Shown: positions 1 through 64,000 of the stretch, piece by piece
How positions within the stretch are numbered: position 1 is the stretch's first letter
Layout of the letters: the number at the start of each line of letters is the position of its first letter
Source of the DNA: an uncultured Candidatus Saccharibacteria bacterium
GTDB taxonomy: Bacteria; Patescibacteriota; Saccharimonadia; CAILAD01; JADZBC01
Assembly (NCBI GenBank): GCA_964600985.1
Contig: CAZRJR010000003.1
Location: 2,583 to 66,582, forward strand
Reading direction: 5' to 3'
DNA length: 64,000 nt
Program-made: the position numbers and the translations under genes
Notes under the pieces: generated by a model
Seen by the model: only the letters and a program-made list of their open reading frames with translations
Told to the model about the DNA's origin: nothing
The model's database searches: none

Positions 1-2231
1 AGAACATCCATACCCACTACAGTATCTCCTGTGCGCAGGCGAATACCGCGTACACCTCGAGTGGCTCGACCCATTGGCCGCGCGTCGCTTTCTTTAAAAC
101 GGATTGCCTGCGCCATGGCAGTCGAGATAATGATGTCATCGCTACCGTGCGTCTTCTTAACCCACTTGAGCTCGTCGCCCTTATCTAGCTTAATAGCAAT
201 GAGTCCGCTCGATCGCACATTCAAGTACTCCGTAATCGCCGTCTTTTTGATCACACCATTCTTAGTAGCCATAAATAAGAACTTAGCGGAGTTGTTCTTC
301 TCGAGTGTAAGGAGTGAAGTGACCCGCTCATCAGGACTTAAGTTTAGTAAGTTTACGATCGCTTGGCCCTTGGCAGTTCGTGATGCAGCCGGCACTTCGT
401 ATGCCTTAAGTTTAAAGGCCCGACCTAGCGAGGTAAAGAACAGAATTGTGTCGTGATTATTGGTCTGAGCCATGTGTTCCACTACGTCTTCTTCCTTGGT
501 GGCCATGCCGATCTTGCCTTTACCACCCCGTGCCTGTGCGGTGTAGGTATTAGAAGGCATGCGCTTAATGTAGTTGCCAGCCGTGAGCGTAATGATTACC
601 TCTTCGTTTGGTATTAAGTCTTCGTCGGAGAATTTACCAATGTTCGACTTTACTATTTGGGTGCGGCGCTTGTCAGCATGCTTGTCTCTTAACTCCACCA
701 GCTCGTCACGAATTACTTTGAGAATGTTTGCTTCGTCGGAAAGAATCGTTTCGAGTTCTTTTATAAGGTTCATGAGCGCTGTGTATTCGTCCTCTATCCT
801 CTTGCGCTCTAGTCCCGCAAGTGTGCGGAGCTGCATGTCCAAAATTGCTTTAGCTTGAATCTCGGTCAACTTAAAGCTCTTAATCAAGTTGGTCATAGCC
901 TCTTCTTTGGTGCTGCTGGCGCGAATGGTAGAGATCACTTTGTCGATCTGATCAAGAGCAATGCGCAGGCCTTCGAGTATATGCGCTCTAGCTTGAGCCT
1001 TCTTGAGCTCGAACTCAGTACGCCTGCGCACCACAACTTTGCGGTGATCTAAGTAGTGACGCAGTACCATTTCTAAGTTCAGTACGCGTGGCTGAATGCC
1101 GTTTACTAACGCGAGCATATTAACGTGGAAGGTAGTCTGAAGTGGGGTTAAGCGGAAAAGCTGGTTAAGCAGCTTCTGAGCATAGGCGTCTTTTTTGAGC
1201 TCAATAATAATGCGTACTCCCACACGATCGGAAGATTCGTCGCGCACATCGGACAGTCCGGTAATTTTCTTCTCGTGGTACAAGTCGGCGATTTTTTGCA
1301 CAAGTACAGACTTATTTACTTGGAAGGGAATAGAAGTAACTACAATACGCTGTTTACCCTTCTTATCTTCTTCTATCTCCGCGTCAGCTCGCATCACAAT
1401 GCTACCTTTGCCCGTGCCATAAGCTTGGGCAATTCCGCCATCGTCAAAAATGATACCACCGCCAGGGAAATCGGGGCCTTTTACAATGTTGATCAAATCA
1501 GCCACAGTGGCTTCTGGGTTGTCGATGATGTAGATTACTGCGTCGACAATCTCGGCCAGATTATGCGGGGGAATATTGGTGGCCATACCGACCGCAATAC
1601 CCTGTACGCCATTTAGGAGTAAATTAGGTAGCTTAGCTGGCAACACCGAAGGCTCGCGCTTATTGCCATCATAGTTTGGCCTAAAATCTACGGTGTCTTT
1701 ATCGATATCAACCAAGAGTTCTTCGGTGAGCTTTTGCATACGGGCTTCGGTATAACGCATAGCTGCCGGTGCATCGCCGTCGATCGATCCAAAGTTACCC
1801 TGACCATCCACCAACATGTAGCGCATCGAAAAATCCTGAGCCATACGGGCCATTGCGTCGTAGATAGCCGTGTCGCCGTGCGGATGATAGCTACCCATTA
1901 CATCACCAACTACCGTGGCGCTCTTACGGAATTTAGAGCCGTGGCGCAGGCCAAGGTTGTTCATAACGTAGAGAATACGGCGGTGCACCGGCTTAAGGCC
2001 ATCACGTACATCCGGCAGTGCGCGCGACACAATAACACTCATGGAGTAGTCTAAGTAACTCTTCTCCATTTCGGTCTCGATAGTACGGAATTCAACTTGG
2101 CCAATACCACTGTCCATCATGGCTTGATTCGCCTGCTCTTCTGGAGTCAATTTCATCTCCTCACTCTTGGATTCTTCCCTCTTTGGTTCTTCCTTGGGGG
2201 TCTTTGCTGATTTGTCGGTTGATTCTGCCAT
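1..2231 (-). CDS. gyrA: DNA gyrase subunit A (partial; C-terminal part runs off the window start)
   Basis: Minus-strand translation from ATG at 2231 (rc of cat 2229-2231) gives [10 protein letters not shown]...[26 protein letters not shown]..., typical GyrA including the QRxxGRGG-like C-terminal repeats. No stop before position 1. Not in the ORF track because it is open-ended. Confidence 0.9.
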
Positions 2232-2239
2232 TGCTTCTC

Positions 2240-4330
<2,091 letters not shown>

Positions 4331-4442
4331 TTAAAACCCTCACAATTTATTTGGTATGTTAGCCGAGCTAACAACAGATACTACTTAGTATACCTTACCT
4401 GTTAAACTCCAAGCAAGTATGTAAGTAGAATGCGATACAAAC

Positions 4443-6956
4443 CTAGCGATTCACCACGGGAGTACCAGGCTTGGCTTGAGGCGTAGATGGCACCACGCTC
4501 AAACTCTGCGTTATTTCGGCAGCTACATCGGCCTTAGCGCGAGCGAAGTTTTGACGTGACAACTGCACCATTTGACCATATAGTGTAGGGTCGCTCTCGC
4601 CGATGGGCGGGAAGATTTCCTTAAGTGAAAAGGGCGGCGTAACTGCACCCCTACTAATCAAACGGGCAGCTGCATAGAGATTTGGCGTGTTAATAATGTC
4701 GTCCTTATCGAAAGCCGGCGCAAACTGCTTTGCCATAAACTCAGCGTCCTCTGGCCCTACCCTGAACCCAATCATATTACCGACGTTTCCAAACACCGCG
4801 TCGCGCACCGGTTCCTCAAGCTGTGAAATAAACTGATTCGCCATAATCATAGTCAGGCGGTACTTGCGGGCTTCAGACAAAATGGTAGCGATCGAATCGG
4901 TAGCGTAGTTCTGGAATTCATCGATATAGAGGCTAAAGTCCTGGCGTTGACCTTCGGGTGTGTCGGCCCGACTCATAGCTGCCATTTGGAATTTAATGAT
5001 AAAGATAATACCTAGCAATTTAGAGTTCTGATCACCCAGCAAACCCTTGGATAGGTTTACAAATAAGAGCTTTTTGCCATCCATAATATCCCGAAGGTTA
5101 AAGGAAGACTTTTTCTGACCAATGATGTTGCGCATAATCTCGTTGTTTGCAAAGTCGCCAAATTTAGAGGTGAAGTAGCCCAACATCTCGCTCTTAGAGT
5201 GTTCGCTGGTCTGAGCCATTTGCCCAGTCCAAAATTCTTGTACCACCGGATCACTTACATAGCGGAACTTTTGCTTTAAGAAATCATCGTTAGTAAAGAG
5301 CTTGGGTACCTCAATAAGTGTACCGCCAGCCGGGTCCGACATTACGGTGAGTGCGGCATTGCGAAACCAGTCTACAAACATTGGCCCAACTATTCCCTGG
5401 CCCTTAGGGTCGTAGAGTTTGTAGAACATGCTAATTGCTTCTTGGATTAAAAAGTCTTTTTGTTCTGGGTGAGCCGGATCAAATTCCATAATATTAAAGC
5501 CCAGGGGGTACTCGGTGTCACCAGGGTTAAAATAAATCACATCTTGCATGCGGTGTGGCGGCACCTTGGCCATAAGCTTCTCGGCAGTGTCACCATGTGG
5601 GTCGAGAAAACAAAGTCCCTTACCCATGTGCATGTCTTGCACTATGCAGTTCTCTAAGAAAACTGATTTACCCGTACCAGTTTGACCGATTATATATACA
5701 TGTCGACGACGATCGTCGTCGAGCAGGCGTACTACTGTTTCCTGGCCACGATACAAGTTGCTTCCCAATATAAGTCCTTCTGTAGGCATATCGGCCGGTG
5801 CTGGCACCTCACGCATACCCTTGCGAATCACTTGAGTAGACGATTCCATGCCTTCGCTCGGAAAGTGAAATATACTCGCCAGCTCAACGGAATTAAGGAC
5901 CGTTGAGGTTTGCGAAGCAGGGAAGAACCGAAAGATAAAGTCGGTTGTAAGCTTCTCTGGCGCTGCAGTAGGCTTGAATTTAAACTCATTAGAATTAGGC
6001 AGCGCTAACTGTGCAAATCCAGTTAGTATGTCCTGCACAATTGCCTTAGATCGATTCTGGTCAGTCGAGCTTGCAAGCACACGAATCATCACCTCGAATG
6101 CTGGCGCTGCGTACTTTTCCTCCACAAGCTGACTCATTTTTTGGTTAATTGCATCCGGTTGATTGTCTTGCTTGAGTGTACCCTCCTGAATTTTCTTGGA
6201 ATAACCCGGCTGCTTAATCGGCGCCATAGCAATGTCTTTAATGAGCTTTTTACCAGTATACTTTTCCTTGGCAATCTTTTCGGGATCAAGCAGGTCCTTG
6301 GCTTTCTTCTTAGCATTCTTGGCCCATTTAGCATGAGCTGGACGCACCAGGATCTGAATGCCGGCGCCTTCACCAGCCTGTAAGTGAGAAAGACTGCTTA
6401 GTATACCACTCAGTGGATCGGAGTCACGAGTTTTATAACTAGCAATCGGGAAGTAAGAATCATTCGCAAGGGCAAGCTCACCCCCCGACACACCTGCAAG
6501 CTTACTGGTTTCAGAAAAAATATTTGGGTCATCCACCTGCTCTATCTGAATTGTTGGATAGCCAGAAACCAAGGCCTTTTGTACAGTCGAAAGCAAGGTT
6601 ACGGGTACCGCCGCATAAAAGTAAATCATGGCGCCGTCGGCAATGATCTCGAAACTTAAGTAGCGATTACCATATATATGCGATTTATCAGCAGTGATGC
6701 CCGACAAGAGATTAAAGACTCCCTCGGCCTTTGATATGTTCTCCTTGAACAACTCCCGGGTATCGCGATTGCCTGCTTCACTCGCTTCGGCAGGCGGCAG
6801 TTTAATCTGTAGTGGCACAAGCTTAAGGCTGCGTTCTATGTCTTTGTTGCGCCGGGCTAGATTGCGGTACAGAATAAACAGCACCAAGCCTAGGGCAGAA
6901 AAAAAGGCCAGCCCCAAGGCCGTGCTGAGTAAAATAAAGGCTTGATTAGATTCCAA
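4443..6956 (-). CDS. membrane-anchored FtsK/HerA-superfamily P-loop ATPase (VirB4/VirD4/TraG/DUF87-like, T4SS-type)
   Basis: 837 aa. N-terminal TM helix. Walker A YIIGQTGTGKSVF followed by FLDPHGD (D-x-hGEY-like motif of HerA/VirB4). Walker B LYIDEFQNY then SEARKYRLTMIMANQ. No other T4SS components visible nearby. Confidence 0.5.
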   Translation of the reverse strand: MESNQAFILLSTALGLAFFSALGLVLFILYRNLARRNKDIERSLKLVPLQIKLPPAEASEAGNRDTRELFKENISKAEGVFNLLSGITADKSHIYGNRYLSFEIIADGAMIYFYAAVPVTLLSTVQKALVSGYPTIQIEQVDDPNIFSETSKLAGVSGGELALANDSYFPIASYKTRDSDPLSGILSSLSHLQAGEGAGIQILVRPAHAKWAKNAKKKAKDLLDPEKIAKEKYTGKKLIKDIAMAPIKQPGYSKKIQEGTLKQDNQPDAINQKMSQLVEEKYAAPAFEVMIRVLASSTDQNRSKAIVQDILTGFAQLALPNSNEFKFKPTAAPEKLTTDFIFRFFPASQTSTVLNSVELASIFHFPSEGMESSTQVIRKGMREVPAPADMPTEGLILGSNLYRGQETVVRLLDDDRRRHVYIIGQTGTGKSVFLENCIVQDMHMGKGLCFLDPHGDTAEKLMAKVPPHRMQDVIYFNPGDTEYPLGFNIMEFDPAHPEQKDFLIQEAISMFYKLYDPKGQGIVGPMFVDWFRNAALTVMSDPAGGTLIEVPKLFTNDDFLKQKFRYVSDPVVQEFWTGQMAQTSEHSKSEMLGYFTSKFGDFANNEIMRNIIGQKKSSFNLRDIMDGKKLLFVNLSKGLLGDQNSKLLGIIFIIKFQMAAMSRADTPEGQRQDFSLYIDEFQNYATDSIATILSEARKYRLTMIMANQFISQLEEPVRDAVFGNVGNMIGFRVGPEDAEFMAKQFAPAFDKDDIINTPNLYAAARLISRGAVTPPFSLKEIFPPIGESDPTLYGQMVQLSRQNFARAKADVAAEITQSLSVVPSTPQAKPGTPVVNR

Positions 6957-6977
6957 CTTTGCCGCCCACTCTGCCCA

Positions 6978-7415
6978 CTACTGCGGGTCACTCCTCTTAA
7001 TGTCTAGGTTAAAGCGCTGCTTTAGGTATAATGCGCTCAGTTCCTCATGTGCCTCTTCTTCGGCATGCGGATCCTGCGCGGTAGTGTGAATGATGGCATC
7101 AGCCCGGTCTACCCATTCCTTTTCGAGCTTCTTACCTCCTGCTGCCGGCGGTACTGTAGCTACTGGCTGCGGCTGCGTGGCGGCTTGCGGCGTGGCAGCT
7201 ACCGGTTGGGTAGACTGCTGGGATACGGCTGGCGCCTGGGTTGGTGCACCAGATGGCTGCACAGGCGCTTGCTCCGCCGCCGGAGCTACAGCGAGCTCTG
7301 AACTACGTAGTTGATCTGCAGTTTGTCCACCAACCGACTGTTCGGGGCGCTGGACTTGTGGTCGCGAATCTGGGCTTAGCGGATAGATAGGGTTAGGGTT
7401 ATGAGTAGGCTGCAT
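6978..7415 (-). CDS. hypothetical protein, Pro/Gln/Ala-rich N-terminus with conserved-looking C-terminal 50 aa
   Basis: 145-aa ORF between the ATPase and L,D-transpeptidase genes on the same strand. Low-complexity PQAT repeats. Coding status uncertain. Confidence 0.3.
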   Translation of the reverse strand: MQPTHNPNPIYPLSPDSRPQVQRPEQSVGGQTADQLRSSELAVAPAAEQAPVQPSGAPTQAPAVSQQSTQPVAATPQAATQPQPVATVPPAAGGKKLEKEWVDRADAIIHTTAQDPHAEEEAHEELSALYLKQRFNLDIKRSDPQ

Positions 7416-7503
7416 AGATTGACCTTTTGCCCTATTATAGCAATAAAACTATGCTCCGACCATAAGGACTATACAATCGAGTACAAATGATTCCGCTGAG
7501 TTT

Positions 7504-8988
7504 TTAGGTATGAACCCAAACCGGTGTGCCGATATCAGCCCAGTTATATATAAACGCTGCTGTTGCGAGTGGTAAATTCACACAACCATGGCTGCCATTG
7601 TAGTAATAGTCCGGCCCACCGTAGCTCGACCGCCAGCGCCACGCATCGTGCAAGCCAAACCCGCCATAGAACGGCATCCAGTAGTCCACGAGTACATCAT
7701 AGTTATACTGCGGGCCATACTGGTAACCAATTAAGTGTGTGTTGCGAGCCTTGGCGTAAATACTAAACAGCCCGGTAGCGGTAGGGAAGCCCATACCAGT
7801 AGCTCCGCTCGTAATTGGTGATTCGTAGATTACTTGGTCGTCCTGATATACCCACAGGTGTTGAGAAGTAAGATTGACTTCGATATAACGCGCCACACCG
7901 TCGAGCGTGGTAATGCGATTGTATTCAGTTTTGAATGCAACAGGAGCAGTTGTAAGTGTAAAGCTATTCGGAGTTTGTTTTTGTACAGCAGCTAGTAGAC
8001 TGGTTACTGCACTATCCTGATTGATGGCCAGGCCGTCCTCGCCCTCCTGGTCGGTCGTGCTCACTCCGTTTTTGATAGTGACTTTTTTATTCTTTGGCGC
8101 TATGTTGAGCTCGTTTGCGATTGTCTGCACATAGCCTCGCACCTTGGCTTCATCCACCTGGACCACCAGTGTGCTCTCCCCGGTAGCACTTTTTTGAGCT
8201 GGGAACGTGAGCCAACTAGCAATGTCGACAGAACTGGGTTTAAACGTCTTCCCTTGGTACTCCAGCACCACATTGGTCTGGGTCATGAGCTTAGCCTGGT
8301 CAATCACTGGCTGTGTAGCGGGTAATTGAATATCTGCTTTTACCCTGGTAGGCGTAAGCTCTACCGATTTGTCTTGACCCTCTGCCAGCACCTGCTGGAG
8401 TGTATGACCAAGCTCGGCTTGATCAATCGACACGCCATCTTGGTCAGGGACCGCCGCGATCACGCCGTCTGCCACCTGTACTCGAGCATTCACCGGTGGA
8501 CGGCCCACGTCAGAGAGAACCCGAGATACAAACTTACCAAGCGTAGCTGTATTAATACTATATGCGTAGCCAGTTCTGCCATTCTTTAGAGAACTCACAA
8601 TACCAACAATTGGCCACGGGGTAGTGCGACCAATGCGATAAGCGGCGTCCACAGTTGTGTTAATGTCACTCGTTGCCCCGAGCTGCTCGCTTTTCATAAC
8701 ATAAGTTTTATCAGCCAGCTTGAGAGTTAAAGTATGTTGATTGTCTTTGGCTGCCAGCAGTTTAATCGCTTGTGCGCGGGTCTTGAGCCCAACATCCTGA
8801 TTGGCGATTACCACACCAGGGTAGATCACGCCGGTTAGGGGAGCAGCCAAGATTGCATTTACAACCACCACGCCGAGTATGGGGGCCGCCAGTGCCAAAC
8901 CAAAGATTCGGAAGAGCTTTTTGCCACGCAAACTCTTTGCCCCCTTAGCCGCACTCCCAGAGTTAGTCTGTGGTGTATTCCGCCTCAT
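7504..8988 (-). CDS. L,D-transpeptidase (YkuD) domain protein with N-terminal TM anchor
   Basis: 494 aa. N-terminal TM helix (LFRIFGLALAAPILGVVVV). C-terminal YkuD-like motif NGSHGCVNLP with catalytic His/Cys. Confidence 0.55.
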   Translation of the reverse strand: MRRNTPQTNSGSAAKGAKSLRGKKLFRIFGLALAAPILGVVVVNAILAAPLTGVIYPGVVIANQDVGLKTRAQAIKLLAAKDNQHTLTLKLADKTYVMKSEQLGATSDINTTVDAAYRIGRTTPWPIVGIVSSLKNGRTGYAYSINTATLGKFVSRVLSDVGRPPVNARVQVADGVIAAVPDQDGVSIDQAELGHTLQQVLAEGQDKSVELTPTRVKADIQLPATQPVIDQAKLMTQTNVVLEYQGKTFKPSSVDIASWLTFPAQKSATGESTLVVQVDEAKVRGYVQTIANELNIAPKNKKVTIKNGVSTTDQEGEDGLAINQDSAVTSLLAAVQKQTPNSFTLTTAPVAFKTEYNRITTLDGVARYIEVNLTSQHLWVYQDDQVIYESPITSGATGMGFPTATGLFSIYAKARNTHLIGYQYGPQYNYDVLVDYWMPFYGGFGLHDAWRWRSSYGGPDYYYNGSHGCVNLPLATAAFIYNWADIGTPVWVHT

Positions 8989-9028
8989 TATTTCTTCGTT
9001 CTATTATAATAGGCCTCGCTACTTCTTG

Positions 9029-11842
9029 CTAGCGAATTATAACCTTTCCAAATGGCGCATGAGCCATAATTGCCTGTTCGATCGAGCTTAGTTTATTCTG
9101 GATTTCTGTAGTAGTTGGGTTGGGCCCCAGATCGAAACTTATACGGACTGTTAGGTTCTTAACCTTATCACGCTGCATTACGTCGTCTTGGTACAGACCG
9201 AGATATGCCACCTTCTGAACGCTATCCTGGTTAGTCACAAACTTCTCCAAATCACTCCAGGCTACGCTAGTATTACAAAGCATCGATATATCTCTGGAGA
9301 TAATCTGGTAATCAGGTAGATCAACCACCCGCATAGTAGCGGCCTGCTCTAACAGCGGACTTAGTAATACTTCACCATAGCTAACTTCGCTTTGTACGTC
9401 AGCTCGACTCACTACAGCCTTGCTCAGTTGGCCATATAGACCTACCTCGTCACCTTGCAAAGTAATTTTCCCACATCGACCGGGTGAGTAAACCGAGTCT
9501 TTGGCTACACTAAACTCCATATTTCCACCCGTAAAGCAATTAAGGTTATCAAGGGCTCCCTTGAGCCTGAGCAAGCTGTCTTTGCCAACCGTGGTAACGG
9601 CCAACTTCCAATCTTCAATCGGCAACTCACCGTCTTGCGTTGGCCTGTAGGTTCGGGATATCTCAAACATAGCAAACTGCTTGGCGTAGCCTTGGTTGTT
9701 CCGCACCACATCCAAATGGCTTGGTAGAATTGAGCTCCGTAGATACTGTTGTTCTTGGCTAAGCGGATTTGCAACTTCCATGAGTTCGGCTACGTTATAT
9801 CCAAGCCGCTCAATAGCGCGCGCACTAATGAATGAGTACGTGACAACTTCTTGAAGGCCAGTTGCTGCAAGGGCTCGTTTGAGCTCTAAAATATCGCCTA
9901 AAAGCCGATGTGGGCGCGTATTGGTAGGGGGTAGCGTAGGAAGTTCGGCCGGAATAGCATCGTATCCAATGATCTTAACGATCTCCTCGACCATATCCTC
10001 CTCGAGTCGCACATCGGTCCGCCACCACGGTGCCGTTACAGCCAAGATGTGATTAAAGTTTTCTACATAGCGCCTAGCGCCCAAGTACGTTGGCTCATTT
10101 GTAAAATCCGTTAACGGGACCTCGATCACGCCTTGCTGCTGGCGCGGCACCCACTCATCGCCTTTACGTTCATACTGGATTGCTGTAACTACCGTGTTAT
10201 TGCCTACATAAATTCCGTTATGCCCCACATACTCTGGTTCGTCGAGTGTATGCTTGTGCTTCTTGCCATCGGCATCAGTAGTGTAGTAGTGGTCGATCGG
10301 CGAGTTCTTCATAAGCCCCGTGTAGAACAACACGTCACCAGGTCTTAAGTCGCCAACTTCCACAGGCCAGCCATGGTGATATTGTCCGAGTGCCACATGG
10401 CCTACATGTACACCAATGCGCGAATAAATACGATCTACCAGATAAGAACAATCAAAGCCAGATTCACCGTGCTGTTTAAAGTTCGCGCCCCAAATATATG
10501 GTTTACCAAGATGCTTACGAGCTTCTTTTGTAATACTAAAATGCTCAACTTCGAAACCAAGCCGCTTAAGCCCACTAACCACTTGTTTTTCATCCAGCGC
10601 TACCCCTAGTATTTTCTCGGCCTTACGCAACCGTAAACCAATTTGCTGAACCCATGGCCAGCCATAAAGCTGATCTGTAGGGGAGTCAACTACTTTACCA
10701 TCGGCAACTTCTTGGAGCAGTACAACGAGTCGTTCGGCCGCAAAAGCAGGCAAGGGGAGGGGGAGTGAGCGCTCGAATCGTGCCGACGCCTCACTACGCA
10801 AGCCATGTCTAATTGCTGCCTTGCGAACTCGAGTTCTGTCAAAGTTCGCGATCTCAAGCAGTATTTCAGTCGTATTGGTGTCGACTTCGGTACGCGCGCC
10901 ACCCATCACGCCTGCTATACCAATAGCACCCTGGTCGTCTGCAATTACCAAGTCTTCCTCACTCAATGTGCGCTCTGCGCCATCCAGGGTGGTAAGTTTC
11001 TCAAGAGGGGAGGCGAAGCGTACTGCCAAATCACCGTGCAATTTAGTCGCATCATAAGCATGGGAGGGCTGTCCGGTTTCGAGCATAACAAAGTTAGTTA
11101 TATCTACAACGGGACTTATACTACGGATCCCGTTACCCTCTAAGTTATCCACAAGCCATTGCGGACTTTTCACGGCATTATTCACAGACATTTTCACAAC
11201 GATGAACCGCCTACATTCCCCCTTTTCCTTGACATCTACACTTTCTATGTCACTATATTGTATTTCGGCGGCAACAGGTAAAACTAGTTCGTTACCTTCG
11301 TCTCGGGCTGCCACTTCCCTAGCCAAGCCGATTAAACTCAAGTAATCCCACCTGTTTGCCGGTGTCTTTATATCCAGGCAATCACCTTTTTGCCATATGT
11401 CGCACAATGACTTTCCTAGGGGAGTTTCATCTGGCAAGAGCATGATACCGCTATGGTCGTCCGACACCCCCAGCTCCTTGGCTGAGCACAACATACCGTG
11501 CGACTCCACACCACGAAGCTTAGCCGCTTCAATGGTTAACCCATCCGGCAAGACACTGCCGACTTGCGCCAAGACCACCACTTGTTTTTCCGCCAAATTT
11601 GGTGCGCCACAAACTACCTCAACTGTGCCGCTGCCGGTATTAACAATAGCTATACGCAAACGATCAGCATCGGGGTGTGGCCGAACTTCATCTACCCGCG
11701 CAGTAATAATCTTCTCATCCCACGAGCTAGATGGCAGCACCTCCTCGACCTCAACTTCGGTTTTTAGTAACAACTCCACCATGCGTTCGGTTGAAAGCTG
11801 GCTCTTGAGATAGCGATTAATGCTGTCGACTGATATTTTCAT
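9029..11842 (-). CDS. pheT: phenylalanine--tRNA ligase beta subunit carrying an inserted NlpC/P60-like domain
   Basis: 937 aa. N-terminal tRNA-binding OB domain, B3/4, B5 (LGVALDEKQVVSGLKRLGFEVE), then ~160-aa insert GKPYIWGANFKQHGESGFDCSYLVDRIY...GDVLFYTG...HNGIYVGNNTVVTA (NlpC/P60 signature). PheT sequence resumes at VTAPWWRTDVRLEEDMVEEIVKIIGYDAIP. A C-terminal FDX-ACB-like region is present. Start overlaps the pheS stop. Confidence 0.95.
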   Translation of the reverse strand: MKISVDSINRYLKSQLSTERMVELLLKTEVEVEEVLPSSSWDEKIITARVDEVRPHPDADRLRIAIVNTGSGTVEVVCGAPNLAEKQVVVLAQVGSVLPDGLTIEAAKLRGVESHGMLCSAKELGVSDDHSGIMLLPDETPLGKSLCDIWQKGDCLDIKTPANRWDYLSLIGLAREVAARDEGNELVLPVAAEIQYSDIESVDVKEKGECRRFIVVKMSVNNAVKSPQWLVDNLEGNGIRSISPVVDITNFVMLETGQPSHAYDATKLHGDLAVRFASPLEKLTTLDGAERTLSEEDLVIADDQGAIGIAGVMGGARTEVDTNTTEILLEIANFDRTRVRKAAIRHGLRSEASARFERSLPLPLPAFAAERLVVLLQEVADGKVVDSPTDQLYGWPWVQQIGLRLRKAEKILGVALDEKQVVSGLKRLGFEVEHFSITKEARKHLGKPYIWGANFKQHGESGFDCSYLVDRIYSRIGVHVGHVALGQYHHGWPVEVGDLRPGDVLFYTGLMKNSPIDHYYTTDADGKKHKHTLDEPEYVGHNGIYVGNNTVVTAIQYERKGDEWVPRQQQGVIEVPLTDFTNEPTYLGARRYVENFNHILAVTAPWWRTDVRLEEDMVEEIVKIIGYDAIPAELPTLPPTNTRPHRLLGDILELKRALAATGLQEVVTYSFISARAIERLGYNVAELMEVANPLSQEQQYLRSSILPSHLDVVRNNQGYAKQFAMFEISRTYRPTQDGELPIEDWKLAVTTVGKDSLLRLKGALDNLNCFTGGNMEFSVAKDSVYSPGRCGKITLQGDEVGLYGQLSKAVVSRADVQSEVSYGEVLLSPLLEQAATMRVVDLPDYQIISRDISMLCNTSVAWSDLEKFVTNQDSVQKVAYLGLYQDDVMQRDKVKNLTVRISFDLGPNPTTTEIQNKLSSIEQAIMAHAPFGKVIIR

Positions 11843-12816
11843 TAAAATTGCTCCAAATAATCTAGCTTAGGACGCCAGAAGTTCCGAAGATCAGATATAC
11901 CGTATTTAACCATAGCGATGCGTTCGGGGCCCACGCCAAAGGCAAGACCACTGTACTTTTCTGCGTCGATTCCCGCATTTCTTAGAACACGAGGGTGCAC
12001 CATGCCGCCACCGAGTAGCTCTAGCCATTCGCCTTTGTATGTCACATCTATCTCGATTGAAGGCTCGGTGTACGGGAAATAACTCGGACGCAAGCGTATC
12101 TCAGTCTCCTCCCCAAGCAAGTCTTTCATAACGGCCAAGAGCACGCCTTTGAGGTGAGCAACCGACACACCCTCTCCCACCACTAAACCTTCTACCTGAG
12201 TAAATGACCAGAGGTGAGTTCTGTCCTCGTCTTCGTTACGGAACACCTTGCCTGGTACGATTATCTTAAACGGCGGCTTGTTATTCTTCATAAACCGCAC
12301 TTGCATGCCCGAGGTATGCGTACGAGGCAAAATGCGATTAGACCCAGCGGCGTCTTTTATATAGAACGTGTCTTGCATATCTCGCGCTGGGTGATGTGGT
12401 GGCATATTGAGCGCCTCGAAGTTGTGCCAATCATCCTCTATTTCGTTACTATCAACTATAGCAAAACCAAGTCGAGTAAATGATGCATACAACTCCGACA
12501 TAACCAAGCTTACTGGATGCATGTGCCCTGCCGGCTGCCCTAAGCCAGGCTGCGTAACATCGAGGGGTGGCAGTACATCAAGCTCTTCGAGTAATTCAGC
12601 TTTGCGCCTTGTGAACACCTCCTCTAGTTCTTTTTTAACTACATTGAGTTCAGCACCCTTTTGCTTTCTTAAGCTTTCGTCAAGCGCGCCCAGTGAAGTT
12701 AACTGAGCTTGCAATTCGCTTTTTTTGCCCAGGAACTTTGCCTTTGCTAACTGCAGTTCGTTTTCGTTTTTAACAGCTTTAGCAGCAATGATTGCGGCGT
12801 GTACTAGGTCGTTCAT
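11842..12816 (-). CDS. pheS: phenylalanine--tRNA ligase alpha subunit
   Basis: 324 aa with class II aaRS motifs (FRPSYFPYTEPS, GLAFGVGPERIAM). Directly upstream of pheT. Confidence 0.95.
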   Translation of the reverse strand: MNDLVHAAIIAAKAVKNENELQLAKAKFLGKKSELQAQLTSLGALDESLRKQKGAELNVVKKELEEVFTRRKAELLEELDVLPPLDVTQPGLGQPAGHMHPVSLVMSELYASFTRLGFAIVDSNEIEDDWHNFEALNMPPHHPARDMQDTFYIKDAAGSNRILPRTHTSGMQVRFMKNNKPPFKIIVPGKVFRNEDEDRTHLWSFTQVEGLVVGEGVSVAHLKGVLLAVMKDLLGEETEIRLRPSYFPYTEPSIEIDVTYKGEWLELLGGGMVHPRVLRNAGIDAEKYSGLAFGVGPERIAMVKYGISDLRNFWRPKLDYLEQF

Positions 12817-13217
12817 GCTCGCCTCTTATCTGTGGAGTATAAATACAATTCAATAATCAACACGGCTCCAGTAATAAGCAGAGCATCGCTCGCACCTAGT
12901 GTACCTAGGCTACTCATACCTAAAAGTATTACTATTGCTCCTGCCGGCACGATTGATATACGAAATGCCCGCATAGCCTGCCCCTGATTGTGCATGCCAA
13001 CGCGCCTATATATACGTGCCAAAAACATGAGCATAAACACACTTGTAAGTGCTGTTAGAGCCAGAATAAACCAAATGGTTACTCCCGCTGGCCCGATCTG
13101 GCTTGGAGTAGAAAACGACATAAGTGAAAACAGAATAGTGAAAGACAAGATACAAGCAACCACAAGACCAACACTAAATATTCCCTTTTTAAGCTTATGT
13201 ATACCTGACATATTCAT
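12813..13217 (-). CDS. small integral membrane protein (4 predicted TM helices), first gene of the pheST transcription unit
   Basis: 134 aa, highly hydrophobic. Stop overlaps the pheS start by 4 nt. Confidence 0.4.
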   Translation of the reverse strand: MNMSGIHKLKKGIFSVGLVVACILSFTILFSLMSFSTPSQIGPAGVTIWFILALTALTSVFMLMFLARIYRRVGMHNQGQAMRAFRISIVPAGAIVILLGMSSLGTLGASDALLITGAVLIIELYLYSTDKRRA

Positions 13218-13960
13218 CCTATTATCCCAGATCTAGAAGCTTTGCTCAAGCATATGCTATTTCACTATTGTCAACGTAATATTTTGAACAAAGTTAAGAA
13301 CTACCTGAGCACATTTTTTACATAGCATATTCTTATCAACTTTTCGTATACTATTATTGTTCGTTTTGCATAGTAGTGTGTTGCAGAGTATTATATGCCA
13401 CAAAGCGGCATTGGAAAACCAAAGCTTGCGACCAAATTAAAAAACCACCTGTTCTGATTTTATAGAATGTGGTGGTAATTGTGCGACCTGGCTATATTTG
13501 AAATTATTGCATGGTTACGGGCCTCTGATCACATCTGCCCTGTTAAGTTAAGAAACTAAATTGGCACGTGGAGGCCCGGTAATATACCCTTGGCAATGAG
13601 CCAAAAGTATCGGTGCGACCCATGTCTGTACGAGGTATACATGTCTACACAAGCATCGACTGCTTTTGTAGGTGGGTCGCGATTCCCCACCATCCGTATG
13701 GTTTAGTCAGAAAACCACACTCTTTACGGCTGTAAACAAGAGCAGTTCACTGACTAATCCAGCGGGTAGTGTGCTAGCAAATACGAACAAGTGCAATTTG
13801 CTAACCCTAGAACAGTAGGGAGAGTCCGACTAGAAACAAGGGGGTTGTTTCTATGCCGGGCTTACCCTACTGTTACTCGCCCATTTAGTTCTGGGCTACC
13901 TAATGCGGAGAATCTTTTGAGTTTTATTTTTGTTTTAAAGTACTAACTTACGTTGATACC

Positions 13961-13989
13961 AGTATATCAAACGCTTATGCTTAAGTCAA
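13961..13989 (-). promoter_or_regulatory. sigma70-like promoter reading leftward into the 800-bp ORF-free region
   Basis: On the minus strand: TTGACT (13989..13984), a 17-nt spacer, TATACT (13966..13961). Lies just downstream of the trpS stop. Confidence 0.35.
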
Positions 13990-14041
13990 TACTTTTTATG
14001 CTTTTTTCTTGGTTTTAACCTGATAACACTAGTTGTATTTA

Positions 14042-15022
14042 TTACAATAAGCCTAGTTTTTGCTTTACTTCTGAGAGTTTTTGTCCGGCAATGATACTTG
14101 CTTTCGCAGCCCCCTCATCTAAAACTTTGTATAAGTACGTTTCGTCAGCCATAAGCGCATGAAAAGTGCGCTGCATATCACCCAGTTCCTGTACGAGGAG
14201 GTCAGCGAGGTCTTGTTTAAACTCACCGTAACCCTTAAATTTATACTTATCCTCCACTTCTGCGGGAGTCTGGCCACTAAAGCCCGTATATATATGAATG
14301 AGGTTAGTTATAGCACCTCCCTGTGGGCTTACTTTAACTTCATTCTCGGTATCTGTTACAGCGCGTTTAAGCTTTTGACGAATAGTAGCTTCGTCGTCTA
14401 GCAGCATGATGTTGCCATTCTGATTCTCGTCGCTCTTACTCATTTTACTCCCAGGATCTTGTAAGCTCATGATTCTGCCCCCCACTGCCGGCAATATGGC
14501 TTCAGGGACTACAAATGTGGGGCTATATATTTTATTAAACCGCTCTACAATGTCGCGTGTTAGCTCTACATGCTGCTTCTGATCCTCACCTACCGGCACC
14601 TTCTGTGCATCATAAAGAATAATGTCGGCAGCCATAAGCACAGGATAGGTAAAGAGGGCGACTAGTTGACCCTCCGGGCCACGCTTTGCGCTCTTGTCCT
14701 TATACGAAGTCATACGACTTAGTTCCCCTATAGTCACGAAGTTATTAAGAATCCAGCAAAGCTCGGAATGAGCCGATACATGTGACTGTGCAAATACCAC
14801 GGACTTTTTAGGGTCAACCCCAGCGGCCAAGAACCATGCGACATTTGCCAGAGTGTCTTGACGCAGTGTTACTGGATCAGGGCGGACATTGAGTGAATGC
14901 AAATTTGGGATAAAATAGAAGGCCTCACCTTGATCCTGCATGGCCGCGAATGGCTTCACCATACCTAAGTAGTTGCCAATGTGCAGTTTGCCGGTAGCCT
15001 GAATACCCGAAAGAATACGCAT
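14042..15022 (-). CDS. trpS: tryptophan--tRNA ligase
   Basis: 326 aa. HIGN class I motif (GKLHIGNYLG) and KMSKS. Confidence 0.95.
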   Translation of the reverse strand: MRILSGIQATGKLHIGNYLGMVKPFAAMQDQGEAFYFIPNLHSLNVRPDPVTLRQDTLANVAWFLAAGVDPKKSVVFAQSHVSAHSELCWILNNFVTIGELSRMTSYKDKSAKRGPEGQLVALFTYPVLMAADIILYDAQKVPVGEDQKQHVELTRDIVERFNKIYSPTFVVPEAILPAVGGRIMSLQDPGSKMSKSDENQNGNIMLLDDEATIRQKLKRAVTDTENEVKVSPQGGAITNLIHIYTGFSGQTPAEVEDKYKFKGYGEFKQDLADLLVQELGDMQRTFHALMADETYLYKVLDEGAAKASIIAGQKLSEVKQKLGLL

Positions 15023-15053
15023 AGTAGTTATGTTCCTTATACTTTCCTCTACT

Positions 15054-16181
15054 TTACTCGTCTAAGCTTGGCTTATCAACCAATAATGGCTCTATCGAGG
15101 GCGTACTGCCAGCGATCTTCACTACATCCTTATCAATCTTGCGCATTTCTTTATAGGCGTTATTATAGTGCCCAACTGTGGTGCCAAGCGAATTACCCAT
15201 TTTCTGCAAAAAGCTGTCATAGGCGCGCAGGTGCTGCCCTAACTGGCCCACTCGTACTTGAATCTCCTTGGCTTGCTCCTCGATCTGTAGCGACCGCAGC
15301 CCCTGTAGTATCGTTTGCAAGTACGCCATAAATGATGTTGGTGACACGATAATCACCTTCTTATCTCTAAAAGCATACTCAATTAAATCGCGTGAGGAAG
15401 TCTGCACCATACCCACCTTGTTAACCAATAAATCATAATAAATAGCCTCGGAGGGAATAAACATAAAGGCAAAATCCATAGTCCCTTCATTGGGCCGAAT
15501 ATACTTGGCTGTTTCGTCTATACGATTCTTGAGATCTTGCTTAAAAGTCTTAATTATTGCTTCACGCCTGTCCTTGTCACCTTCCTCGATGAGTCGATTG
15601 TAGTTCTCAAGGCTAAACTTAGAATCGATTGGTAACACCTTACCTTCCTCAAGGAATATTGCTGCATCTACAATCTCGCCGTCAACAAACTTGTACTGGA
15701 GCTTGTAGCGATCCGGGGGCAACACGTTTTTGAGTACACTATCGAGGTAGTATTCACCCAGAACACCTCGCTGTTTGGGGTTCTGTAGTACGTTCTGGAG
15801 CGTTTTAAGCTCATCCGCTACGTCCACCACTCTACGATTCGTTTCGTCGAGTTTGGTGAGCCTCTGAGTGACCTCGGTAATCAGCTTGGCCGATTCACTC
15901 ATTTGCTTATGTACCGAATCACGCATAGAATCATTGTTTTTATCGAGCCGATCGTGTAGTTGCGCTTGAGTCTGGGCTAACAACTGGCTCATACCCTGCA
16001 GATCTTGCTTGATCATACTCAGTGATCCGTCCGAAGCCGCGTCTGTAGCAGTAGGCTGTCGACGAGACAACAGGTAAATGGTTGCGCCAAAGCCGATGAG
16101 CATAACCAATATAAGTATAATAACCAAAACTTCCATAAGCATATTATACACGGTACGTGAACGAACACAATGCGAACTCAT
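15054..16181 (-). CDS. rmuC: DNA recombination protein RmuC
   Basis: 375 aa. N-terminal TM, coiled coil, conserved RmuC core (GEYYLDSVLKNVLPPDRY...GKVLPIDSKF...IPSEAIYYDLL). The true start may be the internal Met (MLMEVLVII). Confidence 0.8.
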   Translation of the reverse strand: MSSHCVRSRTVYNMLMEVLVIILILVMLIGFGATIYLLSRRQPTATDAASDGSLSMIKQDLQGMSQLLAQTQAQLHDRLDKNNDSMRDSVHKQMSESAKLITEVTQRLTKLDETNRRVVDVADELKTLQNVLQNPKQRGVLGEYYLDSVLKNVLPPDRYKLQYKFVDGEIVDAAIFLEEGKVLPIDSKFSLENYNRLIEEGDKDRREAIIKTFKQDLKNRIDETAKYIRPNEGTMDFAFMFIPSEAIYYDLLVNKVGMVQTSSRDLIEYAFRDKKVIIVSPTSFMAYLQTILQGLRSLQIEEQAKEIQVRVGQLGQHLRAYDSFLQKMGNSLGTTVGHYNNAYKEMRKIDKDVVKIAGSTPSIEPLLVDKPSLDE

Positions 16182-16256
16182 TAAACAAAATTAATGCCGA
16201 GCATACTTTGCTCGGCTGGTGGCTAGGCCCTGTGCCTAACCACCCCACCGCATCAC

Positions 16257-16607
16257 TCATTTCGTCTCCCGACATATCCTGTGAAACGCTGCGTCAAAAA
16301 TGTTTGGGTCTTCTGCTGCCAGGTAGAAATCAATCACGTCGTCATGACTTATGGGTAGTCCGGACTTCTCTTCAAAAAGCTCCTGGGGAAGCCTCCACCT
16401 AGTTATTGGGATGTTCGCTTCAAGCAGGAGTGCAATCGTATGCGGCGCCCATATACGAAGCTCCCTGCTAAGGCTACAGCTCGGACATGAGAAGCAACAA
16501 ACAAGTGTGTGGCTATCCACACAAAGCCTCAAATTGAGTTTAGAAAAGTCTACATCAACATTCCCGCAACCGATGCAACGAACATTAAGTGTAGGCATGT
16601 GAGCCAC
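16257..16607 (-). CDS. hypothetical Cys-rich (zinc-ribbon-like) protein
   Basis: 116 aa. CIGCG...(19)...CCFSCPSC arrangement suggests a Zn ribbon. Sits between rmuC and the DUF45-like gene. Confidence 0.35.
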   Translation of the reverse strand: MAHMPTLNVRCIGCGNVDVDFSKLNLRLCVDSHTLVCCFSCPSCSLSRELRIWAPHTIALLLEANIPITRWRLPQELFEEKSGLPISHDDVIDFYLAAEDPNIFDAAFHRICRETK

Positions 16608-16673
16608 CTTTTTCTCTTAGTCATAGGTACTGTGATAGCGGTATTATGCTCCTGCAACATCCTGTTTTCAAGC

Positions 16674-17189
16674 CTAGCGCATGCCACGCATCCACCATGG
16701 CAAAGGCACAGCTCGTTTCGTAGTGGTATCTACAACTCTATAGTGATCATTTGGGTAATACTTTTGCAAAATTAATGGCCAATTCTGCTTTAGCCAATTC
16801 TTCTGGTCCAGAAATAGCTGTTCTAATCCCCGCTCAGCGAATTCTCGTCGAATTACCCCTCCACTATGCGGGTGTTTATGCTTTTGCTCAAGCGGTGAGT
16901 TAAAACCATGAGCATAATGTGTCATCTCATGCACAATTGTAGCTTTAATGACGAATTCTGGTACATCAAGATCCTGAAATATTGGGTTTATAGTAATTAT
17001 ACTCACTGAGAGGTCGTCATGATCTCGACTGATCGACCCAAGTCGCCGCTTGGCCTTACGGCCATACACTATTCTAACCTCATTGCTCTGAGGCACGTCT
17101 TCGAAGTGTTTGTACCAAATCTCCGCTAGGAGATTCTCTAACCACTCTTGATCCCGATAACTGAGGTATTTTGCGCGAGCCGCACTCAT
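16674..17189 (-). CDS. DUF45/YgjP(SprT)-like HExxH metallohydrolase
   Basis: 171 aa with HEMTHYAHGFNSP (HExxH...H...N.S pattern of the YgjP/DUF45 family). Confidence 0.5.
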   Translation of the reverse strand: MSAARAKYLSYRDQEWLENLLAEIWYKHFEDVPQSNEVRIVYGRKAKRRLGSISRDHDDLSVSIITINPIFQDLDVPEFVIKATIVHEMTHYAHGFNSPLEQKHKHPHSGGVIRREFAERGLEQLFLDQKNWLKQNWPLILQKYYPNDHYRVVDTTTKRAVPLPWWMRGMR

Positions 17190-17223
17190 GCCTAAAGTAT
17201 ACCAATCCGTGGTAGTTTTACCA

Positions 17224-20103
17224 TCACCAAGGCTGGACTGCCTTATAAATCGACGTCGCTCCAGGCCTAAAGTCGCGGCGCTGTATGCCCTCCGCTACTT
17301 TCCGAATCAGCTCAATGGTCTTTAAGTTATCAACCTTGGCCGTAGATGCTATAAAGCCTGACTCTACGAAATCTAGCGACACGCAGCCTACTGGAGTTTG
17401 GGTGGTCCGTTCCCAGGCAAGAGCATATATAGCAAGCTGGATATTATCTTTAATACGACGCTCCGCAGCAGCCTGGTCTTTGACTTGAGAGGTTTTAAAG
17501 TCGCGGATCTCGACAGCATTAGAAGTCTTTTCTTCTCCTTTCTTCATAGCATAAATCGCATCATAACGACCACTAATGCGAACTTTTAGCTCTGGAATTA
17601 GTAAGCTAAAGGGCTGTTCTACCGCTTGCGGCAACTCAGCGCGCTTTTCACGCTCAAAGAAATACTTAATCACCTCTTTACCGCGTGCCAAGCGCTGCTG
17701 CTCGTGGGACTTTGACACGAAGCCCTCGTGGGACCACGCATCTATAAAAGCCTGCTGGGTGTCTTCTAGACTAACCTTGTGGCCCTGCAAGCGCCCACGA
17801 TAATAGAATTCAATAGCGTGGTGAACTGCCGAGCCGTATACCAACGCGTGGAATGGCCCCTGTGGTAGTTTGAGCACATGGAACAACCAAAACTTTTCGG
17901 GATCTCGAAGATAATCGTCCACCTGATGCGGGGTTAAGTTGAGCCAACCATCATCGTACAAGTGTGCCACCAGATCGTGCTCTGGCTTTTGTGGCAAAGC
18001 AAACTGCTGAATTTGCTCCATGGCACCAGTCTTGGCCTCTAGCTGAATGCCCTGCACCACCCCCAAAGCCTCGCCCACAAATGGAGACATTTTGCGTAAT
18101 CGAGCACCGCCATGATCGTATGAGCACGATAAGTACAGTTTTTGCTTAGCTCTGGTCATAGCCACATAAAACAATCGACGCTCCTCGGCTATATGCCATT
18201 CGCGTGATGACTCAATCCCTATAAGGCCTTCGGGGATCTGAATTTTTTCAGCTTGTCGGCGTGACGGGAACACATCGCTTACTAAGTTTGGTATGAACAC
18301 GGCTTCAAACTCCAAACCTTTTGCCTTATGAACCGTCATAATCCGTACTGCATTTTGGTCTAGGGGCGATTCTGTAGCTAGTATGTCAGCCTCTGTGCTA
18401 CGCATCTCAGCTATGTAAGCCCAGAAGTGATAAATGGTAGGATCGAGGCTAATATTCTCAAATTCTCGAATCAGCCCAAAGAATTGCGCTATATTCTGAA
18501 TCTTTAACGCTGCTTCGTTGCTACGTTCGGCCTCTCCGAGAAGCCTACCCAAATACCCATGCTCGTGTATGAATTTATACAACAGTTGGCCTGCGCTAAG
18601 CTCATTGGCATGATCTCGATACTCGTCTATAAAGCTCAATGCCTCACTAATCTTACCCGTATCCCCATTAGATTCTCGTAAATACTGCTCCAAATCTTGG
18701 TGCTCTCGCCGTGCCTGAGAGCTCAACTCCACCAGTGAGGCTAGCTTAATGCCATATATGTCGCCCGCTAGCAACCCGTAGAGTGCAGCCGAGTCTCGCG
18801 GATCATTAATTACTGCAACGAAGTTTAGGAGCGCCTTAATCTCCGCACGACTAAACAGATTCTGACGCTGTGAAGTTTCAGCCATCACCCCCTCGGACTC
18901 AAGCGCCAGCATAACTGCAGCTGATTGACTGTTTTTGCGGAGCAAAATGGCAATTTCGCGTGGCTGCACACCTGCTGATATTAGTCTGGCTACCTCTTGG
19001 GCAATAAGTTGCATCTCTTCTGGCAAGGTAGGTGCTTGCAATAACGTGGGCACCGGCCCATGACTAAATCCAACTAGCTTTTTATTGATCTTATTTCGCA
19101 CCTCGAGACGATCGGGATTATTATGAATAATCAAAGTGTGACTGGCATCTAAAATTTCTTGAGTTGAACGGTAATTCTCGGTCATTACTATTTGGCGCAT
19201 TTTAGGATACTGATCCTTAAATTCCAATATATTCGCGATTGCCGCACCTCGAAAACGATAGATCGACTGATCATCATCACCCACCACCATAATGTTATGA
19301 TGCTTTTCTGACAACATTTTTATAAGTCTGTTTTGAGCATAGTTTGTATCTTGATACTCATCTACCATGATGTATTTATAACGCTTTTGGCATGCCGCCA
19401 AGAGCTTGGGTCTACGCTCGAACAGCTCTATAGTAAGGGTAATTTGATCACCAAAGTCTAACTTTGCCTGCATTCGTGCCTGATCGGTATATACCGCGTA
19501 GGCATGAGCCAACTCACCAACACGCGCCGCCTCTGCCCTGTCTTCCTCAGTTTGTGCATTCTTACTAAGCTTTAAGGCAAACGTGCCGTATGCTTCTGGC
19601 ATAATACATTCATCTTTAAGCCGCGAGAAGTGCTGCGTGAGGGCCTCGAGAAACTGGTATGGGTTCCCGAGCGGCATATAGTGATCGAGCCTGAGCTCTG
19701 GGAGAATTTGCTGCATGAAGATAATTTGCTGAAAGCCGGTCATAACCTGAAAGTCAGTTGAAATACCGATTTCTAGTGCCTGGTCTCGAAGTATTTGATC
19801 TCCAAGGGCGTGGAAGGTCATAATATTGGTACTCACCACCCCATATGGCAACAGCTGATCCACCCGCGCTTCCATTTCGCGCGCGGCCTTGTCAGTAAAG
19901 GTAAGGGCCAGTATTTCGTCAGGCCGAGCCTTGCCCGTAGCAATCAGCCATGCTATACGACGAGTAATTACCGTGGTCTTACCAGTACCAGCGCCAGCAA
20001 TCACGAGTGCCGCCCCTGTATCGTGCGTAACTGCTTCGGCCTGCGCAGCATTCAGCCCCTTTATATGGTCAGATTCCGAAACGTAGTCAGTGGCGTGTTT
20101 CAT
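17224..20103 (-). CDS. UvrD/Rep-family DNA helicase fused to a C-terminal PD-(D/E)xK (RecB/Cas4-like) nuclease domain
   Basis: 959 aa. N-terminal AGAGTGKTTV Walker A, DEYQDTN, UvrD motifs. C-terminal ...GRYDAIYAMKKGEEKTSNAVEIRDFKTSQ... nuclease motif (D...D/E-x-K). Confidence 0.8.
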   Translation of the reverse strand: MKHATDYVSESDHIKGLNAAQAEAVTHDTGAALVIAGAGTGKTTVITRRIAWLIATGKARPDEILALTFTDKAAREMEARVDQLLPYGVVSTNIMTFHALGDQILRDQALEIGISTDFQVMTGFQQIIFMQQILPELRLDHYMPLGNPYQFLEALTQHFSRLKDECIMPEAYGTFALKLSKNAQTEEDRAEAARVGELAHAYAVYTDQARMQAKLDFGDQITLTIELFERRPKLLAACQKRYKYIMVDEYQDTNYAQNRLIKMLSEKHHNIMVVGDDDQSIYRFRGAAIANILEFKDQYPKMRQIVMTENYRSTQEILDASHTLIIHNNPDRLEVRNKINKKLVGFSHGPVPTLLQAPTLPEEMQLIAQEVARLISAGVQPREIAILLRKNSQSAAVMLALESEGVMAETSQRQNLFSRAEIKALLNFVAVINDPRDSAALYGLLAGDIYGIKLASLVELSSQARREHQDLEQYLRESNGDTGKISEALSFIDEYRDHANELSAGQLLYKFIHEHGYLGRLLGEAERSNEAALKIQNIAQFFGLIREFENISLDPTIYHFWAYIAEMRSTEADILATESPLDQNAVRIMTVHKAKGLEFEAVFIPNLVSDVFPSRRQAEKIQIPEGLIGIESSREWHIAEERRLFYVAMTRAKQKLYLSCSYDHGGARLRKMSPFVGEALGVVQGIQLEAKTGAMEQIQQFALPQKPEHDLVAHLYDDGWLNLTPHQVDDYLRDPEKFWLFHVLKLPQGPFHALVYGSAVHHAIEFYYRGRLQGHKVSLEDTQQAFIDAWSHEGFVSKSHEQQRLARGKEVIKYFFEREKRAELPQAVEQPFSLLIPELKVRISGRYDAIYAMKKGEEKTSNAVEIRDFKTSQVKDQAAAERRIKDNIQLAIYALAWERTTQTPVGCVSLDFVESGFIASTAKVDNLKTIELIRKVAEGIQRRDFRPGATSIYKAVQPW

Positions 20104-20215
20104 GAACTTATTATACCAGCTGCCTCTTACCTGTAGTCGCTTGCGGCCAAAAGTGTTATGCTAGTACAAAGAGTCAAACAACTTACGCCTATCTTTTATC
20201 CATACCAGCAGATAC

Positions 20216-22276
20216 ATGACTACCCAATTCTACCAGCGCGTCGCCAAACTCGTACCCTACCCGTCCAAGCACTCTACTGTGCCGGCCCTGGCCTTTGCCT
20301 ATCATTTTGAGCCCCCTATAGAACAAAAAGCTCAAGCCGGCAGTCTATACGTGGTTATTGAGGTGATGGCCAAAGAGTCGCTTGCCAGCCAGGTAGTTGA
20401 CCTTGTCATTAAGACCATGGGGGAGGAATACTACAATAAGAAGTTTCAAGACGAACCCAATATACGCTTCGAAAAGTCGATCGCCGCACTCAATACCCAA
20501 CTAGCTAAGCTTTATAGCTCGCATCACGGCAAGCACATTAACAACCTCAGCGCAGTTATCGCAGTAATTGACCAAGACCAACTCTACCTGTCACAAACCG
20601 GCAAAGCACACGCTCGACTCTACCGCTCTGGCAAAGCAACTGAGTTAAGTGAAGGTCTCAGTACTGTCTCAAACCCCCAGAAGACCTTTCATGGTATCGC
20701 TGAGGGATCACTAAAGCAAAAGGACAAGCTTGTTTTCACTTCGCCGGCCATATTGTTTGAATTCCAAGCCAAGCAGCTTGACCAGATGATTGTGGACAAC
20801 TCACCAGCTTCGGCAGTCCAAAAGATGAGCCACCAACTCGAAGGCCAAGATAGTAGTGCGCGCTGCGCTGCGCTCATTGTCGAACTCACTGACCTTAACC
20901 AGGCCGCCGACGAGCCACTCGATGCACACCCAGACACTGCCATGGTCGGCAAGCCTCAAACAAAACTCGATGAAGTGAAGGCCGCAACCACGCCAATCGC
21001 AGCCAAAGCGTCCCAAAAAGCGCTTACGGCCGTCACAAAGAGCCGTACCTGGTGGCACACCCAAGCATTACCTGTTGCCAAGCACCACACCAAGTCGATT
21101 TGGAACCGTCTATGGGTAAAATATATCAACCCAAACCCACGTAAAGCTCTTGCGCTCGTTGGCGGCATGGTTATCCTCCTCGGAGTAAGTATATATGCGT
21201 TCTCCGTTAACCACGTTAATTACCGCGGCCTTGTCGTGGACTATAAGGAAGTAATTGCCCTCACTGAAACTGCCGAGGCCAAACAAAACCTAGGAGAAGC
21301 ACAGGCCAGCCAACAAACCCTTGCCTCAGCTAAAGCCAAACTCGAGAACATTACCAAGACATATACACCCAAGCAGGTCAGTAAAGCGATCTCGACAGAC
21401 AAAGACCTAGCCACACAACAGAACATCGCTCCAGCCAAGCTCAGAACGCGTCAAATAACCTTGGACGACAAACTAAATAACATCACCAGACTAACATTTA
21501 ATAATGTTGTGGACTTTACATCTAAAAAGAACTTTCAAGCCAGTTTCTTAGTTCGGCTCGACGACAGGCTCTACTGTGTCGACACATCTTCAGGCAGCCT
21601 CTACCAGGTAGATACCAGCAAGAATAGCGCCACTGTGGTGGCGCAAAACTCTGCTCTTAAGTCTGCTGTAGCAGCCACTCCATCATCGCTTGGTGACAGC
21701 ATATACCTACTCACCTCGATTCCAAATGTCTTACAATACAGTCCAGGCAAGACCCTCTTTACGGTAAAACTCAGTGGTGGTGACTGGACCGCTGGAAATG
21801 CTATTGCTAGCTACATTGGCAACCTCTACATTCTCTCGCCACAAAACAGCCAAATTTATCGCCATAGTCGCACCTCAATTGGCTTCAGCGCTAGCTCAAG
21901 CTATATTAAGCGTACCAATACTGTCAGCGTATCAAAAGGTCAAGGCCTAGCTATTAATGGCACTATATTGGTGGCGAATGGCTCTAGCAAAATCACCACC
22001 TTCAGTAATGGTCTTGGCGCCGAAGAAAGTGTAGCCAAGCTCCCCAGTTCTGTTCAAGGGTTTAAACGGATTCAACTCCAAAGTGATCAAGCACTGCTCA
22101 CTCTTGATACCGACGGGCTCCACCTCTATAGCATTACAAGCTCTGCCGACAGCTATGCATTTAGACAGCAATACGTTAGCCCAAGTAATACACGCGTAGA
22201 AGACTTCGTGGTCACGAGCGACGGGACCCTCTATGTGCTCTCTGGCAAAAAGATTCTCGTCTCCAAGCTGCCTTAA
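20216..22276 (+). CDS. hypothetical signalling-type membrane protein: N-terminal PP2C/SpoIIE-like domain, TM helix, C-terminal beta-propeller-like repeats
   Basis: 686 aa. LSAVIAVIDQDQLYLSQTGKAHARLYRSGK resembles a PP2C core. TM at ~aa 305-330. C-terminal repeated YxVDTSSG / IYLLTS / LYILSP / LYVLSG blades. Confidence 0.4.
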   Translation: MTTQFYQRVAKLVPYPSKHSTVPALAFAYHFEPPIEQKAQAGSLYVVIEVMAKESLASQVVDLVIKTMGEEYYNKKFQDEPNIRFEKSIAALNTQLAKLYSSHHGKHINNLSAVIAVIDQDQLYLSQTGKAHARLYRSGKATELSEGLSTVSNPQKTFHGIAEGSLKQKDKLVFTSPAILFEFQAKQLDQMIVDNSPASAVQKMSHQLEGQDSSARCAALIVELTDLNQAADEPLDAHPDTAMVGKPQTKLDEVKAATTPIAAKASQKALTAVTKSRTWWHTQALPVAKHHTKSIWNRLWVKYINPNPRKALALVGGMVILLGVSIYAFSVNHVNYRGLVVDYKEVIALTETAEAKQNLGEAQASQQTLASAKAKLENITKTYTPKQVSKAISTDKDLATQQNIAPAKLRTRQITLDDKLNNITRLTFNNVVDFTSKKNFQASFLVRLDDRLYCVDTSSGSLYQVDTSKNSATVVAQNSALKSAVAATPSSLGDSIYLLTSIPNVLQYSPGKTLFTVKLSGGDWTAGNAIASYIGNLYILSPQNSQIYRHSRTSIGFSASSSYIKRTNTVSVSKGQGLAINGTILVANGSSKITTFSNGLGAEESVAKLPSSVQGFKRIQLQSDQALLTLDTDGLHLYSITSSADSYAFRQQYVSPSNTRVEDFVVTSDGTLYVLSGKKILVSKLP

Positions 22277-22299
22277 CGGCTCTCAAGCAGAGGCCACTC

Positions 22300-24033
22300 C
22301 TACATCTTAGCCGGGACTTCTAGCCCCAAGCACTCAAGCGCATGAGCCATGGTGGCTTCAACTGCCCGACTAAGTTGCAAGCGAGCCAGTTTATCGCCGT
22401 CAGTCGCCGACAGAATTGGTAGGTTATTATATATATTGTTGTAATGTTGAGCGAGCGTATAGGTAAAGTTTGCAATTTGATTAGGCTTATTCTCGGCTAC
22501 AGCTCGCTCGCAGATCTCCTGGTAGCGCGATAGCAAAAGTAAGGTCTCACGCTCAACAGGGTTTGACCAATCATAGCCTAATTTAGCACTCGCCGTTTTA
22601 CTCACCTGTTCTGCTTTGGCAAGCAAGGAGCGTAATCGTACCGCACTATAAAGCAAGTATGGAGCACTATTACCCTCAAAATTCAGCATAGTCGACCAAT
22701 CAAACACGATGTCGGTCAGCCTGTTCTGTGACAATACGTTGTATTTTATACAGCTAATTGCTAATACATCAGCGGCAACTTGCTGCTCGGTTACATTGAG
22801 GCCATGTGACTTTTCTTGCATCAGAGCCAAAGCTCTACTCTTAGCCTCGGCTATAAGGTCTTTTAGGAGCAAAATATTACCTTTTCGCGTACTCATACTG
22901 CCATCTGCAAAGCGCATACGACCAAAGTTAACTTGCGTAAGCTGGGCGTCGGTCAATTTCAGCTTCCGTGCTACAGAGTAGAGCTGTTTTTGAGCAAAGC
23001 TTTGCGCTTCATCAACCACTACCATCATGATATCTGGGTGCCAAGCCTGCTCCCAGTAGGCAATGCGCGCCAGATCTCGGGTTAAATACAGCGTAGCGCC
23101 GTCACTCTTGCGTAATATTGCCGGGGGTGCCTCCGCATCCTCGGCCGGACACACCAAGGCCCCATGACTTTCTACAAAAATGCCCTGTTCTACCCCCTGG
23201 TCCAGTAACGGCTGCATTTTATCTTCATAAAAGCTCTCGCCATGCATGTAATCAAATTCCACACCAAGTGCATCATAAATAGGCTGAATCTCGGCTTTAC
23301 TCCATGCTACAATCTTGTGCCATAAGGCACGGTTCTCTTCGTCACCCTGCTCGAGCTTCAGGTATTCTTCGCGCGCTGCCTCATCGAGCTCCACATCGCC
23401 ATCGGCTGCAATATGAAACTGCACGTAGAGCTTTTGAAGCTCCGTGATAGGGTTGGCCTCGATTGCCGCTGTGTCCCCCCACTGCTTGACCGCCCAAATA
23501 AGCTTACCAAACTGAGTTCCCAGATCACCTATAAAGTTATCGGCAGTCACTTTATAGCCAGCCTTACGCATAGTGCGCTTAATTGAATCACCAATTATCG
23601 TTGAGAGCAGGTGGTGTACCCCCATCGGTTTACCGATGTTAGGGTGTGAGTAATCCATAGCGACCGTTTTACCACTACCGAATTGCCTAATGGGCCCTTC
23701 GGCAGATGTAGCACGCTCAGCCAAACGGCCCACCAAGTTGCTTAAGGCATTCGAACTAAGTCGGAAATTTATAAACCCAGCCCCCGCCACACTCGCCCAA
23801 TCAATCAGTGTGTTACTCGGCAAATGCGCCACAATCGCTTCTGCTACCGTGCGCGGATTAAGCTTGTTAGCGGCAGCGACCTTCATAGCCACGCTCGAAG
23901 CTATGTCGCCAAACGCTTGGTCTGGGTAGCTTATACTCTCGCTAAGCGTCCCTGGCGGTAGTTCTTGGCCCGGATAAGCCGATTGGTACGCTTGATCCAG
24001 TAGGCCTATTAGATCTGTAGCTACGTCGTTCAT
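22300..24033 (-). CDS. argS: arginine--tRNA ligase
   Basis: 577 aa. HIGH-like (SHPNIGKPMGVHHL), DALR anticodon-binding C-terminus ending ...LGLEVPAKM. Confidence 0.95.
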   Translation of the reverse strand: MNDVATDLIGLLDQAYQSAYPGQELPPGTLSESISYPDQAFGDIASSVAMKVAAANKLNPRTVAEAIVAHLPSNTLIDWASVAGAGFINFRLSSNALSNLVGRLAERATSAEGPIRQFGSGKTVAMDYSHPNIGKPMGVHHLLSTIIGDSIKRTMRKAGYKVTADNFIGDLGTQFGKLIWAVKQWGDTAAIEANPITELQKLYVQFHIAADGDVELDEAAREEYLKLEQGDEENRALWHKIVAWSKAEIQPIYDALGVEFDYMHGESFYEDKMQPLLDQGVEQGIFVESHGALVCPAEDAEAPPAILRKSDGATLYLTRDLARIAYWEQAWHPDIMMVVVDEAQSFAQKQLYSVARKLKLTDAQLTQVNFGRMRFADGSMSTRKGNILLLKDLIAEAKSRALALMQEKSHGLNVTEQQVAADVLAISCIKYNVLSQNRLTDIVFDWSTMLNFEGNSAPYLLYSAVRLRSLLAKAEQVSKTASAKLGYDWSNPVERETLLLLSRYQEICERAVAENKPNQIANFTYTLAQHYNNIYNNLPILSATDGDKLARLQLSRAVEATMAHALECLGLEVPAKM

Positions 24034-24136
24034 ACCCGCTATTATAACCTAAAAACCAAGGCCACCAAACCACTCCTGTGCTTGCTCCGATAAGCACTGG
24101 GGCGTTAGTGATATAATAGCGGCATAAGGAAAGCCC

Positions 24137-24589
24137 ATGAAGATAGTTGCCAAGAACAAGCGCGCGCGTTTTGACTATGAGATCAAAGATACCCTCGTAG
24201 CCGGCATTGTATTGGCAGGCCATGAGGTTAAGAGTGTTAAATCTGGCCACATTAGCCTAAAAGGCAGTTTTGTGAGTATGAAGGCTGGCGAAGCCTACCT
24301 TACGAATGCCCACATCACACTATACAAGAGTGCGGCCAATATATCGTCGTACGACCCTGTGCGTTCACGCAAGCTTCTCTTGCACCGCAGGCAAATCAAC
24401 GAGATCCTAGGCGCTGTCAAAGCCCAAGGCCTAAGCGTAGTTCCCCTGGCTATAGGTATGGAACGCGGACTTATTAAAGTCGAGCTGGGTATTGGGCGCG
24501 GCAAGAAGAAGTTTGATAAACGCGAAGCCACGAAGCGGCGAGACATATTACGCGATGTAAGCCGCGAGATTAAACCTGTAAAAGCCTAG
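24137..24589 (+). CDS. smpB: SsrA-binding protein
   Basis: 150 aa: MKIVAKNKRARFDYEI...GHEVKSVKSG...RSRKLLLH. RBS AAGGAAAG upstream. Confidence 0.95.
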   Translation: MKIVAKNKRARFDYEIKDTLVAGIVLAGHEVKSVKSGHISLKGSFVSMKAGEAYLTNAHITLYKSAANISSYDPVRSRKLLLHRRQINEILGAVKAQGLSVVPLAIGMERGLIKVELGIGRGKKKFDKREATKRRDILRDVSREIKPVKA

Positions 24590-24701
24590 GATAGGGACTT
24601 ATATTCCATGCTTTAGCATGATTTATGAGTTATACTCTAGTCCTAAAAGTGCTTATATGCTATGCTTAAAGCATAAGAATTTATAGGACTACGCCTCCGT
24701 C

Positions 24702-25742
24702 ATGTCACAAAACAATTACGACAGCTTACAAAAAACGATCAAGCAGCTTATGGCACCGGGAAAAGGTCTTTTAGCCGCAGATGAGAGCACCAAGAGTGCC
24801 AATGCTCGCTTGGCAGCACTAGGCCTAGACCAAACCGAAGACATGCGCCGTGCCTGGCGCGAACTGCTTTTTACTACCCCAGACTTAAACGACTTTATCA
24901 GTGGTGTTATCCTCTACGACGAGACCATTCGGCAACAGACTAGCGACAATCAAGGAACCTTTGCCCAGTATCTAGTAAGCAAAGATATAATACCTGGCAT
25001 TAAGGTAGACTTAGGGCTCGTAGAGCTCACGAACTTCCCTGGCGAGAAGATTACTGAAGGGCTAGATGGTCTCGACGCGCGCTTAAGCGAATATAAAGCC
25101 ATGGGCGCACGTTTTGCGAAGTGGCGTGCTGCTTTTAGTATTGGACGCACGATCCCTTCCGAGGCCGCCGTACACGCAAATGGCAACGTATTTGGACGTT
25201 ACGCTAGTTTATGCCAAAAACACGGCATAGTACCTATAATTGAACCTGAGGTGCTCTACGAGGGCGCTCATAGCCTCGAACAGGCCGAAGTGGCCACTAC
25301 GCGCATCCTGAAGACCACGATAGACATCGTACGTGCCTATCGCGTCGATCTACAGGGTGTCATTGTTAAAACCAGCTTTGTCTTAGCGGGTGCCGACGAA
25401 GTACAGCAGTCAACGGCTGCTGAAGTAGGCAGCGCTACCTTACGTACACTTAAGGCCGCTATACCCCCAGAAACTGGAGCAATTGTATTCCTGTCTGGTG
25501 GGCAAAGCCCAGCCCAAGCCAGCGCCAACTTTAACGCCGTCGGGCAAGCTGGCGCGCAGCCTTGGCCGATTACGTTCTCGTTCTCGCGCGCCGTACAAGA
25601 CCCAGCTATGAAAGCCTGGCTTGGTAAGAACGAAAATGTAACCAAAGCCCAAAGAATCTTCTACCACCGCCTGGCATGTAATAGTGCCGCGCGGACTGGC
25701 CACTACTCGGCCAAAATGGAGATTTTTGACAAGCAAAAATAA
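24702..25742 (+). CDS. fba: fructose-bisphosphate aldolase, class I
   Basis: 346 aa. GKGLLAADESTKS and the Schiff-base lysine region typical of class I (muscle-type) aldolases. Confidence 0.9.
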   Translation: MSQNNYDSLQKTIKQLMAPGKGLLAADESTKSANARLAALGLDQTEDMRRAWRELLFTTPDLNDFISGVILYDETIRQQTSDNQGTFAQYLVSKDIIPGIKVDLGLVELTNFPGEKITEGLDGLDARLSEYKAMGARFAKWRAAFSIGRTIPSEAAVHANGNVFGRYASLCQKHGIVPIIEPEVLYEGAHSLEQAEVATTRILKTTIDIVRAYRVDLQGVIVKTSFVLAGADEVQQSTAAEVGSATLRTLKAAIPPETGAIVFLSGGQSPAQASANFNAVGQAGAQPWPITFSFSRAVQDPAMKAWLGKNENVTKAQRIFYHRLACNSAARTGHYSAKMEIFDKQK

Positions 25743-25756
25743 ACTTTGATTTATCC

Positions 25757-25781
25757 ACAACTTTTTTCCAAAAAAGTTGTT
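25757..25781. terminator. bidirectional hairpin between convergent fba and the NUDIX gene
   Basis: ACAACTTTTTTCC/AAAAAAGTTGT near-perfect inverted repeat immediately after the fba stop. Confidence 0.4.
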
Positions 25782-25955
25782 GACAGCGACTATGCATAAG
25801 TTTTATCATAGATTCAGTGCTGCACACATAAATTACTCAAAAACAAAAACAAACCAATAAAAGAGCTCCGCAACAGGTTAAACCTCGAGCGGAGTTCTTC
25901 TTTTTGGGTAGTCATAACACCGCAGGCTACAACTTCTTGTGTAATTCCAACCCCG

Positions 25956-26669
25956 CTAAAACAAGTCTGCGCTATAACTCGTTTTGCGTTCTATGAGCCA
26001 CTCTTTGGCATTTAGGATGTCGATTTCCATTTTGAAACTATCAAACTTTTTGGGCTTGGCGTAGGCCGATTCAAAGCTTAACCATTCATTGTGGCCGCCT
26101 TCGAAGTCGGCTTGTAACGTGCCATGGGGGTTCACGCCATGCGCTACAAAGAATATTTTATCTTCTAGCATATCGCCACTTTCTTCAGACAGCACTTGCT
26201 CGTGGTACACGCCGGCAATCCGAAACTCAGCTCGCAAACCCGTCTCTTCGAGCAGTTCTCGCTCGGCACACTGCAGAATGGTCTCTCCCCACCGTATCTT
26301 ACCTGTTGGTAGGCCCCAAAAACCAAAGTAGGGGTTCTTGAGCCTTTCCTGAAACACATATTCGCGCGTGCCTTTAGGCCCCTTGCGCTCCACGGCAAGT
26401 ATGACTGCAATCTTAGGCTGGCGCTCCACGGTATTATTGTCGGTATCAAGCCGATTGGCATACTCTTTGCCTGACTGCGTAAGGCTGTATTTGCCAGCCT
26501 GCAGCTTAGCTACGAGCCCCAGCTCGACTAAGCGCCCAATATGGAAATTAAAATGATCGCTGCTTAGCCCAGTCGGCTTTTGAAGTTCACCAAACCCTGC
26601 GTGCGGCCGAAACAGCAGCTCCCGCAATATGCTAGTTTGTGCATCATGAATTTTTACCTCTAAACTCAT
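25956..26669 (-). CDS. NUDIX hydrolase with N-terminal winged-helix domain
   Basis: 237 aa. N-terminal wHTH (ILRELLFRPHAGFGELQK...). Nudix box GLPTGKIRWGETILQCAERELLEETGL. Confidence 0.7.
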   Translation of the reverse strand: MSLEVKIHDAQTSILRELLFRPHAGFGELQKPTGLSSDHFNFHIGRLVELGLVAKLQAGKYSLTQSGKEYANRLDTDNNTVERQPKIAVILAVERKGPKGTREYVFQERLKNPYFGFWGLPTGKIRWGETILQCAERELLEETGLRAEFRIAGVYHEQVLSEESGDMLEDKIFFVAHGVNPHGTLQADFEGGHNEWLSFESAYAKPKKFDSFKMEIDILNAKEWLIERKTSYSADLF

Positions 26670-26768
26670 AGTCCTCTCCTTATCTTAGTTACCTCACGAG
26701 GACGCGTCCAGAGTAAGTATAGGCCAAGGAGCCTAACTGGTTCTAGTAAACTAGACTTCGGTAGTTAA

Positions 26769-28013
26769 CTAAGGGGTCGAGACTTCGAGTTTGCTAGGCT
26801 TTGGAGCCGGCCCAGCCTTTGGCGATTCAGTTTCGGTTGTAGGAATAAGAGACTGGAACTTCCATATAAATTCGGTGCCCGTCTTAGGGTGCCCGATCTC
26901 TACCGTAGCGCCCAATAAACCAGTCGCCAAGCTGGTAAGGTACAAGCCAAGGCCGGCACCCTCGTAGTTAAAGCGCAAGGCATCTTCACCACGCGAGAAC
27001 GGCTTAAATAGCTGACTGCGACGCTCAAGGCTTATGCCTGGCCCATTATCCTGCACACGAAGCTCAAAGCCCCTATGCAGCGCACGCAGCGTCACGAGGA
27101 CTCGCCCACCGCTCTTGGTGGCAGCCGAGAATTTAATAGCATTATCAAGCACCGGGGTAATGGCCTGCTTAAGCAGGAGTGGGTCGAGCTCGTATACCAG
27201 TTGCTCAGGGGAAAGCAATCGCACGTCCACATGCGCTTCGCTAGCCTGCTTTTTGTAGCTCGCAATCACTTCTTTGAGAAGCTTTGGCACATCTACCGAT
27301 TCGGTATTGAGCACATAGTCTGCCCCCCGATTCGTAAGTGTCGAGATCAAGCTCATACGATCGAGCAAACTCAGGAGTTTTTGGGCCGCCTCGTCGACCG
27401 CAGCATCGCTCCCCTGAGGAATCACCGAGGTAATGGCGAACAAATGCCCTTGCAGCTCGTCGGTGGCGGCGCGAAAGAACTCAGCCCTAGCATGCTCGAG
27501 CTGCATTTCCTCGCGGATAGCAAAGCTCGATTGCTTAGCAATGCGCCTACGCAGCTGGAAGTTGCGCAGATTACTCACCAACACCTGCAGTACAAGCAGC
27601 AACGCCACCACGATAGTTAGTATGTATAATGCGTCGGCGTTCAGGAGCCCAGCTAAGCTAAACAGCCAGATCGCCAGAATAATCACGGCAGTAAGCAAAA
27701 ACGCCGGAATCAAAAAAGCTGCGCTAAATAATGGATTCTTAGCCTCGGGAATGTAGTAGTTCTTTTTATTGCCCCTATCTACCGCATTGATCTTAGCTGA
27801 TAATCCGCCAATTATCTTAGCCATAGCCTCTATGTGGCCTTTGAGTTCCTGCGTTTGCTTGGGCGTAGCCGCGCTATAGCCGCTCACAGCATCCGAAGTG
27901 GTAGCGAGCGACTTTTCGAGCTGGCTCACGGCTTGATCGCCGTGCGTACCTATCAGGGGTCTAGGCCTGCTAGCCTGCGAGCTTGGTGGTGTGTTGGTAG
28001 GAGGTGGCTTCAT
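26769..28013 (-). CDS. sensor histidine kinase (orphan; no response regulator adjacent)
   Basis: 414 aa. Two TM helices, H-box region TDELQGHLFAITSV, HATPase_c (NAIKFS..., GAGLGLYLTSLATGLLGATV). Confidence 0.8.
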   Translation of the reverse strand: MKPPPTNTPPSSQASRPRPLIGTHGDQAVSQLEKSLATTSDAVSGYSAATPKQTQELKGHIEAMAKIIGGLSAKINAVDRGNKKNYYIPEAKNPLFSAAFLIPAFLLTAVIILAIWLFSLAGLLNADALYILTIVVALLLVLQVLVSNLRNFQLRRRIAKQSSFAIREEMQLEHARAEFFRAATDELQGHLFAITSVIPQGSDAAVDEAAQKLLSLLDRMSLISTLTNRGADYVLNTESVDVPKLLKEVIASYKKQASEAHVDVRLLSPEQLVYELDPLLLKQAITPVLDNAIKFSAATKSGGRVLVTLRALHRGFELRVQDNGPGISLERRSQLFKPFSRGEDALRFNYEGAGLGLYLTSLATGLLGATVEIGHPKTGTEFIWKFQSLIPTTETESPKAGPAPKPSKLEVSTP

Positions 28014-28218
28014 CTCATTACTCTTATGCCCTAGTATACGCTAGGTAGGTTACGTCGGCAATTTTACAAGGTCGTTAATATTTGATATTAGTTACTCACT
28101 ATTAGAGACACTTAGCTGAGATTGGTAACTTCAGGATTAGCACATTACCACCTAAACTCATAATCTACGGATTATGAACTTGGGTAGGGCCAGTTTTAAG
28201 GATCTGGCAACCTCGAAC

Positions 28219-28530
28219 TCAGTCGGATGAGCGCCTGGTGGGCTGGACCTCCTCGGCGACCCCGTCGGGTCCAGTGAAGACCATGTCACGAAGGCGGGGG
28301 TGGAATGTGAAGTCCTCGGCCTCCAGGAACTCTTCGAGGAGCTCACGGGACATGCCGCGAACGACCATCTTTTCCGTTCCACCGTACATCATGACGAAGG
28401 TCACTTGCATGAACTCAGGTGGGCGGAAGTTGATCTCCAGCTTCCATGGGTAGTTCTCGTCATCAGGCCCGTCGAACTGCCCCGTAAGGCTGATGAGCTT
28501 GATACCTTCGATTGACGGGTATTCGGGCAT
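28219..28530 (-). CDS. hypothetical 104-aa protein (MPEYPSIEG...), GC-rich foreign-looking module A
   Basis: In-frame ATG at 28530 preceded by GAAAGGGG RBS. The ORF track starts 21 codons earlier at 28593, which lacks an RBS. Composition is markedly GC-richer than the genome background. Confidence 0.4.
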   Translation of the reverse strand: MPEYPSIEGIKLISLTGQFDGPDDENYPWKLEINFRPPEFMQVTFVMMYGGTEKMVVRGMSRELLEEFLEAEDFTFHPRLRDMVFTGPDGVAEEVQPTRRSSD

Positions 28531-28541
28531 GAGAACCCCTT

Positions 28542-28673
28542 TCAGTCTTGAGGCGTAGTGGACTGGCTCTGCTGCTCCACGGAGGGCTTCCACGCTTCGT
28601 GGATCTCGCTGACGAGCATGATGATGGTACTAAGTGCACCGAGGGTACGCCCCACCTTCTTGAGGGTGTTCAT
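28542..28673 (-). CDS. 43-aa hydrophobic small ORF translationally coupled to the downstream 104-aa ORF
   Basis: MNTLKKVGRTLGALSTIIMLVSEIHEAWKPSVEQQSQSTTPQD. GGAGAG RBS 6 nt upstream. Its TGA stop overlaps the RBS of the next gene. Below the ORF-track length cut-off. Confidence 0.25.
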   Translation of the reverse strand: MNTLKKVGRTLGALSTIIMLVSEIHEAWKPSVEQQSQSTTPQD

Positions 28674-28737
28674 GGTGACTCTCCAATTCAGAATTTCAAG
28701 ACGGGTTATCCGTCATTCCCGCTCTGAGAACTATAAG

Positions 28738-28766
28738 ATACTAACATAAATATCATAATAAGTCAA
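28738..28766 (-). promoter_or_regulatory. sigma70-like promoter of module A (inside the ssrA-tail repeat copy)
   Basis: Minus strand: TTGACT (28766..28761), 17-nt spacer, TAGTAT (28743..28738). Confidence 0.35.
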
Positions 28767-28775
28767 TGGTGGAGC
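28758..28775. repeat. direct repeat copy A of the ssrA 3' tail + flank (ATAAGTCAATGGTGGAGC)
   Basis: 18/18 identical to 29464..29481. Similarity (~75%) continues ~25 nt further on the promoter side. Confidence 0.8.
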
Positions 28776-28907
28776 GGGTACGAAAAAAGTGGCATGAACT
28801 GGTGGTTGAATCAGGTCGATGGAGGGAAATATTAGCTGTTCCCTATTCCAGGCACTTATCTGGAATGAGTAACGGCAGGGATTAAGACTAATGAAAGAGG
28901 CCCCAGA

Positions 28908-28940
28908 GGGGTCCCCCTGTTTCGATGTACAGGGGGACCC
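28908..28940 (-). terminator. GC-rich hairpin right after the stop of the tautomerase-like gene
   Basis: GGGTCCCCCTG / CAGGGGGACCC 11-bp perfect stem, 10-nt loop, followed on the minus strand by a CU-rich tract. Confidence 0.35.
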
Positions 28941-28958
28941 ATGGGAGCCGTGAGGAGA

Positions 28959-29375
28959 TCACCAGTCGAGCTTCTCGCCACCGATGCTGAGGAACCCGTG
29001 AGACGGGCTCCAGCGAACATCGCAGGCGTAGTCCAGGTCGTGCGGGTAGCCGAACTCGGCAAACTGCTGGATGAGCAGCCCCTTCACAACGCCAGTCGCC
29101 TCGAGCTGCATCTCGTCGGTGAGGTCACCCTCGCTGAACTCGATGAGGATCCAGATGGCGGGGGTGTTGACGTCTGCTTCGCCGAACTTCTCGATGGTCA
29201 CCTGCACACCCTTCTCAGGTGTGCCGTGGTCCATGTACAGCTTCGCCTCGTTCTTGACGAAGATGGCGGGGAGGCTCGCGGCGAACTTCGCTGTCTTCTT
29301 CTGGTGAGGGGTGTAGATGCTCGAGCCTCCCTCAGGGAAGTAGGCGGAGCTGGTAGTGATCTTGATGAGGGGCAT
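28959..29375 (-). CDS. tautomerase-superfamily-like protein (tandem 4-oxalocrotonate-tautomerase-like halves), GC-rich module B
   Basis: 138 aa starting MPLIKIT (Pro right after Met). Second half PAIWILIEFSEGDLTDEMQ...HGFLSIGGEKL resembles 4-OT (PIAQIHILEGRSDEQK...HFGIGGEL). AAGGAG RBS 6 nt upstream. Confidence 0.4.
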   Translation of the reverse strand: MPLIKITTSSAYFPEGGSSIYTPHQKKTAKFAASLPAIFVKNEAKLYMDHGTPEKGVQVTIEKFGEADVNTPAIWILIEFSEGDLTDEMQLEATGVVKGLLIQQFAEFGYPHDLDYACDVRWSPSHGFLSIGGEKLDW

Positions 29376-29443
29376 ATGCCGCTCCTTGTGAGGAACATAG
29401 GGGGACTGCCCTATCAGATCGCTCAGATCGAGTGATGAAAAGC

Positions 29444-29472
29444 ATTATAGCATAATATTCATTATAAGTCAA
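29444..29472 (-). promoter_or_regulatory. sigma70-like promoter of module B, abutting the ssrA 3' end
   Basis: Minus strand: TTGACT (29472..29467, directly after the tmRNA CCA), 17-nt spacer, TATAAT (29449..29444). Confidence 0.4.
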
Positions 29473-29481
29473 TGGTGGAGC
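29464..29481. repeat. direct repeat copy B = last 9 nt of ssrA + 9 nt of 3' flank
   Basis: Identical to 28758..28775. Contains GCTCCACCA, the ssrA 3' terminus. Confidence 0.8.
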
Positions 29482-29861
29482 TGCAGGGAATCGCACCCTG
29501 GTCCGCCGGTCCGTCTATATAACCTACTACAAGCTTAGCTTACTTAGCGATTGTTTAAGGAGGTGCGCGCACTCACAGTAAGCAAAATGTACTCGCTACT
29601 CCTCTATTCTGCATCTTAGTGATTGCCGGATAGAACAGCAACCAAGCAACCAGATGGTGTGACGCCCTGCAATCTATCTGGTATCGATCACAATGAGCGG
29701 CGAACGCGTATTAGGCGTAAGCTGGCGCAAAGGTTGGCATGCTAAAAGCAGCTTTTACTTTGCTAACGAGTGTATTTGCACTTGTTGAGTTTGATCTGTA
29801 ACGTCGATCAGGCGGCTTGCAGTTATATGTCAAGAATCCAACGTCGAAGCTGATCAGCCCC
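29473..29861 (-). ncRNA. ssrA: tmRNA (transfer-messenger RNA)
   Basis: Minus strand reads 5' GGGGCUGAUCAGCUUCGACG...3' GGACCAGGGUGCGAUUCCCUGCAGCUCCACCA. Acceptor GGGGCUG/CAGCUCC has the G3:U70 Ala identity pair, T-arm CAGGG-UGCGAUU-CCCUG, encoded CCA. Internal tag frame GCA AAU ACA CUC GUU AGC AAA GUA AAA GCU GCU UUU AGC AUG CCA ACC UUU GCG CCA GCU UAC GCC UAA (...FAPAYA-stop); resume codon not determined. smpB is 5 kb away. Confidence 0.85.
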
Positions 29862-29870
29862 AAGACCGTA

Positions 29871-29876
29871 ATTATA
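29871..29876 (-). promoter_or_regulatory. candidate -10 (TATAAT) for ssrA precursor
   Basis: TATAAT on the minus strand about 10 nt upstream of the mature tmRNA 5' end. No good -35. Confidence 0.2.
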
Positions 29877-29878
29877 CC

Positions 29879-30712
29879 TCATTTTAGGCCGTTAATCCAG
29901 TCTAACACCATAGTGGCGGCGCGCTGTGGATCCTCTAGGGGAAACAGATGCCCGGCATCTGAGGCAACTTGGTATGTTATAGAATTATTTACAACGCAAT
30001 TGATGTACTTTTTAATATTCGCTAGGCGGTCGCTGGCTCCATCGATCGCCAGCAGAGGCACTTGGATCTGCTCCAATACAGGTGCAAACCGAAACTTCTT
30101 GAGGTCGTCAATTACCTGTTGGCCCGCCAGAATGTCCGCCTTGAGCCGCGAGTCATAGCCTGCATCATAAAGCTGTTGGCGCAAAGCCTGGTCACGAGTA
30201 TGCATCACCATCGCTCCACTCCAGTCAGCAAGCCGTCGGTTCTGAAACATGCGCGTGCGCAGTCTCAGGGGTAAGCGCTTGCCGATTTCGAAGCTAACCT
30301 GATAAAACAGCGTGGTAAGGTTAACGGTATACTGCGGGTATGGGTTCAGAACGACTAAACGAGCAACTCGCCTGCTTACAGCGACAGTCTTTAAAGCCAC
30401 TACGCCGCCATAGGAGTGTCCTATAAGTATTACGTCCTTAAGCTCAAGTTTGGCCATAAATGCGTCTACAAGAGCTGCAAACGCGTCCACACCGTGGTGG
30501 TTGTACTGAGGTCCGTATAAGGGTTCCGAGTCACCTTCCCCTGGTAAATCCAGTGCAACAATTCTCCCCTCACCTAGGCTATCCGCAAATGGCCCGAGCG
30601 CCTTAGCTTCGCCAAACATGCCATGAATAAGCACATAGGTGGGGCCAGTGCCAAGAACTTGCTCTAAGTAGTGAATCTTACAGCCTTCGACAGATACAAA
30701 CTTGCTTTCCAT
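29879..30712 (-). CDS. alpha/beta-fold hydrolase
   Basis: 277 aa. HGMFGE oxyanion region, nucleophile elbow GHSYGG, C-terminal His. Confidence 0.8.
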   Translation of the reverse strand: MESKFVSVEGCKIHYLEQVLGTGPTYVLIHGMFGEAKALGPFADSLGEGRIVALDLPGEGDSEPLYGPQYNHHGVDAFAALVDAFMAKLELKDVILIGHSYGGVVALKTVAVSRRVARLVVLNPYPQYTVNLTTLFYQVSFEIGKRLPLRLRTRMFQNRRLADWSGAMVMHTRDQALRQQLYDAGYDSRLKADILAGQQVIDDLKKFRFAPVLEQIQVPLLAIDGASDRLANIKKYINCVVNNSITYQVASDAGHLFPLEDPQRAATMVLDWINGLK

Positions 30713-30781
30713 AGCTGCTATTATTACCTAATTGCACAACCAAGACTAGCCAAAGCACATAAAAACCCTGATAATACGGTT

Positions 30782-31942
30782 ATGAATATTCTGCTCGTTA
30801 CAGAATCTTACTGGCCAAATGCCGATGGTGGAGCGCTGTTTGAGCGTCGCCTTGCCCTGGGGCAAGCAGCCAAAGGCCACCGGGTATCCATTTGGGCACC
30901 AGCTAAAAACTTTAGTAACTATCAAGAACAAGATGGCAATACTACTATATACCGCGAACGAGCTATCACCCTCATATTTAACCGTAAATACAAGGTAAGC
31001 TTCTGGCCAGCGCTCCACACCAAAAAGATATTCAAGGCTACTAAGCCCGATGTAGTCCATATTCACAATCCTGGCCTCATGGGATTAACGGCGCAACGCT
31101 ATGCTCGCAAACACGGCATCCCAATTGTAGCCACCAACCACCTAATGCCCGAAAACATCCTACTCAACCTGAAGTGGACAAAGTCTTTGTACAACGTACT
31201 CTATAAACTCGTGTGGCGCTATCTGGTGTGGTTTCACAACCGCTGCGACTACGTTACCTCACCCACTCCAACTGCCACCGACTTCTTAAAGAAGTTTGGT
31301 GTAACTAAGCCACTTAAGCCAGTTAGTAATGGTATAGACATGAAAGTCTTTAAGCCGGACCTTGACGCAAGTGAGCTCAAGCACAAATACAAACTGCCAG
31401 ACCTCCCAATATTGCTCTACCTAGGCCGAGTAGATGGTGAAAAACGCCTTGATATTATCTTGCGGGCAATGCCTGAGGTACTCCGTAACGTTAAGTGCCA
31501 CCTGCTCATAGTCGGCTTTGGCAAAGAAATGGAGAACCTTAAGCACCTGGCCACCCAACTACACATTAGCGCCAATATCACCTTTACTGGGTATATCGAC
31601 GAAGCCGACAAGCCATTGTTTTACACTCTAAGTGACATCTTTGTCATTAGTTCTCCTGCGGAGCTCCAGAGCATTGTAACCCTTGAGGCTATGGCTACAG
31701 CAAAGCCAGTAGTGTCGGTCGATGTAGCTGCGCTCAAGGAGCTCGTACACGACGGCGAAAACGGTTATTTATTTAGCGAGAACAACTACCAAGAGCTAGC
31801 CAAGCGTGCCGTAGACCTGTTAAGAGATGATGTAAAAAGAGCATCGTTTGGCAAAGAGAGCCTAAATATCGTCAAAGAACACCACTCTACACAAGTAATG
31901 TTCGATACCTATGAGGCCATCTATAAGCAGGTGGCACAATGA
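30782..31942 (+). CDS. glycosyltransferase family 4
   Basis: Start moved to ATG 30782 (MNILLVTESYWPN...), because the track start at 30671 overlaps the convergent hydrolase. GT4 Rossmann folds, EX7E-like C-terminal motif. Confidence 0.8.
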   Translation: MNILLVTESYWPNADGGALFERRLALGQAAKGHRVSIWAPAKNFSNYQEQDGNTTIYRERAITLIFNRKYKVSFWPALHTKKIFKATKPDVVHIHNPGLMGLTAQRYARKHGIPIVATNHLMPENILLNLKWTKSLYNVLYKLVWRYLVWFHNRCDYVTSPTPTATDFLKKFGVTKPLKPVSNGIDMKVFKPDLDASELKHKYKLPDLPILLYLGRVDGEKRLDIILRAMPEVLRNVKCHLLIVGFGKEMENLKHLATQLHISANITFTGYIDEADKPLFYTLSDIFVISSPAELQSIVTLEAMATAKPVVSVDVAALKELVHDGENGYLFSENNYQELAKRAVDLLRDDVKRASFGKESLNIVKEHHSTQVMFDTYEAIYKQVAQ

Positions 31943-33204
31943 GAATTGGGTTCTTTACTGACCGCTACTACCCCTTGGTAGACGGCGTCGGAGTTTCGAT
32001 CGACATCTTCGCTCGCGACCTAGAGAAGCTTGGCCACAAGGTATATATATTCTGTCCGGCACCTGCTAAGCCGATTGCTCACGAGCCCAGCCATATTATT
32101 CGCTTCCGTTCGGTTCGCAGCATCTTTCACCCAGATCACCGCGATACCATGCCCTGGACGCCTGCAAATGCACGCAAAATCCGAGACTGTAAGCTCGATA
32201 TCATTCACGTCCACACCCCCACTCCGATTGGCCTCATGGGAACTCGCATTGGCATTACCGATAATATCCCCTTGGTAACCACATATCACACAGATATCGA
32301 GCAATACGCCAAGGTATACCGACGCATCATGGGCGGATTTGTAATTGGTAGCTTGTTCGCGCCACTTATTTTAAATGCTCCAGTGAGCTTACGTGAGCGA
32401 ATTGCCGCTATGAAGCCAGATAGCAATGACAGCTTAAGCTGGAGCAGTAAATTAATTCGAGAAACCTTGAACGGACTGCACCGTAACTTTGATCTAGTAA
32501 TTGCACCGTCGCGCAAAATCGAAAAACTATTAAAAAAGTACCGAACTCCGGCCCCATTGGCAGTTTTACCGACCGGAATTGACTTAGAAGAGGCCTCTGG
32601 AGAAACGAACTATAGTCTGCGGACTACCTACAACCTTGAAGAAAACACACCTATTTTGCTCTACTTGGGCCGAATTGGTCAAGAGAAAAACCTTGAGCTC
32701 TTGGTTCGTGCTATGCCGCACATCCTACACAAGCAGCCTGCTACCAAACTCGTACTAGCTGGCCCTGGCGAGGAGGAAACACAGAGGCTTAAAAGTATTG
32801 TTAAGGAGTTAAAGCTAGATGACGTTGTGATTTTTACCGGCAGTTTGACCAGGAGTGAAGTTATTGGCGCCTTCCAAAGCTCAGATATATTTGTATTCCC
32901 CTCTATTACCGACACCCAAGGCCTCGTAATAAATGAGGCCTGCGCCCAAGCCAAGCCAGTAGTGTTCGTGGACGATAAGATATCCGAGCTCACCCACCAC
33001 AACAAAAATGGCTACCATGCCAAGAATAACCCTAAAGACTTTGCTCATAAATGCCTGTCTCTTATCCAGAGGCCCGAACTACAAAAAAAGTTTGGGCTTG
33101 AAAGCCAGAGGCTAGCTCAGATGTATTCAAGCTCCAATCAAGCCAAGCGACTGCTTGAACTGTACGAAGAAGTAATACATGCTCATAAACCCAAGGGCTC
33201 TTAG
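31939..33204 (+). CDS. glycosyltransferase family 4
   Basis: 421 aa MRIGFFTDRYYPLVDGVGV... ATGA start/stop overlap with the previous GT4. Confidence 0.8.
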   Translation: MRIGFFTDRYYPLVDGVGVSIDIFARDLEKLGHKVYIFCPAPAKPIAHEPSHIIRFRSVRSIFHPDHRDTMPWTPANARKIRDCKLDIIHVHTPTPIGLMGTRIGITDNIPLVTTYHTDIEQYAKVYRRIMGGFVIGSLFAPLILNAPVSLRERIAAMKPDSNDSLSWSSKLIRETLNGLHRNFDLVIAPSRKIEKLLKKYRTPAPLAVLPTGIDLEEASGETNYSLRTTYNLEENTPILLYLGRIGQEKNLELLVRAMPHILHKQPATKLVLAGPGEEETQRLKSIVKELKLDDVVIFTGSLTRSEVIGAFQSSDIFVFPSITDTQGLVINEACAQAKPVVFVDDKISELTHHNKNGYHAKNNPKDFAHKCLSLIQRPELQKKFGLESQRLAQMYSSSNQAKRLLELYEEVIHAHKPKGS

Positions 33205-33257
33205 TAGTGGCTTTAAACATAAGTGTCTTGCTGGTATTATAGGGTGTAATAGTAGTT

Positions 33258-34379
33258 TTGGGCGGAACAAACTTGCAAGACACCACTCTCCATAGTAAAC
33301 GAGCGCATGCTTTTCATACTCCTCTTGGTAATGGCACTACTCCGAGCCCATCTAAGCAGGTGCCGGTCAACCCTGCTGCTGCTCGCCCAGAATCCAATAA
33401 ACAATCTGCGACTGACACCGACTCATCTACTCCTGCTAGTAGTTTCGGAGAATCAAACGCAGAAGCCGAAATACGCCGCGACTACATCTTTGAAGAATAC
33501 GCCGTGATTGCCCCTAAAAGACACAAACGTCCATTTGACTTCCGTGGCAACGATCATCCGCTCATCGAAACTGCTTCGAGTCCCCACCTAAACGACCAGC
33601 AAGTGATTGATTCGCTCCCTTCGCCCCTTGGCGGCCAGCCTGTGCGTGTAGTTTCCAACTTGTACCCGGCAATTTCGCTCGATAACCCTAAGGCATATGG
33701 TAAACAAGAGCTCGTGGTAGATACGCCGCTGAGCAATACGCCACCTGGTCACTTAAGCCTAGAGTCCATGCAGGATGTCCTCAGGATCTACCAACAGCGC
33801 CTCAAGATCCTCACGAAGCTCGAGCACGTCCGTTACGTGCAGATATTTAAAAACGATGGGCATCATGCGGGCGCCTCGCTAGCGCACGCCCATACCCAAA
33901 TCTTTGCCCTGCCGATTGTGCCGCCTAAGTTTCAACTACGCGCCCAGGTGGTGGACGCCTATGTAAAGCAGAAGGGTACTAACCCCTATGATGACATTAT
34001 CGCCTTCGAACAACAGCAATCCGAGCGGATCATCTCCGATACCTCGGCCGCACTTGTCTTTACGCCCTATGCTTCAGGCTGGCCACTCGAAGCGTGGATT
34101 ATACCCAAACGACATATGCAAAGTCTCGTTGAAGCTACCCCAGAGGAAATTAAATACATAGCAGAATCGTTGTTAAATATGCTACGGAAGCTTACCGATG
34201 AAGGTGTTAATTATAACTTCTTTTTCGAGGAAGGTGTAAGCAATAACCAACGCTGGGTACTTAAAATATACGGTCGTGATGTGGTAAGTCCACTGGGGGG
34301 ATTAGAGGTCTCAACAGGTATTATGATTAATACCATCCCTCCTGAAGCGGCCGCCAACTGGTATAAAGTGACTCTATAA
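33258..34379 (+). CDS. HIT-superfamily nucleotidyltransferase, galactose-1-phosphate uridylyltransferase (GalT)-like
   Basis: 373 aa. HAGASLAHAHTQIFALP (H-x-H-x-Q GalT-type active site). Low-complexity ~70-aa N-terminus. Confidence 0.55.
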   Translation: MGGTNLQDTTLHSKRAHAFHTPLGNGTTPSPSKQVPVNPAAARPESNKQSATDTDSSTPASSFGESNAEAEIRRDYIFEEYAVIAPKRHKRPFDFRGNDHPLIETASSPHLNDQQVIDSLPSPLGGQPVRVVSNLYPAISLDNPKAYGKQELVVDTPLSNTPPGHLSLESMQDVLRIYQQRLKILTKLEHVRYVQIFKNDGHHAGASLAHAHTQIFALPIVPPKFQLRAQVVDAYVKQKGTNPYDDIIAFEQQQSERIISDTSAALVFTPYASGWPLEAWIIPKRHMQSLVEATPEEIKYIAESLLNMLRKLTDEGVNYNFFFEEGVSNNQRWVLKIYGRDVVSPLGGLEVSTGIMINTIPPEAAANWYKVTL

Positions 34380-34451
34380 TGCGTGGATAACTCTCATGTT
34401 TGACAGTTCGGTTTTCTTTCGTTATTCTCCAAGTAAAAGGAGAATAATACC

Positions 34452-35954
34452 ATGCTTGCAACCATTCACAGCGTTACACACTTAGGACTCAACCCGCAGT
34501 TAATCGATATAGAAACGGATATGAGCAATGGCCTGCCGGGTTTTATGGTTGTAGGCCTAGCCAATAAGGCTGTCGAAGAGTCAAAGGAGCGAGTACGAAG
34601 TGCAATTAAGAACTCAGGGCTCACCTTCCCGCCCAAACGCATTACCGTCAATCTAGCACCGGCTGATTTACCCAAGAATGGGAGTGCCTTCGACCTCGGT
34701 ATCGCCGCTGGTATCCTAGCTTCCTCGGGCCAAATTGAACCCGCAAGCACTATGCAGTCAATGTTTTATGGCGAGCTCGCCCTGGATGGAAGCACCCGAG
34801 CAGTGCCAGGATGCCTAGCGGTGGCTCAAGCCGCCAGTGAACAGGGTTTTAAAAACCTGTTTGTACCGGCCGCAAGCGCCACTCAGGCCGCATTAGTACC
34901 AAATGTAACTATATACCCCACCGAAAGCCTTGCGCAGCTCTACAAGCACCTCATAGGTGAGCAAAGTATTTCCCCACTTGTTAACAACATTGCGACCCCT
35001 ACCCCGGCGAACGTCACGGTCGATATGGCAGAGGTATACGGCCAGGCTCAAGCCAAGCGTGCTATTGAGATCGCAGCCGCCGGAGGACACAATATCCTGC
35101 TTAGTGGCCCACCAGGGTCTGGTAAAACGCTCCTGGCCAAAGCGATTGCAGGCATCTTGCCACCTCTTACTTACGAGGAAATGATAGAGGTAACGCGGAT
35201 TCATGGTCTGTGCAGCGAAGCCAAGGATGCACTCGTAAGCAGCCGGCCATTTCGTTCTCCGCACCATACCTCGAGCAACATTGCACTCACCGGTGGTGGA
35301 CAATGGCCAAAGCCAGGCGAAATTAGTCTTGCCCACCGCGGCATTCTATTTTTAGACGAACTACCAGAGTTTCCCCGCAACGCCCTCGAGGTACTACGCC
35401 AACCCCTCGAAGACAACGCTGTAACTATTGCGCGGGCTACGGCCAGCTATCGCTTTCCTGCTAACTTTATGCTCGTAGCCACCCAAAATCCCTGCCCTTG
35501 TGGGTACGCCGGCGACGTCTTAGCTTCGTGCCAATGCAGCCCTACCCAAATTAGTCGATACCAACACAAGGTATCCGGGCCACTCCTAGACAGAATTGAC
35601 ATCAAGGTACACGTGGGTCGCATGCAAAGTCAGGAGCTCGTGGACCAACAGCCTGGCGAAGCAAGTAAAGCTATAGCAAACAGAGTAGCCAAAGCCCGCA
35701 ATTTGCAGCTAAGTCGCAACAAAACAGCCAGTCACTCTACCCTCAACCACGAGCTTAGTAATCAAGATATTAAAACTCACTGCGCACTCGGAGGACAAAC
35801 TCAGGCAGTGGCTAATCAGGCAATTAACCAGCTTCGACTCTCGGCCCGTGCATACATGCGAGTACTTAAGGTTAGTCGCACGATTGCCGACCTGGCAGGC
35901 AGCGCCAACATTGAGCTTCCCCACTTAACCGAGGCTCTGCAATACCGACTATAG
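34452..35954 (+). CDS. comM: YifB/ComM family Mg-chelatase-like AAA+ ATPase
   Basis: 500 aa. N-terminal Lon-like domain, Walker A LLSGPPGSGKTLLA, Walker B ILFLDELPEF, C-terminal ChlI-like region. Confidence 0.85.
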   Translation: MLATIHSVTHLGLNPQLIDIETDMSNGLPGFMVVGLANKAVEESKERVRSAIKNSGLTFPPKRITVNLAPADLPKNGSAFDLGIAAGILASSGQIEPASTMQSMFYGELALDGSTRAVPGCLAVAQAASEQGFKNLFVPAASATQAALVPNVTIYPTESLAQLYKHLIGEQSISPLVNNIATPTPANVTVDMAEVYGQAQAKRAIEIAAAGGHNILLSGPPGSGKTLLAKAIAGILPPLTYEEMIEVTRIHGLCSEAKDALVSSRPFRSPHHTSSNIALTGGGQWPKPGEISLAHRGILFLDELPEFPRNALEVLRQPLEDNAVTIARATASYRFPANFMLVATQNPCPCGYAGDVLASCQCSPTQISRYQHKVSGPLLDRIDIKVHVGRMQSQELVDQQPGEASKAIANRVAKARNLQLSRNKTASHSTLNHELSNQDIKTHCALGGQTQAVANQAINQLRLSARAYMRVLKVSRTIADLAGSANIELPHLTEALQYRL

Positions 35955-35969
35955 AGTAGCTTGAGAGCT

Positions 35970-36320
35970 CTAGATACGAACCCAACGATACACTTGCGCG
36001 CCAACCGAAGTATAAGCAAACAATGACCACAGCAACACAAGCCCGAGCATGATCAAACCAGCGAGTATGACCGAGTGACGGACCTCCCTACGAGCCCGAC
36101 GCGCAACTACTGCATCGATTTCACTATTATGAGGGGCTGAAACCTTGCTCTCAGCAACTTGTTTGGCAGCTGGATCAGCTTTTTTGGCCACCGAAGGCAT
36201 AGAAGCAGCCCCTGTGGCTGTCTTCGACTCAATGGCACCACCCTCAGCACGCTGTAGAGACTTCTTGTGCTGGGCTTTATAGCTAGATTTCTTGCGATTG
36301 TGCTTTTTCTTCTTGGCCAT
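35970..36320 (-). CDS. hypothetical protein, Lys-rich N-terminus and C-terminal TM helix
   Basis: 116 aa MAKKKKHNRKK...ILAGLIMLGLVLLWSLFAY. Confidence 0.3.
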   Translation of the reverse strand: MAKKKKHNRKKSSYKAQHKKSLQRAEGGAIESKTATGAASMPSVAKKADPAAKQVAESKVSAPHNSEIDAVVARRARREVRHSVILAGLIMLGLVLLWSLFAYTSVGAQVYRWVRI

Positions 36321-36420
36321 TTCTTATTCCCCTTTGCTACCATTCTAGCGGCTTTGGCTGTCGTTGCCAAGAATTGCCTAAAACGGCTATAATAACATAG
36401 CTAAAAGTGAGTTTGCCCAC

Positions 36421-36888
36421 GTGGATTTTGTCTTAATCACCCTCTGTATACTGAGTCTAGGTATTGCCACTTACTGTATCTGGCAAGTCAGGCAGATTAA
36501 GTCTGCATATGGCGAATTCTTTGACCATCAAAACCCACGCTCAATCGAACGACTGCTTAAGGAGTATGACCTGGGGGTTAAGGATAATGCCAAAAAACTC
36601 GACGAGCTGGCCACCTTTAGTGCTAACCTTCATAAACTCAGCTCTAGGGGCCTAACAAGAGTAGGTCTCGTTCGCTTCAATCCTTTTAATGACAAAGGTG
36701 GCGATCAAAGCTTCTGCTTGGCTGCCCTGAATCGCCACCTAGATGGCTTTGTAATATCTGCGATCCACTCGCGAACTGGCGCACGACTCTATGCTAAAGA
36801 CATTGCACAAGGCAAAAGTAAGCACCACCTCTCGGACGAAGAGATGCGTGCTATTCAAAAAGCCATGTCACCACGAGAAGAGTCATGA
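36421..36888 (+). CDS. DUF4446-like small membrane-anchored protein
   Basis: 155 aa, N-terminal TM. Family assignment is from recall only. Confidence 0.35.
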   Translation: MDFVLITLCILSLGIATYCIWQVRQIKSAYGEFFDHQNPRSIERLLKEYDLGVKDNAKKLDELATFSANLHKLSSRGLTRVGLVRFNPFNDKGGDQSFCLAALNRHLDGFVISAIHSRTGARLYAKDIAQGKSKHHLSDEEMRAIQKAMSPREES

Positions 36889-37259
36889 AATTCGGCCGGT
36901 TCCACTTCAAAAAACAGGACAAAACCCTAAAAGAAAGCTTGGTTAGCGAACTTTTCGTGTATGAACCGGTCACCCTCCAAGGTAATACCACCGTCTACGA
37001 TGACCTCTTGCTCGATACAAAGCTAAAGGGCTCTATTACCTCAAGCGCCCATGTCACTATAGGGCCAAACGCTGTAGTCCACGGTACTATAAAAGCCCGG
37101 AGTATCCATCACCAAGGCAGCCTAGAAGGCAATGTTAGTAGCTCTGGACGACTTGTAGTCCAGGGGGGATCAAAGCTAACACGCAGCAAAATTCAGTGTG
37201 AAGTTCTCGAAGTACAGCCTGGTAGCCAACTAAAGGAAGTAGTAATTACTACAGCATAA
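36885..37259 (+). CDS. bactofilin-family cytoskeletal protein
   Basis: 124 aa of beta-helical repeats (VHGTIKARSIHHQGSLEGNVSSSGRLVVQGGSKL). Overlaps the previous stop. Confidence 0.6.
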   Translation: MKFGRFHFKKQDKTLKESLVSELFVYEPVTLQGNTTVYDDLLLDTKLKGSITSSAHVTIGPNAVVHGTIKARSIHHQGSLEGNVSSSGRLVVQGGSKLTRSKIQCEVLEVQPGSQLKEVVITTA

Positions 37260-38062
37260 TGCACTATTATCTCTTTGATGACCGCGTAAATAAGCATACT
37301 ACCTCCACGCTTAATCGGGTAAAGAGCTGGATTAAGACAAGTCGAATAGCTGGCCAGCAACTCGATCTTAAAAGTCCTCAACAGATAGTCGAGGAGGTAA
37401 AAAAGATCGCCAGTAACCAAACGACCCCAACAATTGTTGTAATTGGTGACGACTTGAGCCTTGATTTAGCCATTTCCTCCCTAAGTGAGAGTAAAAAGCA
37501 CATCACCGTAGGCTTTATACCAATGACCACGAACTCAAAGAGTGCTCAGCTACTTGGGATAACACACTGGAAACAGGCTAGCAATACTCTATTGCGGGGC
37601 AAGCGTGAGAACTACAAGCTACTGCAGCTGGAAGATTACACAGTATTATCAGGGGCCACATTGATACCAAAGTCAGTCCGGGCAAACTCAAATACCGCTA
37701 TTACTCTAAGCCTAGACGATCAGCTCAAGGCCGAACTCCCCTTGTCCGAAATTATGGTTGCCAATATTAGCAATGATCCTACCCTGCACGAGCATAATAG
37801 CCCCATCCTGATCGAGGCAATTACTAGCCAAGTTACCGAAGATAGACTGCAAAACAAAAAACCACTCATTACACTGCCGGATAGTCTTAAGTCTTCCCAT
37901 AAGCCCAAAATTCTACGGCTCAAAGCTGAGAGCATAGCCATCCAGACCGCCACACCATTCTTGCTTCAAGGACTGATTCAGCTCCGACCCAGCTTTAGCA
38001 TTACACCCTTAGCCCGTCAGCAATCCCTCATTGTAAGCCGTAAACGAGATTCGCTTGCCTAA
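37259..38062 (+). CDS. hypothetical protein
   Basis: 267-aa ORF co-directional with bactofilin. Weak resemblance to lipid-kinase/DAGK catalytic-like folds only. Confidence 0.3.
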   Translation: MHYYLFDDRVNKHTTSTLNRVKSWIKTSRIAGQQLDLKSPQQIVEEVKKIASNQTTPTIVVIGDDLSLDLAISSLSESKKHITVGFIPMTTNSKSAQLLGITHWKQASNTLLRGKRENYKLLQLEDYTVLSGATLIPKSVRANSNTAITLSLDDQLKAELPLSEIMVANISNDPTLHEHNSPILIEAITSQVTEDRLQNKKPLITLPDSLKSSHKPKILRLKAESIAIQTATPFLLQGLIQLRPSFSITPLARQQSLIVSRKRDSLA

Positions 38063-38069
38063 CAAATCC

Positions 38070-38098
38070 TTGATTTACTTGCACAATGGTGCTATCAT
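38070..38098 (+). promoter_or_regulatory. sigma70-like promoter for infC-rpmI-rplT
   Basis: TTGATT (38070..38075), 17-nt spacer, TATCAT (38093..38098). Confidence 0.35.
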
Positions 38099-38126
38099 TT
38101 TCTTTGAGCTTTAAGGAGATCTCTTT

Positions 38127-38657
38127 ATAAAGGATAGAATTCGGCTGAATCACGAGATAACTGCACCCATGGTACGGTTACTTGGATCTGATTCTGAGCA
38201 ACTCGGTGTCGTCTCAATTCGAGAAGCACTTAGTATTGCAGAGGATCAAGGTTTTGATCTCGCCGAAGTCTCCCCCTCGGCCGATCCACCTGTAGTCAAA
38301 CTTGTTGACTGGGGTAAATATCGGTACGAACAAGAGAAGCAGCTGCAAAAAAGTCGTCGCAATCAAAAGAACGTCGAAGTCAAGCAAGTCCGATTAGGCC
38401 TTAAGACCGGTGCACACGACATAGACGTAAAGCTTAAGGCAGCTATAAAATTCCTCGAGCAAGGTAATAAAGTTAAGGTAAACCTACGTTTTAAGGGTCG
38501 AGAAATAACTCACCCAGATCTAGGTCGCGCAATACTCGACGATTTCTACACCAAACTGTCAGAGATCGCCACCAAGGAGCAAGAACCAAGCCTGTCGGGC
38601 CGAGAATTATCCATGGTAGTAGCAAGGAGAAAAGATGCCAAAGCTAAAAACGAATAA
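38127..38657 (+). CDS. infC: translation initiation factor IF-3, probable AUA (non-AUG) start
   Basis: In-frame extension upstream of the track ATG encodes ...DRIRLNHEITAPMVRLLG, matching the IF3 N-terminus. A stop lies at 38112 and AAGGAG (38113..38118) sits 8 nt before ATA 38127. infC is classically autoregulated through an unusual start codon. Confidence 0.8.
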   Translation: MKDRIRLNHEITAPMVRLLGSDSEQLGVVSIREALSIAEDQGFDLAEVSPSADPPVVKLVDWGKYRYEQEKQLQKSRRNQKNVEVKQVRLGLKTGAHDIDVKLKAAIKFLEQGNKVKVNLRFKGREITHPDLGRAILDDFYTKLSEIATKEQEPSLSGRELSMVVARRKDAKAKNE

Positions 38658-38829
38658 AACTATGAGTAAGCGAGTAAAGATTTCTGCCGGTGGCAAGATC
38701 CTACGTCGCAAGGCCACTCGTGCTCACAAGCTTACGATTAAGTCGGCTTCCCGCAAGCGTGCCTTCACCCTAGAGCACGGTGTTGCACTCGGTGACAGCA
38801 AAAATATCAAGAAAATGTTAGGACTATAA
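38635..38829 (+). CDS. rpmI: 50S ribosomal protein L35
   Basis: 64 aa MPKLKTNKTMSKRVKISAGGKILRRKA... Confidence 0.9.
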   Translation: MPKLKTNKTMSKRVKISAGGKILRRKATRAHKLTIKSASRKRAFTLEHGVALGDSKNIKKMLGL

Positions 38830-38832
38830 GCC

Positions 38833-39174
38833 ATGAGAGTAAAACGAGGCGTAGCAGCCAGAAAACGACACAAGAAAGTACTTAAAGCCGCTAAGGGCAT
38901 GAGCCATGCACGTACTTCTTCGTACCGCAAAGCTCACGAAGCAGTACTCAAGGCACTCTCATACCAGTATCGGGATCGCCGTAACGTTAAGCGTGATATG
39001 CGTAGCCTATGGATTACCCGTATTAACGCCGCAGCAGCACAACACGGCGTATCATACTCGCAACTCATTTCTCAGCTTAATAAAGCCAGTATTAAGCTCA
39101 ATCGTAAAGTCTTAGCTGAACTAGCAGTTAACCAGCCTAAGGCGTTTGAAGTAATTGTAAAAGAAGCCAAATAA
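38833..39174 (+). CDS. rplT: 50S ribosomal protein L20
   Basis: 113 aa [22 protein letters not shown]... Confidence 0.95.
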
Positions 39175-39196
39175 GCAGCCATTCAAGGGCTGTAAA

Positions 39197-39232
39197 CTAA
39201 AAGTCTCGGACAAAGTAATCCGAGACTTTTAG
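39197..39232. terminator. bidirectional intrinsic terminator between rplT and the convergent DUF4012 gene
   Basis: CTAAAAGTCTCGGA-caaagtaa-TCCGAGACTTTTAG, 14-bp stem with T-runs on both sides. Confidence 0.6.
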
Positions 39233-40684
39233 TTAGCGCTGAAACACAACGAGAAGGGGTCTATCCGTTGCCAAAGCCGAGCTAGACAAATTTGCCACAC
39301 CACGAGTCGACTTGTAGCCTTCTGGTAAACTGATGACTTGTGAGACAGTCTGGTTCTGGCTCCCAATTGGTTTCTCGAAGTAGCTACGCACCACCACCTG
39401 CTTGCTCAGGTTATAATGAAAGGGTAGCTCGTAGGTCAGCGTGTAGTCTGCAGTAGCGCCAGGTTCAAGTTGGGAAAGAAACGTGACTACAGAGCGGCCT
39501 TTTTCGGTATATACTGGGCGCGACTGGTCGAAGCTGTTACTTAGTAGCTTACTCCCATAGGGCAGCGCCACCTTTACAAAGCTTGTGTTTGCCCCTACCA
39601 GCCACTTAGTGAGCCCATCGTGCGGGTCAATATATTGATGGGCATACTGGCCCGTATGATGGCGACGTAACACCAGCTTGGCTGTCGCCTTTCCATGAGA
39701 GTCAATTGTGAGCTGCTGCCTTATGCTCTGATAAATATATGGACTACTCTTATTGGCACCGACATTTGCATCGGCCACGAGAACGTAATTGGCTTCGGCC
39801 GCACTAAGCCCCCCTGCCAGACCCGCTTCACCCAGAAGCTTTTCTATCCGAGAAGACCTGCTATAGACGGCTAATTGCTTTTGAGCCGCCATATCCGTGG
39901 CTAAGCCTTTGTAACGCGCTAGAGTTTCGAGTGTAGTGCGCTCGAACATATGGGCCAGCATTGTGTTTGCTAACACGCCCAGTATAGTCTTGGGGTCTTT
40001 GCCAGCTTGCTTATCGCCCCCCGCTTCGACTTCCAGCTGGACCTTCTCGAGAAAGTTTTCGTGAGTAACAGTCAAGTTATACTCACTCAACGCAATAGGT
40101 CCAGTTACCTTCAACATCTCACGTACTACATTTGGCGTAAGCATTACAACACTGTCTACCTTCTTGCCAGATTCACGCTCAAACAACTTGGCGGCACGCT
40201 CGGCGTTGGTTGGCCAGTCTAAGCTCACCCCACTGTCACGCAAGGTTATTGCGCTCGTTAAGCCAGAGAGCTCTGGGGTAGCAGGCTCAAGTGTAGACTC
40301 CTGCCCTTCAAGCCTGTGGTCGTAGTAATACACGCTATGAATTGGATCAATCTCCACCTTGCCACCTGGCTGAGCATTTATATAGCCAACTGACCCTATA
40401 AAACCCCCTCCGTAACGCATTTCAGCGTTGTTAGTAAATAGAATTAAAATACGGTTCTGCCCATTCCTGCCTGCGAGATGGCGGAGTATTGTTTCGTACC
40501 GTTGAGATATAGTAGCTTTTTCTACAACATTATTATACAGATGAGAAATGGCATAAACTGCCATTAATGCCACTATAATTCCGCCTAAAGCAGCTGTCCA
40601 AGACTTTGCCCTAAGTAGAAACGTGTGCCGTGACAACATCTTGAATCTGCTTAATAAACCTCTCCTCACTAAATGCATGAGCAT
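39233..40684 (-). CDS. DUF4012-like secreted/membrane-anchored protein of a surface-glycan locus
   Basis: 483 aa. N-terminal TM. NNAEMRYGGGFIGSVGY motif, as recalled for DUF4012. The true start is probably the internal Met near 40639, because the track start overlaps the upstream GT4 by 74 nt. Confidence 0.45.
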   Translation of the reverse strand: MLMHLVRRGLLSRFKMLSRHTFLLRAKSWTAALGGIIVALMAVYAISHLYNNVVEKATISQRYETILRHLAGRNGQNRILILFTNNAEMRYGGGFIGSVGYINAQPGGKVEIDPIHSVYYYDHRLEGQESTLEPATPELSGLTSAITLRDSGVSLDWPTNAERAAKLFERESGKKVDSVVMLTPNVVREMLKVTGPIALSEYNLTVTHENFLEKVQLEVEAGGDKQAGKDPKTILGVLANTMLAHMFERTTLETLARYKGLATDMAAQKQLAVYSRSSRIEKLLGEAGLAGGLSAAEANYVLVADANVGANKSSPYIYQSIRQQLTIDSHGKATAKLVLRRHHTGQYAHQYIDPHDGLTKWLVGANTSFVKVALPYGSKLLSNSFDQSRPVYTEKGRSVVTFLSQLEPGATADYTLTYELPFHYNLSKQVVVRSYFEKPIGSQNQTVSQVISLPEGYKSTRGVANLSSSALATDRPLLVVFQR

Positions 40685-41735
40685 GACGAGTAATTTGCTT
40701 ACTGTCCCAGGCTACCACTTCGCTCTGCTTAATAGCCTTGGCCAACGAATCCGGGGTCTGGGTGCTAAACAACACGCCTGTTACGCCATCCACGACTGTT
40801 TCTGTAGCGCCACCACGACCATATGCCAACACAGGCTTGCCGCAGGCCATTGCCTCGAGCGGAGTTATGCCAAAATCCTCTTCCCCTGGAAATAATAATG
40901 CCTTAGCACCCTGGTAGAGTCTTGTGATTTCGACATTCGATTGGCCTCCTCGGAAGTCTATAGTTGGCCCGGCCATTTTCTTGAGTCTTTTAAGTTCCGA
41001 GCCACCCCCAGCCACTATCAGACGCCTGCCAAGCCTCGTGCACGCCTCTACGGCAACATCCACGCGCTTATACGGTACAAGACGCGATACAATTAAGTAG
41101 TAGTCCTTATCCGAACTACCTTCAAGCTTAAATCGATCAGTATCTACTGGCGGATGCACGACATCAGCACTACGTTTGTAGTATTTTTCAATACGCTTTG
41201 CCACATTTTCTGAGTTAGCGAGCAATACATCTGGTCTTTGAGCCGCAGCAAAGTCCCAATAGCGCATACGCCGTACAAAGGATGGTGCGATAAGCCTGAT
41301 AAGCGGATTTAGAGCGCCGAAACCAGGGTCTGCGAGGTAATCATCGTAATTACTCCAGTAATACCGCACGGGTGTGTGAATATAGGAGATGTGGAGAGTC
41401 TCTGTGGAGGTAATAACCCCCTTTGCCTCTGCACTACTGCTTGAAATCACAAGGTCATAGCCTGAGAAATCAAAACTCTCAAAGGCTAGAGTTCTTAATA
41501 CAGGGTAGAGTTGATGCTTTCGCTGCGCCCATGGCCAGTGTTGCAAAAAAGATGTCTTCACCCTCCCTTTGAACTGAGGAAGTTTGTCTTCGCTATACAC
41601 ACTGGAGTATATATCTGCCTGCGGAAAGGCTCTGAGCAGCGACTCCACCACTCGCTCTGCTCCACCTATATTAGTAAGCCAATCATGTACAATCGCTACT
41701 CTTAGCTGCTCAGCTGACCTTTTGCTAGTAGCCAC
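40611..41735 (-). CDS. glycosyltransferase family 4
   Basis: 374 aa LRVAIVHDWLTNIGGAERV... GT4 fold. Confidence 0.8.
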   Translation of the reverse strand: MATSKRSAEQLRVAIVHDWLTNIGGAERVVESLLRAFPQADIYSSVYSEDKLPQFKGRVKTSFLQHWPWAQRKHQLYPVLRTLAFESFDFSGYDLVISSSSAEAKGVITSTETLHISYIHTPVRYYWSNYDDYLADPGFGALNPLIRLIAPSFVRRMRYWDFAAAQRPDVLLANSENVAKRIEKYYKRSADVVHPPVDTDRFKLEGSSDKDYYLIVSRLVPYKRVDVAVEACTRLGRRLIVAGGGSELKRLKKMAGPTIDFRGGQSNVEITRLYQGAKALLFPGEEDFGITPLEAMACGKPVLAYGRGGATETVVDGVTGVLFSTQTPDSLAKAIKQSEVVAWDSKQITRHAHAFSEERFIKQIQDVVTAHVST

Positions 41736-43140
41736 GTCCCCTCACAATCACCGCGAGCGTACGCCACAAAATCGTAATATCGAGCCACAAACTCCAGTTT
41801 TCCACATAGTATATATCGAGCTCCACCCGCTCCTTGTAGCCGATGTCATTTCTTCCAGAAACCTGCCACAGTCCCGTTAGGCCAGGCTTAATGGCTAGGA
41901 ATTTACCACCTAGTTTGCCGTAGCGCTCTAGTTCAGACTCAATAATTGGCCTTGGCCCAACCAAACTTAGATCACCTTTGAGTACATTGTACAGCTGTGG
42001 TAGTTCATCCAGACTTGTTTTACGCAAAAAGCGACCAACTTTACTGACTCTAGGGTCGTTCCTAAGCTTCTGGGTCTTTTTAAACTCTTCTATCAGTGCT
42101 GGGTCGCCGAACTTTGCCAGTGCTTCTTCGGCTGTTTTACTGGCAAATTTACCGCCGGTAGAGTATTCCATCTTCATGGACCGAAATTTATACACTTTAA
42201 TCTTTTTGCCAGTGCGCGACAGTCTTTCGTGTGCATAAAATACAGCGCCCCGATCGGTCAACTTAATTATTAATCCTATAACGAGAAATAGTGGGCTGAG
42301 AATAACAAGTCCAAATAATGATGTAATAAAGTCTACAATTCGTTTTACTATTCTCCCCCATCCCTCAAGTGGTGTGGTGCGAAGTTCCAAGACGGGCACC
42401 CCACCATGAAGCGCAGTTACAACATTGGCATTATAAAGCCCCATAATACTCGGAATAAATCGATACGATATACTATACTGCTGACAAACGTCGAGCAAAC
42501 TGGTGTCTTCCTGGTTTCCCTTGTGCATATGGATTATTTCGTCGATGTGGTTTTGATTATGAATGCGCAAAACGTCATCGGTAGTCGCTATGCGAGCATC
42601 AAAGTCTTTGAGCGAGCTATTTATTACATGGTATCCGCTGCCAAGGGAATGTTCCAGAGTGGCTACCAGCTTACGTGGTGCCAATATGAGGGCCTGATGA
42701 ACTCCGACGCCAAAGTGAAACAGTACACGCTGCACCACGCTCATAACTATTCGAGCAAGGGCAATTAATACAAAACTGGCTATGAAGCCATATATTATGA
42801 TGCTTTTAGAGGGAAACAATGGCGTGGGATTAAAAAAGTCTAGTACAATCAGAGCCATTACGCCACAAGCGGTAGCAATAAAAACCTTAATGAGTTCATC
42901 TATGCGCCGGCGCGTACTACCAAGTGAATACAGTCCCAACAGGGCAAAAATAAGTATCCAGATTGGCAGTAAAATGGTTAGATAGCGCAGATACACCATA
43001 CCCCCTATGTTGTAGGCCAATGGCTTATCGCTTCCCGCACGGTAAAAATACGCAGCCACAAAGCCTATAATCATCATGGTGTAATCGATTGGCACCAGAA
43101 CAAGGCTAAAGATAAGTTCGCTGCGCTTCTTCATATTCAT
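41725..43140 (-). CDS. undecaprenyl-phosphate sugar phosphotransferase (polyprenyl glycosylphosphotransferase, WbaP-like)
   Basis: 471 aa. N-terminal TM bundle, C-terminal Bac_transf domain with GDLSLVGPRP. Confidence 0.85.
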   Translation of the reverse strand: MNMKKRSELIFSLVLVPIDYTMMIIGFVAAYFYRAGSDKPLAYNIGGMVYLRYLTILLPIWILIFALLGLYSLGSTRRRIDELIKVFIATACGVMALIVLDFFNPTPLFPSKSIIIYGFIASFVLIALARIVMSVVQRVLFHFGVGVHQALILAPRKLVATLEHSLGSGYHVINSSLKDFDARIATTDDVLRIHNQNHIDEIIHMHKGNQEDTSLLDVCQQYSISYRFIPSIMGLYNANVVTALHGGVPVLELRTTPLEGWGRIVKRIVDFITSLFGLVILSPLFLVIGLIIKLTDRGAVFYAHERLSRTGKKIKVYKFRSMKMEYSTGGKFASKTAEEALAKFGDPALIEEFKKTQKLRNDPRVSKVGRFLRKTSLDELPQLYNVLKGDLSLVGPRPIIESELERYGKLGGKFLAIKPGLTGLWQVSGRNDIGYKERVELDIYYVENWSLWLDITILWRTLAVIVRGRGY

Positions 43141-43204
43141 CTATTATTCTAGCATAAACACCTATCGTCTGGAGGAAATCTACTCTGTGTTTCCGAGCAT
43201 AATA

Positions 43205-43606
43205 ATAGCCTCATAAGCCAGTTATAAGCCGAATTCTGTAACCCGCTAAAGCGAACTAGCGATCATCTATCTTCCTGCATTACTGCAGGCGTCCATACCA
43301 AGGTATGGATCGTGCGACAAACCCCAAAAAGAGCGAGTAACTCTGCCTAGTGGCGGGGCCCATAGTCTTGCAGCGAATGGGGTTTACCTCCAATCATAGT
43401 CACCTAAGATTGCTGTGTGCTCTTACCACACTCTTTTCACCCTTACCCCTCACCTTTTATGTCGCCACAAAAGGTGAGGGGCGGTATTGTTTCTGTGGCA
43501 CTTTCCCTAAGGTTGCCCTCGGTTGCCGTTAGCAACCATCCTACTCTATGCTGTTCGGACTTTCCTCTCCCGCTAGGGAGCGATCGCTCGCTGACTTATG
43601 AGGATT
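43205..43606 (-). ncRNA. rnpB: RNase P RNA, bacterial type A
   Basis: Minus strand: P1 CCUCAUAAGUCAG / CUGGCUUAUGAGG. P4 5' strand GGGAGAGGAAAGUCCGAACAGC. GGUAAGGUGAAAAGAGUGUGGUAAGAGCACAC (P10.1-P12 region). GGUAAACCCCAU. P4 3' strand ACAGAAUUCGGCUUAUAACUGG. No ORF. Confidence 0.85.
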
Positions 43607-43625
43607 ATATTATACGATAATTAGA

Positions 43626-44072
43626 CTATTGTGTCGAGGACAGATGCGCATCCAAGCATATATTTACCTGGGCATCAGCCAATTTATTAAACTCTCTTCG
43701 CACATGCGTAAAACTTACCTCTGTCTCCCCAGTCAATAGTCCTTGTACTTGGGCATAGAGCGGTTTCATATCGACATGCTTTACTCTGTAGATACCATTG
43801 AGTTGCTTAGTAACAAGCTCGCTGTCCAAGTAAAAGTGGGCGGTTTTTACTTCAGACTCTTTTAGCTTACTCAGCCCTAAAATAACAGCACTGTATTCTG
43901 CAAAGTTATTGGTGCGTATGCCCAGGTATTCATTAAATTCTGCCAATACTTCATCATTCGTTGTAGTTATTACTACGCCAGAGGCAGCTGGCCCAGGATT
44001 ACCACGCGAACCTCCGTCGCAAAAAACCTTTACTTCTTCTGGTAGGTTCACGAACGTGCCCTCAATACCCAA
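43626..44072 (-). CDS. rnhA: ribonuclease HI
   Basis: 148 aa VFCDGGSRGNPGPAASGVV...NNFAEYSAVILGL... DEDD catalytic residues in place. Confidence 0.85.
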   Translation of the reverse strand: MGIEGTFVNLPEEVKVFCDGGSRGNPGPAASGVVITTTNDEVLAEFNEYLGIRTNNFAEYSAVILGLSKLKESEVKTAHFYLDSELVTKQLNGIYRVKHVDMKPLYAQVQGLLTGETEVSFTHVRREFNKLADAQVNICLDAHLSSTQ

Positions 44073-44833
44073 AAGGCGATCACAACCAGGCCAAATACGA
44101 AGCGGTAGATCACAAACGCCCGTAAGTTATGAGTGCTCACGTATTTGAGCAACCATTTTATGACTGCCATACCGACTAATCCAGAAACAAAAATCCCTAC
44201 TGCCAAGCTGAGTGCCGATACACTCGGCTCAGGATGCTTAATAAGTCCATAGGCCTTATATAGCCCTGCTCCCAAGCTAATAGGCGCCGCTAGCAGAAAA
44301 CTAAAGCGTGCAGCATCCTCACGCTTTAGACCTCGCCACAAGCCTGCTGTCATGGTAATGCCCGAGCGAGATGTACCAGGAATGAGAGCCAAGGCCTGGG
44401 CGAAGCCGACTATCAGTGTGTCTTTAAGGTTTAGCTTACTACTATCACGTTCGAGCTTCGCAGTCGAATCAACATAAAGTAGCAAAAAGCTAAAAGCAAT
44501 CATGCCCACACCCACAATCAACGGCGCATAACTACTACCGTGCAGCTGGGTCTCGATCCACTTATCCCCCAAGAATCCCAAAATAGCAGCCGGCACCGAG
44601 GCAATAATGATATAACCAAGCAATGGGCTGCGTTCGCGAATTAGCTTCCAAAAGTCCTTATAAAAGAACACCAGCAACGCAACTGCAGTGCCAATGTGGA
44701 TTGCAGCGTCAAACCCAAGCCCAGGATCGGCGAGCTTAAAAAGCCATGGTGCAACAAGCAGATGGGCTGAAGATGAAATGGGTAAGAACTCGCTTATACC
44801 TTGGATTACCGACAGAAAAATAACTACAAACAT
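44048..44833 (-). CDS. uppP: undecaprenyl-diphosphatase
   Basis: 261 aa. GISEFLPISSSAHL and PGTSRSG motifs of BacA/UppP. Confidence 0.9.
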   Translation of the reverse strand: MFVVIFLSVIQGISEFLPISSSAHLLVAPWLFKLADPGLGFDAAIHIGTAVALLVFFYKDFWKLIRERSPLLGYIIIASVPAAILGFLGDKWIETQLHGSSYAPLIVGVGMIAFSFLLLYVDSTAKLERDSSKLNLKDTLIVGFAQALALIPGTSRSGITMTAGLWRGLKREDAARFSFLLAAPISLGAGLYKAYGLIKHPEPSVSALSLAVGIFVSGLVGMAVIKWLLKYVSTHNLRAFVIYRFVFGLVVIAFWVLRARS

Positions 44834-44838
44834 AGCTA

Positions 44839-45258
44839 TTATTGTATATCGGCCAGTGGGTTATCAGCAAGGTAAGCTCGTATCTTCTCCGCGGCTGGTT
44901 TGAGCTCGTCGAGGCCACCAAATACTGCCCGAGCTGGGTCCATATCGGATTCTTGGTCGATCGGAACTAAGTGAACGTGCACATGCGGCACGCCAAGCCC
45001 CATAAGCTGCAATGCAACCACCGTAGGCTCAAACACAGCATCGAGCACTTGCGCAAACCGTCGCGAGAGCTTCATAACACCCACATACACATCCGCATCC
45101 ATATCGTAAAAGCGTTCGTAGGCTACTTTGGGTATTACCAGGCTGTGCCCGGGCTTGAGTGGTGCTCGAGACAAGATAATAATTGCCTGTTCATCCTCGT
45201 ATAGCACCTCGGCTGGCTCTTGCCGCTCTATAATGCGCGTAAATATACTTTCTGCCAT
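44839..45258 (-). CDS. HIT-family hydrolase
   Basis: Start taken at the internal Met (MAESIFTRIIER...). Histidine triad HVHVHLVP. Confidence 0.7.
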   Translation of the reverse strand: MAESIFTRIIERQEPAEVLYEDEQAIIILSRAPLKPGHSLVIPKVAYERFYDMDADVYVGVMKLSRRFAQVLDAVFEPTVVALQLMGLGVPHVHVHLVPIDQESDMDPARAVFGGLDELKPAAEKIRAYLADNPLADIQ

Positions 45259-45299
45259 ATCACCCACTACCCCTTCGTTATTATTATACATTACTACGC

Positions 45300-45590
45300 T
45301 ATTTAGAGGCCGTATACTGCGAAAAAGCCTGTGGGCTAGGCACACTTGCCCCCTCCGCAGATACCTGCGCTAGAGCGGCGCTATACTGAGCTTTTAGGCC
45401 ATCCACTCGGCGCGTTAGCTCCCCACTCATAGCGTGCAGGTGGTAGCCATAGGCTGATACCATAGCTATTAGAAAAAACGTTTTTACTCTCACGGGCACG
45501 ATCCACTTTTATCGACGCTATTATAGCCTTAGTGAGGCTGAATTGCGAGCATAACCTACTTTGGCTTAGATCCTCGTGAGCTATCACCAA
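45300..45590 (-). pseudogene. frameshifted remnant of a histidine-kinase DHp domain downstream of the giant surface-protein gene
   Basis: The -1 frame continues the H-box helix of the upstream ORF as ...VIAHEDLSQSRLCSQF (like DHp helix 2, LL-x-LSRLE). Only ~70 codons remain before the HIT gene, and no HATPase_c is possible. Confidence 0.3.
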
Positions 45591-48500
45591 GCACTTCTAT
45601 GCCATTCTGGATGATGGTAATCGGGGTATTAAGGTAGTGCGAGGCCAAGGCAATGAAGTTGTCCTGCTGGGCACGAATAGACTTACGCTTAGCTATAAAC
45701 TCACGGTTGAGCTTGTCTTTGCGAATTTCGTTATTAGACTGGTAGTACAGAGATAAGGCGAATATAAGCAGGAGCAGGAACAAGAGGTATGGGAAGCCAA
45801 TAGCAGCCTGGCGCGGTACAAAGTGAGCAACTGCTAGTATGCCTCGGTCAAACCAGTTTAGACTTACCTTGTTTGGTGAGGTTGGGGTGTACTGGGTAGT
45901 GATTATACGTGGCGACTTGCCAGATGTTGGCTGGATCGTTGTAGCCGTAGGTGGCTCTACAGTTGGTGGTGTAGTTGGACAAGTGTTGGTAGTAGCACAC
46001 GGTACCGACGGACAAGTGTTGGTTACCGTACAATCTGCCGGCGATGCTGGAACTATGAAGGCTATGCCAGCCTGTGGTGAAGTTATTGCACCTACCACTC
46101 GAGAGCCATACGCGTACGATCCAGTAGCTAGCGGCATGAGGGGTGACGTGGGTTCCAGGAAAGCACCAGCCTGCACGTTCCAGACTAAAGCACTTGAACT
46201 ATCACTAAAACTCAATAATGGAATATATACTCTCTCAGGGTTTGAGCTTATACCCAGACCAGTAGGCAAGCCATTAATTCCGTCATGCAACTCAACTTGG
46301 TTAGTGCCTAGATTCACCACTGCAAACTTCCCTATTGAAGGCATTACAGCAATATAGGCATAGCTAGCTGAAGCATCAAGGGTAAACGGATAAAAGATAT
46401 CTTCGTACGGGTCAGGGAAGGCCATGACGCTTATTGAATTCAACTCCAAGCCACTAGAAGCATCTAATACCTTTAAGACTAGTTCATGGCCCTCCACATC
46501 CTTCGCTAGGTAATACAGCTTGCCAGCTCTATAGGTGGTAGTACCGACCATTGTGTTGCCAGAAACGTTAATTGTCCTTACTGCACCAGTAGCAAGCGTA
46601 TATTCCAACACAGTATTCACCTCGGCTCCGAAACTCGTATAGAACTTAGTGGCGTCTTCATTAAGTGCACCATTAGTAAGCCCGTAAACATTCGATCCTG
46701 GCAAGATGGCTTCCGATCCCTCTAGGGAGAAGGTGCTTAGGTTTAACTTTCTCAGCATTGAGCCAGCCGAATTGCTCTGTTCTGTTAGCACTGCGAAGTT
46801 ATCGTCAGGTGTTATACTCAAGCCGAGGGCAAATGAATTCGTTTGAGGAGGAACGGTAAGCGTACGCTGGCTCATAGTATTTAAGTCAAGTTCGCGCACA
46901 ACAGCCTGTACTCCATTGGCGTTATAGCCAAATATATACAACTTCGTTCCGCTATTGTTCAAGGTTGCCCCAAACGCAACAAACGGAGGTTGACTAGCGC
47001 TGTTAATCCTTATGGTTCTGAGGACAGAGGCACTGCTGTTGTCGATTACTTGGACTGCTGTATTACCACTACTATCGAGCCAAGGAATAAACGCAACGTC
47101 ACTACCGGGAACCCATCGAGCCACTAGGTTATGATTACCGACAGCGACCCCACTTACCTCGTAGGTCCAGGTACCCTGCGCATTAGCAGTAGTTGTTCCG
47201 ACCTGAGTACCGTCTACAAAGATCGAGATTACTTTGTTGGCCGGCCCCGTGCCAGTCACGGTACTAGCGCCACCACCAAAGCTCGCACCATTAATTGGCG
47301 AGGTAATAGTCACAAACGGACTGTTGTCGTACACTACCGCCTGACCCACAACGAGTGTAAATGCTTGAGTGTCACTACTAAACCCATCGTCGGCTTGTAC
47401 AGTAAAGTTATACGTTCCTGCCTGAGTTGGTGTGCCCTGCAAATAGCCTTGCAAGCTTAGGCTCATGCCGCTTGGCAGGCTTCCACTCACCACAGTAAAG
47501 ACCGGCTGAGAGGCGGCGCCTTCGTATTCGATAGTTTTACTATATTGTAGTCCTACGCGACCAAAAGGCAGATTCGCAGTAGTGATGTTTAGTTGTGGTG
47601 CTGTCACTACTATGGTGTATTCTTGGCTCGTTGTGCCTCCAGGGTTTGCGCCACGAGTATCCTGAGCCTCTACCATAAAGGTATACGTGCCTGCAGAAGT
47701 TGGGGTGCCATACAAGATCCCGGTGCTGCCGGCGCCAACTAGTGTAAGTCCGTCGGGCAAGGCTCCAGTCACTACACTGAATGCCACATCTCCCAAATGA
47801 TTAGCGGTATATATATACTCTTGGTAGCTGGCGCCAACCTGAGTATCTGGTAAAACTTCTGTGGTTATGCTTAACGGTGCTGTTTCGTTCACTAAGATAG
47901 AGAGCGAAGCGGTGTCAGAAGTGTGCCCATCCGTCGCCGTCACATCAAAGCCATAAGTACCAATTGCTTCCGGTATACCAGTTATGTAGCCCGTATTGGT
48001 ATCCAGGCTCAGTCCGGGCGGCAAGCTACCAGAACTAATGCTATACGTAACCGTACCCGAGTTTTCGTCTACCGCAATGTTATCCTGGTACGACACACCA
48101 ACTGCGCCATCATCTAGGTTCGTGGTTGAAATATGTACCGGCACACAGTCATCCGTTGTAAACGTTGCATCACTACTAACTTGGAATCCGCCTCTATCAA
48201 TCACAAATACCCTGTAGTGGTACAACGTGCTACAGGCTAAGCCGCTCACCGCTTTGTCGATGCCTGCCACGCCGTCTACCGGACTCATGGCGCTAGAATC
48301 TACCGCCGAGCTACCATAGCTAGTAGTCAGGCCATACTGGAAGCCACGAGACGTAATGCCCTGTGGGTAATCAGTTGTGCCATGCAGAGTTGCTCCGGTA
48401 CGAGTAATGTTGTCAGCCGGTAATGCAGTGAGGGTACGCAGGCCCGTGCAGGGTTCGGTCGTAAACGTACTGTCGCTACTATAGTCTGTACTATCAGCAT

Positions 48501-49758
48501 CGACCACAAAGGCACGATAGTGGTACGTAGTATCGCACTGCAGTGCATCGAGCGCGGCATTTATAGCCGGCTGCCCCTTGTATACATAGCCCGCAACACC
48601 CGGGCCCCCGGCCAGTGGCGCCCAGATAGTCCCATTACTATCTGCATATACCCCGCCCAAGTAGCCAGCACCGTCAGCAACTTGCCAATCTCGCACTAAA
48701 TTACCATTTGCATCATATACCCACACATAGAATCCACCGCTTGTGACATAAGCGTGACCATCGGCAGAAACATAAATATGTGTTGGGTTTATGTCCACAT
48801 CCCACTGATCCACGAAATTGGCGTTTGTATCATATATGAGTACACGCATATTACTAGGGTCTGTAATATAGAGATTATTGCTTGTGTCAGTAGCCAGATA
48901 CTGCCATTCAGCCCAGGTGGCAAGCTGGTTCGTACCTGTACCACTACTACTTATGAGTTGGCTCTGTAGTACACCGGCCGAGCTATACTCCTGTACAAGA
49001 GGCTGCCGGTCAATATTAAAGATTCCCGGGGCGGGGTCTGCATCCCACTGACCCACTACATATATATTACCCAGCCCGTCTACAGTAATGGCCGATGCGC
49101 CAAACGGGGTACCACTACTCTGCTCGGCCAGTGGGAACTGGCTCACGTAATTACCGCTGCTATCTAGCTTCTGAACCCGGTAAGTAGCTAGGTCTGCTAC
49201 ATATATATTACCGCTGCCGTCTACAAACAAATCCATTGGCTGCTGGAATTGACCGTTACCAGACCCATAAGAGCCATATTGAGCAATCAAATTACCGCTA
49301 CTATCGTACTTATTAATCGAGGCTGTCGAGCTACCGTCGCTATCGGCGCGATACATATTGCCAGCCGCATCCATCGTATAGGCCCAGGCCCCTTGAACAT
49401 TTGAGAATGTCTCTGCGGTGGTATAGCTGCTAGGATCAGTGGTGTCGAGCACCTGATTGCCATAGCTCGTAGAAGTACCGTACTCGAAGCCACGCGAGGT
49501 CACGCCATCAGGGTAATCAAATCTTGCGTGTAGGCTCGCGGCCGAAGTAGTCACGTCAGTTGCTGGTAGTGCCGTTACTACCCTACTCCCGCTATCGGCC
49601 TTGATCTTGCCCGCATACCACAACAACGCACTACTTACGGTCTGAACTGAAATAATCGCAAAAAGTACAAATATGGCATACTTACTAACCTTAAGCGACG
49701 TAGACGGCTTAAGGTGAAACTTGTTATTCGGCTTTAGGGGCTCTGGGTTTGGTCCCAT
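45556..49758 (-). CDS. giant cell-surface protein: N-terminal TM anchor, NHL-repeat beta-propellers, tandem Ig-like (PF05345-type) domains, Thr/Pro-rich stalk, C-terminal TM followed by a histidine-kinase H-box stub
   Basis: 1400 aa. Repeated NLYITDPSNMRVLIYD / IYVADLATYRVQKLDSSG NHL-like blades. Four LPxGLSLD...TGxYxFxVxAxDG Ig-like units. C-terminus LLFLLLLIFALSLYY (TM) then RAQQDNFIALASHYLNTPITIIQNGIEVL (compare PhoR [27 protein letters not shown]), then stop. Confidence 0.7.
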   Translation of the reverse strand: MGPNPEPLKPNNKFHLKPSTSLKVSKYAIFVLFAIISVQTVSSALLWYAGKIKADSGSRVVTALPATDVTTSAASLHARFDYPDGVTSRGFEYGTSTSYGNQVLDTTDPSSYTTAETFSNVQGAWAYTMDAAGNMYRADSDGSSTASINKYDSSGNLIAQYGSYGSGNGQFQQPMDLFVDGSGNIYVADLATYRVQKLDSSGNYVSQFPLAEQSSGTPFGASAITVDGLGNIYVVGQWDADPAPGIFNIDRQPLVQEYSSAGVLQSQLISSSGTGTNQLATWAEWQYLATDTSNNLYITDPSNMRVLIYDTNANFVDQWDVDINPTHIYVSADGHAYVTSGGFYVWVYDANGNLVRDWQVADGAGYLGGVYADSNGTIWAPLAGGPGVAGYVYKGQPAINAALDALQCDTTYHYRAFVVDADSTDYSSDSTFTTEPCTGLRTLTALPADNITRTGATLHGTTDYPQGITSRGFQYGLTTSYGSSAVDSSAMSPVDGVAGIDKAVSGLACSTLYHYRVFVIDRGGFQVSSDATFTTDDCVPVHISTTNLDDGAVGVSYQDNIAVDENSGTVTYSISSGSLPPGLSLDTNTGYITGIPEAIGTYGFDVTATDGHTSDTASLSILVNETAPLSITTEVLPDTQVGASYQEYIYTANHLGDVAFSVVTGALPDGLTLVGAGSTGILYGTPTSAGTYTFMVEAQDTRGANPGGTTSQEYTIVVTAPQLNITTANLPFGRVGLQYSKTIEYEGAASQPVFTVVSGSLPSGMSLSLQGYLQGTPTQAGTYNFTVQADDGFSSDTQAFTLVVGQAVVYDNSPFVTITSPINGASFGGGASTVTGTGPANKVISIFVDGTQVGTTTANAQGTWTYEVSGVAVGNHNLVARWVPGSDVAFIPWLDSSGNTAVQVIDNSSASVLRTIRINSASQPPFVAFGATLNNSGTKLYIFGYNANGVQAVVRELDLNTMSQRTLTVPPQTNSFALGLSITPDDNFAVLTEQSNSAGSMLRKLNLSTFSLEGSEAILPGSNVYGLTNGALNEDATKFYTSFGAEVNTVLEYTLATGAVRTINVSGNTMVGTTTYRAGKLYYLAKDVEGHELVLKVLDASSGLELNSISVMAFPDPYEDIFYPFTLDASASYAYIAVMPSIGKFAVVNLGTNQVELHDGINGLPTGLGISSNPERVYIPLLSFSDSSSALVWNVQAGAFLEPTSPLMPLATGSYAYGSRVVGAITSPQAGIAFIVPASPADCTVTNTCPSVPCATTNTCPTTPPTVEPPTATTIQPTSGKSPRIITTQYTPTSPNKVSLNWFDRGILAVAHFVPRQAAIGFPYLLFLLLLIFALSLYYQSNNEIRKDKLNREFIAKRKSIRAQQDNFIALASHYLNTPITIIQNGIEVLGDSSRGSKPK

Positions 49759-49887
49759 GGTTTTGTTTTGGAGGTTTCTCGGGTTAGGAAAAGCCGCCCT
49801 TATCCTTATGTTTCCCTTACTATAGTACTTGTGCTTATTGTAACGAGTAACTCACCCATAGGCAAGCGCATTTTGCAAAATAATTCC

Positions 49888-49963
49888 TGGTCAGGGTGAC
49901 AGGACTTGAACCTGCGACCTCACGGCCCCCAGCCGTACGCGCTACCAACTGCGCCACACCCTG
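49888..49963 (-). tRNA. tRNA-Pro (anticodon GGG), CCA encoded
   Basis: CAGGGUG-UG-GCGC-AGUUGGUA-GCGC-G-UACGG-CUGGGGG-CCGUG-AGGUC-GCAGG-UUCAAGU-CCUGU-CACCCUG-A-CCA. Cloverleaf with 7/4/5/5-bp stems. Confidence 0.85.
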
Positions 49964-50082
49964 CTATCTGCACTTCACTCATACATTATAGCAACTTCCC
50001 CATCTGTTGACGAAGAAAGTTGCAAAAAGGTATTTACATAACTCTCATGCTTTGACATAATACTTATGTAACGAGTAAATGT

Positions 50083-50625
50083 GTGCCAAGGATCAACAAA
50101 TCAGCAGAGGTGCTGAAAGTCATAGCGGGCAAACGGGTAATCGTCGAGGACGAACTAACCCTTGCCCGCTCTCTTTTGAACTTATTTGGGGCTAACGCCC
50201 GCCGTCGCATTATCGATACTGCCGCCCTACTTACCAAGCAAGGCTTTGTATCGGTTGGCTCAATAGATGGCGAGAAGCTCTATAAGGTAACTGACAAAGG
50301 CCTACGCCACCTTGACCTATACTTGCTTAGCAAGAAAGGTATAGCCAAGCCCAGGGAATGGACTGGCAAGTGGCATATCATCACCTTCGAGATACCTGAA
50401 CAGCAGAAGGTAACCCGTAACTATCTGGTAGCTCAGCTTAAGCTGCAGGGATTTGTAAACTACACCAAGGGTCTATGGATCTACCCCTACAATCCTACTG
50501 AATACGTAAAAGGCCTTAAAAAGCTCTTAGGGCTTGGTAAGGAAATTAAACTCATTACCGCTATTGATCTGGATGACGAAAAGCAGCTCCTTACCCACTT
50601 TGGCCTAAGCAAAAACCCTACCTAA
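50083..50625 (+). CDS. hypothetical wHTH regulator, PaaX-C-like (GTG start)
   Basis: 180 aa. WTGKWHIITFEIPEQQKVTRNYLVAQLKLQGFVNYTKGLWIYP resembles the PaaX C-terminal domain pattern W-G-W-xxxF-IPE...R...L...GF...S-W. Confidence 0.3.
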   Translation: MPRINKSAEVLKVIAGKRVIVEDELTLARSLLNLFGANARRRIIDTAALLTKQGFVSVGSIDGEKLYKVTDKGLRHLDLYLLSKKGIAKPREWTGKWHIITFEIPEQQKVTRNYLVAQLKLQGFVNYTKGLWIYPYNPTEYVKGLKKLLGLGKEIKLITAIDLDDEKQLLTHFGLSKNPT

Positions 50626-50856
50626 TACCGGTAGGGTTACGTCCTGCCTGTTATAATTCCTTGGCTCCGCACACTCCGCCGAGCGTAACTCTTCCCAGCA
50701 CATGCTAGGTGGGTATTCGCAGCGCACGGCCCTATGGAGCGTGGCAATCTAGAACTCCCAATGTAAGTAAACTAAGAGGAAAAAGTTACTGCCCCTTCAC
50801 TACGGAAGTTGTCGCGCAAGCGGTAGAGCCCCTTAATTATATCATGCGCCGAGCTA

Positions 50857-51489
50857 CTACAATACGGAGCTGCCAAGCAGTAAGCGAGCCAAGAAGGCTA
50901 TAGCCAGCGCGAGGTACGGGGCAAAGAATTGGTAGAATAAGAAGAGTATAAGCAGGACCCCCGCCAAGCCAAAGCGTTCTACACGATCCATAGCGTCGGC
51001 CAAAGCTGGCGGTGCTGCAGCATACAGCACGCGCGAACCATCCAGCGGCGGAATTGGTAGCATGTTAAACACAAAGAACCCGAGATTAATCAGTACAAAG
51101 GTGGTCAGGGCAGTTTCCACCCCTGTGGGCAAAGCAAAGAAGCGCAGGTACAGCGCTACAAAGGTAGCCATGGCAAAGTTGCTCAACGGCCCAGCTATCG
51201 CCACCAGGGCAGCCCCCCACTTGCCATAGCGCACAGCGTAGGGATTAAACGGCACGGGCTTTGCGGCGCCGAATACCACCGGCGATCCAGCTATGATTAG
51301 TATGATCGGCAGAAGTAAGGTAAAGAAAGGGTCAATGTGCTTGATAGGGTTAAGGGTAAGTCGCCCTTCGCGCTGAGCTGTTACATCACCCAACTGGTGA
51401 CCTGCCCAGGCATGACAAAACTCGTGCACGGTAATAGCGGTTACGAGCGTAAATATGTAAGTCAATATTGAGGCTAGGTTAAAACTCAT
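50857..51489 (-). CDS. site-2 protease family (peptidase M50) intramembrane metalloprotease
   Basis: 210 aa. HEFCHAWAGH within TM1, LDG motif in a later TM. Confidence 0.7.
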   Translation of the reverse strand: MSFNLASILTYIFTLVTAITVHEFCHAWAGHQLGDVTAQREGRLTLNPIKHIDPFFTLLLPIILIIAGSPVVFGAAKPVPFNPYAVRYGKWGAALVAIAGPLSNFAMATFVALYLRFFALPTGVETALTTFVLINLGFFVFNMLPIPPLDGSRVLYAAAPPALADAMDRVERFGLAGVLLILFLFYQFFAPYLALAIAFLARLLLGSSVL

Positions 51490-51556
51490 GCTTCAATAAT
51501 AGCTGATTGGGCTTAATCGAGCTAGCATGTAAGCCCCATAGAAGCTCATCGTAGGG

Positions 51557-51585
51557 TTGCACAAATAGGCCAAAAATGCTATCAT
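51557..51585 (+). promoter_or_regulatory. sigma70-like promoter for rpmB
   Basis: TTGCAC (51557..51562), 17-nt spacer, TATCAT (51580..51585). Confidence 0.35.
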
Positions 51586-51650
51586 ACTGAGGTTACTTCG
51601 GCGCTCAATTAGCATAATAACTCGTAGCACGCCGAAAAAGGATTTAAATT

Positions 51651-51872
51651 ATGTCATACAAATGCGACATTACAGGTAAAGGCAAGCAGTTTGGCAACAA
51701 CGTTAGTCACTCTATGCGTCACACCAAGCGCGACTGGAAGCCTAATCTACAAACCAAAACGCTCATTATAGACGGCCAAAAGGTGCGCCTAAAACTGGCA
51801 GCCTCTACTATCCGTACGCTCAATAAATACCAAAGACAAGCCGCCCTACAAACCGAGCAAAAAGCCTCCTAA
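51651..51872 (+). CDS. rpmB: 50S ribosomal protein L28
   Basis: 73 aa MSYKCDITGKGKQFGNNVSHSMRHTKRDWKPNLQ... Confidence 0.9.
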   Translation: MSYKCDITGKGKQFGNNVSHSMRHTKRDWKPNLQTKTLIIDGQKVRLKLAASTIRTLNKYQRQAALQTEQKAS

Positions 51873-51886
51873 ATAGGAGGTTTTTT
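51865..51886 (+). terminator. intrinsic terminator of rpmB
   Basis: CCTCCT-aaat-AGGAGG followed by TTTTTT. The stem overlaps the stop codon. Confidence 0.6.
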
Positions 51887-51958
51887 CGTTAAGCGTATGT
51901 TAATTTTAGCCCGGTCGCGGAATCTTGGGCAGATTGTATAACCAGGTGCGACGCGGAA

Positions 51959-52489
51959 TTAAGAGCTGAGTACCCTGACCTCTTGCTTGTCGTCCGCAAG
52001 GTCCTTGCGCTGTAGTTTGAGCTTTTCGGTCGGCTCAACATCCTTTGCTCCCATTTCTGACAAGAAAGCGTTTAGCTCGGTTTCGGTATAGTGAACTGGT
52101 ACCACCAGCTTGGGCTCGAGGGCGCTAGTCAGTTTGGCCACTGCTTCTGCCTTAGCTTCTTTAAGGGGTACAAAAAGCACATCACAACCACTTAGCGCCT
52201 CGCTGCCTTTATCGTCATCTTGAGGAAATACCGGCAAATACCCAAGACGTAAATCATCGAGTTCCACACGGAAACCAGTCATGCCACCTGCTAGCGCAAT
52301 GCCGTCGATCATGCAGCCTCGCACCTCGTACTCGCCCGGCCCATCAAAGGTCGTGAGGGTGCGCTTAGTCGTGGCAGGTTTCGAAAGCAGTGCCACGTCG
52401 CTCTTGGATTCGTCTGCGGGATCAAACACCACACTTAGACCTTTAGCTACCAGTTTTATACCGGATTTCTGTGAATATGTTATGTCCAT
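51959..52489 (-). CDS. hypothetical protein, possibly a short MBL-fold/COG2220-like hydrolase
   Basis: 176 aa. GCDVLFVP...VVPVHY pattern only. Weak. Confidence 0.3.
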   Translation of the reverse strand: MDITYSQKSGIKLVAKGLSVVFDPADESKSDVALLSKPATTKRTLTTFDGPGEYEVRGCMIDGIALAGGMTGFRVELDDLRLGYLPVFPQDDDKGSEALSGCDVLFVPLKEAKAEAVAKLTSALEPKLVVPVHYTETELNAFLSEMGAKDVEPTEKLKLQRKDLADDKQEVRVLSS

Positions 52490-52538
52490 ATAGTCTATTT
52501 TAACAAAAAATCACCCTCCCAACCAGGGCAAGAGCTGG

Positions 52539-53564
52539 TTATTCTTTACGAAAGTCTGGCTGACGCAAAATATCTTCGATTACTACAAGCAACGCAGCCG
52601 CCACCGGGGCTGCCAATAGCACGCCAATAAATCCAAGGAGCTTACCGCCAATTAATACCGCCATGAGAATGAATATTGGTGGCAAACCAAGTGCTCGCTT
52701 CATAACCTGAGGCACAATTACATGCCCCTCAATCTGCTGGATTACCAGAAAGAATATAGCCACCACCAGGCCTTTGCTCGGCGACACCGTAAACGCCACC
52801 AACACAGCCGGAATAGCACCCAAGTACGCCCCAACCAGCGGCACAAGCTCCATTATGCCCGCAATGATGGCGAGCGTAAGGGCGTAATCGATCCCAAGTA
52901 TAGTTAAGCCAATGAAGCTAGCTATGAAGATAATCAGCCCTAGTATTGCCTGGCCTCGCAACCAGTACCCTAGTTTAGTCGATATTGCCAGGCTAAGATT
53001 AACCAATCGTTTTTTAAGATGAGGCTGTGGTATAAAGTCAAAGCCCGCCACCACCACCTTTTTACCGCCCGAAAGCATGTAGAATGTAAGCACCAAGAAG
53101 GTTAAAAAGCCCAATATACCACTAAAGAAGCTAGCCGCCACCGGGCCCACGTTGTTAAGGGAGTTTTCAACCAATCCTGCTGCCTGGCTCGAGAGCTTAA
53201 TGTATACGCGGGTCATCTCCGGAGATTGAGCAAAGAATCCTCGCAGTTTTTCCTGGTACGAGGGTAGATTATGCGAGATAGTTGCGATCTGGGCGGTAAG
53301 TGTGGGGACGACCAGGAGTATGGTACCCATTATAATGGCAGCAAACGCCACGTAGATTAATACCACCGCGACAATCCTAGGGAGCTTAAGCCTTTGCAGT
53401 GCTTTAACCGAAGGGTCTAGTGCTGTAGCGAACACAACACTTGCAAATATTAAAATCAAAATATCCGATATTAACCACAGGACTACTAGGCCAGCTATGA
53501 CCGCTAGCAAGTACAAAAACGAACGTAGAGATATATCGGCCGTTACCCGCCCCTCTTTTGCCAT
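52539..53564 (-). CDS. AI-2E family transporter (PerM/UPF0118)
   Basis: 341 aa, 7-8 TM helices, conserved FILMAVLIGGKLLGFIGVLLAAP C-terminal segment. Confidence 0.8.
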   Translation of the reverse strand: MAKEGRVTADISLRSFLYLLAVIAGLVVLWLISDILILIFASVVFATALDPSVKALQRLKLPRIVAVVLIYVAFAAIIMGTILLVVPTLTAQIATISHNLPSYQEKLRGFFAQSPEMTRVYIKLSSQAAGLVENSLNNVGPVAASFFSGILGFLTFLVLTFYMLSGGKKVVVAGFDFIPQPHLKKRLVNLSLAISTKLGYWLRGQAILGLIIFIASFIGLTILGIDYALTLAIIAGIMELVPLVGAYLGAIPAVLVAFTVSPSKGLVVAIFFLVIQQIEGHVIVPQVMKRALGLPPIFILMAVLIGGKLLGFIGVLLAAPVAAALLVVIEDILRQPDFRKE

Positions 53565-53565
53565 A

Positions 53566-54258
53566 CTAGCCGCCGCTAACCGTTACTTTAATAGCTTCAT
53601 CGGTAGAGATGTTAGGGTTTGGAGCACTTAAGTCGGCTTCCTTAACCCCTTCTTGCACAGGTGCTTTACCAAACACCTCCAGCGTATCAAGCAAAACGGT
53701 CTTTTTGGCGTCCAGTATATCCATCAGGAACCGGTCATTTAGATTACGACGATAATCAAAGTCTTCTACCCGCATAGCCCAGTAATTAAGCTCGCGGCTC
53801 ATTTCTTGTTCCATGTCACCAATAATCTTGGCTAGCTGAGCCTTGTTCATGTCGCCGATTATGCAAATGTCTACGTTCTGGTTGCTACCACGCACAAAAG
53901 CACCAGACAAGAACAGAACCTTAACATTGCCAGCCCGAGAAATTTTCTTAAGAATTTGGTCTTCTTCTTTGGTTTCTTTAATCTCCTTAGTTTTAGTCGA
54001 GATCTGCTGGAAGATGGACTGGAGTTCATTATGGAATTTATACTTTGGGTCAACCTCGTAGTACAGCCGATTGGACTGGTTAACTGACTTTACGATCCCG
54101 ATATTAAGCAAGTTTTGCAGCTCACGACGTACTGAGTTGATTTGCTCATCGACTTTACGGGTAATCTCACGTACATAGAATGGTCGCTCGGGATTGTTAT
54201 AAAACAAGCTCAGAAGTTTTACTCTCGTCTTTGATCCAAACAATTGTTCGAAGCGCAT
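53566..54258 (-). CDS. winged-helix + minimal nucleotidyltransferase (Pol-beta superfamily) domain protein
   Basis: 230 aa. N-terminal wHTH (YVREITRKVDEQINSVRRELQNLLNIGIV). NTase motif SGAFVRGSNQNVDICIIGD (GS...D-x-D). Confidence 0.45.
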   Translation of the reverse strand: MRFEQLFGSKTRVKLLSLFYNNPERPFYVREITRKVDEQINSVRRELQNLLNIGIVKSVNQSNRLYYEVDPKYKFHNELQSIFQQISTKTKEIKETKEEDQILKKISRAGNVKVLFLSGAFVRGSNQNVDICIIGDMNKAQLAKIIGDMEQEMSRELNYWAMRVEDFDYRRNLNDRFLMDILDAKKTVLLDTLEVFGKAPVQEGVKEADLSAPNPNISTDEAIKVTVSGG

Positions 54259-54366
54259 TTTTGTATTCTCCTACCTCAAAATGTGTGCAATAGTGCGCGT
54301 TTATTGCTTTGTATACGTCGTATTATATGCCTTTGGCTTGCGAATTGCCAATGCTTTTTAGGGCAA

Positions 54367-55227
54367 TTATTGGGCTAAATAATCGCGAACAAGCACATTG
54401 GCCTCACTCGCTTTATTGAGCCAATGAATTGCTTCATTGCGTTTAAACCATGTAATTTGTCGCTTAGCGAGTGCAAAGTCGTCGCGTGCAAAGCGATCCT
54501 TGAGCTCCGTAAGTGTAATGCGACGATCCAAATAATCCCGAGCGTGCTTGTAGCCAATTATGCTGAACTGTGGACAATCATGACCATAGCGATCAATGAG
54601 ATTCTGCACTTCTTGAACAAAGCCATTGTTCAACATAACTTCAATTCGGCTAGCTATTATTTGCTTTAATAAAAGTCTATTTGGCATTATGCCTAGTAAA
54701 AGAGCATGGTACTTTAACTTCGTGCGGTCTGCTTTACTAGCCAGCCCCCGCATAAGTATTTGCTCTAGTCGGAGCCTGTTATGCAGGTCGATATCGTCGA
54801 TATCATTCGGATAATTCTCGGCAACTTGTTTTTGAAGTTCGGCAAGCGGCATGGCGGAGTAATCTACTTTACTATTCCTACTTTCACGGAACTGATAATC
54901 ATACAACACACTATCTACGTACATGCCGCTCCCGCCCACCAGAAAAGCCACTCCGCCTCTGCTCCAAATGTCATGGATAGCTTTCTCGGCCAGAGCCTTA
55001 AACTGCGCAGCGCTAAACGGCTCCCCTGGCTCACAAACATCGAGCAAATAGTGCGGCACAAGCTTTCGATCCTTGGTAGTCGGTTTGGCTGTACCAATAT
55101 CAAAACCCCTATAGACTGTGCGTGAATCTGCACATATAATCTCGCCGCCATACTCCTGCGCGAGCTCCATAGCGAGTGCAGACTTCCCGCTGGCAGTAGG
55201 ACCAACTATAGCGATTAGCTTATGTAT
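54367..55227 (-). CDS. miaA: tRNA dimethylallyltransferase, apparent non-ATG start
   Basis: The track ORF starts at MELAQEY, but the same frame continues upstream through the P-loop KLIAIVGPTASGKSALA back to a TGA at ~55256 with no ATG/GTG/TTG. Candidate ATA at 55227 follows GAAAGGG by 6 nt. A sequencing error is the alternative. Confidence 0.8.
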   Translation of the reverse strand: MHKLIAIVGPTASGKSALAMELAQEYGGEIICADSRTVYRGFDIGTAKPTTKDRKLVPHYLLDVCEPGEPFSAAQFKALAEKAIHDIWSRGGVAFLVGGSGMYVDSVLYDYQFRESRNSKVDYSAMPLAELQKQVAENYPNDIDDIDLHNRLRLEQILMRGLASKADRTKLKYHALLLGIMPNRLLLKQIIASRIEVMLNNGFVQEVQNLIDRYGHDCPQFSIIGYKHARDYLDRRITLTELKDRFARDDFALAKRQITWFKRNEAIHWLNKASEANVLVRDYLAQ

Positions 55228-55709
55228 TGCTTTGCCCTTTCTAGTATTGCTGATTCATCTAAGTCCTCGTAGCCAGTCTGTTCGCGCTGCTTTTTCATCT
55301 TGGTTATGAGGAAGTTCGCATCATACCATCCTACCTGGCTAGTACTTTCAGCATCTATGCTTCCCCTTACCGATATGTCCTGACTAACAAGATCACACAA
55401 GAAGTACAAGGTGGTCTTTTCGCGTAGTGACGCAACTCCTTGTATATTTGCGACTATACTTCCAATGTAATGGCGCGTCGTCGCCTTAGCTCCAAATTCC
55501 TCTTTTAAGCCACGTATTAGGGTCGCTTCTACAGATTCGCCAGGCTCAGGTGTTTCTCGCATAAGGATGTAAAAGTCTTTCGCCTCGCGGGATCCAATCT
55601 TAAGTTCATCGAAGTAGTGAGCGCAAACCTTGCCTTCCCCATTTACCAACACCGCACCAATAGAAACGTGATAGGGATAGCTCGTACTGCCCTGGAGCAA
55701 GTTAGCCAT
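55215..55709 (-). CDS. NUDIX hydrolase
   Basis: 164 aa. Nudix box RETPEPGESVEATLIRGLKEEFG. Confidence 0.6.
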   Translation of the reverse strand: MANLLQGSTSYPYHVSIGAVLVNGEGKVCAHYFDELKIGSREAKDFYILMRETPEPGESVEATLIRGLKEEFGAKATTRHYIGSIVANIQGVASLREKTTLYFLCDLVSQDISVRGSIDAESTSQVGWYDANFLITKMKKQREQTGYEDLDESAILERAKQYIS

Positions 55710-55717
55710 ATAGAGCC

Positions 55718-57517
55718 CTATGCCTGTCTTGTGCTGATTTCATGCGTGACCTGTTGACAGAATTCATCTACGCCCTTACTGCCTTCATCACCCTCTCCTC
55801 GCTTGCGTACAGCCACTTGGTGAGCCTCTTGCTCCCGTTCGCCTACAACCAATACGTATGGTACCTTCATAGCTTCTGCGCTACGTATACGTTTGCCAAG
55901 TGACTCGTTATCGTCGTCCAGTACCACCCGCAAGCCTGACTTTTTGAGCTCCTGGACTACCTTCGAGCCATATTCATTAAACTTTTCTGACACTGGCACA
56001 ACTCGTACTTGCTCTGGGGACAGCCAAACAGGAAAAGCACCCGCAGTATGTTCGATGTAGACCGACAGAAATCGCTCAATTGAACCGAGCAAAGCAAAGT
56101 GAATCATGACAGGGGTCTTGGCCTCGCCATCGCGATCAATGTAACTAAGACCGAAGCGTTCTGGCTGCACAAAGTCGAGTTGAGGAGTAGCCAGCTGGTG
56201 CTCACGCCCCAAGGCATCGGTTGCCATAAAATCAATCTTAGGCCCATAAAAGGCGGCTTCGCCCTCAGCCTCATAAAATTCTAAGCCACTCGCTTCGAGT
56301 ACTTTGCGTAGCGTAACTTCGGCTTGCTCCCAAGTCTCAGCACTACCCAAGTACGCATCCGATCCGTCACGTTTAGACAAGCGAGCCCGCAGTTTCATCC
56401 CTAAAGAACTATAGAACTCTTTTGTAATAGCCGTGAGTTCCCTGAGCACATCCTGGATTTGATCGGGAGTGCAGAAAATATGACTGTCATCTTGAGTAAT
56501 TGCCCGCACACGTGAGAGTCCACCCAGCTCACCACTCTTTTCATCGCGATACACAGTGGTGGTCTCGAGATAGCGGATTGGTAAATCGCGGTAACTACGC
56601 GGACGAGCGGCGTAGATTTGCTGGTGATGGGGACAGTTCATGGGCTTTAGTACAAGCTGATCAGATGTTTCTTGGCTTTTTACCAGGAAGAGTTCCTCGC
56701 CAAATTTTGCCCAGTGACCAGAAGTCTCATACAGTTCCTTCTTGGTAACATGAGGTATCCAGACTTTCTCGAAACCCAGATCTAGGCGCAGCTGCTGTGA
56801 GTATTCGTTCAAAAGCTCTCTTAGAATAGTCCCCTTAGGGGTGAACAGCGGCAAGCCTGAACCAACTTTCTCTGAGAAAACGAACAGATCGAGCTCCTTA
56901 CCCAGCTTGCGATGGTCGCGTTTTTCGGCTTCGGTAAGCATTTCCAGATGGCTACCCAGCTCTTGCTGCGTCGCAAAAGCTAGTCCATACAAACGCTGCA
57001 TCTGTGGGTTCTCTTCCTTACCACGCCAGTAAGCACCGGCCAGCTTAGTAAGCTTAAAAGCACCGGCTTCTGCCGTGTTATTCAAGTGTGGTCCTCGACA
57101 CAAATCCACAAAGTCGCCAGTTTTATATACGCTCACTGTTGTTACTTTAGCAACGTTATCATCAATCAGTTTCTCCCCACTATCTATAATTGCGGTTGTT
57201 CCTTTTTCCTTAAGATCTCGCAAGAGTTCCACTTTAAAGGGCTGATTATGTGATTCAAAGTAGCTTATTGCTTCATCAATTGGCCACTCTTCGCGCACGA
57301 AGTCTAGCTTAGCGGCAATAATGGACTTCATTTCCTTCTCGATACCAGCTAAATCATCGCTACCCAATGCCTTATCGAGCTTAATATCGTAGTAAAAACC
57401 ATTATCCACTACAGGCCCCACGCCAAATTGAGCGTCCGAGTGTAGCCCCTGCACTGCTGCCGCTAAAATGTGCGCCATTGAGTGCCGCATCGCTTCTATA
57501 TTTGCTTGATCCGCCAT
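55718..57517 (-). CDS. thrS: threonine--tRNA ligase (short form lacking N-terminal TGS domain)
   Basis: 599 aa. Editing-domain HSMAHIL / CRGPH, class II motifs, C-terminal anticodon-binding domain. Confidence 0.95.
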   Translation of the reverse strand: MADQANIEAMRHSMAHILAAAVQGLHSDAQFGVGPVVDNGFYYDIKLDKALGSDDLAGIEKEMKSIIAAKLDFVREEWPIDEAISYFESHNQPFKVELLRDLKEKGTTAIIDSGEKLIDDNVAKVTTVSVYKTGDFVDLCRGPHLNNTAEAGAFKLTKLAGAYWRGKEENPQMQRLYGLAFATQQELGSHLEMLTEAEKRDHRKLGKELDLFVFSEKVGSGLPLFTPKGTILRELLNEYSQQLRLDLGFEKVWIPHVTKKELYETSGHWAKFGEELFLVKSQETSDQLVLKPMNCPHHQQIYAARPRSYRDLPIRYLETTTVYRDEKSGELGGLSRVRAITQDDSHIFCTPDQIQDVLRELTAITKEFYSSLGMKLRARLSKRDGSDAYLGSAETWEQAEVTLRKVLEASGLEFYEAEGEAAFYGPKIDFMATDALGREHQLATPQLDFVQPERFGLSYIDRDGEAKTPVMIHFALLGSIERFLSVYIEHTAGAFPVWLSPEQVRVVPVSEKFNEYGSKVVQELKKSGLRVVLDDDNESLGKRIRSAEAMKVPYVLVVGEREQEAHQVAVRKRGEGDEGSKGVDEFCQQVTHEISTRQA

Positions 57518-57739
57518 ACATCAACTCCATTCTTTAGTGCATTATACAAAAACCACCAATCGATATTGCCCGGCCCCAATGTTGTATCGGGGGGTTCCAC
57601 CGGGCTTATCCATGGTGGATCACTCTTTCTGACTTGTTTCGCGTCGTCAGCCGCGGAGCTTGCCAAGGTGGTAGCTTGGCTCAAACACTCTCTTTACATT
57701 CTCTATCTAGCCCCAGCATAGACCAAAAAGCTCAAAAAT

Positions 57740-58354
57740 TCAAGCGTGACCCAACCCCTTGCTCAGAGGTATCCCAGTTTTGCACAGTGGACAGTTTTCT
57801 GGCTCGTAAATGTTTAGCTTAAAGTCAATAAAACTGTATAACTTTGGTACACCAAAATCCTCGGCCAAAGAATCATAACGGTTGCATAAACAGCCAATGC
57901 CGACTACTTCACACTCTATCCTCGCGATCTCGCGCTGCAGACCCCTGAGTGAGTTTCCCTGGTTAATTATATCGTCAACGAGCAACACCCTTTTACCGTG
58001 AATCATTTCATCGTACCCACGTCGAATTATAAACTCGCCCTCTGTTTTACGTTTATCAGCATACACGGCGAGAACTTCTCGCTTTTCAAGCTTACCTAGA
58101 TGATGTGCGATCCATTGGCTCAATACTACACCACCCGCAACAGGCCCTATCACGGCATCAACGCTAATCCCTGCAAATTCTCGTGCAATACCCTGGCAAA
58201 TTTCACTCACAAGCTCTACATGGGGCAACAAGGCGTCTTTATTTAAATAAGTATCACCGTGTTTGCCAGAAGTATATACGTAGTGACCGTTACCGCGCAG
58301 TACGTTGTGTTCCTGAAGGAACTTTTCGGCCTGCTGTCTAGATAGTATAGGCAT
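57740..58354 (-). CDS. phosphoribosyltransferase (orotate-PRTase-like) with C-terminal CxxC pair
   Basis: 204 aa. PRPP-binding VLLVDDIINQGNSL. ...CPLCKTG at the C-terminus. Confidence 0.6.
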   Translation of the reverse strand: MPILSRQQAEKFLQEHNVLRGNGHYVYTSGKHGDTYLNKDALLPHVELVSEICQGIAREFAGISVDAVIGPVAGGVVLSQWIAHHLGKLEKREVLAVYADKRKTEGEFIIRRGYDEMIHGKRVLLVDDIINQGNSLRGLQREIARIECEVVGIGCLCNRYDSLAEDFGVPKLYSFIDFKLNIYEPENCPLCKTGIPLSKGLGHA

Positions 58355-58376
58355 AAATGGTATTCCTGATAATTAC

Positions 58377-58453
58377 TGGTGGGCCCTAGAGGATTCGAAC
58401 CACTGACCTCTTCCACGTCAAGGAAGCGCTCTAGCCAACTGAGCTAAGGGCCC
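58377..58453 (-). tRNA. tRNA-Val (anticodon GAC), CCA encoded
   Basis: GGGCCCU-UA-GCUC-AGUUGGCUAGA-GCGC-U-UCCUU-GACGUGG... anticodon loop UUGACGU, T-arm GGUUCGAAUCC, acceptor closes perfectly. Confidence 0.85.
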
Positions 58454-58540
58454 GTAAAATTTTCAAGCAATTATGTTTTGCACGCATCTTTTACAGTATA
58501 GGAGCGCTGGCGCTCTTTTTACTCTAACAACCTACGGCTT

Positions 58541-58562
58541 TGGCCGACTGAGCTAGGGGCCC
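58541..58562 (-). other. 22-nt duplicate of the tRNA-Val 5' end (acceptor+D-arm), 19/22 identical, ~90 nt upstream of the intact gene
   Basis: rc = GGGCCCCTAGCTCAGTCGGCCA vs tRNA-Val GGGCCCTTAGCTCAGTTGGCTA. Adjacent GAGCGCTGGCGCTC-TTTTT hairpin at 58502..58520 (+). Confidence 0.4.
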
Positions 58563-58605
58563 ATGTGTGCGTTAACCACACACTACTTTAGGCCAATCAG
58601 CCAGC

Positions 58606-60198
58606 CTACGTCAACTCGTTTAGCAAAAATGCCAATCTAACCTGTACGGCATCTTCAAACTTAGTAAGGTCATAGCCGGTGAGTTGTCGAATGCGATTAA
58701 CTCGGTAAATGAGTGTATTGCGATGCACCTTAAGGCGGCGTGCAGCTAGAGTAAGGTTCAACGAGGAATCCAAAAGCGCGTGTGTAGTTGCCTCGAGATG
58801 CTTCTGAGTACGAATGCCTTGCACCGTCGTTTCGGCGCTATGACAAGCAAACTCGCGCGCTTCCTTGGTTCCGATCAGTGCCAACAATCCACTAGCAAAT
58901 CCGCCGTTCACCACTCTTGCAGTCGACCACTTTTGCGACGCTATTGACTGGGTATACTGCAAGGCTATTAGGGAATTACAAAGCTGGCCCCGTGCCTGTT
59001 GGCTTGTTAAGTACGTGACCTTTGAGCCCACTGGGAGCTTACCTACAAGCTGCTCTGCCTGACGAGCGGCTTGCCGAGCTGGTATGTTGTCCACCATAAG
59101 CCAGCGGCTCTCACTAAGCTTAACTTTAGCAATAAACGTTGTACTCATATCAACATTAGCGAGATTCGCAGTAGTCTCTACTAAGTACAGGGCGAACTCC
59201 TTTGCTAAACTCACCCCTACACCGGCCATAAACTGGCGAATCTTGGCGTCACGCTGCGTAGAGCCTCCTAGCAAAGCCACTGTAACCTTGTCACGTAAAC
59301 AAACGTTATCCTCCTGCTCGACGTCGGGCGGCCCAGTATAGTCAATCTCCTGGAGAGACACGGCCAAATACAATTGTGTGGCATCGTTAAAGTCAAGTGG
59401 ATCCAAGCCTGTATGCTGACGAATTTTGTCTAGGCGATATATGACCGTATTACGATGAATCCTAGCCACCCTAGCTACTTCCGTAGGGCTCATACTATGC
59501 GCAAAGAACATTTTAAGCGTCGGTAGCAACACCTTGGGCCTGGCGAGTGCTGCAAGCAGTTCTTGGCTCTGAAGGCGCGACTGCGTACGCATACTGTCGC
59601 CATCTGCTATACACGCGACCAAGCCAATGTCTGCTTGGCGGTATACATACGGCTTACCCCAGAGCTGCTTGCCTAAAGTGGCGGCGTTAATCGCGTCTAG
59701 GTAGGCGTGCGGCAAAGCAGTATGCCGAGACGCGGCTTCGCTCAGCCCTATATTAACTTCCTTACCCAGAGCACGGGCAGCTTTTTTGAGTGCCGTACTT
59801 ACTTCATTCGAGCTGTCCGACTCATCTTCGAAAGGCAGTATCACGCATAATTGTGAACCACCCATATAGAGTAAGATTTGTTGGCCACGGATAAGCTCAT
59901 GTGCCTTCTGGAACCATTGATGTGTAAGCTCGGTGCTTTCGTTTGTGGCCGGATCGTTATTTTGCAGTTCGGCCACCACCACAATGCTTGGCAGAGCTAC
60001 TCGACGCAACGCAGCCCGAACCAAAGGCTGGGACGGAACAACTCCTTGCAAGTAAAGGCTCAATGCCTGACTAGCCTCTTGGTTTGAGGGTGTTTTATAG
60101 TGAAGCCTGGCAGTAAAACTCTCAATTATTTTTGGCGACAATACAGGCCCAGATAGCACTGGGGCATTCTTCTTACCTACTTCGAGCCGTGTCGTCAT
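58606..60198 (-). CDS. PucR/CdaR-family transcriptional regulator with internally duplicated C-terminal HTH module
   Basis: 530 aa. Two PucR-type HTH segments: ...SPTEVARVARIHRNTVIYRLDKIRQHTGLD... (mid) and ...LAARRLKVHRNTLIYRVNRIRQLTGYD... (C-terminus). Confidence 0.6.
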   Translation of the reverse strand: MTTRLEVGKKNAPVLSGPVLSPKIIESFTARLHYKTPSNQEASQALSLYLQGVVPSQPLVRAALRRVALPSIVVVAELQNNDPATNESTELTHQWFQKAHELIRGQQILLYMGGSQLCVILPFEDESDSSNEVSTALKKAARALGKEVNIGLSEAASRHTALPHAYLDAINAATLGKQLWGKPYVYRQADIGLVACIADGDSMRTQSRLQSQELLAALARPKVLLPTLKMFFAHSMSPTEVARVARIHRNTVIYRLDKIRQHTGLDPLDFNDATQLYLAVSLQEIDYTGPPDVEQEDNVCLRDKVTVALLGGSTQRDAKIRQFMAGVGVSLAKEFALYLVETTANLANVDMSTTFIAKVKLSESRWLMVDNIPARQAARQAEQLVGKLPVGSKVTYLTSQQARGQLCNSLIALQYTQSIASQKWSTARVVNGGFASGLLALIGTKEAREFACHSAETTVQGIRTQKHLEATTHALLDSSLNLTLAARRLKVHRNTLIYRVNRIRQLTGYDLTKFEDAVQVRLAFLLNELT

Positions 60199-60268
60199 AC
60201 TTGCTCCTACTTCTAAACTAGATTACCAGAGTAAAAAAGCTCACTACAAGCATGGGCGTTTTCGAAGG

Positions 60269-61507
60269 CTATAAATTACCAAACCCCACTCGGTCAGGCA
60301 CTAAGTCTTTCTGTAAGCCAGCGTGCGCACGGATGGTTTTGGGACCATAGCGCCTATTGAGCACATCGATTGCCCTACTCAAGGCCTGATCACGCCGTTG
60401 CTGCCATGACTCAGCTATAGGCAATCCAATCTGCTGGACCTCAGTCAGCTGGGTAAGCGAAAGTGCAAATAAACGAACGGGTTCGGACTCGATCCAAGCT
60501 TCTTCTAGCAGCTGCAGGGCGAGCGTACTAATCGCAGCATAGCCCGTAAGAGACTGTCCAACCTCATAGTATTTATAGACGCCAGGACGCTGGTTATAGG
60601 CGATAAACAGACCTACTCCTCCCGAATACAAACCGTAGCTATGCAGACGTGTCGCTAAACGCTGCACAAGCGCAATCACATAATCACGTGCCTGTATGAA
60701 GCTCAGCTGACGATTACCCAATACTGTCACCTGGTGGCTTATGCTTTTCCTCTTACGCTCGTTGGGGTTTTGATCTACTTCGTAGCCCCGTAAGCGCAAG
60801 TACCACTTCTCGCCCACCACACCAAGCTGTGAGCGCATAAAAGGCAGTGAGCGAGAAGCCAAGTCAGCTACGTCGGACACCCCTACCGCATACAGCCGAC
60901 GCGCCATTCTCCGGCCAATGCCTGTACACTGCACCAGCGGCATCCCCCTATAGAAACTATGGAGGTCCTCAAGACACAATACTACACGCCCGTTGGGCTT
61001 TTTGCTCTGGGCCGCCATCTTAGCTAACCAAATATTGGGCGCAACCCCAATCGAACACTTAATGTATTCGCCCAGACTACTTTTAAAGCGTGTCGATACA
61101 CCTTCTATCAAAGTTAAAACGTGATCAATCTCTCGTCCGTAAGATGGTATAAGCAAGTAAGCCTCGTCTATGCTTTTGGCACCAATCCTACAATACGTGT
61201 TATGTAATACCTCCATAATTCGCCGGTGATAATCGCGATAAATGGTCGCGTTACCGCTTACAATAGTAAGCGGGGGGCAAAGTTCGAGGGCGCGTCCGAT
61301 CTTTGTGCCGACACCAATACCAAACTCCCTTGCCTCGTACGAGGCTGCCACAATACTGCAGTTTCTGCCCAAACAAGGCGCTACTGCCACCGGCCTCCCG
61401 CGCAGCTCGGGCCGCTCTTGTTGCTCTACCGAAGCAAAGAAGGCATTCATATCCACGTACAAACAGGCGTAATCTTGGGGTTTATGGGGCAGAACCGATT
61501 CATTCAT
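60269..61507 (-). CDS. dinB: Y-family DNA polymerase (Pol IV-like)
   Basis: Start taken at MNESVLPH (61507). YACLYVDMNAFFASVEQ, palm and little-finger domains. Confidence 0.8.
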   Translation of the reverse strand: MNESVLPHKPQDYACLYVDMNAFFASVEQQERPELRGRPVAVAPCLGRNCSIVAASYEAREFGIGVGTKIGRALELCPPLTIVSGNATIYRDYHRRIMEVLHNTYCRIGAKSIDEAYLLIPSYGREIDHVLTLIEGVSTRFKSSLGEYIKCSIGVAPNIWLAKMAAQSKKPNGRVVLCLEDLHSFYRGMPLVQCTGIGRRMARRLYAVGVSDVADLASRSLPFMRSQLGVVGEKWYLRLRGYEVDQNPNERKRKSISHQVTVLGNRQLSFIQARDYVIALVQRLATRLHSYGLYSGGVGLFIAYNQRPGVYKYYEVGQSLTGYAAISTLALQLLEEAWIESEPVRLFALSLTQLTEVQQIGLPIAESWQQRRDQALSRAIDVLNRRYGPKTIRAHAGLQKDLVPDRVGFGNL

Positions 61508-61575
61508 GCCCCTATTGTAAGCTATTTTACCCTTAATCACCAAACAAAATACGAATAAGCAAGGCTGACTTAAGT

Positions 61576-62805
61576 TTAATCGTGACGCATGGAGTCAACA
61601 GGGTTGGTATGTGCAGCCTTGTACGCCGGATAAAGCACCACTAAGAAACCAAGGACAGCTACAAATGCCAGCGTAGCAGCCATAAGCATAGGAGATATAG
61701 CAAACAAACTTACCGTTTCGCCCACTCCCCTGGCGCGAGCAAAGCTATTAACTCCCACATTAACCACAGCACCTAGTACGGCGGCGGCGATGATTCCAAA
61801 AACTCCACCGAGCAATGACAGGGTAAGAGCCTCGGCAATGAACAGACGTTTCACGTCGCGCGCTCGTGCACCGAGCGATATCATTAGGCCGAACTCTTTC
61901 GTACGCTCTAAGAGCGATATAGTAAGGGTATTGAACATACCCAGGATTGCGATAACCATACCAATACCACCAAATCCGACTAAAACAACGTTGAGTAAGT
62001 TAAATATCTGGTTGATCTGATCAATGGTATCGATTGGTGAAGCAGTAACAAAGCCCTGATTCTCTATTTGCTTACGAACCGCAGCCACCTGACTGCGATC
62101 GGAGACCAACAGCTTGGCCTGAGTGGCGTTTTTAACACCTTGTTCTTCAAAAACCGCCGTAGGTACATAAATTTCTGCGCCAGCACCTGTTTCTACCACC
62201 GCAGCCACCTTAAAACTACGCGTTATAATAGTGTCTTTAGTGCCTTCTTCTTGAGCAGATATTGTAATATCTACATCAATAGTCTTGCCAATAACTTCTG
62301 CTTTGTCACCCGAACCGGTAGCCTTAAGCAGTGAGGTATTCACAATCACCCCATCGTTACTCTCTACATTATTCGTAGATCCAGAAACGACCTTGAAGGC
62401 GCTTAGATCCACATACGTCTGGTCTGATCCATATACGACCGCATCGGTACGCGACTGCCCTAGTGAGACCTTGCCGCTTGAATAAAACACCCGAGCAACT
62501 TGCTCGACAGCTGATAAGTTCTTAAATTCAGCCAAGTGGTCGGCATCGATCTTAACACTCTTGGCCTTAGGGGTGGTCACATCGATCGTCTTAATAGACT
62601 TAGAGCCAATTACTTGACTAGCAACGAGCTTCTGAAGACCAAAGCCAAGCGAGAGTAGGAACACAATCGAGCCAATACCGATTACAACACCTAAAATGGT
62701 CAAAAACGTACGTAAACGCTTAAAAAACAAGTTCTTAAACGCAATACGAATGAGCACGTTGAATTTAATTGCTCGGGTCGATAGGTTGGGCTTAGACTGA
62801 CTCAT
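61576..62805 (-). CDS. ABC transporter permease, FtsX/MacB-like
   Basis: 409 aa. N-terminal TM, large periplasmic domain, C-terminal 3-TM FtsX module. Confidence 0.85.
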   Translation of the reverse strand: MSQSKPNLSTRAIKFNVLIRIAFKNLFFKRLRTFLTILGVVIGIGSIVFLLSLGFGLQKLVASQVIGSKSIKTIDVTTPKAKSVKIDADHLAEFKNLSAVEQVARVFYSSGKVSLGQSRTDAVVYGSDQTYVDLSAFKVVSGSTNNVESNDGVIVNTSLLKATGSGDKAEVIGKTIDVDITISAQEEGTKDTIITRSFKVAAVVETGAGAEIYVPTAVFEEQGVKNATQAKLLVSDRSQVAAVRKQIENQGFVTASPIDTIDQINQIFNLLNVVLVGFGGIGMVIAILGMFNTLTISLLERTKEFGLMISLGARARDVKRLFIAEALTLSLLGGVFGIIAAAVLGAVVNVGVNSFARARGVGETVSLFAISPMLMAATLAFVAVLGFLVVLYPAYKAAHTNPVDSMRHD

Positions 62806-62807
62806 AC

Positions 62808-63626
62808 CTACTCCTTGCTCCCATGAGAATGCTTGGGCCGTGGCGGCTGAAAGTCAATAATTTGTCGGGGTGCCGACGCCTTATGCATAACTACGTCGTC
62901 GGTAGGCTTGCGTGGGCCGTCGTATGAGCCCTTTTCTTCAGTCACTACCCCGTCTTTTATATATAGCCGGTGGTCGCTTAGGGGCAAGTAATCAAGGTTA
63001 TGCGTAACCAAGATAATCGTACTTCCAAAGTCCGCTTTAAATGACTCGACCAACTCCATGATCTTATCGCCATTTTTGGAGTCAAGATTTCCTGTTGGTT
63101 CATCGGCTATAAGGAGCATGGGGCTTACAATCGAGGCGCGAGCCATCGAAATACGCTGCTGCTGACCGCCTGAAAGCAAGTTTGGCCTATAGTGAGCGTA
63201 TTTATCCAGGCCTACACGACTAATACTCGCCTTGGCTTCACCAATCGCCTCTTGATAACTGCGGCCGGTTAAATACAGCGGAAGCGCAACGTTCTCGAGA
63301 GCGTTGAGGCTATTTACCCAAAAGTTCGTCTGATACACCATCCCCATTCTACGAGCCCTAAACGCAGCCCGTTCGTCGGCAGTAAGTGTATATAGATGCG
63401 TACCGTCTACTACTACCGAGCCGGTTGTGGGCGGCTCAAGGCCAGTTAATACATTTAGAAGTGTGGATTTACCAGACCCAGAAGGCCCATATATTATGGT
63501 GAAACTACCACGACGAATGCTAAAGTTCACATCATGGAGCACTTCCACTGGTCCATCATCCAGCTGGAACTGCTTTGAAACATTCTCAAACTTTACTACT
63601 ACGTCGTCCATAATTCCGCCCATCAC
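62808..63626 (-). CDS. ABC transporter ATP-binding protein (MacB/LolD-type)
   Basis: 272 aa. Walker A GPSGSGKST, signature LSGGQQQRISMAR, Walker B LLIADEPTGNLD. Probable start is the third Met (63611). Confidence 0.9.
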   Translation of the reverse strand: MMGGIMDDVVVKFENVSKQFQLDDGPVEVLHDVNFSIRRGSFTIIYGPSGSGKSTLLNVLTGLEPPTTGSVVVDGTHLYTLTADERAAFRARRMGMVYQTNFWVNSLNALENVALPLYLTGRSYQEAIGEAKASISRVGLDKYAHYRPNLLSGGQQQRISMARASIVSPMLLIADEPTGNLDSKNGDKIMELVESFKADFGSTIILVTHNLDYLPLSDHRLYIKDGVVTEEKGSYDGPRKPTDDVVMHKASAPRQIIDFQPPRPKHSHGSKE

Positions 63627-63685
63627 GCCTTATATATATCTTATTTTAGCATAAGCATAATCCGAGCTTCTACGGACTGCACACA

Positions 63686-64000
63686 TTACAGCTTGAACCC
63701 GAATATCTTCTGAATGGCACCAAAGATCACGCTAAATATGTTGTCTGTACCGCGTCCTACCACCACGGACTGACTGGCCGACGATACTGTGTTGCCGGCC
63801 TTATCGTTTGATATAGCCCCTACGCTATATACACTTGAGGTTGCCAGGTCGGATATGATCACAATGTGGTCAGTAGTTAGGCGAGCATCTTCGGCAGTCT
63901 TAGTAGTTGCCGTAGCGCCAGCTCCCACCCCGTAACTCACTTGCGAAGTCGAGGGTTCATCGGTCTTCCAGGTGACGATTATCTGTCCGCGTGCCTCAGC
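63686..64000 (-). CDS. partial ORF running in from beyond the window end; hypothetical (Ser/Thr/Gly-rich, likely secreted)
   Basis: Open reading frame continues to position 64000 without a start. Only the C-terminal ~100 aa are visible. Confidence 0.25.
   Translation of the reverse strand, partial: AEARGQIIVTWKTDEPSTSQVSYGVGAGATATTKTAEDARLTTDHIVIISDLATSSVYSVGAISNDKAGNTVSSASQSVVVGRGTDNIFSVIFGAIQKIFGFKL

Follow-up and report, generated by a model that had tools for sequence, protein, structure and literature searches.

The window, the whole 64-kb stretch of DNA that was analyzed, contains on its minus strand the two genes of phenylalanyl-tRNA synthetase (PheRS), pheS and pheT, the second of which encodes a β subunit with an NlpC/P60 (C40) domain nested within its B5 domain. 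The features referred to below are as follows, in the order in which the strand is read; residue numbers are those of the PheT protein.

11842–12816, minus strand: pheS, PheRS α subunit, 324 aa (ORF; its stop codon shares 1 nt with the start of pheT)
9029–11842, minus strand: pheT, PheRS β subunit and host of the insert (ORF, 937 aa; TIGR00472 and Pfam domains)
10703–11215, minus strand: B3/4 editing domain, aa 210–380 (PF03483, E = 8e-58; canonical editing residues present)
10541–10660, minus strand: N-terminal half of the B5 domain, aa 395–434, last strand 431–434 (split Pfam B5 match; DSSP; translation)
10049–10540, minus strand: NlpC/P60 (C40) papain-like domain with linkers, aa 435–598; core aa 437–592 at 10067–10534 (PF00877, AlphaFold2 (AF2), Foldseek)
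10448–10450, minus strand: codon of the predicted catalytic Cys 465, FDCS motif (translation; conservation)
10253–10303, minus strand: clade-specific hairpin extension 1, aa 514–530, SPIDHYYTTDADGKKHK (absent from about half of the homologues; strands in AF2 models)
10220–10222, minus strand: codon of the predicted catalytic His 541, VGHNGIY motif (translation; aligns with the catalytic His of 7cfl and 8v3w)
10184–10186, minus strand: codon of Thr 553, third triad position (aligns with the His in '...IHA' of 7cfl)
10145–10177, minus strand: clade-specific extension 2, aa 556–566, QYERKGDEWVP (gapped in 35/120 homologues; within long predicted strands)
9962–10048, minus strand: C-terminal half of the B5 domain, aa 599–627, ILAVTAPWWRTDVRLEEDMVEEIVKIIGY (Pfam B5; motif alignment)
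7504–8988, minus strand: downstream neighbor, a membrane-anchored L,D-transpeptidase of 494 aa with PG_binding_4 and YkuD domains (Pfam; context, outside the insert)

The 937-aa protein scores 580.8 bits against TIGR00472 pheT_bact (cut-off 402.65), in a match that is split into two stretches because the insert interrupts it, and the Pfam families PF01588 (tRNA_bind), PF03483 (B3_4), PF03484 (B5) and PF17759 (tRNA_synthFbeta) are all above their cut-offs. PF03147 (FDX-ACB) reaches 23.7 bits, under its cut-off of 31.1; FDX-ACB is annotated for many close homologues, and the corresponding region of the query is modeled by AF2 as an α/β domain. The full-length AF2 model (pLDDT 88.7) matched bacterial PheRS β chains with E about 1e-67. 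In common with the bacterial PheT proteins of T. thermophilus (PDB 1PYS, 2IY5), E. coli (PDB 3PCO) and P. aeruginosa (PDB 4P71), the query comprises B1/B2, B3/4 and B5 domains, a catalytic-like module and a B8-like C-terminus, and it shares with them the editing residues, the PWWRxD...EE motif and the overlapping pheS–pheT operon. According to alignment and translation, Arg 240, Asn 250, Phe 251, His 261, Tyr 263, Gly 314, Glu 330, Ser 350 and Ala 352 of the query correspond to Arg 244, Asn 254, Tyr 255, His 265, Phe 267, Gly 318, Glu 334, Thr 354 and Ala 356 of E. coli PheT; among 57 relatives, Asn 250, His 261 and Gly 314 are invariant and Glu 330 is conserved in at least 90%. Thr 354 and Ala 356 are presumably further editing-site positions of the E. 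coli enzyme, and most of the residues in this list have been described as such (PMC12449066). With the canonical editing site intact, the host enzyme is taken to be a working PheRS, and the insert is no substitute for canonical editing. The query PheT is an ordinary bacterial PheRS β subunit, which together with the α subunit is predicted to aminoacylate tRNA(Phe). No second pheT was noted among those ORFs of at least 150 aa in the window that were scanned. In most related loci, too, pheS is located upstream of pheT.

The graft site is the tip of the B5 β-hairpin, where the solved PheT chains, those of E. coli and P. aeruginosa among them, have a turn of 8–12 residues and the query has a domain of about 160 aa. 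The second Pfam B5 stretch, aa 594–627, corresponds to profile positions 34–67 of 67, and the N-terminal half shows, by DSSP on the AF2 model, strand 399–404, helices 405–412 and 418–427, and strand 431–434; in the full-length model the insert is flanked by strands 431–434 and 599–604. The C-terminal half aligns with the P(S/T)WRxD...EE..R.YGY motif of the solved chains, and Pro 605, Trp 606, Trp 607, Arg 608, Asp 610, Asp 616, Glu 619 and Glu 620 are invariant among the 57 relatives. By phmmer, residues 429/433 of the query are equivalent to 433/438 of P. aeruginosa PheT and of 7n8y_B, the Salmonella PheRS G318W chain, and residues 602/603 to 446/447; from these anchors it follows that about 169 residues of the query stand against the 8–12 of canonical PheT. 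The GC content of the insert (0.46–0.53) is in line with that of its flanks. An earlier note on this DNA, made from the letters and their translations, had placed an insert of ~160 aa after B5; its extent is borne out (aa 435–598), and its position is to be corrected to within B5, between profile positions 33 and 34. The same note had taken the canonical spacing to be short, in agreement with the phmmer alignments to solved chains, and had described the protein as continuing in frame as normal PheT to residue 937, in accord with the ORF at 9029–11842, which encodes exactly the protein quoted there; its view that this is not a terminal gene fusion is likewise supported.

The identity of the inserted domain could be established in three ways. 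PF00877 (cut-off 23 bits) matches the whole protein at aa 446–515 (E = 1.8e-9, 38 bits) and the excised insert with E = 2.1e-11 and 44.2 bits, well clear of noise, aligning only over about profile positions 1–67 because of hairpin extension 1. The AF2 model of the insert is a confident papain-like domain (pLDDT 91.9, pTM 0.87). A Foldseek search of the PDB returned 7cfl, LytE, MepS, CwlO and SagA as best matches, with TM up to 0.84 (target-normalised), and the best 50 of the 60 matches at E ≤ 0.001 were all NlpC/P60 domains. Profile, predicted fold and structural search agree on a complete NlpC/P60 domain, as the earlier note had proposed. The retention of the catalytic Cys and His, likewise claimed there, is supported by translation and by alignment to 7cfl and 8v3w, in both of which the cysteine coincides with Cys 465 of the query, the first residue of a predicted helix (465–474). 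A Cys–His–His/Glu triad, which it had also envisaged, is not present: where NlpC/P60 enzymes carry a third polar residue (His, Asn, Gln or Glu), the query has Thr 553, which leaves only a Cys–His dyad plus Thr. An intein was rejected in agreement with the note, as Pfam gave no Hint/intein family in PheT at E ≤ 0.1 and the NlpC/P60 fold accounts for the whole segment.

With the secreted C40 D,L-endopeptidases, such as Acd24020 from C. difficile (PDB 7CFL), LytE and CwlO from B. subtilis, and MepS from E. coli, the insert shares the fold (Foldseek E about 1e-8) and the order of motifs PYxWG-, FDCS, PGD..F and H.G.Y.G. In contrast to these enzymes it lies within a cytoplasmic protein, without signal peptide or cell-wall-binding module, and it has a longer loop before the Cys (9 residues against 5–7) as well as two extra hairpins (aa 514–530 and 556–566).

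The insert occurs at the same site in all of the 120 best PheT homologues (Saccharimonadia), which are full-length at 850–952 aa except for one 627-aa fragment, and most of which are flagged with PF00877. A Paceibacterota PheT (L070) and 120/120 of its best relatives likewise carry PF00877, in an insert at this same site, and in a third PheT group (P0210, P0211, P0229, P0260) B5 is split in the same manner; the search of GTDB species representatives yielded 255 relatives in all, and 69 of the 80 retained loci are Saccharimonadia-type PheT inserts. Alignment of orthologues, which the earlier note had suggested, thus maps the insert to Saccharimonadia, to Paceibacterota/Parcubacteria and to the third group, and a peculiarity of the query genome was rejected as an explanation, the insert being common to three PheT groups of Patescibacteria. 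All three have a loop of 9 residues before the Cys; this unusual loop, together with the shared site, suggests that the insertion took place once, early in Patescibacteria. On these comparisons the NlpC/P60 graft in PheT is an ancient feature of Patescibacteria, shared across the lineage.

The degree of conservation of the active site varies with the lineage. In Paceibacterota-type PheT, Cys and His are present in 120/120 sequences each, the third-position His in 116/120, and the PR..(D)Q and GD..F motifs in about 118–120 of 120. In the Saccharimonadia clusters, the Cys is kept in 106/120, the His in 107/120 and both in 105/120; the 'PR(T/S)' motif is changed to 'GH(T)A', and the third triad position is occupied by Gln (35 of the 120 clusters), Glu (21), His (21), Met (17) or Thr (10), the last being specific to the query clade (P0001–P0010), every member of which keeps Cys and His. 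In about 14/120 Saccharimonadia clusters the Cys and/or His is lost and the insert has shrunk to 104–127 aa, with the LKPGD, G.Y.G and GARRY..NFNH skeleton kept in frame. Mean pairwise identity is 0.51 for the insert, compared to 0.52 for B1–B2, 0.54–0.63 for B5, 0.37 for the catalytic-like module and 0.31 for B8. Within the query clade, dN of the insert (0.15–0.20) is below that of the rest of PheT (0.25–0.32), dS being saturated; judged by these values, the insert is under purifying selection. Its net charge is not consistently basic, and Paceibacterota inserts are acidic.

The closest relatives of the insert outside PheT form a leaderless clade with a loop of 8 residues before the Cys; in 111/112 other NlpC/P60 domains, mostly secreted, this loop has 3–7 residues. 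In one case (L086), a leaderless gene of 161 aa and the start of a gene for a monomeric PheRS (tRNA-synt_2d plus FDX-ACB) share 8 nt. A further member forms a fusion with Taw3/TYW3, the wybutosine methyltransferase of tRNA(Phe), with Taw2 adjacent and a gene for a LysA-like (diaminopimelate) decarboxylase also adjoining the fusion; others, in a cluster of 18 members, are fused to the tRNA enzyme QueH. One relative (L092) lies about 1.3 kb from pheS, and another (L090) adjoins a glutamate racemase gene. The surroundings of the leaderless relatives at L087, L093, L096 and L165 were uninformative.

The presence of a conserved NlpC/P60 domain within PheRS β suggests that an enzyme essential for translation is linked to an activity so far undescribed. 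As the reading we favor, with a confidence that stops somewhat short of an even chance, we infer that the insert is an active cytoplasmic Cys–His hydrolase, functionally coupled to PheRS or tRNA(Phe), that goes back to an ancient single graft. The coupling is proposed because the leaderless clade recurs with monomeric PheRS, Taw3, QueH and pheS. For the moonlighting, editing or regulatory module that the earlier note had suggested, these contexts would favor a PheRS/tRNA connection, although contexts of the peptidoglycan type occur as well. Cys 465 would serve as nucleophile and His 541 as base, with Thr 553 in place of the usual third polar residue, and the domain would be held by a two-strand tether that emerges only a few residues ahead of the invariant PWWRxD...EE motif, whose acidic residues bind Mg2+ shared with the α subunit. 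It might then hydrolyze an ester or an amide in a molecule that PheRS processes or encounters, candidates being non-cognate, D- or N-blocked aminoacyl-tRNA, and would be tied to the work of PheRS rather than being an unrelated enzyme that merely rides in pheT. Decayed remnants without catalytic residues would persist for their structural role in B5. Should the function prove to be tRNA-linked, translational quality control would gain both a fold and a chemistry that are new to it.

For comparison, AlaX, YbaK/ProX and DTD are trans-editing modules, and AlaX pairs with the editing domain of AlaRS. In the case of PheRS, CtdA is a free-standing relative of the B3/4 domain (PMC12449066). The insert follows the pattern of B3/4 and CtdA and of AlaRS and AlaX, namely a hydrolytic domain in or beside an aminoacyl-tRNA synthetase together with a free-standing paralogue. 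It differs from these modules in having a papain-like thiol hydrolase fold and, as predicted, an entirely different chemistry, with the B3/4 site still present; we know of no aminoacyl-tRNA deacylase family with a papain-like fold. A broader and more speculative proposal, which we consider less likely than not, is that the PheT insert and its leaderless relatives (the gene next to monomeric PheRS and the Taw3/TYW3 and QueH fusions) form a family, unrecognized until now, of hydrolases or acyl-transferases that have the papain fold, are linked to tRNA and occur in ultra-small symbiotic prokaryotes (Patescibacteria and DPANN-like archaea). Its members might carry out a thiol-based proofreading or deacylation of D-, non-protein or N-blocked aminoacyl esters on tRNA(Phe), or else an aminoacyl transfer via a thioester intermediate; either would represent a new chemical solution inside an aminoacyl-tRNA synthetase.

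A different reading, to which we assign a real if minor probability, is that of a hitch-hiking muropeptide amidase, with chemistry unrelated to tRNA. YkfC of B. subtilis and B. cereus is a cytoplasmic NlpC/P60 γ-D-Glu-L-diamino-acid endopeptidase of peptidoglycan-peptide recycling; it stands alone as a protein, carries SH3b domains and has its gene in an operon for peptide catabolism. The insert resembles it in being an intracellular NlpC/P60 domain with the canonical triad in the Paceibacterota version, plausibly suited to small peptides; it differs in being nested in an aminoacyl-tRNA synthetase, with its closest relatives accompanying PheRS, Taw3 and QueH. An enzyme of the YkfC type would cleave imported or recycled peptidoglycan peptides or precursors, for amino-acid salvage by auxotrophic symbionts, and would find a safe harbor in a tolerant surface hairpin of the essential, constitutively expressed PheT. 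Consistent with such an enzyme, and against coupling to PheRS or tRNA, the best matches of the insert by sequence and fold are peptidoglycan D,L-endopeptidases (Acd24020, LytE, CwlO, MepS, SagA, RipA/C), and Paceibacterota inserts have the full canonical motif set with a Cys–His–His triad, so that a γ-D-Glu-peptide substrate fits these at least as well as one linked to tRNA. Peptidoglycan and amino-acid contexts point in the same direction: the leaderless relative beside glutamate racemase, the Taw3 fusion beside the LysA-like decarboxylase, and the PG_binding_4/YkuD L,D-transpeptidase that directly follows pheT in most loci of Saccharimonadia, this last, however, being extracytoplasmic and possibly there by simple synteny. 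That the charge of the insert is not consistently basic also speaks against a coupling to PheRS or tRNA. On the other hand, an amidase leaves unexplained the four links to PheRS and tRNA enzymes (the PheT insert itself, the monomeric-PheRS operon, the Taw3 fusion and the QueH fusion), and the change from 'PR(T/S)' to 'GH(T)A' and the variable third residue in Saccharimonadia suggest a shift away from the ancestral substrate. If muropeptide salvage should be the function, it would show how auxotrophic epibionts feed on the host cell wall, and it would give a reason for the tie to an essential enzyme.

The active-hydrolase reading is also challenged by the Thr at the third triad position of the query clade and by the loss of Cys/His in about 12% of the Saccharimonadia clusters, from which it follows that catalysis is dispensable in some lineages. 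One may thus think of a module that is mainly non-catalytic in this lineage, a scaffold, binding or regulatory element engaged in ligand or peptide binding or in the stability of B5 or the tetramer, with vestigial catalysis. The Met found in 17 other clusters would fit, and the skeleton kept after loss of Cys and/or His suggests selection to keep something there without catalysis. We consider this improbable, given that Cys and His are universal among the Paceibacterota-type sequences and jointly kept in most Saccharimonadia clusters, that a Cys–His dyad can suffice for papain-like enzymes, and that in the query clade the insert changes less rapidly than the remainder of PheT. Metagenome assemblies can be chimeric as a matter of prior expectation, yet an artefact or mobile element (mis-assembly, chimeric contig, frameshifted fusion, intein or recent mobile insertion) is barely conceivable here, since identical in-frame architecture and junctions recur in hundreds of independent assemblies from deeply divergent lineages (the more than 240 independent protein clusters exclude mis-assembly and frameshift in practice), both B5 halves are intact and confidently modeled, no Hint/intein family matches, and flank-like GC and purifying selection point the same way.

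Few proteins have been catalogued as thoroughly as the aminoacyl-tRNA synthetases, and the Patescibacteria radiation accounts for a large share of bacterial diversity. A published description of an NlpC/P60 domain inside PheT was not found in the searchable literature, in keeping with the earlier note, which knew of none, and neither NlpC nor peptidase is mentioned anywhere in the text of the 2024 AARS Online paper. The retention of the domain in such small genomes implies an important function. Whatever its substrate, the insert provides a clear molecular synapomorphy and an annotation marker; 'C40 family peptidase' and 'beta subunit-related protein' are among the names that NCBI gives to insert-bearing PheT proteins.

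The ORF for the beta subunit of phenylalanyl-tRNA synthetase (PheRS) and the additional domain within it lie in the window as follows.

9029..11842, minus strand: pheT, PheRS beta subunit, 937 aa, an ORF with the same sequence as that quoted in the earlier note
10049..10540, minus strand: the insert, aa 435-598, an NlpC/P60 (C40) domain with its linkers

In every feature tested the host protein belongs to the PheT family: it scores 580.8 bits with the NCBIfam model TIGR00472 (cut-off 402.65), Pfam recognizes tRNA_bind, B3_4, B5 and the catalytic-like module, and pheS is located directly upstream, with a one-base overlap. The B3/4 editing residues, most of which were taken from PMC12449066, are intact (alignment, relatives), such that the insert adds to a normal PheRS and does not replace a lost editing function; the proposal of a substitute for a lost editing site was rejected on these grounds.

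Alignments with solved PheT chains break at query residue 429-434 and restart at 602-603, and across the same gap the P. aeruginosa chain and 7n8y_B (Salmonella PheRS G318W) move on by just 8-12 residues; the approximately 160 extra in-frame residues reported in the earlier note are thus real. The insert had been placed after B5, which has to be corrected: Pfam matches B5 in two pieces, of which the C-terminal one (aa 594-627) covers profile positions 34-67 of 67, and the insert is located inside B5, not C-terminal to it. In the full-length AF2 model (mean pLDDT 88.7, pTM 0.61), which is similar to all bacterial PheRS beta structures (E about 1e-67), B5 begins with a strand (399-404), two helices (405-412 and 418-427) and a second strand (431-434), is interrupted by the NlpC/P60 domain (437-591), and resumes with a strand (599-604) and a helix (614-625). 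From this order of secondary structure, the domain is an excursion from the tip of the B5 beta-hairpin. The strand directly following the insert leads to the PWWRTD...EED..EE motif, of which P605, W606, W607, R608, D610, D616, E619 and E620 are invariant among 57 relatives. Its acidic residues presumably bind an Mg2+ ion shared with the alpha subunit, as in UniProt/HAMAP annotation; if this holds, the tether emerges near the alpha/beta interface.

The assignment to NlpC/P60 proved correct. PF00877 matches aa 446-515 with 38 bits (44.2 bits for the segment alone) against a cut-off of 23, and the NCBIfam RipC, p60 and RipA/B models as well as PDB sequences of NlpC/P60 hydrolases match the insert, too. 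Pfam aligns the first two thirds of the profile and no more, owing to two hairpins (aa 514-530 and 556-566) peculiar to the clade. Modeled alone with 25 homologues, the segment attains pLDDT 91.9 and pTM 0.87; its Foldseek neighbors are the NlpC/P60 D,L-endopeptidases Acd24020 (7cfl), LytE, MepS, CwlO and SagA, with a best target-normalized TM of 0.84. Both catalytic residues said to be retained are present, Cys465 in FDCS and His541 in VGHNGIY. HMM match, fold, Cys and His all assign the insert to the NlpC/P60 superfamily, with peptidoglycan endopeptidases as its closest known enzymes. The Cys-His-His/Glu triad that the earlier note proposed to look for did not hold, as the aligned third position in the window's protein is occupied by Thr553 instead of a canonical residue.

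A word-indexed search with the insert alone returned four matches, none of them a PheT, and an exhaustive profile search was used instead. The best 120 homologues of the host protein are full-length (850-952 aa) save one fragment of 627 aa, with identities down to 42%, and PF00877 was flagged in nearly all of them. Among GTDB species representatives, scanning by pattern yielded 255 relatives; PheT of Saccharimonadia/Saccharibacteria MAGs accounts for 69 of the 80 loci kept. In a Paceibacterota MAG (L070), a PheT of 802 aa without the B2 domain carries NlpC/P60 at the same place, as do the best 120 relatives of that protein (PF00877 in 120/120), the few named ones being Paceibacterota, Pacebacteria, Lloydbacteria and Parcubacteria. 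The PheRS of this MAG is trimmed (L070:2266-5374), its PheS comprising just 231 aa without the long N-terminal extension, and the gene directly downstream of its pheT encodes a Peptidase_C39_2 papain-like protein. The profile search, across 1.84 billion representatives, revealed additional groups of PheT, 777-845 aa and 923-936 aa in length, and B5 was split at about profile position 33/34 in all ten examined. The insert is not common to all bacterial PheT, since solved structures from Proteobacteria, Firmicutes, Deinococcota and Actinobacteria are devoid of it. The architecture is an old, lineage-wide feature of Patescibacteria, including Saccharimonadia and Paceibacterota, which rules out mis-assembly, a frameshift fusion or recent mobile DNA. 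Intein, gene fusion and mis-assembly were rejected, given that the Pfam search of the window's PheT detected no intein family, as the earlier note had held, and that many relatives share the architecture; the GC content of the insert is unremarkable. In one locus (L023) and in the P0229 protein cluster, a bacterial-type PheT with the insert stems from records labelled Nanoarchaeia or Aenigmarchaeota; these are probably mis-binned CPR contigs, gene transfer being less likely.

The insert is a well-folded and strongly constrained domain, with the catalytic Cys and His preserved in most lineages. In the Saccharimonadia set both are retained in 105/120 clusters, and the third position is variable (Q 35, E 21, H 21, M 17, T 10), Thr being restricted to the clade of the query. 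In about 14 clusters of this set Cys and/or His are gone and the insert has shrunk to 104-127 aa; skeleton and reading frame are kept, which marks these inserts as pseudo-enzyme remnants. The active site of the Paceibacterota-type set is practically invariant: Cys and His occur in 120/120 each, the third His in 116/120, and the P-R (119 and 118), D-Q (117 and 119) and G-D..F (120) motifs are kept. Averaged over pairs, identity within the insert is 0.51, the same as in B1-B2, close to the value for B5, and above those for the catalytic-like module (0.37) and B8 (0.31). Relative to the closest relatives, L001 and L002, dN amounts to 0.15-0.20 for the window's insert vs 0.25-0.32 for PheT outside it; dS was saturated, leaving the comparison of dN usable and no dN/dS ratio.

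The nearest profile matches outside PheT include small proteins without signal peptide (P0122, P0255, P0258) and two fusions, and further members of this leaderless group came from a metagenome scan that used it as the seed. The composite loci are the following.

L083:6001-7005 and L088:272-1243: recurrent NlpC/P60-QueH fusion, NlpC/P60 N-terminal and leaderless (P0233, 18-member cluster at 90% identity), on compact bacterial, CPR-like contigs
L081:6001-6957 and L082:2773-3729: full-length Taw3/TYW3-NlpC/P60 fusion, NlpC/P60 C-terminal (P0417), on two independent contigs
L086:860-2468: monomeric PheRS with NlpC/P60, on the prokaryotic metagenome contig Ga0209542_10045247

QueH is an epoxyqueuosine reductase, and Taw3/TYW3 the tRNA(Phe) wybutosine N4-methyltransferase; neighbors of the latter fusion are Taw2, a LysA-like decarboxylase (below the lysA cut-off), GatB, AspRS and GatA. 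In L086, the end of a leaderless NlpC/P60 gene (161 aa) shares 8 nt with the beginning of the gene for a PheRS of 376 aa. This PheRS combines a tRNA-synt_2d core with the anticodon-binding domain FDX-ACB, a mitochondrial-type architecture without beta subunit. A related contig of the same sample (L085) encodes an archaeal-type phosphoglucose/phosphomannose isomerase. In L092, a leaderless copy resides ≈ 1.3 kb from pheS; between the two divergent genes lies a 240-aa ORF (L092:967-1689) with a LAGLIDADG-like motif and without Pfam match, which may be a mobile insertion parting two once-adjacent genes.

In a neighbor-joining tree of NlpC/P60 domains, long branches prevented a decision on the monophyly of the three groups of PheT inserts. 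Common origin was judged instead from two characters that they share, the site of insertion and a 9-residue loop preceding the Cys; the loop is counted from the 'G-A' of the PYxxGA motif to the FDC motif.

Loop of 9 residues: PheT inserts of all three groups, 38/40
Loop of 8 residues: leaderless and fused proteins, 16/16
Loop of 3-7 residues: other, mostly secreted NlpC/P60 domains, 111/112

Loop lengths and the identical insertion site support one common origin for the inserts of PheT, with the leaderless clade as their putative sister.

The insert is cytoplasmic by construction, and B5, to which it is tethered, belongs to a PheRS that is canonical in other respects. It would be an active thiol hydrolase. 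We tentatively favor a functional link to tRNA, particularly tRNA(Phe), because this small clade is tied repeatedly and independently to PheRS, to Taw3, an enzyme specific for tRNA(Phe), and to QueH, which also acts on tRNA; the tie to PheRS takes two forms, a nested domain and an overlapping operon partner. The insert would then cleave an ester or amide on a substrate handled by PheRS. The main rival, an amidase that splits gamma-D-Glu peptides in the cytoplasm to salvage muropeptides, with PheT as a mere residence, appears less likely; it draws on the peptidoglycan endopeptidases as closest known enzymes, the retention of every canonical motif in the Paceibacterota inserts, and contexts related to peptidoglycan or amino acids, namely a glutamate racemase in the related locus L090, the LysA-like gene adjoining the Taw3 fusion, and the L,D-transpeptidase conserved downstream of pheT. 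A mainly structural or regulatory role would account for the Thr and Met substitutions and for the lineages with decayed inserts; it clashes with the frozen triad elsewhere and is improbable. Net charge, a proxy for nucleic-acid binding, is inconsistent across the groups and does not separate these readings; neither pth nor dtd was detected when other ORFs of the window were scanned, 64 kb being too small to be informative. As a less likely, though conceivable, extension, the clade would make up a new family of hydrolases or transferases with a papain fold and a link to tRNA, in symbionts of the CPR/DPANN type.

Aminoacyl-tRNA synthetase editing systems resemble the insert in evolutionary pattern, a built-in domain with free-standing paralogues, and differ in that neither fold nor demonstrated activity is common to both. 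A search of 8 million full texts found no mention of the PheT-NlpC/P60 architecture, in agreement with the earlier note, which knew of no description, and the text of the AARS Online paper mentions neither NlpC nor peptidase; database traces are automatic names only ('C40 family peptidase', 'phenylalanine--tRNA ligase beta subunit-related protein').

Further features of the window are these.

4443-6956: 837-aa protein, a weak T4SS coupling-protein (VirD4-like) domain match and nothing else
14042-15022: class Ib Trp/Tyr-type aminoacyl-tRNA synthetase, 326 aa
20216-22276: 686-aa ORF without Pfam match
22300-24033: ArgRS, 577 aa
29473-29861, minus strand: tmRNA, 89.1 bits
43209-43599, minus strand: RNase P RNA, bacterial class A, 223.7 bits
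45556-49758: 1400-aa ORF
49891-49963 and 58380-58453, minus strand: two tRNA genes

The Trp/Tyr-type synthetase and ArgRS, in which Pfam detected no extra domain, are both encoded within 12 kb of pheST. The gene order at 6978-13217 is conserved in most Saccharimonadia loci and comprises a small membrane protein (134 aa), pheS, pheT, an L,D-transpeptidase (PG_binding_4 and YkuD, 494 aa), and a Pro/Gln/Ala-rich protein of 145 aa, whose conservation is confined to the C-terminal ≈ 50 residues.

Follow-up and report, generated by a model that had tools for sequence, protein, structure and literature searches.

Integrase-less mini-cassettes inserted directly behind the tmRNA gene of a Saccharibacterium, with ends that derive from a large serine recombinase gene

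Introduction

What put two small, GC-rich modules in tandem behind the tmRNA gene (ssrA) of a Saccharibacterium, and do they move? An earlier note on this DNA had placed them at 28150-29481, had seen that each is headed by a copy of the ssrA tail fused to a promoter, and had read these repeats as the classical scar left by an integrase. Here, we analysed the window, i.e. the whole 64-kb stretch of DNA to which all positions refer, together with related loci (L-numbers) anchored on the glycosyltransferase gene next to ssrA. We consider it likely that the modules are two tandem integrase-less mini-elements, site-specifically inserted directly behind the CCA of ssrA, and that the integrase of their family is a large serine recombinase (LSR). 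Elements of this kind are already known as the ssrA islands of Dehalococcoides with their recombinase DsiB; what is new here is the unusually small form and the phylum.

Results

Two tandem cassettes begin directly after the CCA of ssrA

The ssrA gene matches RF00023 over its full length (model positions 1-374, 89 bits), is conserved among eight relatives and ends with ...GCUCCACCA at 29473, as previously stated. On recounting, the 18-mer ATAAGTCAATGGTGGAGC has exactly two occurrences, which are identical as claimed, are spaced by 706 nt and belong to a longer repeat that is 85% identical over 34 nt (Table 1). A third copy of the 18-mer was not found, even allowing three mismatches (0.04 matches expected by chance). 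The weak inverted third copy suspected at 28148-28166 is only the left arm of the hairpin behind ORF104; a genuine third remnant lies at about 28041-28144, in the form of a degenerate copy of the cassette-end element. The distal limit of the array is at about 28041 rather than at 28150; the tandem arrangement of the modules stands.

Table 1. Positions of features at the ssrA-proximal segment, numbered along the window
Feature	Position	Strand	Basis or remark
tmRNA gene (ssrA), intact	29473..29861	-	ARAGORN; Rfam RF00023
Recombination core, final 9 nt of ssrA, GCTCCACCA	29473-29481	-	attL side
Direct repeat copy 1, ssrA tail plus cassette B nt 1-9	29464..29481	-	34-nt version 29448-29481
Direct repeat copy 2, pseudo-tail plus cassette A nt 1-9	28758..28775	-	34-nt version 28742-28775
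Cassette B ('C138'), 706 bp	28767..29472	-	From base after CCA to its own GCTCCACCA pseudo-tail
Predicted promoter of cassette B, TTGACT-17-TATAAT, TG-extended -10, 11/12	29444..29472	-	Starts at 29472
AAGGAG RBS of cassette B	29382-29387	-	Sequence
ORF138, cargo of cassette B	28959..29375	-	Predicted tautomerase-superfamily fold
Perfect 12-bp GC-rich hairpin 3' of ORF138, presumed terminator	28909..28940	-	Inverted repeat
Cassette-end element of cassette B, including pseudo-tail core 28767-28775	28767..28890	+	nhmmer 110 bits
Cassette A ('C43/104'), about 0.73 kb	28041..28766	-	Distal element degenerate, pseudo-tail lost
Predicted promoter of cassette A, TTGACT-17-TAGTAT, TG-extended -10, 9/12	28738..28766	-	Starts at 28766
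ORF43, small, first gene of cassette A	28542..28673	-	GC3 77%
ORF104 (MPEYPS...), start 8 nt past ORF43 stop	28219..28533	-	ORF list
Hairpin 3' of ORF104	28150..28185	-	Inverted repeat; arms 28150-28165 / 28170-28185
Degenerate recombinase 3' fragment ending cassette A, stops in all frames	28041..28144	+	nhmmer 80 bits
Histidine kinase, native distal flank	26769..28013	-	Pfam HATPase_c

The sigma70-type promoter proposed for each repeat copy was located in both cases. Both predicted promoters begin immediately after the CCA on the minus strand, and the extended motif TTGACT-N14-16-TGNTANNAT occurs at only these two promoter sites within the 64 kb. ORF138, ORF43, ORF104 and the GC-rich hairpin are all present as the earlier note described them; the gene calls for two Logan assemblies include ORF43, and the hairpin 3' of ORF138 is conserved in L051 and L005. 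The shift in GC content, first judged by eye, holds in a windowed analysis: the entire segment has 54.7% GC, which places it in the top 0.3% of same-size windows, and ORF138 (GC 60.7%, GC3 86%), ORF104 (GC 58.4%, GC3 77%) and ORF43 (GC 57.6%) compare with a background of 30 genes at GC 48.7±2.1% and GC3 50±3%. A chimeric assembly, which had been a concern, is excluded because two independent Logan assemblies, L003 and L004, match the window letter for letter over the entire region.

Both 9-nt cores of cassette B are intact, and it is without integration and transfer genes. Cassette A is without a distal core, and its degenerate distal element and lost pseudo-tail indicate that it is older than cassette B, the element and tail of which are intact. 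The distal end of cassette A adjoins native sequence upstream of the histidine kinase gene that is common to L046, and the kinase in the window is 56% identical to that downstream of ssrA in L046.

ORF138 is a predicted tautomerase-fold protein

ORF138 had been guessed to resemble tautomerases. A search of Pfam and NCBIfam gave no match at E<=1, so ORF138 falls into no curated tautomerase family. By contrast, its predicted structure agrees with the guess: the top matches of the AF2 model (pLDDT 84.7) in a Foldseek search of the PDB were all MIF, cis-CaaD, MSAD or CHMI proteins (E about 1e-4, TM 0.5-0.56), and the Pro after the initial Met (M1-P2) is invariant across eight aligned homologues. 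These observations support that ORF138 adopts the tautomerase (beta-alpha-beta) fold. Homologues are rare, with only eight clusters found, and the three others whose surroundings were inspected (P0002, P0005 and P0007) lie in Saccharibacteria- or Patescibacteria-like contexts; thus, the idea that an actinobacterial host donated the gene finds no support. ORF104 had no match in Pfam, NCBIfam, PADLOC or PHROGs, and its AF2 model (pLDDT 51) is unusable.

The same site is empty or occupied in relatives

In relatives, the variable site has the conserved glycosyltransferase-ssrA pair on one side and, on the other, an NHL-repeat gene and a histidine kinase gene, which are also conserved. The earlier note had advised a search for empty sites, and two lineages have one (L046/L047; L048). 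The site is hypervariable, and the other lineages carry one to six small cassettes or, in L052, one 5.8-kb LSR island: L045/L050 have one cassette, L044/L055 have an ORF130 cassette together with older material, L005 has three cassettes, and L051 has several units with about 4.4 kb of small ORFs. A repeat of the ssrA tail is also present at the distal boundary in L005, L044, L051, L052 and L055.

Two pairs of occupied and empty sites resolve the boundaries to the base pair (a slash marks the junction). In the first pair, the empty form in L045 reads ssrA-CCA/AAAGGGACTTTCGTG... and the occupied form in L055 reads ssrA-CCA/(668-bp cassette)...CGCTCCACCA/AAAGGGATTTTCGTG...; in the second pair, the empty form in L005 reads ssrA-CCA/AGCATAAGTATTATA... 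and the occupied form in L051 reads ssrA-CCA/(707-bp ORF138 cassette)...CGCTCCACCA/AGCATAAGCATTATA.... In total, the insertion point behind ssrA is precise, both occupied and empty ssrA sites exist in relatives, and the same site in one relative holds a recombinase-bearing island. Of the features by which tRNA/tmRNA islands are generally recognised, the cassettes have the intact target, the distal repeat and the empty sites, and they lack the element-encoded integrase.

The cassette end is the displaced end of an LSR gene

The absence of a recombinase from the window, which had been claimed before, was confirmed in two ways: a Pfam scan of 26 ORFs found none within the 64 kb or either cassette, and tblastn of the L052 recombinase against the window matched only the antisense of the ssrA tail. 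The L052 recombinase itself (L052:5519-7120) has 533 aa and matches the phrog_95 integrase (1e-49); it is classed as an LSR by its Pfam Resolvase and Recombinase domains, the XisF match being sub-threshold. Its ORF overlaps ssrA by 50 nt, and the island, the only LSR-bearing one seen in genomic context, is flanked by GCTCCACCA copies and also encodes a small HTH_3 protein, two further ORFs and a KAP NTPase. The repeats are best read as a site-specific att scar, as proposed, but not as the classical scar of a tyrosine integrase, since the enzyme associated with the site is an LSR.

Every cassette ends with a conserved ~115-nt element that was overlooked in the earlier note and is 70-95% conserved between cassettes. 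The LSR frame crosses the core as LVE, and the distal end of the L052 island carries on in this frame; the LSR C-terminus rejoined in this way aligns collinearly, and without a gap at the junction, to an antisense ORF over pseudo-tail 1 of L005 (44% identity over 63 aa, E=2e-15, BLASTP). Only one of the six frames of the element is open in all good copies, and it is the LSR frame. Moreover, 52-60% of the differences among copies lie at third codon positions (p=0.006-0.03), as do 6/7 substitutions in the orphan fragment within recombinase-less cassette lineages. In cassette B, the plus strand of the element reads (M)VERVRKKWHELVVESGRWREILAVPYSRHLSGMSNGRD*, i.e. as an orphan 3'-terminal LSR coding fragment, and a terminal TTTTTTCGTAnnnGCTCCACCA is common to the cassettes and the LSR island. 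Finally, P0138 and P0139, two LSRs of the same 90% cluster, both end with ...NAHLVE followed by differing tails that look target-derived, which implies that their ORFs probably also overlap attL. Altogether, these sequence comparisons show that the cassette end derives from an LSR gene.

Since the ~115-nt cassette end is the displaced 3' coding end of the LSR gene, attP would lie inside the integrase ORF, and the putative cassette attP is …CGTACCCGCTCCACCA/TTGACTTATAATG…. Viral and metagenome scans for a circular form or an intact attP gave chance matches only, and a 39-aa peptide compared with 1.8 billion representative proteins matched only another fragment ORF (P0135) and no full-length recombinase.

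The ORF138 cassette appears to have moved as a discrete unit

The ORF138 cassette in the window is 97.3% identical to L051:7316-8022, where the right flanks are unrelated, as compared to 85.5% identity for ssrA, 75.8% for the glycosyltransferase gene and 62-70% for other core genes. The cassette heads the array both in the window and in L051 and comes third in L005, i.e. it is found in three contexts. Because of this excess identity, the differing array positions and the boundaries lying exactly after CCA and at the pseudo-tail, we conclude that the ORF138 cassette is in all probability horizontally mobile and moved recently as a discrete unit. The integrase-less units here span 0.67-0.74 kb, and three differing cargos begin with a common 30-nt promoter head directly after CCA. 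The occupied and empty sites, the three contexts and the high cassette identity thus agree with the att-type scars and tandem accretion of integrase-less mini-islands envisaged in the earlier note, and the DNA segment is best explained as tandem accretion of cis- or trans-mobilisable mini-islands in which the newest cassette adjoins ssrA.

It is unlikely that the cassettes are instead only relics, i.e. immobile leftovers of deleted full-size recombinase islands that are shared by vertical descent. Deletion derivatives do exist, since terminator-type cassettes bear antisense remnants of the penultimate coding segment of the recombinase (...YRLAANKKELRESRNSLLV, L005); cassette A is visibly decaying, and CPR genomes are under reductive pressure. 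However, vertical descent does not fit a cassette that is so much more similar than ssrA and the flanking gene and that occupies differing array positions beside unrelated right flanks, and a promoter head common to three cargos directly after CCA is not expected from independent deletions.

Quite unlikely, too, is the idea that cassettes are exchanged through natural transformation and homologous recombination, ssrA serving as the left arm and the cassette-end element as the right arm, so that no site-specific step would be needed today. Competence is known in Saccharibacteria, the conservation of the element between cassettes suits such an exchange, and ssrA appears mosaic in that a stretch of about 95 nt is identical in the window and L051 while the rest of the gene has diverged. 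Yet the possible left arm shared by the window and L051, immediately beside the cassette, amounts to no more than about 65 nt of ssrA that are conserved universally, and the sequence before them is strongly diverged. To the right of the pseudo-tail the two are unrelated, which rules out homologous recombination for the original insertion. Moreover, CCA-flush insertions with duplication of a 9-nt core are the signature of site-specific recombination.

The LSR is the sole integrase at the site, and no tyrosine recombinase was found among the arrays or the window ORFs scanned. These observations, together with the shared terminal sequence and the orphan fragment that still changes mostly at third codon positions, make it very unlikely that another enzyme (for instance a tyrosine integrase or a recombinase of the host) moved the promoter-type cassettes with the LSR fragment as an inherited passenger, even though the 5' arm of these cassettes is without similarity to that of the LSR island, and direct-repeat integration at tRNA/tmRNA 3' ends is typical of tyrosine integrases (PMC4383910). 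An integron-like platform with the cassette end as an attC-type folded site would suit the 0.7-kb size, the conserved 3' end, the common insertion point and the newest-proximal order, but is hardly credible given that the fold of the element is insignificant (DNA z-score -1.3; 22/200 shuffles fold equally well) and the element is a coding remnant, so that the fold and coding tests both contradict attC, that the cassettes bear their own promoters, and that no IntI-type gene is among the scanned window ORFs.

Discussion

Our model for LSR-dependent insertion behind ssrA is as follows. In the complete island, the LSR gene is ssrA-proximal and reads towards ssrA, with its ORF running across the core (CTCCAC, antisense Leu-Val-Glu). 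Because the ORF spans the core, integration splits the gene, so that the final ~38-57 codons come to lie at the distal island end. A mini-cassette retains only a strong outward promoter that starts with the nucleotide next to CCA, its cargo of one or two genes, a hairpin and, at its far end, the orphan LSR 3' fragment with the 9-nt copy of the ssrA tail. We suggest that cassettes may leave as circles via recombination between two tails and be integrated by an LSR supplied in trans, in the manner of CIMEs or satellites. Since promoter-type cassettes bring no terminator, ssrA transcription would run on into the first cassette. The cassette 5' ends are of three kinds (the promoter type and two terminator types) whose sequences show no relation to one another. 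As recognition of both half-sites is the norm for serine integrases, it is not obvious that one LSR serves all cassettes. The target sequence 3' of CCA also varies.

A more speculative model, to which we give a low but appreciable probability, is that the orphan LSR fragments are working parts of a split-gene switch, such that the array records and controls recombinase activity and the cassettes form a trans-mobilised gene-capture system. In an island abutting ssrA, translation of the LSR gene would run on into the antisense strand of ssrA and give the recombinase a junk C-terminus, and the native C-terminus of ~40-57 residues would be regained on the circle or when a cassette lies between the LSR gene and ssrA. 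The promoter-bearing cassettes of ~0.7 kb would then represent active, integron-like capture at ssrA in ultra-small bacteria that live as epibionts. The prevalence of third-position substitutions in fragments of recombinase-less lineages hints at such a switch.

Whichever model applies to the fragments, the closest known systems are the ssrA islands of Dehalococcoides, which lie in tandem, are bounded by ssrA repeats and have a DsiB that always overlaps attL (McMurdie et al. 2011, PMC3146451). Fifteen of those islands are without an integration module and were interpreted as cis-mobilisable, and the authors suggested that DsiB is possibly intact only in the circular form or where a neighbouring island supplies the 3' fragment (PMC3146451). 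As in Dehalococcoides, the target here is the single-copy tmRNA gene, tandem units (two in the window, three in L005 and several in L051) lie between direct repeats of the ssrA 3' end, a serine recombinase of ~540 aa is ssrA-proximal and points towards ssrA, with its ORF over attL and its stop outside the island (L052), and there are units without an integration module. By contrast, Dehalococcoides belongs to the Chloroflexi and its islands insert in the T-loop with a 20-bp repeat, whereas insertion in Saccharibacteria is at the extreme 3' end, flush with CCA, with the 9-nt core GCTCCACCA. The six-gene Dehalococcoides module (DsiB, DsiA, RecF-like, ParB, Mom and a large protein) is absent here, L052 having the LSR and a small HTH protein, and the integrase-less islands of Dehalococcoides are multi-kb rather than single-operon cassettes with their own promoter. 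Moreover, protein-level conservation of the displaced integrase 3' fragment is demonstrated here.

CIMEs of Streptococcus (ICESt1/ICESt3) have likewise lost integration and transfer genes and kept attL and attR, as cassette B has; they also form tandem arrays with related elements, the site again being a conserved gene's 3' end, and can be moved by the integrase of a related element (PMC5704250). However, CIMEs are decayed ICEs or IMEs that depend on tyrosine integrases and conjugation, whereas we found a serine recombinase and no conjugation genes, and the cassettes are far smaller with a common dedicated promoter head. Classical tyrosine-integrase islands (Islander/TIGER; PMC4383910) also restore the target 3' end, have a displaced copy at the far boundary, use ssrA as a hot spot and form tandem arrays; they differ in integrase family, and the units in the window duplicate 9 nt of ssrA and have no integrase. 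Integron cassettes and CALINs share the size, the one or two genes, the conserved 3' end, the newest-proximal order and the integrase-less arrays, but here there is no IntI and no folded attC, promoters are the cassettes' own, and insertion is at the end of an RNA gene. Finally, SCCmec with CcrAB is also a serine-recombinase island whose site is the 3' end of a conserved gene present in single copy; it forms tandem or composite arrays, and its pseudo-SCC elements without a recombinase resemble the integrase-less cassettes, an analogy drawn for Dehalococcoides (PMC3146451); in SCCmec, however, the target is rlmH/orfX, two recombinases are needed and elements are tens of kb.

We found no description of such an ssrA site in Saccharibacteria in the literature searched. 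Since the displaced integrase end is conserved at the protein level, the proposal from Dehalococcoides that the recombinase is whole only in the circular form or next to a neighbouring island can now be tested directly. Serine integrases with short defined sites are preferred tools for genome engineering, and a conserved single-copy gene with its native LSR/attB pair would offer a ready landing pad in epibionts that are hard to manipulate; the minimal carried unit would be a promoter, a gene, a hairpin, the ~115-nt end and the 9-nt core. For Saccharibacteria, the locus suggests a route of gene flow that combines a hot spot at the end of ssrA with a candidate serine integrase and with minimal mobile units of ~0.7 kb, and by which cassettes appear to have recently crossed between lineages that are about 25% diverged in core genes.

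Two promoter-bearing cassettes adjoin the 3' end of ssrA

The earlier note described an 18-bp direct repeat of the tail of the tmRNA gene (ssrA), and the 18-mer is indeed present exactly twice in the window, with no further match at ≤3 mismatches (chance expectation in the window, 0.04). The longer form of the direct repeat spans 34 nt with 85% identity. As claimed, each copy on the minus strand consists of GCTCCACCA followed directly by TTGACT-17 nt-TA(T/G)(A/T)AT, and the -10 is TG-extended; outside both repeat copies, this extended promoter pattern was not detected in the 64 kb. Moreover, ORF138, ORF43 and ORF104 were recovered as previously described, and the GC shift was borne out by measurement and is located in these cargo ORFs. 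The weak inverted third copy proposed at 28148-28166 is merely one arm of the hairpin following ORF104. Comparison with L046, an unoccupied relative, shows that GTATACTAGGGCA, considered as a decayed tail where cassette A ends distally, belongs to the native sequence upstream of the histidine kinase gene. Each of two independent Logan assemblies covers the entire region and is contained base for base in the window, and an assembly chimera is therefore excluded.

Features of the ssrA locus in the window and in relatives (coordinates without a prefix are those of the window; L-numbers are loci of relatives)
Feature	Coordinates	Strand	Description
tmRNA gene (ssrA)	29473-29861	-	ARAGORN; Rfam RF00023, 89 bits, full-length model, 3' end GCUCCACCA
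18-mer, two copies	29464-29481; 28758-28775		ATAAGTCAATGGTGGAGC
Cassette B	28767-29472	-	ORF138; adjoins ssrA
Cassette A	28041-28766	-	ORF43 and ORF104
ORF138			GC 60.7%, GC3 86%
ORF104			GC 58.4%, GC3 77%
ORF43			GC 57.6%, GC3 77%
30 other window genes			GC 48.7±2.1%, GC3 50±3%
Cassette-end element, intact	28764-28889		Profile match
Cassette-end element, degenerate	about 28041-28144		Profile match
Antisense peptide, W1 (window)			VERVRKKWHELVVESGRWREILAVPYSRHLSGMSNGRD
Antisense peptide, L044			VERVRFLWHELVTESGRWKEILATPYSRYLAGMSNTRD
Antisense peptide, L005			VDRVRKNLHDILAESGRWREILATPYSRHLGGVSNVRD
Antisense peptide, L052 distal end			VELIRKNWHPLLEEVERWRKLLGGAYTAFLNSGRV...
Sequence upstream of kinase gene, with motif	28014-28041		CGTATACTAG(G/A)GCATAAG
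Alpha/beta hydrolase gene	29879-30712	-	18 nt upstream of ssrA, same strand
NHL-repeat gene	L046:2798-9253		2151 aa
Site in L046/L047, L048			Empty: terminator and about 250 nt, then 2151-aa NHL-repeat gene and histidine kinase
Site in L045/L050			Single GC-rich acyltransferase unit behind ssrA
Site in L044/L055 and others			668-bp ORF130 cassette ahead of L045/L050-type older material
Site in L051			ORF138 cassette, then about 3.7 kb more small ORFs
L051 small ORFs	L051:3560-7315		146, 111, 190, 132 and 137 aa; CDP-alcohol phosphatidyltransferase
L051 additional partial element	L051:6136-6207
L051 ssrA	L051:8023-8411
Site in L052			5.8-kb island behind ssrA
L052 recombinase gene	L052:5519-7120		533 aa
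L052 flanking promoter	L052:1060-1130	-	TTGACTAAATAGCAATAGTATGCTATTAT
ORF138 homologue, L007	L007:2299-2766		Beside tRNA-Gly/Arg/His cluster
ORF138 homologue, L008	L008:316-741		Beside tRNA-Thr

A conserved element closes each cassette

Alignment revealed an element of ~115 nt, absent from the earlier note, that is conserved behind each gene unit, has the layout ...TAATCCCTGCCGTTACTCA...CGACCTGATTCA...TTTTTTCGTAnnnGCTCCACCA and closes with a copy of the ssrA tail (the pseudo-tail). A profile search of the 64 kb detected it only twice. An origin of the element from tmRNA was rejected, as Rfam at E≤1 gave no tmRNA-like signal at 28767-28890; reading it as an attC-like site or structured RNA was also rejected, the fold being insignificant (z = -1.3).

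Translated antisense with the core CTCCAC as Val-Glu, every well-preserved copy has 38 open codons, and the remaining five frames are interrupted by stops. Third codon positions take 52-60% of the differences among three diverged copies (p=0.006-0.03) and 6/7 of the changes in the cassette-end fragment within the two cassette lineages. When the 39-aa antisense peptide was compared with 1.8 billion representative proteins, no full-length recombinase was found; the search returned three repetitive proteins with spurious multi-stretch matches, plus a single fragment ORF of this type, 56 aa long. The pattern TAATCCCTGNCGTNACTCA had 3 viral and 30 metagenome matches, including a carbamoyltransferase-like gene, all by chance with similarity confined to the pattern. 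Viral scans gave no match for the tail-plus-element junction and one chance match, L061, for the ESGRWRE coding stretch.

Insertion is site-specific and serial

Judging by the names assigned to homologues of the glycosyltransferase next to ssrA, the organism belongs to the Saccharibacteria. Using this conserved glycosyltransferase as the anchor, we compared ssrA loci across lineages in which the protein is 84-90% identical; with the alpha/beta hydrolase as anchor, no close relatives were found in GTDB genomes and a set of 5.8 billion proteins. In L005 (GCA_964519275.1), the glycosyltransferase of which is 90% identical to that of the window, three small gene units lie behind ssrA, the third being an ORF138 homologue (86%). 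All insertions compared are flush with the CCA. Behind each pseudo-tail comes the next cassette or else the sequence that immediately follows ssrA where a relative is unoccupied; this displaced sequence is the ssrA terminator. The empty-site comparison proposed in the earlier note yielded two clean occupied/empty pairs, L055 versus L045 and L051 versus L005. We conclude that insertion is site-specific at the 9-nt core, i.e. the last 9 nt of ssrA, and that cassettes accrete serially with the youngest unit proximal, based on the intact end of cassette B and the degenerate end of cassette A. Many relatives' contigs end at the ssrA 3' site, as expected of a variable region. The array in L051, which includes an additional partial cassette-end element, is the longest seen.

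The flanks of the array also vary. The alpha/beta hydrolase gene is strain-specific, relatives having only a ~105-nt spacer between the glycosyltransferase gene and ssrA; its product has no close homologue among 5.8 billion proteins (best, 34% identity). It represents a second insertion, located 5' of ssrA, and extends into the region annotated as the start of the glycosyltransferase ORF. In L046/L047, the NHL-repeat gene separates ssrA from the histidine kinase gene, and its start is also present in L045, L048 and L051. This gene is missing from the window while the kinase upstream motif is kept, and therefore the window lineage deleted ~6.4 kb beside the array.

The cassette ends descend from a large serine recombinase

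The same site is occupied in L052 by an island whose ssrA-adjoining gene encodes a large serine recombinase (LSR) with Pfam Resolvase and Recombinase domains, which matches the phrog_95 integrase (1e-49) and, below threshold, the serine recombinase XisF (residues 10-435). The gene is oriented towards ssrA, and its ORF shares 50 nt with the tmRNA gene. The remaining cargo comprises an HTH_3 protein, two unknown ORFs and a KAP-family NTPase; GC is ordinary (recombinase 44%, NTPase 42%). The distal boundary of the island, TTTTTTCGTATAAGCTCCACCA, is the terminal motif common to the cassettes. A scan of viral contigs for related loci with the L052 recombinase found none.

The recombinase passes the core in the frame of the cassette-end element (...YRLATNKKSHDVAQNAHLVE), and its C-terminus would change from ...LVELQGIAPWSASPSI in the integrated form to ...LVELIRKNWHPLLEEVERWRKLLGG... 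in the reconstituted form. Thus joined, the island ends encode an uninterrupted C-terminus that is collinear, with a gap-free junction, with the antisense ORF across pseudo-tail 1 of L005 (44% identity over 63 residues, E=2e-15). The cassette ends are therefore of LSR ancestry. From the in-frame core crossing, this alignment and the third-position bias, it follows that attP lies inside the recombinase ORF and that integration strands its last ~38-57 codons at the distal end of the inserted unit, where they constitute the cassette-end element. Moreover, the "terminator B" sequence after several tails is antisense of the preceding recombinase segment; thus, the island gives ssrA a new terminator from inside the integrase gene.

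The recombinases P0138 and P0139, >90% identical to the L052 recombinase and in the same 90% cluster, end in ...NAHLVE followed by MPGTAPGSEK and by LRGTAPRSKR, respectively. The short tail after LVE is different each time and, when back-translated, resembles antisense sequence of T-arms from other tmRNAs, so that the integrated gene would always borrow the stop codon of its target.

The ORF138 cassette was transferred between diverged lineages

Between the window and L051, the ORF138 cassette (706 bp in the window) is 97.3% identical at the nucleotide level, in contrast to 85.5% for ssrA, 75.8% for the glycosyltransferase gene and 62-70% for three further core genes. High identity ends at the pseudo-tail, past which the sequences are unrelated; on the left, the cassette borders on universally conserved ssrA sequence for about 65 nt at most, followed by a strongly diverged ssrA stretch. 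Given the unrelated right flank and the short conserved left stretch, homologous recombination cannot account for the insertion. In total, the identity values and sharp limits lead us to conclude that this integrase-less cassette was transferred horizontally, recently and as a discrete unit. Within ssrA, about 95 nt are identical in the two loci (alignment columns ~120-215) and the next ~110 nt are strongly diverged; this mosaic appearance suggests recombination between lineages inside the tmRNA gene.

The ORF138 family is rare, with eight clusters among 5.8 billion proteins, and its Met-Pro start is invariant. Consistent with the tautomerase-like assignment in the earlier note, the best PDB matches of the confidently predicted structure (pLDDT 84.7) are all of the tautomerase superfamily; ORF138 had no matches in Pfam, NCBIfam or a plasmid search. 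P0142 (155 aa), a near-identical variant in the ORF138 cluster, is extended upstream and has the Met-Pro start replaced (…ICSLIKITT…), possibly making it an inactivated copy without the catalytic proline. The more distant homologues P0005 and P0007 adjoin tRNA genes on other Patescibacteria-like contigs, to which their GC is adapted; thus, the high GC3 points to a GC-richer donor lineage. The actinobacterial host suggested as donor is not supported, since GC3 is not specific to it and these contexts are Patescibacteria-like. Such distant homologues, with 48-51% identity, lie beside tRNA genes on the Patescibacteria-like contigs L007 and L008, where the cassette-end element was undetectable; tRNA-targeting elements may be a more general vehicle for the family.

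PADLOC and PHROGs gave nothing for any cassette cargo, and neither these nor Pfam or NCBIfam assigned a function to ORF43 or ORF104. At the profile level, ORF104 shows no similarity to the family of ORF138, and its single-sequence AF2 model was too poor for use.

Discussion

We propose that a cassette circle would be excised by recombination between two cores and that an LSR supplied in trans would catalyse integration. For cassette B, the circle junction would read CGTACCCGCTCCACCATTGACTTATAATGAATATTATGC and the site emptied of it CCCTGCAGCTCCACCATTGACTTATTATGATATTTATG. Viral and metagenome scans and the protein search found no circle or intact attP, and no LSR is known in the window genome. 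The 5' arms of the cassette types are unrelated to one another; this is difficult to reconcile with a serine integrase, as these enzymes normally read both half-sites. The flanking promoter in L052, ~100 nt past the distal end of the island, resembles the cassette-head promoter TTGACTTATAATGAATATTATGCTATAAT, and cassette heads may derive from such promoters.

The closest described system is the ssrA genomic islands of Dehalococcoides, which are tandem and bounded by ssrA repeats (PMC3146451). There, DsiB, a serine recombinase of ~540 aa, always overlaps attL with its stop outside the island; 15 islands without the integration module were interpreted as cis-mobilisable elements, and it was suggested that the integrase may be complete only in the circular form or when it lies behind a neighbour with the 3' fragment (PMC3146451). 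Both systems share the tandem array, ssrA repeats, an overlapping LSR and integrase-less units. However, the array described here is in Saccharibacteria, insertion is at the gene end rather than in the T-loop, a multi-gene integration module is absent, the units are miniaturised to the extreme (0.7-kb promoter-bearing cassettes), and conservation of the displaced fragment at the protein level is demonstrated. More distant analogues are the accretion of cis-mobilisable elements (PMC5704250), SCCmec, classical tyrosine-integrase tDNA islands (PMC4383910) and integrons, from which attC, IntI and promoterless cassettes set the array apart.

Altogether, the finding of the earlier note is real and its reading was essentially right; the array is of a known kind and does not represent a new mechanism. 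Of interest are how small and modular its units are, the splitting of the integrase gene and the organism. A native landing site for a serine integrase in Saccharibacteria would be of practical use.

Follow-up and report, generated by a model that had tools for sequence, protein, structure and literature searches.

A giant surface protein of a Saccharibacteria bacterium may serve as sensor and phospho-acceptor subunit in a histidine kinase that is naturally split in two

The 64,000-nucleotide stretch of DNA analyzed here (the window) carries on its minus strand an open reading frame of 1400 aa (45556..49758; homologues P0002-P0007). We consider it likely, though far from certain, that its product provides the sensor and the phospho-acceptor in a sensor histidine kinase divided naturally over two genes, the other half being the 414-aa product of a gene on the same strand, k414 (26769..28013; identified by tblastn, its HATPase_c domain, and twelve orthologues). 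This reading is supported by homology, colinearity, conservation, co-occurrence, and intact catalytic motifs, and we infer complex formation, trans-phosphorylation, and signaling by the two proteins. An identical copy of the giant ORF is present in the public collection (P0001), and its six homologues from other assemblies share 41-58% overall identity with it.

The C terminus of the giant protein is as an earlier note on this DNA had described it: a transmembrane (TM) helix followed by RAQQDNFIALASHYLNTPITIIQNGIEVL, with a stop 10 codons further on. A conserved extracellular juxtamembrane motif (WFDRGILAVAHFVPRQAAIGFPYLL) and the second TM helix of the protein (45742..45867, minus strand; alignment A1 and AF2) lead into the cytosolic helix 1 of a hairpin, DHp1, that bears the H-box (45574..45741, minus strand; profiles, dN/dS, and AF2). 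P20 and P28 of alignment A1 are invariant family-wide; AF2 predicts helices here, and a single unbroken helix from the TM segment through the H-box. On the giant protein alone, the Pfam HisKA match (E 0.018) spans positions 2-30 of the 66 in the profile and scores 15.5 bits, short of the 26.9-bit cut-off. A profile of 14 homologous tails was then compared with the PDB and matched, among natural proteins, only histidine kinase DHp domains (HK853, E 1.3e-4; also EnvZ, CpxA, SrrB, VicK, and DivL), with the tail His aligned to their phospho-His. The homology to HisKA proposed in the earlier note, weak on the single protein, holds at the family level. The candidate phospho-acceptor in the family alignment is His1374 (in SHYLNTP; codon 45637-45639, minus strand). 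In HisKA kinases, the residue after the His is Glu or Asp. Here a Tyr stands in place of the acidic residue, and the chemistry may therefore differ.

The tail ends at a stop codon (45556..45558, minus strand) placed in the loop that joins helix 1 to helix 2. This position is conserved among homologues: P0002-P0007, as well as a second gene at L002, end at the same place, 27-33 residues past FIALASHYL. No part of the giant protein is better conserved than the cytosolic H-box helix, and 26 residues (KSIRAQQDNFIALASHYLNTPITIIQ) are identical in 6/7 loci, with L003 and L008 differing only at the first residue. Tail synonymous sites are near saturation (pN 0.00-0.11 versus pS 0.25-0.88; dN/dS 0.01-0.07 where computable), the pattern of a tail under strong purifying selection. 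Downstream, only ~200 nt separate the stop from the HIT gene, and there is therefore no space for an HATPase_c domain, as the earlier note had pointed out. A family hidden Markov model run with all filters off over the six frames of 45290-45640 matched only in the true frame, ending at the stop, and scored below zero in the others. The interval is occupied by a small membrane ORF of 66 aa in a third frame (45299..45499, minus strand), which has homologous ORFs in L001, L002, and L003/L004 and no match in a family search; the synteny of this small ORF and the HIT gene 3' of the giant gene is conserved.

Sequence comparison identifies the tail as helix 1 of DHp1, the first helical hairpin in a large kinase family found so far in Patescibacteria. 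A profile search with the tail family returned 1318 clusters at E<=1e-3; the best 150 of these include 102 full-length kinases, 34 proteins that stop behind helix 2, and 9 that stop behind helix 1. Two splits have occurred in the family, after helix 1 (the giant gene) and after helix 2. The family layout is a sensor, a TM helix, DHp1 with its His, two TM helices, a His-less second hairpin (DHp2), and then HATPase_c. The DHp1 His is present in 146/150 representatives, with the H-box T and P kept too; at DHp2, His occupies the canonical site in 3/116 members and the +5 position in 4/116. In family members of ~620 aa, Pfam HisKA matches land on DHp1. The giant ectodomain belongs to a sensor-kinase lineage: relatives of ~1600-2200 aa carry the same tail module and HATPase_c in one chain, bearing out the giant-sensor kinases that the earlier note had envisaged. 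Concatenations of tail and kinase half align end to end with the full-length P0008, P0009, P0011, and P0016. Kinase halves paired with helix-1 stubs have ~95 N-terminal cytosolic residues, including a helix, whereas those paired with helix-1+2 tails begin ~15 residues before the TM segment.

The product of k414 matches this expected second half. The gene directly 3' of the stub gene in two relatives shares 58-61% identity with it (tblastn E 2e-136 for the L005 gene). Its N-terminal cytosolic helix (aa 51-85, ELKGHIEAMAKIIGGLSAKINAV; 27759..27863, minus strand; alignment and AF2), the proposed helix 2 partner of the stub, is colinear with the region after the H-box in full-length kinases; L57, H60, A63-K66, and L71-N76 do not vary among 13 orthologues, and AF2 predicts a helix with pLDDT ~71-77. 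Two TM helices follow (27564..27722, minus strand; alignment, and AF2, which places helices at 203-225 and from 233 on in the model), and then DHp2, a canonical hairpin adjoining the catalytic domain (27318..27563, minus strand; alignment and Foldseek) in which the His is replaced (ATDELQGHL). The distance down from the TM helix is 38 residues for this degenerate site and 35 residues for His1374, each counted from its own helix. The orthologues have an invariant His of their own, His190, five residues past the degenerate site, which could be an alternative acceptor in the k414 clade. The HATPase_c domain (26856..27185, minus strand; Pfam E 5e-19) retains the N, G1, F, and G2 boxes in alignments (DNAIKFS, DNGPGI, FKPF, and GAGLGL). 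An AF2 model of tail plus k414 (pLDDT 80, pTM 0.73) has a core that Foldseek matched to those of HK853, CpxA, and ZraS (E 6e-14). Judged by motifs and model, the catalytic half looks active.

The giant gene and k414 lie 17.5 kb apart in the window, and on a contig of another genome (JAYRIB010000004.1) both halves are likewise present, ~19 kb apart. Elsewhere they are linked: stub gene and kinase half are adjacent in L005 and L008, with a stop/start overlap (TGATG) and kinase halves 73% identical to each other; the L007 pair also overlaps, and in L006 one kinase half is preceded by three tail-bearing genes. Because certain loci place, beside one kinase half, two or three distinct surface proteins that share the common tail, it is probable that the sensor subunits are interchangeable and that several of them use a single catalytic subunit. 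No receiver domain was found in the window or adjoining any split locus. In the mechanism that we propose, helix 1 of the ancestral protein would have been followed by DHp1 helix 2, two TM helices, the His-less DHp2, and the ATP-binding domain; in the lineage of the giant gene, the gene would have been cut in the helix 1/helix 2 loop, with the second half persisting as k414. The stub helix and the k414 N-terminal helix would reassemble the DHp1 bundle at the membrane, the k414 catalytic domain would then phosphorylate His1374, and whatever ligand or contact the ectodomain senses may alter this phosphorylation via the continuous TM/H-box helix.

The topology of the giant protein is best explained by two membrane passes, with ~1250 residues outside the cell. 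Consistent with the earlier note, the ORF has an N-terminal membrane anchor (~aa 27-47); a basic peptide precedes it (49618..49758 for peptide and anchor, minus strand; read from the sequences), whose KFHLKPSTSLKVSK motif is kept in homologues and which is probably cytosolic by the positive-inside rule. FN3-like unit 1 follows (48445..49587, minus strand), and a six-bladed NHL propeller (~aa 125-390) sits between its strands as an insertion. In the PDB, the propeller matches the NHL domains of Thin and of TRIM71 (E 9e-24 to 1e-15), and with it spliced out the flanks match Pfam Pur_ac_phosph_N over positions 11-93 of 93 (E 8.8e-4). FN3-like unit 2 (48145..48441, minus strand; sequence comparison), without a Pfam match of its own, lacks the second inserted propeller that P0002-P0005 have there, an absence that accounts for the 64% query coverage. 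Neither FN3-like unit was among the modules of the earlier note. Its four Ig-like units were recovered by Pfam as three He_PIG domains (47329..48141, minus strand; PF05345, E 6e-27, three stretches) and a fourth of Big_3_5/Big_7 type (aa 814-887; 47098..47319, minus strand; E 9e-5 and 7e-4, both below the cut-off). Its dozen or so NHL blades were borne out in part: one NHL propeller is present, but aa 886-1240 form a different, seven-bladed propeller of YVTN type (46039..47103, minus strand) that was recognized by AF2 (pLDDT 83.3, pTM 0.84) and Foldseek (top match, the archaeal S-layer YVTN propeller 1l0q; E 3.4e-15, TMq 0.71) and gave no match in sequence-profile searches. The stalk reported as Thr/Pro-rich is Cys/Thr/Pro-rich by reading of the sequence (~aa 1241-1297; 45868..46038, minus strand).

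The earlier note had favored a sensor kinase with its catalytic half lost or frameshifted. A recent frameshift or truncation, whether pseudogene or assembly error, would fit the existence of full-length relatives and a giant ORF that, taken alone, stops within a DHp domain, but we give it almost no credence. The stop is shared by the six homologues and common to seven loci with saturated synonymous divergence, and the tail is under purifying selection; the next DHp helix that the note had read in another frame (45381-45590) is absent, the downstream frames carry no family signal, and the sequence there, taken up by a conserved small ORF and the HIT gene in a gene order that is itself conserved, cannot encode a long fused ORF. 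The catalytic half is encoded intact elsewhere, as k414, and another genome has the two genes in the same unlinked arrangement on a single contig. Orthologues, to which the note had looked for a decision, have the same stop and no kinase remnant, but their H-box similarity survives proper alignment; its fallback, a surface protein left with a phospho-acceptor stub only, came closer to the truth than its main reading.

Two other explanations accept an intact tail. The tail might be a docking or regulatory helix that is never phosphorylated and that binds and modulates k414 or another membrane partner, with k414 autophosphorylating on its own His190 or acting as a DivL/RetS-like pseudokinase scaffold. 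The invariance of His190 and His60 among 13 k414 orthologues, the Tyr after the stub His, and a DHp2 and catalytic (CA) core that is complete and resembles solved kinases all fit such a role; nevertheless, the wider family keeps the DHp1 His and the H-box T and P at the frequencies given above and rarely has a His at either DHp2 position, a conservation hard to explain if the residue were chemically idle, and we regard this role as unlikely. We are more doubtful that the giant protein is an adhesin or S-layer-like protein whose tail is an anchor plus a helix for, e.g., localization or turnover, its co-occurrence with k414 being historical rather than functional. Its ectodomain modules are of adhesin and S-layer type (He_PIG, Big, NHL, and the archaeal-S-layer-like YVTN propeller), the two genes are unlinked in the studied genome, and a nearby response regulator was not found. 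Against this, the part most conserved is the H-box helix, the same module is kinase-fused in >100 representative clusters, stub and kinase genes are adjacent, overlapping pairs in L005, L008, L006, and L007, and the highly conserved helix of the kinase half would be partnerless unless the stub supplied its partner.

The split kinase that we favor resembles PhoR, EnvZ, CpxA, and HK853 in its order of TM helix, extracytoplasmic sensor, TM helix, and H-box helix. The giant-protein H-box aligns to HK853 without gaps, with T and P conserved at +4 and +5, and the CA fold and boxes of k414 match those of classical HisKA sensor kinases. Unlike them, it has HY for HE/HD; between H-box and CA domain it carries a pair of TM helices and another hairpin; its ectodomain exceeds 1200 aa, and it is divided over two genes. 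The k414 DHp2 and CA core is also structurally similar to DivL and RetS, and its canonical His is missing as in DivL; yet the k414 system, unlike these pseudokinases, is probably still a true kinase, since in its family an extra upstream hairpin supplies a conserved His.

Separate genes encode a HisKA-type phospho-acceptor and an HATPase domain in HK1/HK2 of Mycobacterium tuberculosis (Rv0600c/Rv0601c). Among HisKA proteins, 3.66% are without HATPase, and HisKA/HATPase split kinases have been proposed (Amin et al. 2013, PMC3591291); EnvZ domains are functional when separated in vitro (PMC3591291). In these HisKA-only proteins and HK1/HK2, as in the giant gene and k414, acceptor and HATPase lie on separate genes, but the whole DHp is on one protein, whereas the giant stub class has only helix 1 on the sensor, k414 keeps a further DHp that is degenerate, and one tail is common to several sensors. 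In split CheA proteins (CheA3/CheA4 of Rhodobacter sphaeroides and Hik36/Hik43, or PilL-N/PilL-C, of Synechocystis), neither half works alone (PMC3591291), and hik36 and hik43 occupy distant genome positions (PMC7656254), comparable to the two genes here. There, too, the acceptor His is on one polypeptide and the dimerization and ATP-binding domains are on another. However, the split CheA kinases are cytosolic and have an autonomous HPt (P1) domain, whereas the giant protein and k414 belong to a HisKA-type family in which the acceptor is a single terminal helix of a 1400-aa surface protein with two TM helices, the cut falls within a helical hairpin, and k414 is likewise a membrane protein and has a His-less hairpin of its own.

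The giant protein, encoded at 45556..49758 (-), is a genuine ORF of 1400 aa with an exact copy in the public collection (77-kb NCBI contig), and its anatomy is essentially as the earlier note had described it (membrane anchor, Ig units, stalk, TM helix, and H-box). A basic N-terminal peptide and a TM helix (aa ~1-47, TM at 27-47; read from the sequence) are followed by an FN3-like unit (aa ~58-438; 48445-49587 on the minus strand) between whose strands sits a six-bladed NHL propeller (125-390). This propeller matched the NHL domains of Thin and TRIM71 (E 9e-24 to 1e-15), and the FN3-like flanks, with the propeller spliced out, matched Pur_ac_phosph_N end to end (E 8.8e-4). Sequence comparison placed a second FN3-like unit at aa ~440-538; homologues repeat a pattern of FN3 N-half, propeller, and FN3 C-half (CxTxYHYRA), and the second unit of the window protein lacks the propeller inserted here in its closest homologues. 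Three He_PIG domains (aa ~540-810; E 6e-27) and, by domain search, one Big-type Ig domain (aa ~814-887) come next. Pfam and NCBIfam profile searches were silent for aa 886-1240, and structure alone identified this region as a seven-bladed YVTN-type propeller (AF2 pLDDT 83, pTM 0.84; Foldseek match to the solved YVTN propeller 1l0q over 346 columns, E 3e-15, TM 0.71). Roughly 13 blades are present, in line with the dozen NHL-type blades proposed previously, but they belong to two propeller types, only one of which is NHL by sequence. The protein ends with a Cys/Thr/Pro stalk read from the sequence (aa ~1241-1297), a conserved juxtamembrane motif with a second TM helix (aa ~1298-1339; tail alignment A1 and AF2), and a cytosolic helix, ...RAQQDNFIALASHYLNTPITIIQNGIEVL (aa ~1340-1395; 45574-45741), assigned from Pfam HisKA, A1, and PDB profile matches.

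Taken singly, the giant protein matched Pfam HisKA (PF00512) at 15.5 bits (E 0.018), below the gathering threshold of 26.9 bits, and only over helix 1 (profile positions 2-30 of 66). Full-length members of its family likewise scored below this cut-off (16.5-24.7 bits). We relied on A1, a profile of 14 tails that is ungapped across the TM helix and H-box. Searched against the PDB, the natural proteins that it matched were only histidine-kinase DHp domains (HK853, E 1.3e-4; EnvZ, CpxA, SrrB, VicK, and DivL), and the family sequence ashYLntP aligned with SHELRTP of HK853, placing His on the phospho-His, T at +4, and P at +5. Whole-protein homologues include giants of ~1600-2200 aa that share the juxtamembrane motif, the TM helix, and FxxLxxHYLxTP and carry HATPase_c ~300 residues further on, so that intact giant-sensor kinases do exist among the relatives, as the earlier note had suggested checking. 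Given this family context, we regard the H-box as real despite the subthreshold single-protein match, bearing out the original assignment. Two features set it apart from ordinary HisKA domains. The residue following His is Tyr in every listed family member, rather than an acidic E or D, and the two-helix hairpin is not contained in one chain: the giant protein stops 10 codons past the H-box helix, and colinear alignment assigns helix 2 of this first hairpin (DHp1) to a separate protein, k414, described below. HATPase_c was absent from the 1400-aa protein (Pfam) and from every downstream frame (family HMM).

The catalytic half had been thought lost or frameshifted, with the next DHp helix ("VIAHEDLSQSRL") readable in another frame. 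The frameshift hypothesis was rejected after translating all frames and searching 45290-45640 in six frames with the family HMM, all filters off: the only match lay in the coding frame of the giant gene and ran no further than the stop, and therefore the VIAHEDLSQSRL helix is no kinase remnant. The same stop, 27-33 residues after FIALASHYL, occurs in a second gene at related locus L002 and in the six nearest homologues, which come from different assemblies and are 41-58% identical overall. Because it is conserved in seven loci, an assembly error at the stop is unlikely. Across the 83-codon tail core, pS was 0.25-0.88 (near saturation) and pN 0.00-0.11, with dN/dS of 0.01-0.07 where computable; the 26 residues KSIRAQQDNFIALASHYLNTPITIIQ were identical in 6 of 7 loci, L003 and L008 carrying a variant at the first residue only. 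Downstream synteny is also conserved (a small 64-72-aa membrane ORF, HIT, UppP/BacA, and RNase H). The conserved stop, the selection on the tail, and an intact k414 in the same window contradict a lost or frameshifted kinase; the alternative offered alongside it, a surface protein retaining a phospho-acceptor stub, came nearer the truth in that the stub is there, although the catalytic half is intact elsewhere.

That half was located through locus L005, where P0006, the homologous giant gene, has the same stub at its end and the next gene, overlapping by TGATG, encodes 416 aa with HATPase_c. A tblastn search with this 416-aa protein found k414, a 414-aa intact protein at 26769..28013 (-) (58% identical, E 2e-136), whose HATPase_c domain (E 5e-19) retains the N, G1, F, and G2 boxes. 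The TGATG adjacency recurs at L008 ("Patescibacteria group bacterium MAG_140"), whose kinase half is 73% identical to that of L005 and 61% to that of the window. The neighbors of k414 (class I aldolase, SmpB, and ArgRS) are shared with L005 and L008, and at L088 this neighborhood is occupied by full-length giant kinases. In GCA_041907025.1, one 67.8-kb contig carries the stub-tailed P0004 at the PaaX-HIT locus and, ~19 kb off, a kinase half (70% identical), a layout that agrees with the 17.5 kb separating the stub gene and k414 in the window. The N-terminal helix of the k414 clade (LxxHxxAMAKIVGxLSAKIN) is among its most conserved segments. Two histidines of k414 are invariant in 13 kinase-half orthologues and not in the wider family: His60, in the N-terminal helix (27863-27759), and His190 (about 27444-27446), five residues past the degenerate H-box position.

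A tail-only word-index search returned three short fragments and missed known homologues; an exhaustive search with the A1 profile was used instead and yielded 1318 representative clusters at E<=1e-3 (395 at E<=1e-10). Among the top 150, full-length kinases predominated (102; many of about 600-650 aa, others giants), 34 ended after helix 2, 9 ended after helix 1 like the window protein, and 5 were fragments. The DHp1 His was kept in 146/150 aligned representatives, whereas the canonical site of DHp2, the second hairpin beside HATPase_c, held His in only 3/116, and Pfam HisKA matches in typical family members fell on DHp1. His1374, retained by the giant protein, thus corresponds to the conserved candidate phospho-acceptor of the whole family. 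When concatenated, tail and kinase half aligned colinearly with the full-length kinases P0008, P0009, P0011, and P0016, and the points at which they are split complement one another: partners of helix-1 stubs carry a cytosolic N-terminal stretch of ~95 residues with a helix in it, and partners of helix-1+2 tails start ~15 residues ahead of the TM. Searching genome contigs with the kinase-half alignment drew on generic G1 and F-box peptides, so that 78/80 loci were ordinary kinases; L008 was the only true orthologue, and L012, a canonical kinase with its regulator, served as a control.

Tails are shared between different sensors. At L007 and L006, a helix-1+2 tail gene lies directly upstream of, and overlaps, the kinase half. 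L006 (2375-17575) holds three surface proteins (1419-aa NHL; 1817-aa P0026; 693-aa DUF285/PKD) and one kinase half of 313 aa, which overlaps the end of the third surface gene. Their ectodomains differ (NHL; NHL and He_PIG; DUF285 and PKD), and their helix-1+2 tails are near-identical, which does not reflect recent gene conversion since tail pS is 0.36-0.46. L002 carries two stub-tailed giants in tandem. Two or three different ectodomains on near-identical tails beside one catalytic gene suggest many sensors for one kinase.

We modeled the window tail and k414 as a single-chain chimera in AF2, using an alignment of 61 family members (pLDDT 80.3, pTM 0.73). The model runs from an unbroken TM-to-H-box helix through a disordered junction to a helix (k414 aa 51-85), two TM helices, a canonical hairpin, and the ATP-binding CA domain, and its core matches HK853, CpxA, and ZraS (E ~6e-14; Foldseek). 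The distance from the preceding TM is 35 residues for His1374 and 38 for the degenerate DHp2 site, and hence both sit at equal depth under the membrane.

The phospho-acceptor module (45574-45741) and the ATP-binding module (k414) are thus on separate proteins in one window, as they are on one contig in GCA_041907025.1 and in adjacent genes at L005, L008, L006, and L007, and colinearity indicates that the two halves together restore the full domain set of the ancestral kinase. We conclude that the sensor/acceptor and catalytic subunits descend from one kinase, that each is intact and under selection, and that the two reside in the same genome. Functionally, the stub and k414 would reassemble DHp1 noncovalently, the CA domain of k414 would phosphorylate His1374, and the ectodomain may govern this phosphorylation via the continuous TM/H-box helix; one catalytic subunit might serve several sensors. 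We favor this split-kinase model for the giant protein and k414 with moderate confidence; points to set against it are the Tyr, not Glu or Asp, after His1374, the invariant His190 of k414, and the absence of any receiver-domain protein from the window and from beside the related loci. A broader and more tentative proposal, possible but in our judgment somewhat doubtful, is that Patescibacteria have a modular multisubunit histidine kinase in which several giant surface proteins, with different ectodomains but all ending in the same single H-box helix, plug interchangeably into one shared membrane catalytic subunit, each completing a bundle cut in the hairpin loop. If true, this would be natural split-protein complementation wiring many sensors to one kinase, and its role might be the sensing of host cells or surfaces in episymbiont Patescibacteria, whose lifestyle hinges on contact with other cells.

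Rare examples of split histidine kinases are known, and to our knowledge those studied so far have whole domains separated. Our literature search found no paper on this two-hairpin kinase family. CheA3/CheA4 are characterized split kinases, and HisKA proteins without HATPase made up 3.66% in a survey (PMC3591291); the Hik36 and Hik43 genes lie at distant genome positions (PMC7656254). In contrast to both pairs, the kinase here is of another class and is cut inside the hairpin, its catalytic half is membrane embedded with a His-less second hairpin, and giant ectodomains are combined with a many-sensors-to-one-kinase gene arrangement. What would be new is the placement of two membrane helices and a His-less hairpin between phospho-acceptor and ATP-binding domain; two fissions, one inside the phospho-acceptor hairpin, which leaves the acceptor helix on a 1400-residue surface protein and the partner helix on the catalytic subunit; several different ectodomains on near-identical tails with one catalytic gene; and a testable function for giant, otherwise unannotated Patescibacteria surface proteins. 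For annotation, such sensor genes will be labeled hypothetical proteins or truncated kinases, and the kinase half a sensor-less orphan kinase.

Between the giant gene and HIT lies a small ORF (45299-45499, minus strand; 66 aa) with a basic N terminus, one TM helix, and an Ala/Gln-rich helix, which had no family match. Homologues occupy the same position at L001 and L002 (~50% identical) and L003/L004 (28%) but not at L005 and L008, where the kinase half comes right after the giant gene. We considered it as a detached helix 2 but did not adopt this reading: the resemblance is faint and compositional only, the basic N terminus and TM predict an outward-facing helix, and the ORF is absent from L005 and L008. 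The HIT ORF (44839-45345, minus strand) overlaps it from a listed GTG start at 45345; judging from the L001 sequence (139 aa, MESSIFSRII), translation probably begins instead at the ATG at 45258-45256 (MAESIFTRII). An RNase P RNA of bacterial class A (43209-43599, minus strand; 224 bits) occupies the interval between the RNase H and sugar transferase genes, and ORFs listed at 43350-43620 are spurious. The giant gene is preceded, ~130 nt upstream, by a tRNA-Pro(GGG) gene (49888-49963, minus strand), and a PaaX-like regulator (50083-50625, plus strand; PaaX_M E 3e-16) is divergent from the giant gene. Since its position is kept at L001 and L003/L004, the regulator may control the giant gene.

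No receiver domain was found in the 64-kb window (tblastn with CheY, PhoB, NarL, and Spo0F; Pfam on ~50 ORFs), nor a receiver-domain protein beside the related loci (neighboring gene lists and tblastn); a weak PhoB match at 54070-54249 was a wHTH protein, not a regulator. Directly downstream of k414 is a 237-aa wHTH and NUDIX protein (25956-26669, minus strand), a pairing kept at L090, L092, L093, and L095; at L005 and L008, a 110-aa multi-TM protein replaces it. A tmRNA gene (29473-29861, minus strand; tag ANTLVSKVKAAFSMPTFAPAYA) lies ~1.5 kb upstream of the k414 gene, with the SmpB gene nearby at 24137-24589. Elsewhere, the window encodes a VirD4/TraG-like coupling protein (4443-6956, minus strand), an L,D-transpeptidase with PG_binding_4 (7504-8988, minus strand), and a PucR-type regulator with two HTH_30 domains (58606-60198, minus strand). 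Between B3_4 and B5, the 937-aa PheRS beta subunit (9029-11842, minus strand) carries a segment resembling NlpC/P60 peptidases (aa 446-515; E 1.8e-9), an unusual insertion for a tRNA synthetase.
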